63,907 nt of DNA, filler included, from Octopus bimaculoides (GCF_001194135.2; 4 parts of 3 records of this genome joined end to end with filler, not necessarily neighbours in it), one strand, 5' to 3'; positions 1 to 63,907 are shown, counted from the first letter of the whole stretch. The notes: generated by a model not told the origin, from the letters alone. Translations and numbers: made by a program.

Positions 1-1647
1 ATTTATATCTTCACTTTATACTTTTACATTTTTATTTTATACTCTTTTATTTCCCGTTTTTTTATGTTTTAATTTTTTAATTTCTTTATTTTTTAATTTC
101 TTTATTTTTCATTTTTAATTTTTAATTTTTTATTTTTAAATTTTTATTTTTTATTTTTAAATTTTTATTTTTTATTTCTTATTCTATTTCTTATTTGTTA
201 CATTATTAACGTGGGTGCTATTATTTCCTATCACTATACTATATTACTACGGTCGAAATGCCCCCAATACTCTGTATTTTGAATTTTAACGTCCAACTCT
301 CCCTCCCTCTCCCATATACTTTATTTCCCTTTTCTTGCTGACATGTTTAATTATTCATTCTTTAAGGTCTTCTATGTTATAATTACCCTTTCCACTTCCT
401 TCACCCTTCTTCATCTAGATAAGTGTATGTAGATAAGTTAATACACTTAAGTTGTAATTCGCTTAGGTTGACCACTCACCACAAGAATATTATGTTTCAA
501 GTTTATTCTGGCCTGACACTACTTATTTACGACCCACCACTGATATAGGCAGACACAGCTCATATATATCTATCCCTTACGACCTTTAAGATCTCTGTAT
601 CTATATCTATTTATCGCTTTATCTTCTTCTTCTACATTTAGTTTTTCCTCACCACCCTTCGCCAACCCGTCTAAATAGCTTAGATGTATCTTACTTTACT
701 ATCCAGATTGTCTCTTATTGTTTCTTAGATTACCCACCCCACCGATTTGACTCCTTTTATGTTTTATTTTTATTTTAGTTTTATTTTTGTATGAATATCT
801 GTGTATTATTTTTTCTTCTTAGTATTTTATATTNNNNNNNNNNNNNNNNNNNNNNNNNNNNNNNNNNNNNNNNNNNNNNNNNNNNNNNNNNNNNNNNNNN
901 NNNNNNNNNNNNNNNNNNNNNNNNNNNNNNNNNNNNNNNNNNNNNNNNNNNNNNNNNNNNNNNNNNNNNNNNNNNNNNNNNNNNNNNNNNNNNNNNNNNN
1001 NNNNNNNNNNNNNNNNNNNNNNNNNNNNNNNNNNNNNNNNNNNNNNNNNNNNNNNNNNNNNNNNNNNNNNNNNNNNNNNNNNNNNNNNNNNNNNNNNNNN
1101 NNNNNNNNNNNNNNNNNNNNNNNNNNNNNNNNNNNNNNNNNNNNNNNNNNNNNNNNNNNNNNNNNNNNNNNNNNNNNNNNNNNNNNNNNNNNNNNNNNNN
1201 NNNNNNNNNNNNNNNNNNNNNNNNNNNNNNNNNNNNNNNNNNNNNNNNNNNNNNNNNNNNNNNNNNNNNNNNNNNNNNNNNNNNNNNNNNNNNNNNNNNN
1301 NNNNNNNNNNNNNNNNNNNNNNNNNNNNNNNNNNNNNNNNNNNNNNNNNNNNNNNNNNNNNNNNNNNNNNNNNNNNNNNNNNNNNNNNNNNNNNNNNNNN
1401 NNNNNNNNNNNNNNNNNNNNNNNNNNNNNNNNNNNNNNNNNNNNNNNNNNNNNNNNNNNNNNNNNNNNNNNNNNNNNNNNNNNNNNNNNNNNNNNNNNNN
1501 NNNNNNNNNNNNNNNNNNNNNNNNNNNNNNNNNNNNNNNNNNNNNNNNNNNNNNNNNNNNNNNNNNNNNNNNNNNNNNNNNNNNNNNNNNNNNNNNNNNN
1601 NNNNNNNNNNNNNNNNNNNNNNNNNNNNNNNNNNNNNNNNTATATAT

Positions 1648-1787
1648 ATTTGAAGAAAAGCAACAAAAATTCAATAGGTTATAGCAGTACGTACGTATCG
1701 TACAAACTTCATTTATTTATAAATGAAGTTTGTACGAAACGTACGTACTGCTATAATCTATTGAATTTTTGTTGCTTTTCTTCAAAT
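1648..1787. repeat. Near-perfect 140-bp palindrome (foldback/MITE-like hairpin)
   Basis: Arm 1648-1716 is the reverse complement of 1719-1787 with 2 mismatches in 69 bp and a 2-nt centre. Confidence 0.9.
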
Positions 1788-2173
1788 TTTATTCAACAAA
1801 TCTCTTGATTTTGTTTTTGGTTTTTACTTTACCAAATCCTATTATCCTCTCCGAACCTCATGTATTTATGATTATCACAAATACCAAGCAAAAGTCGAAA
1901 CTAAGCACAGATTAGTAGGAGCAAAGTTGACTTACTTGAATTTTGCGGCCACTCATTACAACGATGGTAACTGTTACACTGTTGTCATGGCTACAAAGGG
2001 TGGCCGCAAGGATAGAGACTGTGGACAGTAGTGGTAGTAACTATTGATGGCCATAGCTGTTGTAATGGCACGGTAGAGGTAATCGTAACGGTAATGGAGA
2101 TGACACTAGTGCTAAAGATAATAACCGTTTCTACATCAGCCACACAAGGCTCAATACAAATAATATTAACATA

Positions 2174-3365
2174 TCAGATCATCCTATAAATAATGTCCGA
2201 AATATCATATATGTAATTTCTATCAAATTTTACATTATTCTAAAATGTTAAATGGTATTCATTGATACGCATATGAATTAGCGTATCCTTAATATAATTT
2301 AAACCTTCAACTTAATATAATTTTTTTTTTTTACCGAATAACCTCACTGAATTAATAACTAATATGAATCCCTCAAAAGTGGAATATCGAAGGAGAATTT
2401 TAAGGCACATAATGCTTTATGACATTAAAAAAGGAAACATTGCAGCAGAAGCAACGGGAAATATCCATTCTGTTTATGAGGGACGAAAGAAGTTGCAGAG
2501 CATAGTGTGCAAAGTTCTAAAATGGTGATTTCAGCCTGAGAGTGAAGCCACATTTAGAACGCTTTGTTTAGTTTGATAATGAGCTTCTTTTGTCAAAGCT
2601 TGAGAAGGGTAATGTCGTGTCAGTTAAAGAATTGACGAGCAAGTTCAATTCAAGCCACCCAACTATTCACCGCCATTCTCAACAACGTGGAAAGGTGCCC
2701 AAACTCGTAAAATGGATTTCCCATGATTTGATAGACGCCAACCGAAAATCACGAGTGGATATCCGCTCATCTCTTCACTCTTCTGAACGTATCTCACTAT
2801 TTTTGGCCAGATTAGTAACTGGTAGTGAAAAATGGATTTCTTATGAAAATGTGAAGCGACACAGGCAATGGGTTAGTTGTGGAGGACAGGTTAAACCACA
2901 ACCCCAAAAGAACCTTCATACAAAAAGGTTTTCCTTTCTGTTTGGTGGGATTGCATTGGAGTCACTCACTTTGAGTTGCTACCAGCTAATGTAACAATTG
3001 CTGATCAACCCTATTGCCAACAATTAAATTGGGTCTGCTGTGACGGAAAAAAAGGCCTGCTTTAGTGAATCTTGATACAGCAAGGCTCTACACTGCAAAG
3101 GTTACATTAGAAAAAAATCGAAGAACTTGGCTGGGAAAAAGTCTCTCCCCCGCCTTATTCCTCGAACCTCACTCCTTCTCAGCCATTTGTTTCGAAGCTT
3201 ACGAAATCATTTAGACGGATTAATAGTCAAAAACTCATGAGTAGATGGAAAGAAGTCATCGATAATGATGGGAGTTCTATAAAGAATTAGATTTTAATAA
3301 AATGCAAAATTAGATCACTTTTTTTCCCTACCCAAAATTTGGCCATTACTTAAGGGATGATCTGA
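2174..3365 (+). mobile_element. Degenerate full-length mariner DNA transposon
   Basis: 25-bp TIRs TCAGATCATCCTATAAATAATGTCC (2174-2198) and 3341-3365 match at 21/25; TA precedes the left TIR. Frameshifted transposase with mariner motifs (LARLVTGSEKWISYENVKRHRQW; downstream PPYSS/HSKRPEL-like remnants). Confidence 0.9.
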
Positions 3366-3838
3366 TTGCGCAAAAATGTCATATGAAACAAAAAGGAAAA
3401 TTAAGATAGTACATCAAATCGCTTGTTCCATGGTTAATCTGGAAGCGCGTCCCCCAGGAAAGTGTCAGCATCCTAGCGTTAATATTCTGTTAATGTTCTC
3501 TCCTCTCACTGTGACTAGTTTGTCGCTTTCTCCTACCTCATCTCTTTTGTCCTCCCCCTCTTTGCCTCTCTCTCTTCTCTTCTCATTGCCATTTATTATT
3601 TTCCTCTTTTCCCGATCTTCCTTTATGTCTCTATCTGTTTTTCGTTTTTATCTCTTTTTCTTTTTCACATTTACTCTTCTCTTTCTTTCTCTCTCCTCCA
3701 ATTTCTCGACTCGTTACCTCTGTAGGCCAACGTCAAAATTTTTCAGTTCCATTCAATCTTTTCTACTGAAAACTTAGGACATATACAAAACATTAGGAAC
3801 ATTTATGAAACAAAAATAGGGCTATGTCTGAAAGAGAA

Positions 3839-3896
<58 letters not shown>

Positions 3897-5276
3897 CCTG
3901 TTTATATGTATATATATGGATGCATATACATATGTATATATAGTGTATATATGTGTGTATTTATATATGTATATATGATGAAAGAGAATGTTCTCTATGT
4001 GGCTCGTGTGTTCTCGTCTACGTTTGTTTGCAATGTCCTGTACCCAGATATGCACCTATACATACAGGTGGATGTCGGTATGCACATACCTGTACGTATC
4101 TATGCATATACTCATTTACTATTTGTTTTTACATGATTGAACGCAGCGTCTTCCAAAATGTAAGTAGTTTTCGTAAACTCATATCCTCCGACGCTACTCT
4201 ATCTCTTTCTCTTTCCTCCCCCCTCGTTCTTCCTCTGTACTACTACGTATCTCGCTTTACCCCTCTCGTTCTTCCTCTGTTACTACTACGTATCTCTTTT
4301 TCCCCCTCGTATTTCCTCTCTTTCTCTTTTCCTCTCGTTGCTCACCTATTCTTCTACTTCNNNNNNNNNNNNNNNNNNNNNNNNNNNNNNNNNNNNNNNN
4401 NNNNNNNNNNNNNNNNNNNNNNNNNNNNNNNNNNNNNNNNNNNNNNNNNNNNNNNNNNNNNNNNNNNNNNNNNNNNNNNNNNNNNNNNNNNNNNNNNNNN
4501 NNNNNNNNNNNNNNNNNNNNNNNNNNNNNNNNNNNNNNNNNNNNNNNNNNNNNNNNNNNNNNNNNNNNNNNNNNNNNNNNNNNNNNNNNNNNNNNNNNNN
4601 NNNNNNNNNNNNNNNNNNNNNNNNNNNNNNNNNNNNNNNNNNNNNNNNNNNNNNNNNNNNNNNNNNNNNNNNNNNNNNNNNNNNNNNNNNNNNNNNNNNN
4701 NNNNNNNNNNNNNNNNNNNNNNNNNNNNNNNNNNNNNNNNNNNNNNNNNNNNNNNNNNNNNNNNNNNNNNNNNNNNNNNNNNNNNNNNNNNNNNNNNNNN
4801 TATGATGAAAGAGAATGTTCTCTATGTGGCTCGTGTGTTCTCGTCTACGTTTGTTTGCAATGTCCTGTACCCAGATATGCACCTATACATACAGGTGGAT
4901 GTCGGTATGCACATACCTGTACGTATATATGCATATACTCATTTACTATTTGTTTTTACATGATATAAGAGTCAATTGTTTCTTTATGTCTGACTTTATC
5001 ATTTGTATAGTACTCTTTTACTCTTTTACTTTTTGTATCTCTAATGAATTATATCGATTTGGTCCCATCTCTAATGGATTATATCCATTTGGTTCCTTTG
5101 TTCCATGCAAACCAACAGAATAAAACAGATAACGCAACTGTTAGAAATCAACATTATATCGATTGTGTTATTGCGTTTCAAACGCATATTGTATTTTAGG
5201 AAACCATTTTTTAAATTCATAGTCTTTATTTCTCAGTGTTGCTTGTATGAACTTGTATCTATTTATTATCTACTCA

Positions 5277-5632
5277 TCACACTCAGTTGGTTACGATGAC
5301 GAGTGTTCCAGTTGATTCGATCAAGGGAACAGCCTGCTCGTGAAATTAACGTGCAAGTGGCTGAGCACTCCAAAGACACGTTTGCCCTTAACGTAGTTCT
5401 CTAGGAGATTCAGTGTGACACAGAGCGTGACATGGCTAGCCCTTTGAAATACAGGTACAACAGAAACAGGAAGAAAAATTGAGAGAAATTTGTGGTAAAA
5501 GAGTACATCAGGGTTTGCTACCACCCCCTGACGGAACCTCGTGGAGCTTTAGATGTTTTCACTCAATAAACATTCACAACATCTGATCTGAGAATCGAAA
5601 CCGCGATACTACGACCGCGAATCCACTGCCCT
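5277..5632 (-). mobile_element. tRNA-derived SINE, family C
   Basis: Homologous along its length to 39378-39753; B-box-like GGTTTCGATTC on the minus strand near 5590-5605. Confidence 0.8.
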
Positions 5633-5979
5633 ATATATATTAAACTGTTAAGAGTAGATATTAGACCNNNNNNNNNNNNNNNNNNNNNNNNNNNNNNNNN
5701 NNNNNNNNNNNNNNNNNNNNNNNNNNNNNNNNNNNNNNNNNNNNNNNNNNNNNNNNNNNNNNNNNNNNNNNNNNNNNNNNNNNNNNNNNNNNNNNNNNNN
5801 NNNNNNNNNNNNNNNNNNNNNNNNNNNNNNNNNNNNNNNNNNNNNNNNNNNNNNNNNNNNNNNNNNNNNNNNNNNNNNNNNNNNNNNNNNNNNNNNNNNN
5901 NNNNNNNNNNNNNNNNNNNNNNNNNNNNNNNNNNNNNNNNNNNNNNNNNNNNNNNNNNNNNNNNNNNNNNNNNNNNNNG

Positions 5980-6160
5980 TAAACACACAAGCATCTGTTG
6001 TCAAGCGATATTGGGGGGCAAACACAGACACACACACATATAAATATATATATATACATATACACGACAAACTTCTTTCAGTTTCCGTCTACCAAATCCA
6101 CTCACAAGGCTTTGGTCGACCCGAGGCTATAGTAGAAGACACTTGTCCAAAGTACCACGC
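5980..6160 (-). mobile_element. SINE family A remnant, interrupted by an RTE fragment
   Basis: Matches the internal part of 53042-53492; the head is replaced at 6160 by the RTE 3' tail. Confidence 0.75.
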
Positions 6161-6775
6161 AGGTCAGGTATGAGGGACAGGCGCCGTTGCAGTGCATCAC
6201 TGCGTTCACCTTTTTCTGTATTTTCCCGAATCGTCTCGGGTATTAGGGTATTCCTCTGAGCAGTATCCCTGTCAGTTCCTGTCAGCTGGAAATACTTGAT
6301 CGTTAGCCGTGACCATGATGCATGTGTCCAACCAGCACGAGCCATCACTCCATCTGGATCTACAGAGAAGAGAACATGACACACAGGATCGAACTCTGAA
6401 AGTCCAGCAACATGACCAAACACCCTCAGCTGACACTCCCGAATCATACAAGTAACAAGATGCACCCCAGTCTCTGAGTAGAATCGTTGACTGGATACGA
6501 AATGTGACCAATGGTAACCCATAATCCAGCGATGCGTCCTAACCCTAACCCTGGTACCAAAGGAGTGCAGGTGGTCCTTAAGGGCTGCAGAAAGTGTCCA
6601 AGTTTTGAAACTATTGAATGTGACAGAGAAGATCAGAGGCCAGCAGATCCGAACCTTTGTCCTACTGTCCAGAGATCGGCAGCGCCAAACGACTTTATCC
6701 AGTGGGTCGACAACTGCACCAGCACATCCAAGCTTCTTTTGAGACACTAGACTTGGATTGCACCTCGCACTTCTT
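6161..6775 (-). mobile_element. 5'-truncated RTE-clade non-LTR retrotransposon (RT C-terminus and 3' end)
   Basis: ORF 6127-6837 contains RTKVRI..KTWTL..SFGTR..MGYHWSHFVS..RECQLRVFGHVA..DP, typical of RTE C-termini; ends in ACCTG-type repeats. Confidence 0.8.
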
Positions 6776-6970
6776 ATATATGCATGTGTGTGTGTATGTA
6801 TATATGTATGTACGTACGTACGCATGCATGTATGCATGTATGTATATGTGTGTGTGTGTATGTATATATGTATGTACGTACGTACGTATGCATGTATGTA
6901 TGTATGTATGTATGTATGTATGTATGTATGTATGTATGTGTATGTGTATGTATGTATGTATGATTTATTT

Positions 6971-7018
6971 CACTGAATATTTCTAGCACTGAATATTTCT
7001 AGCACTGAATATTTCTAG
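6971..7018. repeat. 16-bp tandem repeat x3 (CACTGAATATTTCTAG)
   Basis: Three exact copies read directly from the sequence. Confidence 0.95.
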
Positions 7019-7795
7019 TTTAAATCATTACCGGTGAAAACAAAACGAACAATTTTACATGTATGTCAGTATTTCAATTTATTTTTCACTGTTAAGCATA
7101 ACCCTCCAATAATGACCGAATTTCTAATAAATTTCGTTTCTCGTGTAAGAGATTTTGCATTTTCGTTTAACCTCTACCGACGTTATAAGCAAGTAAGTTG
7201 CTGAGACGCAAAATTTCGTCCAAAGAGCAAAAAGAAAGATTTTAATTTTGATTTGGCTTTGTAAACTTTGATCAAATTAGTTTAGAATTACCTGCTTAAA
7301 TAGCTTTTAAGAGACCAGAGCTGAAACTCAAATATTAACCTAAAATTTTCGGTGCTTTCTTACGTTGGAATAGACGAAAATTGATTCTTGTAAACTGTTT
7401 ACCATATTCTTCAGAAAAGTTTTCGATGTTACTTTCACCATTATTTTTTAGCTTGAATAACAAATCGTCTCACTTTTTAAGAGAAATCAATCAAATGCAC
7501 TTATTTTATCTCATATATTATTTAGATGATGGGTAACAAGCGTTAAGATTCTGTTTAACTGCTTCTGGTATATAATTAAGACTCGTTATGTTTTACGATC
7601 AAATGCTGTTCAGGTTTTCTTTATGATTCATTCTTTGAAGATCGATAAAATAATACCCGAGTGCTTCATTAGTACTCGGGTAAATTTAATAAATATCCCA
7701 ATGTGTGAATGGATTTCTAAGAGAAGACTAATTTAAAACGAAAAACGTTAGCAATAAATATAAATTAACAAACAAAATATCTGAATTAAATTGAT

Positions 7796-7801
7796 TTTAT
7801 T
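7796..7801 (-). promoter_or_regulatory. Putative polyadenylation signal of the PAN-domain gene
   Basis: AATAAA on the minus strand, about 110 nt downstream of the stop at 7913-7915. Confidence 0.4.
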
Positions 7802-7912
7802 AGTAAAGAAATACACATTTTATCTGATATCATTATTATTAGCAAACGTGATCCTTTGAAGGATCACATTTCATTGAGAAGTAAATAATTTTCAGGTGAA
7901 TTCCATTAAAGT

Positions 7913-8103
7913 TCAGATCAGTTTCTTTAGTAGGCACTTAGTGTTAGTATATGAAAAGGCGGTACATGTAGAAGATATCATACATAACCGTGAACAATCC
8001 AGAACCGAGTGAGCATCCATTTGGGCATCGGTTACAAGGTTGTGATATGGATTTTGTTTGAAGGAAAAAGTTGAATAAGCTGTCTGGCCATTAATTTCTT
8101 TTT
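7913..8103 (-). CDS. PAN/apple-domain gene, terminal coding exon (third PAN domain)
   Basis: Long polypyrimidine tract plus CAG acceptor at 8105-8104 (phase 1). Encodes KEINGQ..SVLDCSRLCMISSTCTAFSYTNTKCLL with C-x3-C-x5-C-x8-C PAN spacing; TGA at 7913-7915. Confidence 0.75.
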
Positions 8104-9089
8104 CTGCAATAGAAGTAAAAGTAATAGAAAGAGGAAACACAAGAAATATAAGAACATAAATGAAATTATTGCTCTTCATTGACAAGGTACAAGGGAAACG
8201 AATAGATGTGGTCTATTGATTCGGTCTGTTGATAATGTTCCGTTTGCAATCTTTAGGTTAGTGTGAGCCGGGAGTGAGTTCCTGAGTGTTGCATAATCTA
8301 GAAAGGCAAGATTGGGAATAATAATTGATGTGGGATCTGGTTGGTGAAATAGTATGTATGACAGGAGAGGGAGAAGGGGTATGTAGCTGATGATCTCGGA
8401 GGTAGAGAGATTCTCGTATTACCAGCGAGACGTATTTGGGCATTTCTGAGCAATTTAGTAATGAAGCGTGCCCAGATTTTTAATGACAACCAGGATTAAT
8501 ATTAATCCATCTGCCAAATTTTAAATGAATTTTTAGATCATTTGCAAGGCTATTAATTATTAATTCACTGCTAACCATTTTTTTAATAAGAATTAAGACC
8601 AAATAGAAATAATAATGTGATGAGAAAGAAAGAGATATTTATTAATTTCTTCATTTTTTTGCGGCAAGAACTAGATCAATGAATTAAAGATGAGGAACAA
8701 AAAATAGAAACAAAGAATACAATAAATAAACAATTAAAAAACGGTCTTACTGTCAACGAAATAATAAGAGTCGAAAATTCTTATACCACATCCTACAGAG
8801 TTAATCTTCTCAAATGTAAGGGACTGTTTGAAATCATTCCAAAGTTCTGAAATGGAATAAAAATAAAATAGTTTCCTATTTCTCGTGTAGATGTGATATC
8901 TTTCATGATTTCTTTAATATTAATCAAGAAATCCTAATCTCTTTAATACAATCGACTTTCCTATTTATATAAGATGATTTTATATAAGAAATCATTTCTT
9001 CTTTAATATACGTTGAGTTTTATTTACTATTAGTTATTTCTAGTATCGGTACAAGGCCTCAGTTATGAAGGGAGGGGACAGACTTTTAG

Positions 9090-10050
9090 AAAGCTTCTTG
9101 GATGTTACTGGTAGCTTTGGAATCGCAATCAAATCTTTGTTTATGTGTAATTAGATCACATTGGATTAGGAAAGCCAATATTTTGTGCAGAACACTTCCG
9201 TTGGTTTGGGTACATCTCAAGCAGCCCCAACTCATAGTGTTTCTATGTAACCTGTAGAGGCTATATCGAGCCGGCAATGTCTACTGGTAGCATAGCCAGG
9301 CCAATGATTTCTGGAAATTATCGATTAGCTCCGGTCCCCAAATGGAAGAGATCAGCTACTTAACGTTTGTCGATGCCCAGAGCCTCCCCAACGACACCGT
9401 CGCTCTTTCCTACAACAAACCATCTGTAGAACATCAAACAGGAACTTCTGTATTGGTTGAGAGGGTTGAGAGCTTCTGTCTACAATCTAGATGTGTCAGC
9501 AGTGGAAAAATGAGTCTGATAAACGGAGACCACACTTGTTGAGCACCAAGGAAACCCTGGAGATGTCGCAGCTTCAGTGTATAGCCAGCTCTCCACTCAG
9601 TGGGTACTGACAACCAATAAAGCGCTTGAACGGTACAAGGTGTTCCTTTCAAAGAAAGCAGACTTCAATCTGTTACAGCGAGAAACGGTATATTGCACGA
9701 TGTTCACGCGATAATATGATGGAAATGTTGTAAGCATTCGGCACCTCTGCTCCACCTTTCAGGGATAACTTCCTCTGGGCTGATTCCTGAGTAAGACTGG
9801 TCACCCTGCTCGACCCAGTTCTTCTCTACTTGGAGACCTGGGCCAAACTAGGCCTCAAGCAATTTATTCAGTGTACAATGACGCTGCTGGACTGATCGAC
9901 GTGCATCTCTAGGTACAGAGCTGTAGAACGATTTTTGTTGCTGTCATTGCCTCGTAGTCCCTTAAAGCAATGCCGATTACCTCGATGCGCCTGATGTCAG
10001 ACACGACGACAGTGCGTTTAATAGAATTATGGTCCGAAAATAATCACGAG
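9090..10050 (-). mobile_element. Degenerate Tx1/L1-like retrotransposon fragment
   Basis: Minus strand reads IDNFQKSLAWLCYQ*TLPARYSLYR..CLRCTQ..SVLH, homologous to 17550-18529 and 59323-59620. Confidence 0.7.
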
Positions 10051-10281
10051 ATTCCTGTTGTTCAGGTCACTTCTCAGCGATGCTACCACTGCTCAACTCA
10101 CAGCATTCTTCTGTTGTGCTACCAGTCCTGGTAAATATCTGCCAAGAGGTCTCCAAACAAGTGTGGCATCCAAAAATAAAGTTCATAGGGTAGAACATCG
10201 AAAACAAAAGATTTTACTTCCAATATTCATTCACTCAACTTTCAACTCCCTTTTTTTGCAGGTGTTGCTTTTCGCAACAAT

Positions 10282-10325
<44 letters not shown>

Positions 10326-10524
10326 ATACATGTTAGGTCGCTTTCGAGTGACACTGGACGTTCTTGCTTATACGTACACACACACACACATACATATCTA
10401 TCTATATATATATATATCTACACATAAGGAAAATAACACAGACATACAAATACAAGAATATTTACACTTAGTCGTACACATTTAAATGTACATATATATC
10501 CACACACATACTCATACGCACACA

Positions 10525-10560
<36 letters not shown>

Positions 10561-10562
10561 TT

Positions 10563-10900
10563 TTTTACTTGTTTCAGTCATTTGACTGCGGCCATGCTGG
10601 GGAACCGCCTTTAGTCGAGCAAATCGACCCCAGGACTAATTCTTTGTAAGCCTAGTACTTATTCTATCGGTAACTTTTGCCGAACCGCTAAGTTACGGGG
10701 ATGTTAACACACCAGAATCGGTTGTCAAGCGATATTGGGGGACAAACACAAACACACATACACATATATATACATATACATATATACGACGGTTTCCGTC
10801 TACCAAATCCATAAGACTTTGGTCGACCCGAGGCTATAGTAGAAGACACTTGCCCAAGGTACCACGCAGTGGGACTGAACCCGGAACCATGTGGTTGGTA
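10563..10900 (-). mobile_element. tRNA-derived SINE, family A
   Basis: Reverse complement of 53042-53492, including the GGTTC(A)GTCCC B-box region and an internal microsatellite; head cut at about 10900. Confidence 0.85.
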
Positions 10901-11142
10901 AAAATTTAAAATAAGATAAAATCGTTATAAGAATTTATCAAGTAGTCAGCGTGAAAAACCTCAAAAAGGGAAAAATTATAATTATTCCCTTTAAATATAT
11001 CTATTTATATTAAGGGCATTTATACACATAAATGCCTCACGCTATGAGGGACTTTTAAAGTCAAAACTACCATAATAAATACAGTGTACCGAACGCGAGG
11101 GAATGCAACTCTTGAAGCGAGCTCCTTAAAAACAGATTCAGC

Positions 11143-11201
11143 CGCATATCATATGATTTCATAATTAGCGCACAAAATGCACTTTATAATCGTCAGTGCA
11201 G
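11143..11201 (-). ncRNA. Hammerhead-like motif upstream of the Penelope-like endonuclease
   Basis: Stem I CTGCA/TGCGG, core CTGACGA, stem II containing hairpin AGTGCAT/GTGCGCT, GAAA, palindromic stem III ATCATATGAT, triplet AUA. Stem II junction is imperfect. Confidence 0.45.
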
Positions 11202-11579
11202 TCATAATCAAGGCACATAAAAATGAACAAAAATCAACATACCAGAACGAACACCAAATGTATCCAACATAGCACATTAGAATTGTTCACTCGTATATGT
11301 CTATGTAAGAGGCGGGCTTTTCGAATTGCATCTCGGTACACGTGTATATTCANNNNNNNNNNCCCTCCAGAAAATAAATATATCATAAAAACTTATTCAA
11401 AAAATCAATAAATCAATAAAAATCAATAAAATGCAAAAGAATAACTAGTAAATGGTATAAAAGGACTACGCACATAAATATAATAATAGTCGACTAAAAA
11501 TAAGATTAAAAATAAGATTAAAAATAAGATAATAATAAATTTGATAATATGAAAAAAGAAATGTAATAATATAAATAAT

Positions 11580-12284
11580 AAGAACAAAATTTGACTAATC
11601 ATTCCTTATGGAGCTCAAGTTAAGACAAAAATTATTAGAGATCTTAAATATAATTGAGCTATTCATTAGAGATAATAAAAAATATTATAACATTTTTCTA
11701 GTGATAATTTTGGAGTTGGTTACTCTACTACTAATAATGTTGGTAATATTATTTCTTCTTCTAATAAATTTAAGCTGAATAAGTTTTACAAAAACAAATC
11801 AAGTAATTTTTCCAATAATAATAATATATATCAGAACATAATTAATTGTATATGTAGAGATAAAAATAAATGTAAATTTTATAACTTTAATTTGGAGGAT
11901 GTAGTATATAAATGTGCAGTGACTTTGCTTGATGATAATAGTATGAATGGTCATGATTTAAATACTATTTACATAGGGTCAACTTCTAACAAAATTAAAT
12001 TACGTTTGGCTCAACATTCTTTTAAGAATAGAAATTTAATTAATTCTACTGGCCTTAATAAATATATATGGGAACTAAAATCTAAAAATATTATGTACAA
12101 TTTAAATTGGGAGATAGTTTGTAAAGCTAAATCTTATCGAATAGGTAGTGCTTCTTGTTTATTATGTACTAATGAATTTAAGGAGATATTATTATCTGAT
12201 AATAAAAAATTGTCTAATTTCCTAGATGAACGAAAAATTAAATGCAGACATAATCTAAATTACTTATATAATAAGTTTAGATGA
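11580..12284 (+). mobile_element. Penelope-like element C-terminus with GIY-YIG endonuclease
   Basis: VVYKC..IYIGST..RLAQHSFKN..STGLNKYIWELK..W.IVCKAKSY..CLLC.NE..KCRH, preceded by CICRDKNKC and degenerate VGYSTTNNVGNII, as in Penelope/Poseidon-type elements. Confidence 0.85.
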
Positions 12285-12474
12285 GTTGTGTATTTATATG
12301 AACCCTCGTTTATGTTACTAATTGTTCTAGTTATAATTTGTAGTAGTAGAATAATTTATTGAACTATTTAATAAGTGGTTCTTCTTTAAATTATATACAT
12401 ATATTTCATATTGGGAAATTTGATTTAGTATAGTCAAATTGAATTTTTCCCTGTAAGTTTTGGAATTTATTCCC

Positions 12475-12517
<43 letters not shown>

Positions 12518-12605
12518 GCATGTATGTCTATACATGCATATATCTATATGTATATGTACATACATGCATCCATACATCCATACATACACACACACACACA
12601 CATAT

Positions 12606-12665
<60 letters not shown>

Positions 12666-13279
12666 ATGTGTGTGTGTGTGTGTGTGTGTATATGGCTACA
12701 GGACGTCACAAACCGTAAACAACATGAAATACGAAAACAAAAGAGTTGAATACGCAAACAACGAGGGAAAGAAATGGAAAACAGGACAAGTAACATAAAG
12801 AACGACCCTTCATTAGTTGTCGGCTGTCCATCTACTCCTCATTTTGAGCATTGAACGACAATATGAGTATTCGAAGGCAGTTGCCCACGCAAACCAAATT
12901 AAAATTTAGGATTTGCGGAGGATCAAGGCTGGTAACAAAAACAGGACAGTAGAGACGTACAAGGAAACCGAACGAAAAGAACATGAAAGGTCGTTAGACT
13001 AGACGATGGTAAAATAGCGAACACTGGAGAAATATTTTCTTTGACAAGAAAATAGATAGAAGAGAGAGACAGATAGGATACGTGCAGTCTCTATGACAGC
13101 CCTGAAAGAAAAGAAAGATGATCACGTGAGAAAAAAAGATGGACGAGGGTCACATGTGAGCAACGAGAGAGAGAGAGAGTAAAGGATAAAGAGGGAGAGA
13201 GAGACATAGAAAGAAAACGGTGAAGGGGACAAAAAGGAATTAGAGGAAGGATAAGAGAGAAAACGACAGGAGAGTGAGT

Positions 13280-13351
<72 letters not shown>

Positions 13352-13451
13352 ACAGCATAGGGTAGAGTCGCATCAAAAATACTAAGATAAGCTTACTTGG
13401 AAATGGATAAGTGGCTTTCAATCAAATAATAATATAAATAATATCTGTCTG

Positions 13452-13516
<65 letters not shown>

Positions 13517-13611
13517 ATATCTATCTATCTATCTATGCATATGTGGGTATAGGACATCACAAAACATATATATATGTGTGTGTGTGTATATATATATATG
13601 CATATATATGA

Positions 13612-13835
13612 AATTGACATGCAAGTGGCTAAGTACTCCACAGGCACGTGTACCCTTAACGTAGTTGTCATGGAGATTCAGCGTGACACAGAGTGTGACA
13701 CAGGCTGAGTCTTTGAAATACAGGTACTACTCACTTTTGCCAGCTGAGTGGACTGACGCAACGTTGTGTCTTGCTCAAAGACACAACGCGTCGCCAGGAA
13801 CTGAACACACAACCTTGCGCTCCTGTGCTAAATAT
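13612..13835 (-). mobile_element. SINE family C-related partial copy
   Basis: Shares the GTGCAAGTGGCT..GTACCCTTAACGTAG..GTGACACAGAG block with 39378-39753. Confidence 0.65.
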
Positions 13836-13920
13836 GCGAACAACTAAGACATGCGCCTTCACACTGTCTAATCAGACTGTGACTGAAATCCCCAAAATTA
13901 TAAAACAAATCTGCACTTAC

Positions 13921-14151
13921 TTCTGTCTATATCAGCGTAAAGTTCATGTTCCCAGAAACCCAAATTGCTGGCAGTATGATTCGCAACTGTCATTCGGCAT
14001 TCTTTTGCGTCAAAGCCGTAGTCGATCGACTGACACTTTGGTTCCGCTTCACATCTTTTGAAACACTGTGTATAATTCTGAAGATACGTGGTACCCAAAT
14101 CATTGTTGTCAGGAAGATAACTGTTGTAAACGAAATCTACAGGACATTTTC
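13921..14151 (-). CDS. PAN/apple-domain gene, internal exon (second PAN domain)
   Basis: TTTCAG acceptor (14153-14152), GTAAGT donor (13920), 231 nt, phase 1-1. KCPVDF..QNYTQCFKRCEAEPKCQSIDYGFDAKECRM has PAN cysteine spacing. Confidence 0.85.
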
Positions 14152-14515
14152 CTGAAATAATAAAACAGATAAATGAACGTTTTGATTCGGTTTTCATAAT
14201 TGTGGTGGCCTGCTTTTATGGTGAAGTGATTTATTGTGTAGATTAATGAGAAATAATCCTTTCTGCTGAAGATACAAAACTTGAAAATTTGTGGGAGGGG
14301 CTAAGAGGATGATATCGACTCAGTGCTCAACTGGTACTTACTTTATCGACCCTAAAAGGATAAAAGGCAAAATCGCCCTCGGCGGAATTTGAACTCAAAA
14401 TGTAAAGATGTATGAAATGGTGCCAACCATTTTTTGCACGTTGTGCTAACGACTATGCCAGCTCGCAGCCTTTTATCATAAGAATAATAATTTGATAGAA
14501 GTTTTGGGTAAAGAT

Positions 14516-14553
<38 letters not shown>

Positions 14554-15400
14554 CTCAACAAAGTATCTCAACAGGCATGATAGAGCTGCACAATATATTC
14601 ACTGGGTAATATGCAAAAACCTGGACTTGCCCCATGATAAAAACTGTTGGGAACACAAACGACCCCCAGTACTTGAAAATGATCACATCGCACTCCTCTG
14701 GAACTTCACCATTCAAACTGACAGAAAGATAGATGCAAATAGGCCAGACATCATACTGAAAGACTTCAGACAAAAATCATGCCTCCTCATTGATATGACT
14801 GTCCCAATCGATATAAACGTATCTGTCAGACCTACCAAAAACTGAGCAAATATAAAGATCTTGAAATANNNNNNNNNNNNNNNNNNNNNNNNNNNNNNNN
14901 NNNNNNNNNNNNNNNNNNNNNNNNNNNNNNNNNNNNNNNNNNNNNNNNNNNNNNNNNNNNNNNNNNNNNNNNNNNNNNNNNNNNNNNNNNNNNNNNNNNN
15001 NNNNNNNNNNNNNNNNNNNNNNNNNNNNNNNNNNNNNNNNNNNNNNNNNNNNNNNNNNNNNNNNNNNNNNNNNNNNNNNNNNNNNNNNNNNNNNNNNNNN
15101 NNNNNNNNNNNNNNNNNNNNNNNNNNNNNNNNNNNNNNNNNNNNNNNNNNNNNNNNNNNNNNNNNNNNNNNNNNNNNNNNNNNNNNNNNAAAATACTGTC
15201 TATGTGATCTCAAATTTTAAAACAAACACAGAATTTTCTTATGGTTTCTTAAACATTCTCTAGAACAACACTATGTACAAATCCAAATATATGGTACCCT
15301 AGGCATAACACCTACAGGAACTTCTAACTTGTTGTCTCTTGAGGTCTCTGGGTGAGACTTGGACCCAACTTGTATACATGCAAAGCAAAAGTCAACCATA
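14554..15400 (+). mobile_element. 5'-truncated R4/Dong-like (RLE) retrotransposon, copy 1
   Basis: YLNRHD..IHW..C..WEH..LWNFTIQTDRKIDANRPDII..CLLID..KLSKYKDL (restriction-like endonuclease region); begins at (TAA)n and ends at (AAT)3. Confidence 0.85.
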
Positions 15401-15410
15401 AAATAATAAT

Positions 15411-15745
15411 ACTAAAGGAGATATGACAGGTTAGTTTGGGAAGTTAAGGAAAAGTCGAGAGATATGACAGATTTGCTTGGGAAGTTAAGCAGTTCTGGTC
15501 GAGGAAAAGGTAGCAGTAGTACCAATAATTGTCGGAGCCCTGGGAACAGTGAGCAAAATTCTCGAGAAGTACGTAGAACAAATAGGGACTGCAATAAGGG
15601 TGGATCACTTGCAGAAAACAGCACTGCTTCAAACCGCTCGAATACTCCGGAAGGTGCTCGAAAGATAAGATGTGTTACCTTAGTTCACTAGTAGTGAACA
15701 GCTGACACTATAGTACATCACCAGCGTTAGAAGCTGTGTAAAGGC
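15411..15745 (+). mobile_element. 5'-truncated R4/Dong-like retrotransposon, copy 2
   Basis: VVPIIVGALGTVSK..LQKTALLQTARILRKVLER* (stop 15666-15668); distinct 3' UTR; followed by (TAA)n at 15746-15817. Confidence 0.85.
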
Positions 15746-15818
<73 letters not shown>

Positions 15819-16519
15819 GCAACAGAAAAAAGATGGTATAAACACACGCCAGAAAAGGTCACAGAAAACGAGAAAGCAACCATACTCTGGGATATGCCAA
15901 TACACACAGATAGAGAAATTNNNNNNNNNNNNNNNNNNNNNNNNNNNNNNNNNNNNNNNNNNNNNNNNNNNNNNNNNNNNNNNNNNNNNNNNNNNNNNNN
16001 NNNNNNNNNNNNNNNNNNNNNNNNNNNNNNNNNNNNNNNNNNNNNNNNNNNNNNNNNNNNNNNNNNNNNNNNNNNNNNNNNNNNNNNNNNNNNNNNNNNN
16101 NNNNNNNNNNNNNNNNNNNNNNNNNNNNNNNNNNNNNNNNNNNNNNNNNNNNNNNNNNNNNNNNNNNNCAGCAGATGACAACGTTTCTCTAAAAGAAATG
16201 GAAAAACTTTCAAAATACAAAGACCTGGAAATAGAGATAACTCGAATGTGGAATCTAAAAACAGAAACAATTCCTATCATAGTAGGTGCCTTAGGTATAA
16301 TAAAAAAATATTCAGACAAATACATAACAAAAACACCAGGACTTACAAATATATATAACATACAGAAAATTGCACTACTGGGTACTGCACACATTCTACG
16401 CAAAACACTTTCAATACAGTAAACATAAGAGCACCACAGCAAACCACAGCACATACCCAAGGCGCACAGAGCTGCGCTCGGTAGTGAAGTGAAAGTACGT
16501 TATAAAAATAAAACTACTG
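15819..16519 (+). mobile_element. 5'-truncated R4/Dong-like retrotransposon, copy 3
   Basis: WYKHTPEKVTENEKATILWDMPIHTDREI..KLSKYKDLEIEITRMW..PIIVGALG..QKIALLGTAHILRK; flanked by (TAA)n on both sides. Confidence 0.9.
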
Positions 16520-16649
16520 AATAATAATAATAATAGCAACAACAACAACAACAACGACAACAACAATAACAACAACAACAACTACAACAACAATAATTAT
16601 AACTAATGAACTAATAATAACCATGAACTACTAACAAAACTTTACAACG

Positions 16650-17220
16650 ATGTTTTGCAACATCCTAGTATGATCCCGTCTTGGCTAGTTAATGGTTTAA
16701 CATTCCTACTTCAAAAAAAAAAAAAAAAAATTAAGAAACAAATGAACCAAAAAATTAACAACAATGTATAAAACACTAACATCTGTCCTGACTGAATATA
16801 CCTATAGTTTTTAATAGGAAGTAGCATATTCCTTAATGATCAAAAATGATGTAGACGTGGATCTTATGTTTGTAAAGATCAGCTTCTCATCAATAAGATG
16901 ACCTTGGAAGATTATCACAAATGGCACAAAAACTTGTCGATAGTCTGGGTAGATTATAAGAAAAGCTTTTGATAGTCTATACCACATAGCTGGATTAAGA
17001 AATGCCTGGAAATGTATAAAATAGCTCCTACTCTGCGAAACTTTTTGTCTGTATGAGATCATGGAGAACCATACTGACTTTGAACGGTGACAATGAATCT
17101 CTAAATATTGGAGATGTAAGAATTTCATGATGGCATTTTCCAGGGTGACTCACTATCACCACTCCTCTTCTGTCTAGCCTTAATGCCTCTCTCAAAATTA
17201 CAAATGACATCGCTGAGGAA
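16650..17220 (+). mobile_element. Degenerate RT fragment of the R4/Dong type
   Basis: CKDQLLINKM..LSIVWVDYKK(A)FDS..HSWIKKCLEMYKI..GIFQGDSLSPLLFCLAL, with frameshifts. Confidence 0.8.
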
Positions 17221-17549
17221 GGTCAGATCAAATAGTGGAATTTTCTATGCGGTTGTCCATGTGAACAGCGCTGGAAATTGGTGCCGTCCCTGCTCTGCAT
17301 AGGCCTGTGTAACCTCTGAGTATATTAATATAACAATGACAAATAGTAAATAATAAAAACAATAATATCAGTGATATCAGTGATAATGATGATGATAATA
17401 ATAATAATGAAAGGAAGCGGGCGGAGTCTGCCCATGTCTTGATTAATGATACATCTAGTGATGGTATCACAATAAAAACACTGGTAATTGCGCAACCTGA
17501 TAATCGCTACCTCATACGAGTGACAATGAAAAAACAAAATATTGTGAAT

Positions 17550-18529
17550 GTGACATCTCCAGCGTTTCCTTGACGGTGAGCAGGGGTTGTTGTCATTTGT
17601 CAGAAAGGATTTTCCATAGCTTGTCTATTTGACTCAGCTGCACTTTTTGATCAAGCATAGACTGAACAAAGCGCCTGGTACCTAAAGTGTCATCAGATGC
17701 TCACAATATTCTGTCAGTCGGGCGATGCGGTCGGCGGAAGTTCCACACTGGCTTCTTGTAGAGAGTTAGACGCGGCGAGTTTGACAGCGTTCACGGAGAG
17801 ACACTAGGTGTCGACTGTTTGTTCCAGATGATTCTTATGCCGGAAACCATAGATAACTTCCAGAAATGCCTGGCATGGCAATGCTACCGAGTGGTATTGC
17901 CGGTTCGGGATAAACTCTTCAGGCATGGAAGCCGTTTATCGAGCTTGTTCGAGACATGGGCAGAGCGACGAAACTGCTCTGCACGCTCTCGTGCAGTATC
18001 CGAGCATTGCTGACTTGTGCATTTATGTCGAACATCTGCTGTCGCGTGTATGACATATACGGCTATCGAATGAGTCCATCGTGAAGATAACCACGTCGCC
18101 TTCCTTTGACCGGGAAGGACAGGCAGTGTTTATTTGTCAGGTTTCTTAGTGAAAGGCACCTGTTTGGCTGAGCCCTCATCAAGTTTTTCAAGTTTCCTTT
18201 GAAAGTAATGTAAGGGTAGAGAAGCAAGTGCTGCCTACAGGCAAATCTGTTAAAAGGTTGGTGAAAATAGCACGGTCTGAATGGACGAGCCTATTCTAAG
18301 CATGCGCCTTTAGATCAAATTTCGATAAAGGGGAGAGGGTACCTGCCCTGAAAGTTAAGGATATCGTGTTTTTGTGGGATTTTCACGAGCAGCCCTTATA
18401 AATCTAATTCTTTTGAGGATTTTAATTGTTAGAATTTACACATTTCAATCTCACTCTGTTTGCATTGTATTGTCCTATACCGTCTCCAATATTCCATAGG
18501 AACCCTCTGTGGTTAATAAAGAAAATATC
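17550..18529 (+). mobile_element. 5'-truncated Tx1/L1-like retrotransposon with 3' UTR
   Basis: IDNFQKCLAWQCYRVVLPVRDKLFRHG, degenerate zinc-knuckle region, and 3' end CCCTCTGTGGTTAATAAAGAAAATATC. Confidence 0.75.
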
Positions 18530-18537
18530 ATTGTTAT

Positions 18538-18715
18538 TAAGGTGATGAGCTGCTGAAATCTTTAGCACGCTGGACAAAATACATTGCGGCATTTCGAGTG
18601 TCTTTACGTTGTAAGTTCAAATTTCGTCGTAGTCGAAATTTGCCTTTCATCCATTCTGGGTCGATGTAATCGATTATTCCCTCCCACAAAATTCTAAGTT
18701 TTGTTCCTATAATAC
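18538..18715 (+). mobile_element. tRNA-derived SINE, family B (diverged)
   Basis: GAGCTG..TTAGCAC..GTTCAAAT..TTGCCTTTCATCC..GGGTCGATGTAATCG matches 33598-33826. Confidence 0.7.
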
Positions 18716-18766
18716 AAAAGGATTATTATCATCATCTGTCAGCTTGTCTGCCTGCCGGCTTGTTTG

Positions 18767-18823
<57 letters not shown>

Positions 18824-19386
18824 ATATCTATCTGTCTGTCTCCTCTAGGTTTCTAGCTCCCAATGATGACTTATAAAACCATTCCCCTCTACCTAAACTC
18901 TTAGTAATAGTGGGTATATAAGCAGTGACTTAGTGAAGTCTTAAAGTTGCCACTGATGACGTCTCAAAAAAGAATTGAATTTAGTCTCTTTGATCGCTCT
19001 TCCTGAATCGTTAGAAAGCCGGACAAAATGATTTGCGTCGATAAACTATATTCAAGTCAAGAAGTGGGCTTCATGTAATCAGGCATTGTCATTATAGTAG
19101 ACATGATTAAAGAAAAAACACTACTACTACTATTAGTCTCCTTGGCAATCTTGTATCTCAATCCCAAATTCTGTGCTGCAAAACACATCACTCAAAACTT
19201 TATTAGAACCATCACTCTCTGGAACGAAAACTCTACAAACAATCTTTATCTACAGACACCATTTTACATTGACCAGAGAAATCGCAGAGACTTTTGAAAT
19301 GCCGACAGTATTGTCTCTCTTTCGACTAAAACATAGAATTCAAGTCAAGGAATGAAATAAATACCAGAAGATTCATATTTGTTTAC

Positions 19387-19644
19387 CGTCTCTAAACTTC
19401 GTCGGCACAGATCTTCTCAACTGATAAAAATGGGTATTAGTTACTTCTATTAGTCGCTTCTCTGTTGAGTCATCTTCGTATAAAATACAGCTTGGACTTT
19501 TCGCTCTGTTCACAAAGGATTTACACACCGAAGTTTCCAAACACTTCTTCGAACAGTCGAAGGCATCCACGTCAAGTGTCGTCAATATTTTACCTTCTTT
19601 GAGAGTACAGTGTTGTACTTTCAAAAAATACTTCAGATATTCAA
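19387..19644 (-). CDS. PAN/apple-domain gene, internal exon (first PAN domain)
   Basis: TTACAG acceptor (19646-19645), GTAAAC donor (19386), 258 nt, phase 1-1. DAFDCSKKCLETSVCKSFVNRAKSPSCILY..HFYQL. Confidence 0.85.
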
Positions 19645-21057
19645 CTGTAACAAAGTCAGACAAATTAAACAACCAAAATAAGATGACGAAAATAAAAGAT
19701 TGTGAAAATAGATAATAATAAAGAAATAGAATATTAAAAGTTTGACGATCAATATTGATATTTTTAACATAAAAGAAGTGATAAAGTTGTTACTACCATA
19801 GTGTAGGTACAAAGCATCTTGGGATATATTATATGTTTAATGAAAATTACTGCGAATGAGTGTTTAAAGTTGTTTATTTATTTAAATGATTCATATGTTA
19901 TGTTTTATAATGTTTAACGGTTGTCTCTTGTAAAGTTTGCCCTATTGTCAGCTCTTAAGTCAAATTTAACAAAATGCTTACAAACGAAAAACTAAATTTT
20001 AATCAATGGAAATAATGTTAAGAAGTGAATTTGCCACCATGCGGCTGTTTTGTTATGAATTCAGAATTTCAAATTTTCTTTCCAACTAATTTATTTTGAG
20101 AAGGAAAATATGTTGAACTTATAAATGAAGTGTTTGTATACCAATTTTCATATTTTGCATAAATATAGGTCTATGGATTGATATAAATCTACTTACGTCC
20201 ATTTCCAAATTTCAATGAGATGTAGAAGAGAACTGCAACGAAAATTTATTTTGTAAAATATTTCATATTTCATATTCACGTTTAACGTTAATTTACAAAA
20301 ATATAAAGATGAAAGGAATAAGAAAGAGAAGTGCTACAAGCATAATTCGATAACAAATACGACGATGACCACCACTACATCACCATAAAATTATCCATTG
20401 AAATAATAAGGAAAAGCGATAAATTGGAGGGAGATAGAAAGATAGAGACGAGAAGAGAGAGGGAGAGAAGTGAGAGTGAGACAAAGGGAGAGAGAGGAAC
20501 AAAGCAGAAAATATGAAGATGAAGAAAGATGAAGAAAGAAAAAGAAATGTTTTCAAACGAGATAAGAAGCATCAGTATTTCTTGGAAGAGAACATTCTAG
20601 ACATTTCAGAAAAGATTGTGAAAGTATTACGTAAATAAGGAGCAGGACAAAGAGTGAATGTAGTGAACCGAAAGGAGGTTTTAATTAATCGAAATTACAC
20701 ACGTATTGAAGAGAAAAAAGTCACATGAATGAATAATAACCATAGTCAAGAGATGGAAGAGAGAGAATCGGAAATTGAAATTGATTAAAAATGATATAGA
20801 AGTAAGCAGTGGGGAACGAATCTAATTTTTAGTAGGTCTGGGGCTAACTCCAGTCATGTTTTGGTCTTCTCAGATATCCGTTGGGAAATAAAGCCTAATA
20901 CGTATTTAACCAGAACATAGAATATAAATTTGGTGTGAAAATTACTCACTGAATAGGCATTGATTTAAAATAAGACGATGGCAAGTTTTTAGGACTTCCT
21001 CCTGTATGCAGAACACAGACTAAATAACCAAATATATAATGAAAGGTGACGACATAC

Positions 21058-21181
21058 TTTCTGGTGAGCCATTCATTGCCAAGGCAAATAATGCTTCCAG
21101 ACAGCAGTATATGTCGATTGGATCATATATTGCAATGTAATTTGGAGAGAAGAACGTATAAGAATTGACAAAAATATGCAT
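21058..21181 (-). CDS. Candidate first coding exon of the PAN-domain gene
   Basis: ATG at 21181; MHIF..IYCCLEALFALAMNGSPE then A|GTATGT phase-1 donor, compatible with exon 19644. The hydrophobic stretch is only loosely signal-peptide-like. Confidence 0.3.
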
Positions 21182-21308
21182 GAAACACGATACATAATAA
21201 CCACCTGACTAAAATCAACAGGGAAATGACAATTATGCATCTTAGTCGTTGCAAATTCAGCTAGGTCCACTCTCCTCTTGGTTTTCGTATATATATATAT
21301 ATATATAT

Positions 21309-21408
21309 NNNNNNNNNNNNNNNNNNNNNNNNNNNNNNNNNNNNNNNNNNNNTTAATTAATTAANNNNNNNNNNNNNNNNNNNNNNNNNNNNNNNNNNNN
21401 NNNNNNNN
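21309..21408. other. Artificial scaffold linker (44N-TTAATTAATTAA-44N)
   Basis: Identical 100-nt layout at three places; the 12-mer has stops in all six frames. Confidence 0.9.
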
Positions 21409-21453
<45 letters not shown>

Positions 21454-22299
21454 TAAATGTAGGACGGATTACCACATTATTTCCGCTTACAAATGCACTC
21501 GCACGCTATTGATTGACCCGGGGCTATAGAAGACACTTGTTCAAGGTGCTCCAAAGGTAGGACAGAACACAAAATCACGTGGTGATTGCAAAGCGAACTC
21601 CTGAACCACAAAAAATGCCTGCTGATTTATTATTATTATTTTTGCTTTTCAGCTCGGTTCCTAAATTCGATTTTTTTTAGACTTGTGTATTCCATTACTG
21701 AGGTTTAAAACTGATTTTTAACAAGCATGATTTATTAACTCGGATTTGTGCCAAAATTTGATGTCGAATACCAGATTTGTAGTTTGTATCATGAAAGTAT
21801 TTACTGATATGATAAAATTATATAACTTGTAATAAGTTGGACGATCGTTTTTGCTTTATTTAATCTATAGCTGTTATGAAGGATTGATTTACCAAACTAA
21901 CATCCTATATTTGTAGGAAAACAAGATTTGAACGCTATGCTATTCCAACCCAATACCAAAAGTTTATTTTTTCCCCCATCTTTTATACATAATAATTGAA
22001 ATAGAAGCCTTTGTAACTGATTATAATTTACGCTCAATTTACAATTGCATTAGTAGTGCTCACTGGAAACTAATGATATAAATTTTCTATATACTTCCAG
22101 CAATCTGTTTGTATAAAATTGTGTGTTGTAAATAGTTCAATCAAATTTTGGAGAGAAAAAATAACGACAAAACACATGATCTAATTATAAGTTACGTATA
22201 TGGGAACTACTGGTGCTATCGATTACTTTGGCTAAACATGTTCTTGTATATAATCCATATAAGAATGGAAATAAAGACAAGGACGCTGTTTTTACGAAT

Positions 22300-22443
22300 G
22301 GGTGGTAAGAAGTTTGCTTCTCAACAACAATGTCATGGGTTCTGCGTGTCACCTTGAGCAAGTGTCCCCTGCTATAGCTTCGGGTCGACCAAAGCCTTGT
22401 GAATGGATCTGGTAGACAAAAACTGAAAGAAGTCCGTAGTATG

Positions 22444-22445
<2 letters not shown>
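22300..22445 (+). mobile_element. SINE family A, 5' half
   Basis: Matches 53055-53200. Confidence 0.75.
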
Positions 22446-22474
<29 letters not shown>

Positions 22475-22627
22475 ACATACATACATACATACATACATAC
22501 ATACATACATACATACATACATACACATATATGTGTGTGTGTCTGTGTGTGTCTGTGTGTGTAACCACATGTGCATCGTTGGTGAATATTTTTTCCTCCG
22601 TCTTCCTTTTCTATTGAACTTTCCTCT

Positions 22628-22662
22628 GTTTCTGAAGAAGCGCTTTGTTCGAAACGTAAAAC
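22628..22662 (+). ncRNA. Minimal type I hammerhead motif (Penelope-type terminal repeat)
   Basis: GTTT-CTGAAGA-A-GCGC-TTT-GTTC-GAAA-C-GTA-AAAC: 4-bp stem I, ACGT palindromic stem III, one mismatch in stem II. Confidence 0.55.
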
Positions 22663-23384
22663 CACCTTTCTTTCCTTCCCTGACCGTCTGCTAAGACTTT
22701 ACATGTGCCACGCCCTCGTGTTGTGTTTTTGCGTCTGTTCTTGTTTTTTGGGGGGGATTTACTATATGTACATATGAATATGGGTATACTTTTTTATTAT
22801 TTTTTTACGTATGAGAAAAAACAAACGGAGAAACTGACATATAAACTTTAATTTATAACAACATAATACAATTCTGAACAATATCAAACTCAATTTCACC
22901 TACAATTGTTTCCATGCCCCAATTAAATCAATTTGGGAAATTAAATTAAACTAAATTAAATCAAATTTCCATATCGAATATCATTGATTGGGTATTTCAT
23001 CAGGGGAAGAATTTGATAGAAAGGAGCTACATACGATGAGTTGTTTGACCCTTGATAGACTCAGATATGTGCGTTTCAGCAACCAATGTATTTTTTAAAA
23101 AAACCGTTACTTATGTATATGTAAATGCAAACTTGTTTAATGCATTTATGCGCGTGCGTATGTAATGTGTTGCAAAAACAAAAACAAAATATCCGTTAGT
23201 TAGCTTAAACGATATTTCGATACGATTACTTTAAACCAGAAGCTAAAAAACAACATTCCTAATTTACGCTATTACTTATGACAGACCGAACTGTCATTAA
23301 AGTATTTAATCGCTTTAAAAAATTATCATAAGTCACCCAGTTGCAATCTAGAAATTACAGTTAAATAAGTTATTATTATTATTA

Positions 23385-23492
<108 letters not shown>

Positions 23493-23791
23493 AAAAACAT
23501 AGTTACGTATAAGTAATATTTTCATTGCGTATTTGTGCGTGCGTGTGTTAACGTGTTGAAAGCTACTGGACGATGGACTATTAAGTCATCAATATTTGTG
23601 CACAATGTATTTGATGTCGAAATGTCAATTTCTCCGTTTTCGTTTTCTCTTACATATTTTTTTTTTTTTAACAGTATACTCATATCCATCAATGCGAAGC
23701 TAACATCTTTAGTTTCTCATTGATACACTGGATAAAACCGGGGAACTTGGGTGATGAGATCGCTTTAAGGGGATTTATATCCTTGATTTAG

Positions 23792-23850
<59 letters not shown>

Positions 23851-23852
<2 letters not shown>

Positions 23853-24570
23853 GGAAAATGAAAAAAAGGCAGAATGCTAAACTGGAAGCATATTTTAATA
23901 AAAATTTCTAACCGGTTTTCATTGCGAGCGCAAATTATCAAGAAGAAGGAGAATGAAAATGTTTTTTACAAAGAAGTACAAAATGAAGAAAATAATATAT
24001 AAAACAATAATATATAAAAAAATATATATATACCCATACATTATATTGTCTTTGAGCTTTTGAAGTTCAATAGTAGTTCATGTATATAATGGTAGGAAAA
24101 ATAAGGATGCATGAGGGTTGAGAGTTTTGTTAGGTAAGTGACCTTATTTCTCTAGGAACAGACATAAACCTCCTGTTGAAAAAGAGTTCAAAACTCCAAC
24201 TAAAAATACTTGTCTCACCTTACACACACTTCCTGTTTTGACACAACATTCCCTGCTTAACACAAACTTTTAACCCTTTTTTTAAACATAACAAAACTCT
24301 CAACCCTCATGCATCCTTATTTTTCCTACCATCATATACATGAACTACTATTGAACTTCAAAAGCTCAAAGACAATATAATGTATGGGTATATATATTTT
24401 TTTATATATTATTGTTTTATATATTATTTTCTTCATTTTGTACTTCTTTGTAAAAAACATTTTCATTCTCCTTCTTCTTGATAATTTGCTTTCGCAATGA
24501 AAACCGGTTAGAAATCTTTATTAAAATATGCTTCCAGTTTAGCATTCTGCCTTTTTTTTTCATTTTCCTA
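23851..24570. mobile_element. 282-bp inverted repeat pair with 156-bp spacer, each arm carrying a hammerhead-like motif (inverted pLTR-like)
   Basis: 23851-24132 is the reverse complement of 24289-24570 with about 4 substitutions and homopolymer indels. Arms contain TTGATAA..TTGC/GCAA..GAAAACCGGTTA. Confidence 0.85.
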
Positions 24571-24623
24571 TTATTTCTCCACGTGCGGTTAACACAACCC
24601 CACTATTTACTGACTTACATATA

Positions 24624-24716
<93 letters not shown>

Positions 24717-38597: not shown

Positions 38598-38940
38598 CAA
38601 CCACCTTCGCTTGACAACCGATNNNNNNNNNNNNNNNNNNNNNNNNNNNNNNNNNNNNNNNNNNNNNNNNNNNNNNNNNNNNNNNNNNGCATTTTATTAT
38701 ATTTATCTTATGATATTTACTTTGCTTTATATTATACTCATTTATTGTGCTTTTAATTCTTAATTTTTCTATATGTGATAGTGGATTTTCATCGATGAGT
38801 TCTTGAAACGTGGTTATTTTCCCTAAAACTATATATTTTATATATATTTTATCTATAAAACTCAATTTAATTTTAATTTTTTATAAATTGATTTTAATTG
38901 AGTTTTTACCTGTAATTTTTTATTTTGTCCCTAATATTAT

Positions 38941-39009
<69 letters not shown>

Positions 39010-39011
<2 letters not shown>

Positions 39012-39190
39012 CAACCACCTTCGCTTGACAACCGATGTTGGTGTGTTTACTTAACCTAGCGGTTCGGCAAAAGAAACTGATAGAATAATAGGCTTACAAA
39101 GAATAAGTCCTGGTGTCAATTTGTTCGACTAAAGGCGGTGCTCCAGCAGGGTCGCAGTCAAATGACTGAAACAAACAAAAGAATAAAACA
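39010..39190 (+). mobile_element. SINE family A, 3' half
   Basis: Matches 53290-53470. Confidence 0.75.
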
Positions 39191-39377
39191 GAATTTTTCG
39201 AATTAAGGTGAATTCAAATATCTGATACAGGCTTCAGCCAATGAATGTACTACGTAGTGTATGCATTAAGCCTATTTATGCCATCTTAATCATATTCTTC
39301 AGATTATGATGTAATATAAAAAGAACCAATCGAAAGGACTAGTAACATTCTATAAACCATTTGCATATGGAATCACT

Positions 39378-39753
39378 TGTCGTGGCACTCCGTCGGTTAC
39401 GACGTCGAGGGTTCCAGTTGATGCGATCAACGAATAGCCTGCTCGTGAAGTTAACGTGCAAGTGGCTGAGCACTCCCCAGACACGTGTACCCTTAACGTA
39501 GTTCTCGGGGAGATTCAACGTGACACAGAGTCTGGCCCTTTGAAATACAGGTACAACAGAAACAGGAAGAAAGAGTGAGAGAAAGTTGTGGTGAAAGAGT
39601 ACAGCAAGGTTCCCGACCATCCCCTGCCAGAGCCTTGTGGAGCTTTAGGCATTTTTGCTCAATAAACACTCACAACGCCCGGTCTGGGAATCGAAACCGT
39701 GATCCTATGACCGCGAGTTCGCTGCCCTAACTACTGGGCCATTGCACCTCCAC
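39378..39753 (-). mobile_element. Full-length tRNA-derived SINE, family C, with 9-bp TSD
   Basis: Minus-strand head GTGGAGGTGCAATGGCCCAGTAG..GGTTTCGATTCCC (A and B boxes); GGAATCACT repeated at 39369-39377 and 39754-39762. Confidence 0.9.
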
Positions 39754-41131
39754 GGAATCACTATACCTTAAATTTCATTAAAGCGGACTTGATAACATAT
39801 CAAATCCATAAATAGAAGAGAGCAGGTTATGCATGAGAAAAAGAAAGTGTAAGATATTTAAATTTTTCAGTAGCGTTTACAAGCTAAATCCAGAAGAGCG
39901 TGCTCCGAATTTATTGATAACAGAAACAATTTGCATAACAAAGTTACACATTTTATTTTAACATTAAATATAACTATTTTTAAAACATTGCTACCATGGT
40001 TTCAGATATTATTATATAATTTATTGAAATTCGTTTTCACGAAATAATAGATTTTTAACAAAAAAATTTACTTTGCAATTGTCACATTCAGCAATAGCTT
40101 AATTCGCTTTTGATAACACTCTCTTAACACATTTACACATATTTAATTATGGTTTAAACGCACTGAATTTAGGTATTTGATATTTATGTTTAACATATGC
40201 AGAATTTGTTATACTCGTATAAATCAAAGAATGCAAAATGCTTTCTATTGACCGCTATATAATATAATATCAAACTTCATATTATTAAAGCAGTTAACAA
40301 TTATTTATAAAGCTTTTCACATCGACTTTCCTTACGTATCATTTATATTTTCCCGGGAAAATTAATATTCTCACTTACTCCGTAACACTCAATATTATTA
40401 TATCGAGCATTTCAATAATGAGATGCTCGAATAAACATGAACATATCGGTTCTCTAAAGGTCACAGCCACTAAAACTGCTGGCCAGTGCCTTTTATAGAC
40501 TGTATGACAATGGTATAAATTGTTTGGATTATATTTGATTTAGTAACAGAAACAATCGGACGGATATCTCAAAATTCCTAATTTAGGTTTTCTTTCAAAT
40601 ATGTAACTCACTATCTTATCATCAGAAATAATATATAAGAATACAAAACTTATGAAAACCTAACTTGAGTTTATATGAAAATATCATTAGACAAAGAACG
40701 GAATTTGCTCGGAGTTAAAAAGAAATATTTGACAGATGTTGCATTGCAATTCTTGACAATGAGACAATTTTTATTTAAGCGTTTCATTCGCCAGTGAATT
40801 TTAGTAAATGTATTATAGTTACATACTGCACAAGCGACAGATGTTCAAAAAAATCAAGAAATATCTCTTGAACATTATGCTTGGCAAATGATTGATTAGT
40901 AAACACATACACATATGTATATATGTATGTATGTATATATATATATATATATATNNNNNNNNNNNNNNNNNNNNNNNNNNNNNNNNNNNNNNNNNNNNNN
41001 NNNNNNNNNNNNNNNNNNNNNNNNNNNNNNNNNNNNNNNNNNNNNNNNNNNNNNNNNNNNNNNNNNNNNNNNNNNNNNNNNNNNNNNNNNNNNNNNNNNN
41101 NNNNNNNNNNNNNNNNNNNNNNNNNNNNNNN

Positions 41132-41167
<36 letters not shown>

Positions 41168-42046
41168 TGTATGTATGTATGTATGTGTGTATATAGATAC
41201 ACAAGTAACATGAGTACGTATGTATGCTATCACTGTATTTTCAATAGCTAGCTTTTCAAAATTGCTGATTATTTTCTCGTTGAATATATAAATGAATGTT
41301 CAGCTTCTCTGGCTTCAGAGCATTACCTTATTTGCATTTATACTCTACATAAATGCTGCACAAGGTTCAGCAGCATATATGTCCTGTATTCTCATTTAAA
41401 ATTCTATTTTTGCATTTACTTTATTTCATTGAAATATAAGAGCTGTTTAGTAAGTTCTGACTGAACAATAATTAGAGCGTTTTTTAAACGACAACGTTGG
41501 TTTATAAAACTGCACACAGTGCGTTTTGTATAAAAAATAATGATGCTAATATTGGCTTAGTTATATTTTAACAAGCCAAAGGACATATAAATAGATTTCT
41601 TCACAATCCTTATCCATGTTTTCGAAATTTATTTATTTCAATATTTGTATCAACGGAGATTAACATGAAAATATAAGAGCCTAAAAATTCATGAAAAAAT
41701 ATTATTCCCTTCCAATGTATGATTCTTTCAATATATGACAGATGCTTCATTCTTGTTGCTGAAAACGACGCAACTTTTATTTAAGTGTCATGTTCGTTCT
41801 AGAAATTGTATAAAATTATTGAAGTTAAATACATTACACGCAACAGATGTTCGAACACTAGGAAACTTATTTGGAACATTCTAATTTACTTGGTATGTGG
41901 TTGATGATATATGTCTACATTTGCGTGTCTGATGAGGGCATATTTTAGAGGCTGCTACATACATGTTGCTGAGGTGAAAAACGTTCGATTATATTGAATT
42001 TTCTATGGAGAAGGAAATAAAAGCTTATATACATTACACACACACA

Positions 42047-42098
<52 letters not shown>

Positions 42099-42232
42099 CA
42101 TACATTTATTTATCTATATATATTTATATATATGTATATATACATATATTTATTTATCCCTCTCTCTCTCTCTATTAATATATATATATACATATAATAT
42201 TTGTTTCTTTTTCTGTTATCTTCTCTCCCCCC

Positions 42233-42270
<38 letters not shown>

Positions 42271-42314
42271 CCATCTCTCACTCTATGTATATATATATAT
42301 ATAGAGAGAGAGGG

Positions 42315-42356
<42 letters not shown>

Positions 42357-42479
42357 AGAGAGCTGATAGAAAAAAAAAAAAATATTATGTAATGAACATT
42401 TGCTTGCAGCTGTTTCTGCTATAAGATGTGGTGGACTTTTATTCGAGTCCCTGAATAACATCCTATAGCTTCATCAGAG

Positions 42480-43406
42480 CCTTATCTAACATTTTTCTGG
42501 TTCCTTTTGGATATTACTCTGACTATGGAAGCTTTCATTGACCTCTATCTCAAAAACGCTCCACATGTATTAGTCCAATGGATTTGAGATCTGGGGGATT
42601 AGAAAGCCTCATGTTAAAGCGTATGTGATCATGAAAATTGTCAGCCATCCATTCCATGTGTGATAATGCAGAATCTTACTGAATCACATATAACCTTCCA
42701 TTGTATACAATGTCTATCAAGGGCTTAACAATTATTTCCAGGACCTCAATTTTAGCAGCAGAGTTAACTCTAAGGCCTTGTGGAAAGAAGTAATGAGTCA
42801 TCACATGTCCTTCATTGCTGACAAGCCCTAAAACTATGACAGTTGCAGGAAATTTTGTATGCCTAACTCTTGGAACTTCAGAAGAGTGTGCACATAACCA
42901 TCTGTCATTTGATCTTGGTCGAAGTTTATCTCGTTTGAGAAAAACCAAATCAAATCTTCTTCTGTTGGATTTTTCAGTTTGTTTAGGAGCATTTTAGATC
43001 TGATATAGAGATTTTCTTTCGCCTTTTGTGACAAATTGAAACTTTCCTCATCATATAGAACTTATATCTGATGTCTACGTGGACAACATTTCTGACTGTT
43101 CCTTCTGAAACATGAAGATATTTTGCAATTAACCTCATGGACTTTCTGGGATTGTAATCAATGGTCTGTTCAACTTGCTGGATAAATTCAGGTGTTCTGA
43201 TGCTTTCAGAGCGTTTAGAATGCTTTTTATGCTTTGGTATTGGTGATACTTTTCCATCCTCATTTTCTAGCTCCTTACAAACTTTGTAGACGAAAGATCT
43301 GGCAACTTTTGCAAATTCGAGATATTTCTAAATCACTATGCTCAGCCTTTATAACCACAATAACAGCATGCCTCTTCATTTCTTGAGTAAGCTGAGGGTC
43401 TACCAT
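42480..43406 (-). mobile_element. Degenerate Tc1/mariner-superfamily transposase, maT/DD37D-like
   Basis: MVDPQLTQEMKRHA..ARSFVYKV..IRTPEFI..WFFSNEINFDQDQ..NDRWL..TKFPATVIVLGLVSNEG..GLRVN..KP..YVIQ, with frameshifts. Confidence 0.8.
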
Positions 43407-46359
43407 TATTATTATCTGAAGCTAAGATTATACAGAGTTAGCAAAAAATGCAGCAACGATCAAAAAAATTATGTCCTCAAATGCCTTACGTACCCAGTAT
43501 ATATAGGGGACGCAGTGTCGCTTATTATGAATATCATCAACTCAGATAAAGAACATTCCACAGAAGGGAGAGCTTTGCATACCTAATACAAATATCGTAG
43601 AGCATCGCACATGCAGAATTGTGTGTCTAGTCTTTGAGAAACATGTCCATTATTTTCGTGGACTGATTTTTTCAGAAGTATCACGCCTTTACTTTATGAA
43701 GAAGTCGTTTCTCATGGTGTTATGTCAATGTATTACAATTTATCAACTCTCTGTATAACATGTGAGACTTCAGTGTATATGTCTCATGAATATGTATGGT
43801 GATGCTAATAGTGGTGATGGCGGTGACGGTGGTAGCGTCGTTGCTGTTGGTGTGGCGTCAGTGCGTCAGTGGTAGGGGTAGTGGCAGTGGGAGGGTAGTA
43901 GGAAAGTAGTGGTAGTGGGGGTAGTGCAAGTATGTGTGGGGGTAGTAGTAGTAGTAGTAGTAGTAGTAGGGGTCGTTGTCGTCGTCTTTTTTGTTGTTGT
44001 CATCGTTGTTAGTGTTGTCATGTACTTCACTGAGCCATGGAAATTTAAACAGTAATTTAGGATTGCGATTTGTTTATGTATCAAGAAACATTGCAAATAA
44101 GAAGGTATTAAAAGATTAGGCGATTCAAAATAAAGATAGGACAGTCAACAAATGATACCTGAGATCGGAATAAAATAAATATTTATTCAGACGGTTTATT
44201 TTCCTTCTGAATCTCTGAATCTGACTAATTATTTTTTGAAAGATGTGATATGTGATGCATGTTTAATGTTTATATTCAATGTATCCCTCTGTGCTTGTGT
44301 CTGGGCTGAATGTAGGTTCTAAGTAATTAAAAATACTTTACGTTGATATTTACTTAGATATTTCATTACCGAAATTGAAGTTGGTTTGATATTTAGGGAA
44401 AAAATATACAAACAAAAATACATTTGATTAGCCCCAGTGACATAGAAAGATTAAGATAATCTCATGTCGTGAAAGAGAGAATAGGTGTTTTCTGATACGT
44501 TGAAGACAAATTGCCGCTCCTAATCTTTGCGTTTTGTTAATTGATGTTTTCATTTTCTTCAATTACTTCCTCGAGTATCAGTTTTAGGTCGCAAGAAAGA
44601 ACAGGGAGACTTGAACAGCAGAAGATCTTTAAAGAACCCTCCTGTTTCTGCAAGTGTCTCGGATATTAACTTCTTACACCTTAAGGGGCGGGAACACTTG
44701 TAGGTCATGGCTCCTGGATCACCTTCTGTTGCAACATTCATTGCTACTCACCTGGATGGTTAAGGTACATAAGGGTCACACTCACAAGGGTGTTGTAACA
44801 AATCCAGTTTGAAACACCAGTTGACTCTATTTAAATATGCCCGTAAACCCTCTGGCACCGACCTATATGGCGAGGACTTTGGTTTAGAATTCAGATTCTA
44901 TAAGTTTAATGGCTAAACTGTCATATTGTTTACGCTTGTAGACGCGGGATTCATCCAGTCTTCTTTTATATGGCACAGAATTGTAATCAGAATCAATTCT
45001 TTTTTTTGAAAGTCAGGTGAATACAATATCCGGTCTTAAATCACTCTTATTGATGATGTCTGCGTGATGTTTTTTATTCTTGAAGACCTTCTATGCATAT
45101 CCATATGTAAATCTCAATTATATACACTAAAATACTCTTCATAATGAAATTTCTTGTAAAACATGAGAATGCGGCGCGATTTTGTTAGCTCTTGTCACGA
45201 TTATAAGCACGAATAAAAGGCTTATCGGAGATAATATCAGCCAACACAAATACAGAACCTCTCGAATAAAGAAAGATAATACTGTTTTCTAAAAATTTAA
45301 TGTTGACTTCTATAATATCATCTTATGTTTCATAAAGAAAAGACACACCGACGAACATAACAGCAGTGTGGAAGATGAGATAGGTGAGAGGATGATGAAT
45401 TCAAGCACAATTTGAGTCTCCTGGGTTTTATAATGGTATATGTCATAACCCTATATATACAGATCACAAAATGCAAACTGATATGGATGTTACTGGATAT
45501 TTTAATACCCAATGTTATGTATGTATGTATGTATGTATGTATGCATGAATGTATGCATGTATGTATGTATGTGTGTATAAATAGGCGTGTGTGTGTGTGC
45601 ATACATGTATTAATTTGTAAATTATATTTAACACGTTTGTATACACGTTGCCATGGAAAGATATGTCGTTTTAGGAAAATCTTTCGTCTCGGGAGACGGT
45701 GCTCCTCATTGACAATTTATGTGAAAACATCATTGAGCTATGAATTACGTCATATGAATGTAGGAAGTATGCGTTCCTACACCATCCGAATCAGGGGGTG
45801 AGAAATTTCGGTTTCTAGTTGTTAGGACAACCGTTCTCAGGGCTATGAACGACTGATTCGGTGTCGTAGCTGATGTAATGTAAGGACTCGGATACGCATG
45901 TGTCCTACTATCCGGTGAGTTTCAGCTGAGATTATTTTCGCTGCTAAAGGTTTCCAACGACACGGTGTAGACGAACGTGCTAAATATTATTGTATTCGCC
46001 AATATTTCATTCAACTCTCCTTCGTGCACATTTGATTCATATGATGGACTCTCTCGTCCAACACAACTTATGAGTTCAGCTTTTGCCGAACAATCTGCAC
46101 AAATGATTTGTTTATAGTGATTAAATTCGTGTGCTGTACATGAGCGCAAATCCTGCAACGAATCAACATTGTGTGAATATTATTGAAATTATTTACATTA
46201 CTTACATTTGACGGATATTTGTCCTCATCTTGTTTGTTGTTAACACAATGTTTCGGCTGATATAAAATCCAGCATTTACCAGGTGTCTTGCGGAAATTTC
46301 GAACCTGGGTTCTCATTCCTAAGGTATTTTTCGATGCTATTATTGTTATTTTTATTCAT

Positions 46360-46431
46360 GGCACTGCCTGGAATCGAACTCGGAATCTTAGAGTTAGTAG
46401 CCCGCGCTCTTAACTACTTCGCCATATACGC
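46360..46431 (-). mobile_element. tRNA-derived SINE head (not a functional tRNA)
   Basis: A-box TGGCGAAGTAG, B-box GAGTTCGATTCC, 7-nt loop CTACTAA; acceptor and anticodon stems degenerate. Confidence 0.7.
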
Positions 46432-46485
46432 GTGGGCATCGAAAAATACCTTAAGAATGAGAACCCAGGTTCGAAATTACCCCAA

Positions 46486-46531
46486 GACACCTGATGAAGG
46501 CTGTAGAGTATATCAGCCGAAATGTTGTGTT
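46486..46531 (+). ncRNA. Minimal type I hammerhead ribozyme
   Basis: GACAC-CTGATGA-A-GGCTG-TAGAGTATAT-CAGCC-GAAA-T-GTT-GTGTT: 5-bp stem I, 5-bp stem II, intact core, loopless stem III. Confidence 0.75.
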
Positions 46532-46768
46532 AACAACAAACAAGATTACGACAAATATCCGTTAAATGTAAATAATGTAAATAATGTACATAATTCCTCA
46601 TCTCTTAAATATAGAACTGTATTGTGTGAACAGTATACCACGAATCAGGTGTCGAAGTGATCGCACAGCAACGTGAGATAAAGAGTTTTTCTCAAGAAAA
46701 CAACGCCTGGTCTAGTAACTGAAACCACGACCTCGCTATCGCGAGTGCAACGCCCTAATCATTAGGCC

Positions 46769-46804
<36 letters not shown>

Positions 46805-46832
46805 GCTAACATTTGAAGTAGACATTTGAAGT

Positions 46833-46869
<37 letters not shown>

Positions 46870-47720
46870 CGCAAGCATTGCTATATGGTTAAGAAGTTCT
46901 TCGGGCTAACCAATGCCTTGTGAATAAAACTTGTAAACAAAAGATGAGTTGAAACTAATCAGTTGTAGATGTGTGTATATGGCTGTTTGAGCGCGCGTGT
47001 GCTTGAGTAAGCGTTTGTAATTTTCTGTGTCCATGTGGGAACGTAACTTAACCGTGAGACAAAAAGAATTCTCTACGATAAGTGCGTGACTTAGGGTTAT
47101 TAGTTACACGGATACGATCGAATAAACGATTTCAGGACGGTACTCAGTCATGGCTACATTAGATTTATATATCGGAAAATTGCATGGTTTTAGAGTTGAG
47201 TTTGATGAATTTCGTGTAATAACTACCAAGGTGTTTGTGGATACTTGTGCTAACATTTGAAGTAGAGATTAGCAAAATGAACACGTAAAAAGTAAGTCTT
47301 TGTTCTTATGTACCTACAATAGGGAATTATTAAATTAAACCAACATTAACGCCAAGAGAACAATTAGCTCATTCCGGAAATGTAGAAGCTTTTGTGAAGT
47401 GTAGTCTGTATAGGAATGAAGGAAAATACGACGAAGAGAGCGCACTTATATGCATTTTATTTATAAAAGCATAAACAGTGCAATCTATATGTATTCGTCT
47501 TACTTTTAACTACCTTTATATCTTTATATTTTGTGTATGAAGTTTGAAAGATGCAAAGAGCGCGTGATATAATGCAATTTACGTTTGGCTTCTTCTGTTA
47601 AAGACAATGCAATTACTTGACAAGATTGATTAAGGTCAAAGAATAAGATATATATATATATATTCAAATTTGTAAATGTGTGCCCTGACGTGCATGTATT
47701 TCTAAGTGTATGTGTGTGTG

Positions 47721-47790
<70 letters not shown>

Positions 47791-49217
47791 NNNNNNNNNN
47801 NNNNNNNNNNNNNNNNNNNNNNNNNNNNNNNNNNNNNNNNNNNNNNNNNNNNNNNNNNNNNNNNNNNNNNNNNNNNNNNNNNNNNNNNNNNNNNNNNNNN
47901 NNNNNNNNNNNNNNNNNNNNNNNNNNNNNNNNNNNNNNNNNNNNNNNNNNNNNNNNNNNNNNNNNNNNNNNNNNNNNNNNNNNNNNNNNNNNNNNNNNNN
48001 NNNNNNNNNNNNNNNNNNNNNNNNNNNNNNNNNNNNNNNNNNNNNNNNNNNNNNNNNNNNNNNNNNNNNNNNNNNNNNNNNNNNNNNNNNNNNNNNNNNN
48101 NNNNNNNNNNNNNNNNNNNNNNNNNNNNNNNNNNNNNNNNNNNNNNNNNNNNNNNNNNNNNNNNNNNNNNNNNNNNNNNNNNNNNNNNNNNNNNNNNNNN
48201 NNNNNNNNNNNNNNNNNNNNNNNNNNNNNNNNNNNNNNNNNNNNNNNNNNNNNNNNNNNNNNNNNNNNNNNNNNNNNNNNNNNNNNNNNNNNNNNNNNNN
48301 NNNNNNNNNNNNNNNNNNNNNNNNNNNNNNNNNNNNNNNNNNNNNNNNNNNNNNNNNNNNNNNNNNNNNNNNNNNNNNNNNNNNNNNNNNNNNNNNNNNN
48401 NNNNNNNNNNNNNNNNNNNNNNNNNNNNNNNNNNNNNNNNNNNNNNNNNNNNNNNNNNNNNNNNNNNNNNNNNNNNNNNNNNNNNNNNNNNNNNNNNNNN
48501 NNNNNNNNNNNNNNNNNNNNNNNNNNNNNNNNNNNNNNNNNNNNNNNNNNNNNNNNNNNNNNNNNNNNNNNNNNNNNNNNNNNNNNNNNNNNNNNNNNNN
48601 NNNNNNNNNNNNNNNNNNNNNNNNNNNNNNNNNNNNNNNNNNNNNNNNNNNNNNNNNNNNNNNNNNNNNNNNNNNNNNNNNNNNNNNNNNNNNNNNNNNN
48701 NNNNNNNNNATATATAAAGGCGAATACGTATATTCTATACCTTGTGGTATTTCATCATGGCCGGTATGACAGACTGTAACAGACTGTAATAGACTGGCTG
48801 GTTTTCTGTCTTTTATACCTATTCCTTTGGACAGTAGCAGTATGTGCTTGACTATTTTTAGAATTGATGCCTAGTTTATTTTTAGAAATGATGACATTTG
48901 AGAGATTTTTTGTGTTTTAGTTATAAGGATAAGATTTTTAAACCCCAAGTAAGATAAATGTAATCATTGTTTGTTAAGAGTGGGTTTGAATTTCTTAATA
49001 AAGTCCTTTTCGTTGCATTTTCTCTCAATTTCATTCCGGTTGTAAAGTTTATGGAATGGAAATCTAATAAAAGTTTGACGACCACATGTTGCCAGATGAA
49101 TTCCCTCTTGAAACAATGCTACCATAACAAACACTGACATAGAGATATAATTGTGAATGCAAGGACGTCATTACTTTTTATGATAATTATAATTCCTATT
49201 CGGTATATATATATGTA

Positions 49218-49274
<57 letters not shown>

Positions 49275-50410
49275 TATGTGTGTTTGTGTATACATGTGTG
49301 CATATATATGGATAAGGGTGTGCTCGTAAACAAAATTATTTCGTGATACCTAAAGCTTTGGTCCTTGCCACTGGATGTGTCCAGTGACAAGCGTACATAT
49401 CCAACGTAAAATACCGGAAATACTCATTTCAATCGATCACGCTCCTTTTGTTATCTGTTGAGTAGTTAATGCCATTGATGGTCAGTTGAATGAGGTTCTG
49501 TGTAACAATGCAGCTATTTTTGTTGTTGTTGTTTTGATACATAGTTGATCACATCGGTGACTCACTTATACGAACGTGCGCTCTCTTCGTCGTATTTCCC
49601 CGGAGGATCAATAATCATCAACTACTTAAATATAGAATGGAAATTAGTTATAATCCTTAGTTTATAGCTAGAATGGATTAGTCGATGACGTGGAGTTTCT
49701 CAATGGAACAGAAGTCACGCTCGCATGTGCGTCTATGCGCGTGTGTAAATGAATTTAATGCTAAACAAGCACCAAAGAACAGATGAAAATATTTTTTTAA
49801 TTTAAAATGTCCTTTTTGAAAAAAATATAATTGCTGCCATTTTTTTTTCCATTTTAAAACGTTATTTATCTAGTTTAATCCCCTCTGAAAATTACACATT
49901 GCTCCGATCAATAGAATCCCCAGATAATAAATACCTGGTAACTAAGACTCTTTCTTTTCTTGAAATATAATTCTCTTCTCATCCAACATGCATGACGTCC
50001 AAGTGTTCTGAAGAAGCGTGGAAAACCGACACATTTGGCCAGGTGATCTGAATAGATATTCTGTTACCTCAAAATAATGACACAAAATGTGAAAGACAAG
50101 ATGGTGATCTGAAACAATTAGGAATGATTAAAATACATCGACATTCTTTCCTTTTGTATTGTACTCGCCAGCTAAAATATTTTCCATTCCATACTAAACA
50201 CAATATGAGTTTTATCTTGGGGCAAATTCCAAAGTGCGTATTTTAGGTTGGCATGATTCTATCAGTGGAGGCATAGAGAGGAGTGTAATTGTCACCAGAT
50301 TGCGTGATGCAGCAGACAGGAAATAGATATCCAGGTATGATTTTAAACAAAGCAACAAAGAACGTGAAAAGGAACTAAAGATCGCTAGTTAAATACATAA
50401 ACATACATGA

Positions 50411-50451
<41 letters not shown>

Positions 50452-50987
50452 CGTGTCTGTACGTGTGTGTATTGGTGGAGAGTGTCCCTAGAATTTTTCT
50501 TAACAACCACATGGTTTTGGTTTCAGTCCCACTGTGTACCACCTCGGACAAATGCCTTCTACTGTGACCTCGAGGCGACCGAATTCTTCTGAGTGGACTT
50601 GGTAGACGGAAGAAACGCATCGTGTTCCTGTGCGTGCGTGCGCGTGCTCGTGTGTCTCTGTGCGTTTCTTTGTTTTTATGTTTATTCCCACACACCACTT
50701 GATAACGATTGTTGGGTTGTTTGCGTCCTCGTAACTAAGCAGTTCAGCAAATTAACCCGATTGAAACAGTGTCCGTCTGTTAAAAAAGAAAAACAAAAGT
50801 GCCGGAGTTGATTTGGTCGACTAAACCCCTACATTACCGTAGTTTAGTTACTGAAGCACGTAAACGATAAAAGATACGGTTACATACAAAGATATATACA
50901 TACAAGCATACGCGTGGGTGCGCAGGCGAGCTCACGTGCACAAACACACGCACACACACGCACACAACACACACACACACACACACG

Positions 50988-51029
<42 letters not shown>

Positions 51030-53041
51030 ACATATACAAAGATAATCTCTTCATTCATTTGCCCGATGAGACACACGTACGCGAACATACATACCTACAG
51101 ACAGACATGCAAGCGTACATACATACTTACACCCACACACACCCACACACACATATATATATATATGCATACACACGCTCACATATATATAGATAATATA
51201 TATATATGTAAACGTGTATATATATATGTACGCACGTATATGTTTTTGTGCGTTTGTGTGTGTGTCTATGTGTGTGCGTGCGTGCGTGTGTGTATGTTTG
51301 ACAGTATAAATTATTCAAGATATCCCACATGGGTAACTACTCTGGGAAACCATTAAATTATTTCATTTGTGAATCAGCTTATTACATTCCCTCAATGGAT
51401 TTCTTGTTAGTTAAGAAAGAACTGGATATAGCAAGATTTCTTTTTCGTTTTCATCACATTTTCTTCTCTCGAAACGATCGTTAATTCCAATGAAGAAAGC
51501 TTCCAACTGGATGACAGATCTTGTTACAAGAATTAACACCTTCTACCATCCCAGATCGATCGATATTATCGTTTCTATAGGGATCTCCATTCGCAACCAC
51601 GTGGCACGATTAGTGTTAGATTTCTATCCATTTTAGTTGGCAACTACGAAAGTGGTAAATATTCCCTTCCAACTCCGTTGTATTTTAAATATATTGATAT
51701 TACACTATCTCTACCCTTCGCATTTCAATTTCTTTCTTTATTTATTTATTTCTAAATAAGATAATGTTTCAGTCATTTCATTGAGGAGGAAAAGAGAGGA
51801 AGACAGGGAGGAAGGAATATGCTGGAGCATGGAGAACGAAATGAGGAGGAAATAATAAAGAGCAAAAGAGTAATCAATATGACATATTTTAGGAAGTAAT
51901 GGAATGTTTTGTATGGGGAACATACAACGTAAATTAGAAGACTGGAAAAAAACAATAAGCAGAGAAAACAAAAAATGAACAAAAAGATTTGTAGAGATAG
52001 CAATTGTTTGATTATTGGGTTTAATAAATGCTTGTACTTTGTGTGACAATAGCTAATAGACGAAGTTAAATTACAACTAAATATCTCACTTCTGACTGAG
52101 TGTTTCTATTGAAAGCGAAATGAATTGGATAGCAATATTTCGCTATTTTGAATTCTTTCTAATTAGGAGATGTCTGGAAAATTATTACCTTTAATTTAAG
52201 TATTTCAAGATATGGAGAACTCATAAATAGTGCATTCATATTGCTGGCTATTTTATCATTTGTTGCAAATATTTTGAAATTAAAAAGAAAATAAAACGTC
52301 TGTAATTTAATTACAAGTCGCTATAAATATCGATTTTTACACAGGTAAAATATTTTTTCAAAATACTAATAAAATTGAAATGAAAAGGCTATAAACAGAC
52401 AACTTTTCAAAAAAATAGGTTTGCAAAGAGCTTACATGTACCAAAGGCACCTCAAGAAAAGGAAACGGATATATTTTTGCTATTGTCCCTACATACAAAA
52501 GGATAGAAAATGATGGGATTAAACTGGGTATAGAGACCTTTCCCATACTTATAATTGTGGTGCACGAATAAATATATCGAAGAATTTAGCCTAACTTGTA
52601 CAATTCCATAAATTCGTGAGAATAAAATTACCGACGAATTTATGTGCGCTGCAAATTGTAACTTAGATTTGATTGCAACACTATATCTGAAAAAAAAAGG
52701 GTTTCCATATTTTAAGACAGTTAAGAGAGTTAATACTTTATTGTAATATTTTAAATTCCTATAATTGAAATTCCATTATCATGAATATCATATTACAACG
52801 CAGTTGATGTTATTTCACCTTTGCCGACAGCAGTAAATGTTTTCTTGTTGCATTTCGAATTTCATAAATATTGTTTCAATCTGCCGAGATCGATTTGCTT
52901 TACAACCTTTCGGGGGGGGGGGTCAATAAAATAAGTACCAGTCAAACACTGGAGTCGATGTAATCGACTTAATCCATTCCTTGAAATTGCTGGCCTTGTG
53001 CTAAATTTTCAAGCCAATATTATATTCTTTCATAAATAGGG

Positions 53042-53203
53042 GCAGGAGTGGCTGTGTGGTAAGTAGATTGCTTACCAACCACATGGTTCCGGGTTCAGTC
53101 CCACTGCGTGGCACATTGGGCAAGTGTCTTCTACTATAGCCTCGGGCCGACCAAAGCCTTGTGAGTGGATTTGGTAGACGGAAACTGAAAGAAGCCCGTT
53201 GTA

Positions 53204-53285
<82 letters not shown>

Positions 53286-53492
53286 TGTGTTTGTCTCCCA
53301 ACATCGCTTGACAACTGATGCTGGTGTGTTTACGTCCCTGTAACTTAGCGGTTCGGCAAAAGAGACCGATAGAATAAGTACTAGGCTTACAAAGAATAAG
53401 TCCTGGGGTCGATTTTCTCTACTAAAGGTGGTGCCCCAGCATGGCCGCAGTCAAATGACTGAAATTAATAAAAGAGTAAAAGAGTAAAAGAG
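53042..53492 (+). mobile_element. Full-length tRNA-derived SINE, family A
   Basis: A-box TGGCTGTGTGG, B-box GGTTCAGTCCC, internal (TA)n(TG)n, and (AGTAAAAG)n tail. Confidence 0.9.
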
Positions 53493-54692
53493 AGGTAAAT
53501 ATCTGAAATAGTAGTAAAATCATTGCTTTTCGCTTTTACTCCTTCGTAGTAAACACTTTGCCCGTCAGTTTTCATTGGAATTCTATTCATAGACTTTTTC
53601 GACTAAGTATTGACTACGCATGTGAATAATATATGAGCATTATAAACGCCACGTGTTTCTCTTTGGCGCGTTTTCCTTTACATTCTGTTGCCATTCTGTC
53701 TTTTCTAAAAACCGCTCCAACTGTGACCACTTTTCGTATAAATATCCTGCATTGCAGATGTGACCATCTTGCTTTTTTTTATTTTAAAGCCAAATGTCTC
53801 ATCTCCATGTCATACTGTCTTTCTTAAAGGACCTATTAGGAAAAGTAATCCGGGATATATTATACCAATAAAATAGAAGATGAGAAGGTCATGGGTGGAA
53901 TGCATTTTCTATTGTATGTGTGTACGTGCGATGGGTGAAAATGTATATACGTGTCTATGTGTGTGTGTGTGTGAATGTCTGTGTGTTCAGTTGTTAATCC
54001 ACGTGTTAGAAATATCAGCCTCTGTCCTTTCGTTATTGAAATCCGTGGTGTTTGCCAAAAAGACCAATGAAAAGATATCAATTTATATGTGGTGCCGAGA
54101 AAACAGCTAATGGGAAAATTATGTACGAAACATTTTTTACGCGAGATAACAAAAAAATGATAAATATATTCAAGGTTTTAAATTAAATCACAAAAAAATC
54201 ATACGTAAATATAGCTTTTAAGAATATATTGGTATTCGTTTGTAATTTTATACATTTTCAAATATTCTGTGACATAAATCATATTTATTACTGTTGCGCA
54301 GGGAATTTAGTTTAAAAACTGGAACAAAATTACGATCAAACTGACAGAAATAAATTATAATATCTAATTAGAAATGCATATTACTTTATAATTATGACGT
54401 ATAAGATATTGTAAGTTATGATCATCAATACTTTCGTGGGTGTCTTATTACTATTAAAAAGCAAATCAATATGTAATTGAAACAAATGTGCGAAAATGTC
54501 TTCCCTATTTGACTAATTAATGTAATATACGCGATGTATCATAATTAATTACACATCATGATAATGAAAACTATTCCAAATTTCGTGACATTGGTTTCAA
54601 CTATAGCTACGACCGATGCCATGAAAATTCTAATGCAAGTATTTGCAATATATTCCCAAGTTACTCGTTCGCATAATCATATTATGTATGAT

Positions 54693-54735
<43 letters not shown>

Positions 54736-56465
54736 ATGGAGAATTGTCTGTATAAATACATATATAAATTTATATACATATATATATGTGAGTACCGGAT
54801 TGTCGTTCTCTCTACCTTTCTCTCTCTCTTTTTCTCTCTTTCACTCTCTTTCGTTCGTTTCTCGAACTTGTCAATAATAATGAAGAAATAAANNNNNNNN
54901 NNNNNNNNNNNNNNNNNNNNNNNNNNNNNNNNNNNNNNNNNNNNNNNNNNNNNNNNNNNNNNNNNNNNNNNNNNNNNNNNNNNNNNNNNNNNNNNNNNNN
55001 NNNNNNNNNNNNNNNNNNNNNNNNNNNNNNNNNNNNNNNNNNNNNNNNNNNNNNNNNNNNNNNNNNNNNNNNNNNNNNNNNNNNNNNNNNNNNNNNNNNN
55101 NNNNNNNNNNNNNNNNNNNNNNNNNNNNNNNNNNNNNNNNNNNNNNNNNNNNNNNNNNNNNNNNNNNNNNNNNNNNNNNNNNNNNNNNNNNNNNNNNNNN
55201 NNNNNNNNNNNNNNNNNNNNNNNNNNNNNNNNNNNNNNNNNNNNNNNNNNNNNNNNNNNNNNNNNNNNNNNNNNNNNNNNNNNNNNNNNNNNNNNNNNNN
55301 NNNNNNNNNNNNNNNNNNNNNNNNNNNNNNNNNNNNNNNNNNNNNNNNNNNNNNNNNNNNNNNNNNNNNNNNNNNNNNNNNNNNNNNNNNNNNNNNNNNN
55401 NNNNNNNNNNNNNNNNNNNNNNNNNNNNNNNNNNNNNNNNNNNNNNNNNNNNNNNNNNNNNNNNNNNNNNNNNNNNNNNNNNNNNNNNNNNNNNNNNNNN
55501 NNNNNNNNNNNNNNNNNNNNNNNNNNNNNNNNNNNNNNNNNNNNNNNNNNNNNNNNNNNNNNNNNNNNNNNNNNNNNNNNNNNNNNNNNNNNNNNNNNNN
55601 NNNNNNNNNNNNNNNNNNNNNNNNNNNNNNNNNNNNNNNNNNNNNNNNNNNNNNNNNNNNNNNNNNNNNNNNNNNNNNNNNNNNNNNNNNNNNNNNNNNN
55701 NNNNNNATATATATAAACTAATAGGTATAGAGTAGATGAATCCCTACTCCATGAGTTTGCAAGTCATCCCAAGCTTGTTACATTGCTCAAAGGTTTAATA
55801 TCTCTATTTAAATTAGCTTCATCGCCTTCGGCCGCAGCCGAGTGGTGAATGGGAGGAAAGCTATGTTTGGTGATCAAAGAAATTCATTAGCAGGAAGCAA
55901 GTTATGTTAGAAAAGTGTGTTTTGGGGACGCTCGTTCATTAAGAAGCGGAAGAATATAGGCGAGACGAGAGAAATATATCATCTAAGCCATCAGAACGAG
56001 GTAATAAATTTAAAATTCCGACGCCAGGGCGGCAGCAGTAAATATAAAGAATAAAACAATGAAAAACATGTATGTATGATTAGGTGTGATCCTTAAAATA
56101 AATGGGTTTATATGGTCAAAATCATAAGTGGTGTGAGGACTAAGACGTATAAAACAATGGAGTGTCGCCATGATTGACCACTAAATCCACAAGCTTTTTT
56201 TTTCTCACTCTCTGTTTATTTTCTCTTATTCCTTTCTGTTGAAGAGCGTAGGCTGAAAACATAAAAGACTTTCACACCCTCCCGAGAGTCAAACTAATGC
56301 ACCTAATTGTTGTTTATACACCTGTCTTCGTCTTTTGTTTTTCTGGAAATTTCAACTATATATATATATATATGTGTGTGTGTGGGTGGGGGTATAGATA
56401 TACATATATATATATATCTATATAACAAAATGATTTTTAAAATTATCTTCATATATACATATAGG

Positions 56466-56582
56466 CGTAGGAGTAGCTGTGTGGTAAGTAACCGTGTGGT
56501 AAGTATCTTACTTACCAAGAACATAGTTCCGGGTTCAGCCCAACTGCATGGCACCTTAGGCAAGTGACTTCTACTATAGCCT
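56466..56582 (+). mobile_element. SINE family A head
   Basis: Matches 53042-53140, with an internal duplication of GTGTGGTAAGTA. Confidence 0.75.
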
Positions 56583-56900
56583 ACCTCTAGCGTGTCTCAC
56601 TCTCCACTGATGGGCGGTCATGTGTGAAGCGGTGGTACCACTCCCTCATCTGAGTTTTTTCCATGGTATCATCGCCAATGATCTGCTGAATCTTCTGGCT
56701 GATTTGAGCTTGAGTATTATCATGTTTTTGTCGAAACTTGATGCAATATCTCTACTACGTTCGGTCATCATGCCTGAAAATGAAAATACAAAGAACGCAC
56801 ACTCCATGCTTGTACCCTAGACGTGACAGCCGGGAACTAATGCGGCCTACCGGTGCGAAATTTTTCACACGTGCGCAGAAGCGGTTGAATCACCTCCCAT
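56583..56900 (-). mobile_element. Mariner transposase N-terminal (HTH) fragment
   Basis: RYCIKFRQKHDNTQAQISQKIQQIIGDDTMEKTQMREWYHRFTHDRPSVESETR resembles the mariner QRYCIKF..WY.RFK.GR.SVE..PRSGRP motif. Confidence 0.75.
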
Positions 56901-57371
56901 CTATAAGCTTCCTATAATCATATCAATATATTGATAATACAAACAGGGATACGGGAAAGATTCACAACTTTCTGCAACAATAAAGGACTATTGTTCCTGA
57001 AATTTGTTTTTTTATACCTCCTATGGACGGTTTGAAGTTCGCTAACTTTCTAAACCTGGATCCTTGGATTTTACTTTTACACGTGTATAGATATGTCTGT
57101 ACTACTGCGCGCGAACGTGCGTGTGTGTGTGCGCGTATGTGTGCGCGTGTGTGTGTATAAAAATAAAAATACACCCCTATGTTTAGTACTATTACTTCCA
57201 TGTTTTTCATAACGGTATCTAAGGATCTTTCGGGGTTGATTTTATTGGCTAAGGTTTCTTTGATATCCAGAACCCTTTCCTGTATAACTAAATAGATTTC
57301 TATTATAGATCAGTGAATTTATTTCACTTGAAACTCTATATGTTTTCAAAAGTGAATAAGCATCGACAGCT

Positions 57372-57442
57372 AGCAAGCCAAGCTACTCCAGACTGATGAA
57401 GAGCAATGACTCTGAAACTAGTCTCTGGATGCTGGCTTTGCT
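57372..57442 (+). ncRNA. Canonical type I hammerhead ribozyme with extended helix I
   Basis: TCCAGA-CTGATGA-AGAG-CAATGA-CTCT-GAAA-CTA-GTC-TCTGGA: 6-bp stem I, 4-bp stem II, palindromic ACTAGT stem III, GUC triplet (cut after 57423). A further about 11 bp pair between 57372-57383 and 57431-57442. Confidence 0.85.
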
Positions 57443-58383
57443 GGGTGGAGGTGCTTATTTCCCCTCTTCGAAAACATAAGGACACAGAATGTTTGTGTCA
57501 CATAGCCAACAGGAAACAGTGTTTCTTGGGGCTAAATAGTAGTAGCATTCTTCCCTTTCTTGGGACTGCCACATTAAGTTGGCAACAAATAATCACTTTA
57601 AATAGATGTCGTAAATGGAAATAATTGATCTTCGTTCTTAATTACATAATTTTCAAATCCACTCATTTTATGAGAATCTCAAATCTTTTGACATACCTAG
57701 GCATTAAAGGATAGGAACTTCTCCATCAAATCTTTTATTCATATTGTAGTGCATGTGTGGACGTGCTTCTGTGTATATTTATGTGTGTGTGTGTGTGTGT
57801 GTGTGGAGAGAGACAGAGAATTTATATTTACTCTGGAGAAAATCCTTTCCGATTGATTTTCTCGTTCGATTGTATATATTTGACACTATGTAATTTGTCT
57901 ATTGTTACCAGGTATCATTGGCTTTCTTTTCCTTTTTATCTCTTCTTAACTCAGTTTTCAAGCAAGCTTTCCGTGTTGTTTCTTTTATGAAATATGTCCT
58001 ATGCTAGTTTCTATCATCAGCAATGTCGATGCTGCTGGGAACTGGCTCTTACAATATGAATTACCTGTTGAATATAATTCTTTCAGTTATATTGAAATGA
58101 GACATGTATATTGCTGGGTGTCACTTAAGGGTATAAAATTACTGATTTGAAAGAATGAGAAATGAAAAAAAATCAACGGATAAAAAATGAACGGAAGAAG
58201 TAGAAAGAACAAAGGGAGTTTGAAGTATAGTTATAAAATGAAAATGGCAGATTGAAGATAGGGATGGAGGAAAGAGAGAAAGAGCGAATGATTGATAACT
58301 AGGTGAACGGAGGAGAAGAGCCAATGACATAAAGTAAATAAACAAGCAGGTAAATAAACAGATAGAGAGATGGGGAAAAGAAG

Positions 58384-58460
<77 letters not shown>

Positions 58461-58570
58461 TGTTTCTTTATTAGCCACACAGGGCTCAACATAGAAGGGA
58501 CAAAATACAAATGTAGAGCTTTTCTTTTCGATGGGGACGAAAATAAAGTAACGGTGAAAAACCACCGAGA

Positions 58571-58572
<2 letters not shown>
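58461..58572 (-). mobile_element. Short 3'-end fragment of the Tx1-like LINE inside a (GATA)n array
   Basis: Minus strand ends GAGCCCTGTGTGGCTAATAAAGAAACA then (TATC)n; matches the 3' end of 17550-18529; (GATA)n on both sides. Confidence 0.7.
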
Positions 58573-58640
<68 letters not shown>

Positions 58641-58657
58641 GGGTAGATAGATAGATG

Positions 58658-58722
<65 letters not shown>

Positions 58723-59322
58723 NNNNNNNNNNNNNNNNNNNNNNNNNNNNNNNNNNNNNNNNNNNNNNNNNNNNNNNNNNNNNNNNNNNNNNNNNNNNNN
58801 NNNNNNNNNNNNNNNNNNNNNNNNNNNNNNNNNNNNNNNNNNNNNNNNNNNNNNNNNNNNNNNNNNNNNNNNNNNNNNNNNNNNNNNNNNNNNNNNNNNN
58901 NNNNNNNNNNNNNNNNNNNNNNNNNNNNNNNNNNNNNNNNNNNNNNNNNNNNNNNNNNNNNNNNNNNNNNNNNNNNNNNNNNNNNNNNNNNNNNNNNNNN
59001 NNNNNNNNNNNNNNNNNNNNNNNNNNNNNNNNNNNNNNNNNNNNNNNNNNNNNNNNNNNNNNNNNNNNNNNNNNNNNNNNNNNNNNNNNNNNNNNNNNNN
59101 NNNNNNNNNNNNNNNNNNNNNNNNNNNNNNNNNNNNNNNNNNNNNNNNNNNNNNNNNNNNNNNNNNNNNNNNNNNNNNNNNNNNNNNNNNNNNNNNNNNN
59201 NNNNNNNNNNNNNNNNNNNNNNNNNNNNNNNNNNNNNNNNNNNNNNNNNNNNNNNNNNNNNNNNNNNNNNNNNNNNNNNNNNNNNNNNNNNNNNNNNNNN
59301 NNNNNNNNNNNNNNNNNNNNNN

Positions 59323-59620
59323 AAGAAGTTGATGAGAGATTGCCCAGAGAGGAAAGTCTTTGTCTCTAGACCTTTCAGACGCGTCCACCATACACATTCT
59401 TTCGCCATAGCCACAAGTACGATGAAAATAGCTCTTCCTTCCCGTTTAAAGGAAGGAGGCGCGACAATATTCACGATAGACTCGGCTGATAGACCGACTC
59501 GTCCCACACGCGATAGCAGTTGTTCGACGTAAGCCCACAGCTCGGAAATGGTGGGACACTGTACGAGTGCGTGCAGAACGGTTTCGTCGCTCTGCCGGCA
59601 TCTCGGACAGGTCGGCCCCA
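59323..59620 (-). mobile_element. Tx1/L1-like ORF2 C-terminal zinc-knuckle fragment
   Basis: Open frame GPTCPRCRQSDETVLHALVQCPTISELWAYVEQLL..KECVWWTR (C-x2-C-x8-H-x4-C); 5' junction abuts TATCTATC. Confidence 0.85.
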
Positions 59621-60895
59621 GATAGATACAATATGAAAAATCCTCATAAAAATTATGAATTACTGAGATTTACACAGAAACCAAAAAACCTTAGTAGAAT
59701 GAGAGTGAAATAGAAACACGAGATAACTTTAAAAAGAGAAACAAATAAAGGCAACCAAGATTTGCACAAAGAAAGAGAAAAATTGCACTTTAGCAAGGAA
59801 GCGAAGAAAATTTTTTTTAAATGCGGGGAATAAAACAAAAAACGAAATACTAAAATATTACTGAATAACTGAACGATCAAAAGAATAAAACAAAGAAAGG
59901 ATAGGGACAACCGTAACGCAGTAATTGAAAAACAATAAAATTAAAACTAGATAAATAGAGAGATATAGATATTATGGATATGTTAGCAGAATACAATATT
60001 ACAGCAAAATTTGTAATTATATTATAAAAACAAATGATATCAAATCCGGAGTTTTATAACATCCAATTGCAATTACATTCGGTAATATTTTTATACGTGT
60101 TTGTGTCATTGGTGGTAAAGACACTTTATTTTATTTTTCATTAAGGTGCTACTTGTTTCCTTTGATTTCTTTTTGGCATTGTTTTTTTCAGTGTCACGTA
60201 CATGTTTTTATTGCGTGTTTAAAAAAAAATTGATATAAAAGTTATCAGTTGTGTAAGATTGTGAAGAGCAAAAGAAGTGTAGGGGTTGGTGATTAAGTTG
60301 GGTTTCAAGTGATGACATAAAACTAGAAAAGAGAATGAATCAAACAGCGGGAGAAAGATGGTTCATGCCATTAAGTCATTCCATTCGAAATGGAAATTTT
60401 ATGGAACGTCCAATATTCGTACACATCAAACGTGCTTCTCAAAACAACGGGTGCATATCTGTGTGTATATATATATATGTGTGTGTGTGTGTGTGCGTGT
60501 GTGTGTGTGTGTGTGTGTGCGTGCGTGCGTATTACATACATACATACACACACTATGCAAACCTGCATCTGTGACTGTGCATATGTGAAAGTGTTTTCCA
60601 TTGGAAACTCCCTCTCTTCCTCTCTCTCTTTCTCTCTCTGTATATATAATATGTATATGTGTATGTGTTTGTGTGTGTGTGTGTGCGTATATGTATATAT
60701 ATATATATCTATAAACACACAAGCATACATATGTACATATGCGTACACATTTAATGATAAATACACACACACATTCACACACAAAAATATACATTTATAT
60801 ATATATATATNNNNNNNNNNTATATACGATTGAGTGGACAAACGAAAGAAGTAGACTCAACACATTTATTGTGAATTACATGTGCGAAGCAAAAT

Positions 60896-61141
60896 AGTTT
60901 GATTCAAATCCGAGAGTTTCAAGCGTGATGCTAATCTTCAGCCATTTTGAATTTGAATGAAAGAAATTGATTGTTATGACCCTAAGGTGGGCTGCGATTG
61001 GTCGAGGAAAGTTAAGTGGTGTCGTGGTTTGATGTTAGTACAACCGTATATCAGCGGTGAAAGTTAGTTAGAAAACTAACTTCCTCGACCAATCGCATCA
61101 AGCTTGAAAATATCGGAGTACCAACGAATTTGAATCAAACT
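60896..61141. mobile_element. MITE-like foldback element with long interrupted TIRs
   Basis: 14-bp perfect terminal inverted repeat AGTTTGATTCAAAT, plus inner inverted blocks (14/15 and 20 bp with one gap). Confidence 0.75.
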
Positions 61142-61177
61142 GTTTTGATACACACACACACACACACACATACGCAC

Positions 61178-61212
<35 letters not shown>

Positions 61213-61251
61213 TTCATTCATATATGCATACATACAAACATTTATACATAT

Positions 61252-61351
61252 NNNNNNNNNNNNNNNNNNNNNNNNNNNNNNNNNNNNNNNNNNNNTTAAT
61301 TAATTAANNNNNNNNNNNNNNNNNNNNNNNNNNNNNNNNNNNNNNNNNNNN
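61252..61351. other. Artificial scaffold linker (44N-TTAATTAATTAA-44N)
   Basis: Same layout as the other two linkers. Confidence 0.9.
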
Positions 61352-61389
61352 AGTACTTTTTGTATTCAGAGAGAAAACATGCTAGAATA

Positions 61390-61740
61390 TGTTGTTGTTT
61401 AACCCTAGGCAAGTTGATCCAGCAGACCTATGATCAAAGATGTTCAAGCTGTGACCATCCTGTCTTTTATTCAGACATAGTGTATCTAGGACTACATAAT
61501 CTAATGTGTCCTGTTCTTTAGCGCCAGATCAGTTCTGATCCAACAGAACTTGATTAAAAATGTTCCATTTGTGACCATCCTGTCATTCATTTCGGCATAA
61601 TGCATCAAGGACTACATTATCTAATGTGTCCTTCCTTGTTGTTGTTGTTGTTTAACCCCAGGTCAGTCCTTATCCAGCAAAACTATGATCAAAGTTGGTC
61701 TGGTTGTGTGGCCATCCTGTTTTTTATTCAGACATTTAAT
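61390..61740. repeat. About 120-bp unit tandemly repeated x3 (diverged)
   Basis: Recurrent TTAACCC..GATCCAGCA..TGATCAAAG..GTGACCATCCTGTC..GGACTACAT.ATCTAATGTGTCC. Confidence 0.8.
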
Positions 61741-62331
61741 TTAACTCCCACTTTTTAGAGAGAGAGCAAGTTGTGATTTGGTTAGTATTTCTAGGAAATA
61801 TCTCGAAGTTGTATAAAAATGTCGACCTTGTTCCATAGATGGGCGGCGTGTGAAACAAGAAACTTGTGCTAGTGCGTGTGTGAGTAGGTTTGTATGTGGG
61901 CGCTCGGGTGTATCGGGAAATGTTTCCGCAGAAAAAGGGATGGAAAAAGCGTATGCGAATTCGCAAATTGCTTCGTCGGCCGATGTCACTCTGATGTCAT
62001 TGTGGTTTCGACACCTTTTGAAGCAGTCACTCCGCATAACAGTATAAGTAGCTTTGAAGCTAGCAGGAAGAAGAATTTCAGAACAATATAAGGATCTTTT
62101 TTAAAACGGGGGCCACATTTTTCATTAACGAAACACTTTGAAACTTGGAACACTGGTAGAATGTGTCATATAAAACATCTTTTTCTCTTAGTCTTCTTAA
62201 AAAAAAAAAGAAATCCATAAGTTATTCCATGTTAAAGTTGTCGTATTTCTGTAATTTCAACCAATCACTGACGTCCATTCAGCCGATATACATTAAGTGC
62301 CGACTACATAAACAAACGATTCTGAAACAAT

Positions 62332-62396
62332 TAACCCTAACCCTAACTCAAACCCTAACCCTAATCCTAGGGTTAAGGTTAGGGTTAGGGTTAGGG
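62332..62396. repeat. Inverted telomere-like repeats (CCCTAA)n-(TTAGGG)n
   Basis: About 6 CCCTAA-type units, a CCTAGG junction, then about 5 TTAGGG-type units running into a gap. Confidence 0.85.
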
Positions 62397-62989
62397 NNNN
62401 NNNNNNNNNNNNNNNNNNNNNNNNNNNNNNNNNNNNNNNNNNNNNNNNNNNNNNNNNNNNNNNNNNNNNNNNNNNNNNNNNNNNNNNNNNNNNNNNNNNN
62501 NNNNNNNNNNNNNNNNNNNNNNNNNNNNNNNNNNNNNNNNNNNNNNNNNNNNNNNNNNNNNNNNNNNNNNNNNNNNNNNNNNNNNNNNNNNNNNNNNNNN
62601 NNNNNNNNNNNNNNNNNNNNNNNNNNNNNNNNNNNNNNNNNNNNNNNNNNNNNNNNNNNNNNNNNNNNNNNNNNNNNNNNNNNNNNNNNNNNNNNNNNNN
62701 NNNNNNNNNNNNNNNNNNNNNNNNNNNNNNNNNNNNNNNNNNNNNNNNNNNNNNNNNNNNNNNNNNNNNNNNNNNNNNNNNNNNNNNNNNNNNNNNNNNN
62801 NNNNNNNNNNNNNNNNNNNNNNNNNNNNNNNNNNNNNNNNNNNNNNNNNNNNNNNNNNNNNNNNNNNNNNNNNNNNNNNNNNNNNNNNNNNNNNNNNNNN
62901 NNNNNNNNNNNNNNNNNNNNNNNNNNNNNNNNNNNNNNNNNNNNNNNNNNNNNNNNNNNNTATCTGATTCTTTGAATCTCATTCTTATA

Positions 62990-63050
<61 letters not shown>

Positions 63051-63907
63051 TATATTCGGGTAAAAATAGAAAGTTGCATAATGCTGTGTGAAGCTCCTCG
63101 GCAGTTATTGGCTACCTGGTGTCATAATACAGAAGAAATGCACTGATACCTTCACATCCTTGTTACTTTTCCGCTCGCATCGCGTCTTATGAGTTGTAAT
63201 AATGAAATTAAACCACACAGAGATATTTTCAAATCTTACTAACTTTGCAGCCGACTTCTACTGTTCTGACTATATATATATATTGAATTATTTCTGTCAA
63301 CTGGTTTATATTTGGAAATGTTTTATTGCGTATTATATATTTCGTAAACCTAAGACGTACGTATTAAATGATTTAAAATATCAATATTTGGTTTGATTTT
63401 ATTATTACAACTTACATACATACATAAAAACAGACTGAAAGACAGACAGGCAGACAGATAAAGAGAGAGAGACAGAGACAGACAGATAAATAGACAGATA
63501 GATAAATAGAGAAAGAGATAGACAGACGGATAGATAAATAGAGAGATAGATAGTTTGCTAAACAAATAAAAGATGTATGCGTATATATATATATGTATAT
63601 ACGATTCTGATGATTGCGGTTACATTACAAATCAGGCTGAAGAGGAATGGACAATCGGTAAGATTTGTTAAATCCGAAACCGGTACCCGTTTAATAGTGT
63701 TTTTTTTAGGTGATTTTAAATGTCGTGCCCGCTTACGTTTTGGTATACTGCTATATTTCATGCTGAGAGCAATTTAGGTCTTAATAGACACAAGATGTGA
63801 TCTATTTCTAGCACATTAATTGCCCACGTTAGTGGTTAACGTTATTTTTTAAAAAATATACATACATATATAGATATGCGTGTGTGTGAATATATATATA
63901 TATATAT

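What the first reader, a model, noticed from the sequence alone, without database searches (positions are those of the whole stretch)
7913..21181. Small protein built from three tandem PAN/apple domains, one per phase-1 exon
Seen: exons 19644-19387, 14151-13921 and 8103-7913 splice in frame (..KFRD-G-KCPVDF..DIDR-K-KEING..). Each encodes a highly diverged PAN domain and no catalytic domain is visible. Known: PAN domains bind proteins or carbohydrates (plasminogen, factor XI, Toxoplasma MIC4), and phase 1-1 symmetry is the signature of exon shuffling. Inference: a lineage-specific, probably secreted adhesion, lectin or recognition protein of about 270-280 aa. Its 5' end lies near a scaffold join and may be incomplete.
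Basis: partly seen in the sequence, partly recalled or inferred. Interest (0 to 1): 0.7.

Follow-up and report, generated by a model that had tools for sequence, protein, structure and literature searches.

The report
Octopus secreted three-PAN-domain protein gene
This is an apparently intact, so far unannotated copy of an octopus-specific family of small secreted proteins made of three PAN (apple-like) binding domains: a real gene, but an ordinary new member of a known domain class whose ligand is unknown.

Summary
Each has AG/GT borders and phase 1, and each alone passes Pfam's PAN_1 threshold.

Homologues from Octopus sinensis, O. bimaculoides, O. vulgaris and Argonauta hians (276-282 aa when full length) correct the gene model:
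One is 20232-20197, the end of the signal peptide. The other is 8846-8751, 96 nt, phase 1-1, carrying an invariant Cys and the first strand of the third PAN domain.
- The ATG exon lies beyond the piece edge, at about 21630 by collinearity.
- All three N gaps are intronic.

The locus is collinear through its introns with a partial O. sinensis gene (LOC118761500). It is mosaic relative to O. bimaculoides paralogues: synonymous divergence is 0.025 in the last exon and 0.57 in the PAN2 exon. PAN2 is the variable domain. dN/dS against the orthologue is about 1, yet all framework cysteines and the reading frame are kept (P about 0.0015 under neutral simulation).

Best reading: a secreted, non-catalytic, multivalent binding protein from a tandemly duplicated octopod family. 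The ligand is unknown. Novelty is low to moderate.

The parts
20233..21308 (-). 3' part of intron 1. The ATG exon (31 coding nt in homologues) is expected about 300-400 nt beyond the piece edge.
Evidence: In L001, L002 and L003, exon 1 (ATG...AT[TA]T|GTATGT) lies 1.4-2 kb upstream of exon 2. Window 21077 aligns to L002 10558, which places exon 1 near 21630. No exon-1-like sequence is present in the window.
20197..20232 (-). Exon 2, 36 nt, phase 1-1: end of the signal peptide (..F)LFYISLKFGNG(L..).
   Evidence: The acceptor is ttttcgttgcag and the donor is GTAAGT. The exon is nearly identical, with the same borders, in three annotated homologous genes. tblastn matches to homologue signal peptides are 71-79% identical.
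19387..19644 (-). Exon 3, 258 nt, phase 1-1: PAN domain 1.
   Evidence: PAN_1 scores 31.6 bits, E = 1.5e-7, covering profile positions 3-73 of 76. AG/GTAAA borders. It is 71-79% identical to Octopus homologues.
14152..19386 (-). Intron 3, with assembly gaps at 14869-15189 and 15921-16168 and repeat-element fragments.
   Evidence: Homologous proteins are contiguous across this junction (KFRDGKCP). The flanks are collinear with L001, L002 and L003. Window 16197-16533 is 99.1% identical to a stretch inside the homologous intron of L001, in the opposite orientation relative to the gene.
13921..14151 (-). Exon 4, 231 nt, phase 1-1: PAN domain 2, the variable domain. It starts with the invariant G-K/R-C-P cysteine.
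   Evidence: PAN_1 scores 30.5 bits, E = 3.4e-7. It is 74% identical to O. sinensis LOC118761500 but only 38-54% identical to the other paralogues.
8847..13920 (-). Intron 4, with the 10-N gap at 11353-11362 and a segment of about 0.8 kb absent from O. sinensis.
   Evidence: Anchors 13459-12603 and 11352-11054 match L002 21876-22690 and 23128-23423 in order. The ORF at 11892-12284 gives a weak GIY-YIG hit below threshold.
8751..8846 (-). It is a linker plus the invariant Cys and first strand of PAN domain 3.
   Evidence: The borders are ccatttcag and GTAAG. It is present in P0002, P0003, P0006, P0007, P0009, P0011, P0014, in Argonauta P0017 and in the distant paralogues P0018, P0025 and P0045. 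dN/dS is 0.27-0.47. In the AF2 model of P0003 its end forms the first strand of the third domain. hhalign aligns it to the N-terminus of PAN2, weakly (P = 0.014).
7913..8103 (-). Exon 6: the rest of PAN domain 3 and the stop codon (TGA at 7915-7913). The protein ends ...KCLLKKLI.
   Evidence: PAN_1 scores 24.7 bits, E = 2.2e-5. The same C-terminus and stop position occur in O. bimaculoides P0003 and P0014, and similar ones in P0002, P0007, P0009, P0017 and P0025. It is 97-98% nt identical to two O. bimaculoides paralogues.
7245..7912 (-). Conserved 3' flank, probably the 3' UTR (inference).
   Evidence: Window 8676-7245 aligns to L001 20118-21583 at 81%, and to L002 and L003 at 81-91%. AATAAA/ATTAAA motifs lie at 7801, 7690 and 7246. 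No transcript evidence is available.

Best explanation
The window carries exons 2-6 of a six-exon, minus-strand gene. Every intron is phase 1. Exon 1, with the ATG, lies just beyond the piece edge.

The gene encodes a protein of about 280 aa: a cleavable signal peptide, then three PAN modules and nothing else. It belongs to an octopod-restricted, tandemly duplicated family annotated only as 'uncharacterized protein / Apple domain-containing protein' (for example O. bimaculoides LOC106868906 and O. sinensis LOC118766713). Its closest collinear counterpart is O. sinensis LOC118761500.

Shown here: the exon structure, PAN identity, family membership, the conserved 14-cysteine framework (4+1+4+1+4), and preservation of the open frame.

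Inferred:
- The mature protein of about 30 kDa is secreted and disulfide-rich.
- It acts as a non-catalytic, multivalent extracellular binder of a protein or glycan ligand.
- The conserved PAN1 and PAN3 act as scaffold or common-partner modules.
- The fast-diverging PAN2 sets ligand specificity.
- Paralogues exchange their 5' and 3' exons by gene conversion.

My estimates: about 0.85 that it is a functional or recently functional member of this family; about 0.7 that it acts by extracellular ligand binding; no better than even between glycan and protein ligands.
For: - **Exons and phases:**
- **PAN_1 hits** above the gathering score for each domain.
- **Homologues** are only Octopus and Argonauta small proteins with the same layout.
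- **Identical exon 1/2 architecture** in three annotated loci.
- **Collinearity through introns** with O. sinensis L002 at 79-89%.
- **Tandem paralogues** on O. bimaculoides CM046617.1 at 29.99-30.06 Mb.
- **Signal peptide** of homologues has an n-region with K/R, a 12-residue h-region of mean hydropathy 1.7-2.2, and G-N-G before the cleavage site.
- **N-x-T sequons** are present in PAN2.
- **Fold:** the AF2 model of paralogue P0003 (68% identical, pLDDT 62) gives three strand-strand-helix-strand units. Its Foldseek hits are all PAN/apple structures: kallikrein and FXI at 1e-6, SML-2, TgMIC4, HGF N domain, and plasminogen at rmsd 2.1 A over 76 columns.
- **PDB sequence hits:** SML-2 at 8e-4, then TgMIC4 and plasminogen.
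- **Constraint on the scaffold:** 73 substitutions in 483 nt against the orthologue, yet no stop and all 10 Cys kept. Simulated neutral probability is 0.0015.
- **Variable PAN2:** mean pairwise identity is 0.47, against 0.73 for PAN1 and 0.85-0.94 for PAN3.
- **Mosaic history:** dS is 0.025 (PAN3), 0.16 (PAN1) and 0.57 (PAN2) against the same paralogous locus.
Against: - Exon 1 and the promoter are not in the piece, so completeness is unproven.
- No protein identical to this gene is in the 5.8-billion-protein collection. It is either unannotated or not called as a gene.
- dN/dS against the O. sinensis counterpart is 0.85 (PAN1) and 1.06 (PAN2). This would also fit relaxed constraint.
- The window protein has 15 cysteines, so one (Cys13, 'QHC') has no evident partner.
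- No transcript, tissue or ligand data exist. Literature searches found nothing on this family.
- The structure model is of a paralogue and only of moderate confidence.
- No signal-peptide predictor was available.
Confidence: 0.8

Rival explanations
1. The copy is a young pseudogene or silent duplicate. The family evolves by birth and death, and this member, although still open in exons 2-6, is no longer expressed or has lost exon 1.
For: It is unannotated in the protein collection. dN/dS is about 0.85-1.06 against its O. sinensis counterpart, and exon nucleotide identity (85%) equals intron identity (85-86%). It has an odd cysteine count. Exon 1 is unseen. Neighbouring family members show truncated or chimeric models (P0001, P0008, P0012, P0013).
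Against: All five exons are open with canonical splice sites. All 14 framework Cys are present. Neutral simulation gives P = 0.0015 for keeping the frame and 10 Cys over the divergence from the orthologue. Exons 5 and 6 show dN/dS of 0.27-0.47 against several paralogues. A very recent inactivation cannot be excluded.
Confidence: 0.12
2. One reading: a three-exon coding body in which 14151-13921 splices directly to 8103-7913 (exon 8846-8751 skipped), with a start exon near 21181.
For: Skipping is frame-neutral because the 96-nt exon is phase 1-1. Two predicted homologue models (P0004, P0010) skip it.
Against: The exon has intact AG/GTAAG borders. It is conserved to Argonauta and to distant paralogues and carries an invariant Cys. 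It is under purifying selection. It is included in most models that span the junction. The 21181 ORF aligns to intron 1 of three loci with indels and stops, and has no signal-peptide character. Homologues instead use the 36-nt exon at 20232-20197.
Confidence: 0.07
3. The exons are part of a much longer multidomain gene, such as the giant multi-PAN octopus proteins of 1730-2643 aa or the PAN-WSC and SVEP1-like fusions.
For: Such giant or fused PAN proteins exist in Octopus and are the next-best matches (P0015 at 3e-62, P0016 at 9e-51, P0067, P0086).
Against: A signal-peptide exon lies immediately upstream of PAN1. A stop conserved across species and paralogues lies 7 residues after the last Cys. 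tblastn finds no further PAN exon in window 1-7900. Identity to the small family (60-75%) is far higher than to the giants.
Confidence: 0.02

Closest known systems
Octopus 'uncharacterized / Apple domain-containing' tri-PAN proteins (O. bimaculoides LOC106868906, LOC128249715, LOC106882685; O. sinensis LOC118766713, LOC118761179, LOC118761500; Argonauta hians Ahia01_000849900)
   Same: Same six-exon, all-phase-1 structure. Same layout of signal peptide, PAN1, PAN2, linker with Cys, and PAN3. Same stop position. 60-75% overall identity, and 74% in PAN2 to LOC118761500, with intron collinearity.
   Different: It is not identical to any annotated protein. It has one extra unpaired Cys. It is mosaic: the last exon is 97-98% identical to O. 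bimaculoides paralogues, while PAN2 is only 68% nt identical. None of these proteins has a described function.
Apicomplexan micronemal apple-domain lectins (Sarcocystis muris SML-2, PDB 2yil; Toxoplasma gondii MIC4, PDB 4a5v)
   Same: Secreted proteins made only of tandem PAN/apple modules. They are the best sequence matches among solved structures (E = 8e-4 and 0.025) and are also fold matches. They work as multivalent galactose-binding adhesins (from the PDB entry titles and my own knowledge).
   Different: 12-18% identity. They have different cysteine patterns and domain numbers and come from an unrelated lineage. Sugar-binding residues were not compared, so lectin activity here is only a hypothesis.
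Factor XI / plasma prekallikrein apple domains
   Same: Top Foldseek matches (E about 1e-6). Tandem PAN-type modules used for protein-protein binding (kininogen and others).
   Different: Those have four apple domains fused to a serine protease, each with a C1-C6 disulfide closing the domain. The octopus domains have no C6 and no protease. In my recollection each vertebrate apple domain is split over two exons, whereas PAN1 and PAN2 here are single exons.
[quoted passage not shown]
   Same: A four-cysteine core (C-x3-C-x5-C-x9-11-C) without the apple C1-C6 bond. Best single-domain superpositions are rmsd 2.1-3.6 A over 74-91 columns.
   Different: Those are single N-terminal modules of large kringle/protease proteins that bind heparin or their own protein.
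Leech antiplatelet protein (LAPP) and nematode PAN-only secreted proteins (recalled from memory, following Tordai, Banyai & Patthy 1999, a reference listed in PMC7588048)
   Same: Small invertebrate secreted proteins consisting essentially of PAN modules that bind extracellular matrix partners.
   Different: Not compared here. They did not appear among the matches I inspected.

Membership tests
PAN module superfamily (Pfam PAN_1, PF00024) | Profile match above the curated gathering score. | tested here: met
   Each of the three exon translations alone scores 31.6, 30.5 and 24.7 bits against a cut-off of 21.4. The whole protein scores 62.9-64.6 bits.
PAN module superfamily (Pfam PAN_1, PF00024) | Four-cysteine core linking the helix to the central strands (C-x3-C-x5-C-x9-11-C). 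| tested here: met
   Mature-protein Cys lie at 31/35/41/53, 116/120/126/138 and 232/236/242/252. The same spacing occurs in all family members. Disulfide pairing itself was not tested.
PAN module superfamily (Pfam PAN_1, PF00024) | Strand-strand-helix-strand-strand fold. | tested here: inconclusive
   This was tested only on paralogue P0003 (68% identical), because the spliced window protein was not accepted by the tool. That model has pLDDT 62, three such units, and only PAN/apple proteins among the 15 Foldseek hits at E <= 0.001, one of them a fungal copper oxidase.
Apple domain in the strict sense (factor XI / prekallikrein type) | A third disulfide, C1-C6, joining the N- and C-termini of each domain. 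| tested here: not met
   No domain has a cysteine after the fifth position. PAN3 ends 7 residues after its last Cys. The C1 of PAN1 is absent in P0003 and P0004.
Octopod tri-PAN secreted protein family (LOC106868906-like) | Layout of signal peptide, PAN1, G-K/R-C-P plus PAN2, LWNDF..GC linker, and PAN3 with a short tail. | tested here: met
   The alignment with 7-12 members shows all elements present in the window model. The only exception is the first ~10 signal-peptide residues, which are encoded off-piece.
Octopod tri-PAN secreted protein family (LOC106868906-like) | Six exons, all introns phase 1, with the same exon borders. | tested here: met
   Exons 2-6 have the same borders as in L001, L002 and L003. 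Exon 1 is not testable in this piece.
Octopod tri-PAN secreted protein family (LOC106868906-like) | Expression as an mRNA or protein. | not testable with these tools
   No transcript data are available. The family models are computational predictions.
PAN/apple lectins (SML-2 / MIC4 type) | Galactose-binding pocket residues and measurable sugar binding. | not tested
   Only overall sequence and fold similarity was seen. Pocket residues were not compared.
Class 1-1 mobile extracellular module (exon-shuffling signature) | Module-encoding exons flanked by phase-1 introns on both sides. | tested here: met
   Exons 2-5 are 36, 258, 231 and 96 nt, all multiples of 3, and each starts and ends in phase 1.

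The most novel reading that the evidence does not exclude
The octopod tri-PAN genes form a diversified extracellular recognition repertoire. They sit in a tandem array in which gene conversion keeps PAN1 and PAN3 uniform while the central PAN2 exon diverges quickly on an invariant cysteine scaffold. The logic would resemble other invertebrate variable binding families such as snail FREPs, with roles in immunity, mucus or egg-coat biology, or chemotactile recognition. This window would be an unannotated member of that repertoire.
Probability: 0.2. Interest if true: 0.55.

Novelty: new member of a known kind. Interest (0 to 1): 0.3.

Why it matters
On its own this adds one correctly structured, previously unannotated gene to an uncharacterised octopus family. 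It also corrects a plausible but incomplete gene model.

The wider value is modest but real. Octopods appear to have expanded PAN-module proteins: small tri-PAN proteins, giants of 1.7-2.6 thousand residues, and fusions with WSC and SVEP1-like regions. None of these has a known function.

The small family shows two features typical of recognition molecules: a variable central domain on a fixed disulfide scaffold, and exchange of flanking exons between paralogues. If expression data tied the family to haemocytes, skin or sucker epithelium, salivary gland or reproductive tissue, it would become a tractable candidate for cephalopod-specific recognition biology.

Tried and rejected
1. **Translating the exons in frame 1** gave stops. 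The correct frame is offset by 2, as phase 1 requires.
2. **Possible nonsense mutation.** I first read the sequence upstream of 20232 as a one-exon signal peptide with an in-frame TAA (MKYFTK*IFVAV...), suggesting a nonsense mutation. I rejected this when three homologous loci showed that the same 'ttgcag' is a used acceptor and the ATG lies in a separate upstream exon.
3. **Search for an exon-1-like sequence** in the window gave only chance short matches.
Paralogues served as proxies.
5. **First AF2 run** (P0002, 8-sequence alignment) was unusable at pLDDT 38.8. The second (P0003, 13 sequences) was moderate.
6. **Origin of exon 5.** I considered that it might be a remnant of the C-terminal strand of a lost PAN domain. 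hhalign instead aligns it, weakly, to the N-terminal Cys plus strand of PAN2 (P = 0.014). Neither reading is established.
7. **Literature searches** for octopus or cephalopod apple/PAN proteins and for six LOC identifiers found nothing relevant.
8. **Pfam on eight other window ORFs** gave only one sub-threshold GIY-YIG hit. Rfam and tRNA scans found nothing.
9. **Positive selection on PAN2** is not claimed. A dN/dS of 1.06 from one pair over 76 codons is not distinguishable from 1.

Full report
**1. The observation**

Each is preceded by a pyrimidine tract and AG. The first two are followed by GTAAA and GTAAG, and the third ends in TGA.

All start two bases into a codon, so the flanking introns are phase 1. 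The junction codons read KFRD-G-KCPVDF and DIDR-K-KEING, as stated. My first translations showed stops only because frame 1 was used.

Each exon translation on its own passes Pfam PAN_1. Scores are 31.6, 30.5 and 24.7 bits against a cut-off of 21.4, with E = 1.5e-7, 3.4e-7 and 2.2e-5. The joined protein scores 64.6 bits. No catalytic domain is found.

**2. What the gene really looks like**

A search of 5.8 billion proteins returned only Octopus sinensis, O. bimaculoides and O. vulgaris proteins. They are named 'uncharacterized protein LOC...' or 'Apple domain-containing protein', and are 50-75% identical to the query.

The full-length members (P0002, 282 aa; P0003, 276 aa; P0007, 280 aa) have four elements:
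- a signal peptide, MLQ..FLFYISLTFGNG;
- PAN1, then PAN2;
- PAN3, ending ..KCLLKKLI.

tblastn of these proteins against the window found both missing pieces.

- **Exon 5, 8846-8751.** It has borders ccatttcag / GTAAG, is 96 nt long and is phase 1-1. It encodes K-LWNDFKQSLTFEKINSVGCGIRIFDSYYFVD.
- **Exon 2, 20232-20197.** It has borders ttcgttgcag / GTAAGT, is 36 nt long and is phase 1-1. It encodes ..LFYISLKFGNG.

I first suspected a nonsense codon upstream of exon 2. The genomic loci of three annotated homologues ruled this out: L001 is O. bimaculoides LOC106868906, L002 is O. sinensis LOC118761500, and L003 is O. bimaculoides LOC128249715. In all three the same acceptor is used, and the ATG sits in a separate 31-nt coding exon 1.4-2 kb further upstream.

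In the window that exon would fall near position 21630, beyond the edge at 21308. No exon-1-like sequence is present in the piece.

It aligns to intron 1 of the three loci with indels and stops, and is not supported.

The revised model covers exons 2-6 and gives 269 residues. With about 10 residues from exon 1, the protein is about 280 aa. All introns are phase 1.

**3. The assembly gaps**

- Gap 11353-11362 lies in intron 4.
- Gaps 14869-15189 and 15921-16168 lie in intron 3, the nearest 718 nt from an exon.

No reading frame crosses a gap, because the coding parts are joined by splicing.

For the intron-4 gap, both sides are anchored in order to the O. sinensis locus. Window 13459-12603 matches L002 21876-22690, and window 11352-11054 matches L002 23128-23423.

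For the intron-3 gaps, the bracketing anchors (window 18982-18849 and 14553-13590) are collinear with L002. The exon order, orientation and approximate spacing match L001, L002 and L003.

Homologous proteins are contiguous across both introns, so no hidden exon is expected. Base-level continuity across the intron-3 gaps cannot be demonstrated. The sequence there is repeat-derived.

**4. Relatives and probable origin**

The window aligns with L002 (O. sinensis) through exons and introns at 79-89%, including long stretches of intron 4. PAN2 is 74% identical to LOC118761500 but only 38-54% identical to any other member. That gene is therefore the likely orthologue. It is itself cut by a contig end.

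Against O. bimaculoides paralogues the picture is mosaic:

| Exon | nt identity | dS |
|---|---|---|
| Last exon (PAN3) | 97-98% | 0.025 |
| PAN1 exon | 89% | 0.12-0.16 |
| PAN2 exon | 68% | 0.57 |

These values are for the same paralogous locus, L003. A more than 20-fold spread of synonymous divergence within one gene pair points to gene conversion or exon exchange between paralogues, not selection alone.

Three lines of evidence make O. bimaculoides or a very close relative the probable source:
- the near-identity of the last exon to O. bimaculoides paralogues;
- a 337-nt repeat fragment 99.1% identical to L001;
- the similar gap-ridden assembly style of L003.

No identical protein exists in the collection, so the gene appears unannotated.

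At least three paralogues lie within 80 kb on O. bimaculoides CM046617.1.

An exhaustive HMM search of 1.84 billion cluster representatives found 239 proteins at E <= 0.001. I looked up 20 of them:
- The named ones were octopod, with one exception.
- They include an Argonauta hians 235-aa protein with the same layout (E = 1.7e-43) and more distant O. bimaculoides tri-PAN paralogues (LOC106868212, LOC106868215, LOC106882156).
- They also include giant multi-PAN proteins (2643 and 1730 aa) and PAN fusions with WSC or SVEP1-like regions.
- The exception was an annelid multi-PAN protein at 1e-20.

'Lineage-specific' is therefore supported at the level of octopods, within the limits of that sampling.

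**5. Domain and structure**

All members share a 14-cysteine framework: four per PAN core, with spacing C-x3-C-x5-C-x9-11-C. One further invariant Cys lies in G-K/R-C-P at the start of PAN2, and one in ..V-G-C.. of exon 5.

No domain has a cysteine after the fifth position. The factor XI-type 'apple' C1-C6 bond is therefore absent, and these are PAN modules in the broad sense. The two singleton cysteines may pair with each other (inference).

The window protein and its O. sinensis counterpart have an additional Cys ('QHC', mature position 13). In P0002 and P0007 that Cys is accompanied by a second extra Cys. In the window it has no evident partner, giving 15 Cys in total. A free thiol or a covalent dimer is possible.

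The spliced window protein was not accepted for structure prediction. AF2 on P0002 with 8 sequences failed (pLDDT 38.8).

AF2 on P0003 with 13 sequences gave pLDDT 62 and three units:
- PAN1 and PAN2 each show two strands, a helix and three strands.
- PAN3 shows three strands, a helix and two strands. Its first strand (SYFILDKKEIN) spans the exon 5/6 junction.

Foldseek against the PDB returned PAN/apple proteins as its significant hits (15 at E <= 0.001):
- plasma kallikrein and factor XI (E about 1e-6);
- Sarcocystis SML-2 and Toxoplasma MIC4;
- further down the list, at E 0.003-0.03: the HGF N domain, plasminogen (rmsd 2.1 A over 76 columns) and AMA1.

A profile search of PDB sequences gave SML-2 (8e-4), MIC4 and plasminogen.

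hhalign weakly aligns the end of exon 5 (GCGIRIFDSYYFVD) with the start of PAN2 (KCPVDFVYNSYLPD), P = 0.014.

Together these results indicate that the third domain is encoded by exon 5 plus exon 6. 'One domain per exon' is therefore true only for PAN1 and PAN2.

**6. Selection**

Against the O. sinensis counterpart, Nei-Gojobori dN/dS is 0.85 for PAN1 and 1.06 for PAN2. Exon nucleotide identity (85%) equals intron identity.

Even so, the 483 aligned coding bases carry 73 substitutions without a stop, and all 10 cysteines are retained. In 20,000 neutral simulations this happened with frequency 0.0015.

Exons 5 and 6 show dN/dS of 0.27-0.47 against several paralogues.

Among paralogues the mean identity is about 0.73 for PAN1 and 0.47 for PAN2. 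It is 0.85-0.94 for PAN3 in well-modelled members.

The pattern is a fixed scaffold with freely changing surfaces, most strongly in PAN2. It fits either relaxed constraint or diversifying selection. The data here cannot separate the two.

**7. How it most likely works**

- *Shown:* the gene structure, PAN identity, family membership and scaffold conservation.
- *Inferred from the homologues' N-termini:* a cleavable signal peptide. It has a basic n-region, a 12-residue hydrophobic core with mean hydropathy 1.7-2.2, and small residues G-N-G before the junction with LEYLKY. N-x-T sequons in PAN2 point the same way. The mature protein of about 30 kDa would be secreted.
- *Inferred from established knowledge of PAN modules* (protein-protein or protein-carbohydrate binding; PMC7588048, citing Tordai et al. 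1999): a non-catalytic, multivalent extracellular binder. I take PAN2 as the specificity-determining module, and PAN1 and PAN3 as conserved scaffold or common-partner modules.

My probabilities are about 0.85 for a functional or recently functional family member and about 0.7 for extracellular ligand binding. I have no preference between glycan and protein ligands.

**8. Rivals**

- **Young pseudogene (0.12).** It fits dN/dS near 1, the lack of annotation and the unseen exon 1. The intact frame, splice sites and cysteines argue against it.
Skipping exon 5 is frame-neutral and occurs in two predicted models. However, the exon is conserved to Argonauta, is constrained and carries an invariant Cys, and the 21181 ORF is not conserved.
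- **Part of a long multidomain gene (0.02).** The signal-peptide exon, the conserved stop, and the absence of further PAN exons downstream contradict it.

**9. Comparison and novelty**

The closest relatives are the uncharacterised octopod tri-PAN proteins, and membership is met for every testable feature.

The closest characterised analogues are the PAN-only micronemal lectins SML-2 and MIC4. They share architecture, secretion and multivalent binding, but have only 12-18% identity and come from another lineage.

Factor XI and prekallikrein apple domains are the best fold matches. Their defining C1-C6 bond and the protease are absent here.

I found no paper on this family.

This is a new member of a known kind, with low to moderate interest (0.3). 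The most novel reading not excluded is a diversified octopod recognition repertoire with a hypervariable central PAN domain (probability about 0.2).

Noticed in passing
window 7913-8103 vs 13921-14151 vs 19387-19644, compared with L003: Synonymous divergence from the same O. bimaculoides paralogous locus differs more than 20-fold between exons: 0.025 (PAN3), 0.16 (PAN1) and 0.57 (PAN2). The 3' region including intron 5 is 91% identical, against 78-80% elsewhere. This suggests gene conversion or exon exchange within the tandem array.
   Followed up: partly
window 19609-19611 (Cys codon in 'KVQHCTLK', mature residue 13): The predicted protein has 15 cysteines. The family framework has 14, and members carrying this extra Cys usually have a second extra one (P0002, P0007). 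The window protein does not, so a free thiol or an intermolecular disulfide is possible.
   Followed up: partly
window 16197-16533 (also ORFs 14492-14845 and 16198-16422, + strand): Repeat-element fragments lie in intron 3, antisense to the gene and interrupted by the two N gaps. One 337-nt piece is 99.1% identical to a stretch inside the homologous intron of LOC106868906 (L001 16740-17076), in the opposite orientation relative to the gene. This implies a recently active element and independent insertions. There was no Pfam hit.
   Followed up: partly
window 11892-12284 (+): A 130-aa ORF with a weak, sub-threshold GIY-YIG nuclease match (E = 0.0018, 18.9 bits against a cut-off of 22.6). It lies in a roughly 0.8-kb stretch of intron 4 that has no counterpart in the O. 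sinensis locus, so it is probably a mobile-element insertion.
   Followed up: partly
window 3974-4137 and 4801-4964: A 164-nt direct duplicate at 99.4% identity. The second copy starts at the first base after the N gap 4361-4800, which looks like an assembly artefact at a gap edge.
   Followed up: yes
window 7371-7448 (-): Downstream of the stop, a stretch translates to KNNGESNIENFSEEYGKQFTRINFRL. This is 73% identical to the aberrant C-terminus of the O. sinensis model LOC118766702 (P0004), which leaves exon 6 early and loses the last two Cys of PAN3. It is most likely conserved 3' UTR mis-called as coding in that model, or less likely a minor isoform.
   Followed up: no
window 2590-2994 (+): A 134-aa ORF that looks by eye like a degraded mariner-type transposase (..LVTGSEKWISYENVKRHRQW..). 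Pfam gave no hit at E <= 0.01, so this is unconfirmed.
   Followed up: partly
window 6775-6962, 12477-12651, 13270-13351, 13442-13536, 15746-15818, 18767-18841: Many long microsatellites: (TATG)47, (AT)88, (GAGA)20, (TATC)24, (AAT)24 and (TCTA)19. They generate long spurious ORFs rich in Y/I/C/H/T.
   Followed up: no
L003 33906-34013 and 35936-36121; L003 6321-2422 (minus strand); L002 785-2712: The annotated homologues appear mis-modelled. LOC128249715 (355 aa) runs into unrelated sequence, although proper exons 5 and 6 lie downstream. LOC106882685 (119 aa) lacks its upstream exons. A further paralogue 3' end, with a frameshift in exon 6, sits upstream of LOC118761500 in O. sinensis.
   Followed up: partly
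P0015 (O. sinensis LOC118764742, 2643 aa), P0016 (O. bimaculoides LOC106869390, 1730 aa), P0067, P0086: Octopus genomes also encode giant proteins with 7-13 PAN units, and PAN fusions with WSC or SVEP1-like regions. Their PAN units are the next-closest relatives of the tri-PAN family, which points to a broad octopod expansion of this module.
   Followed up: partly
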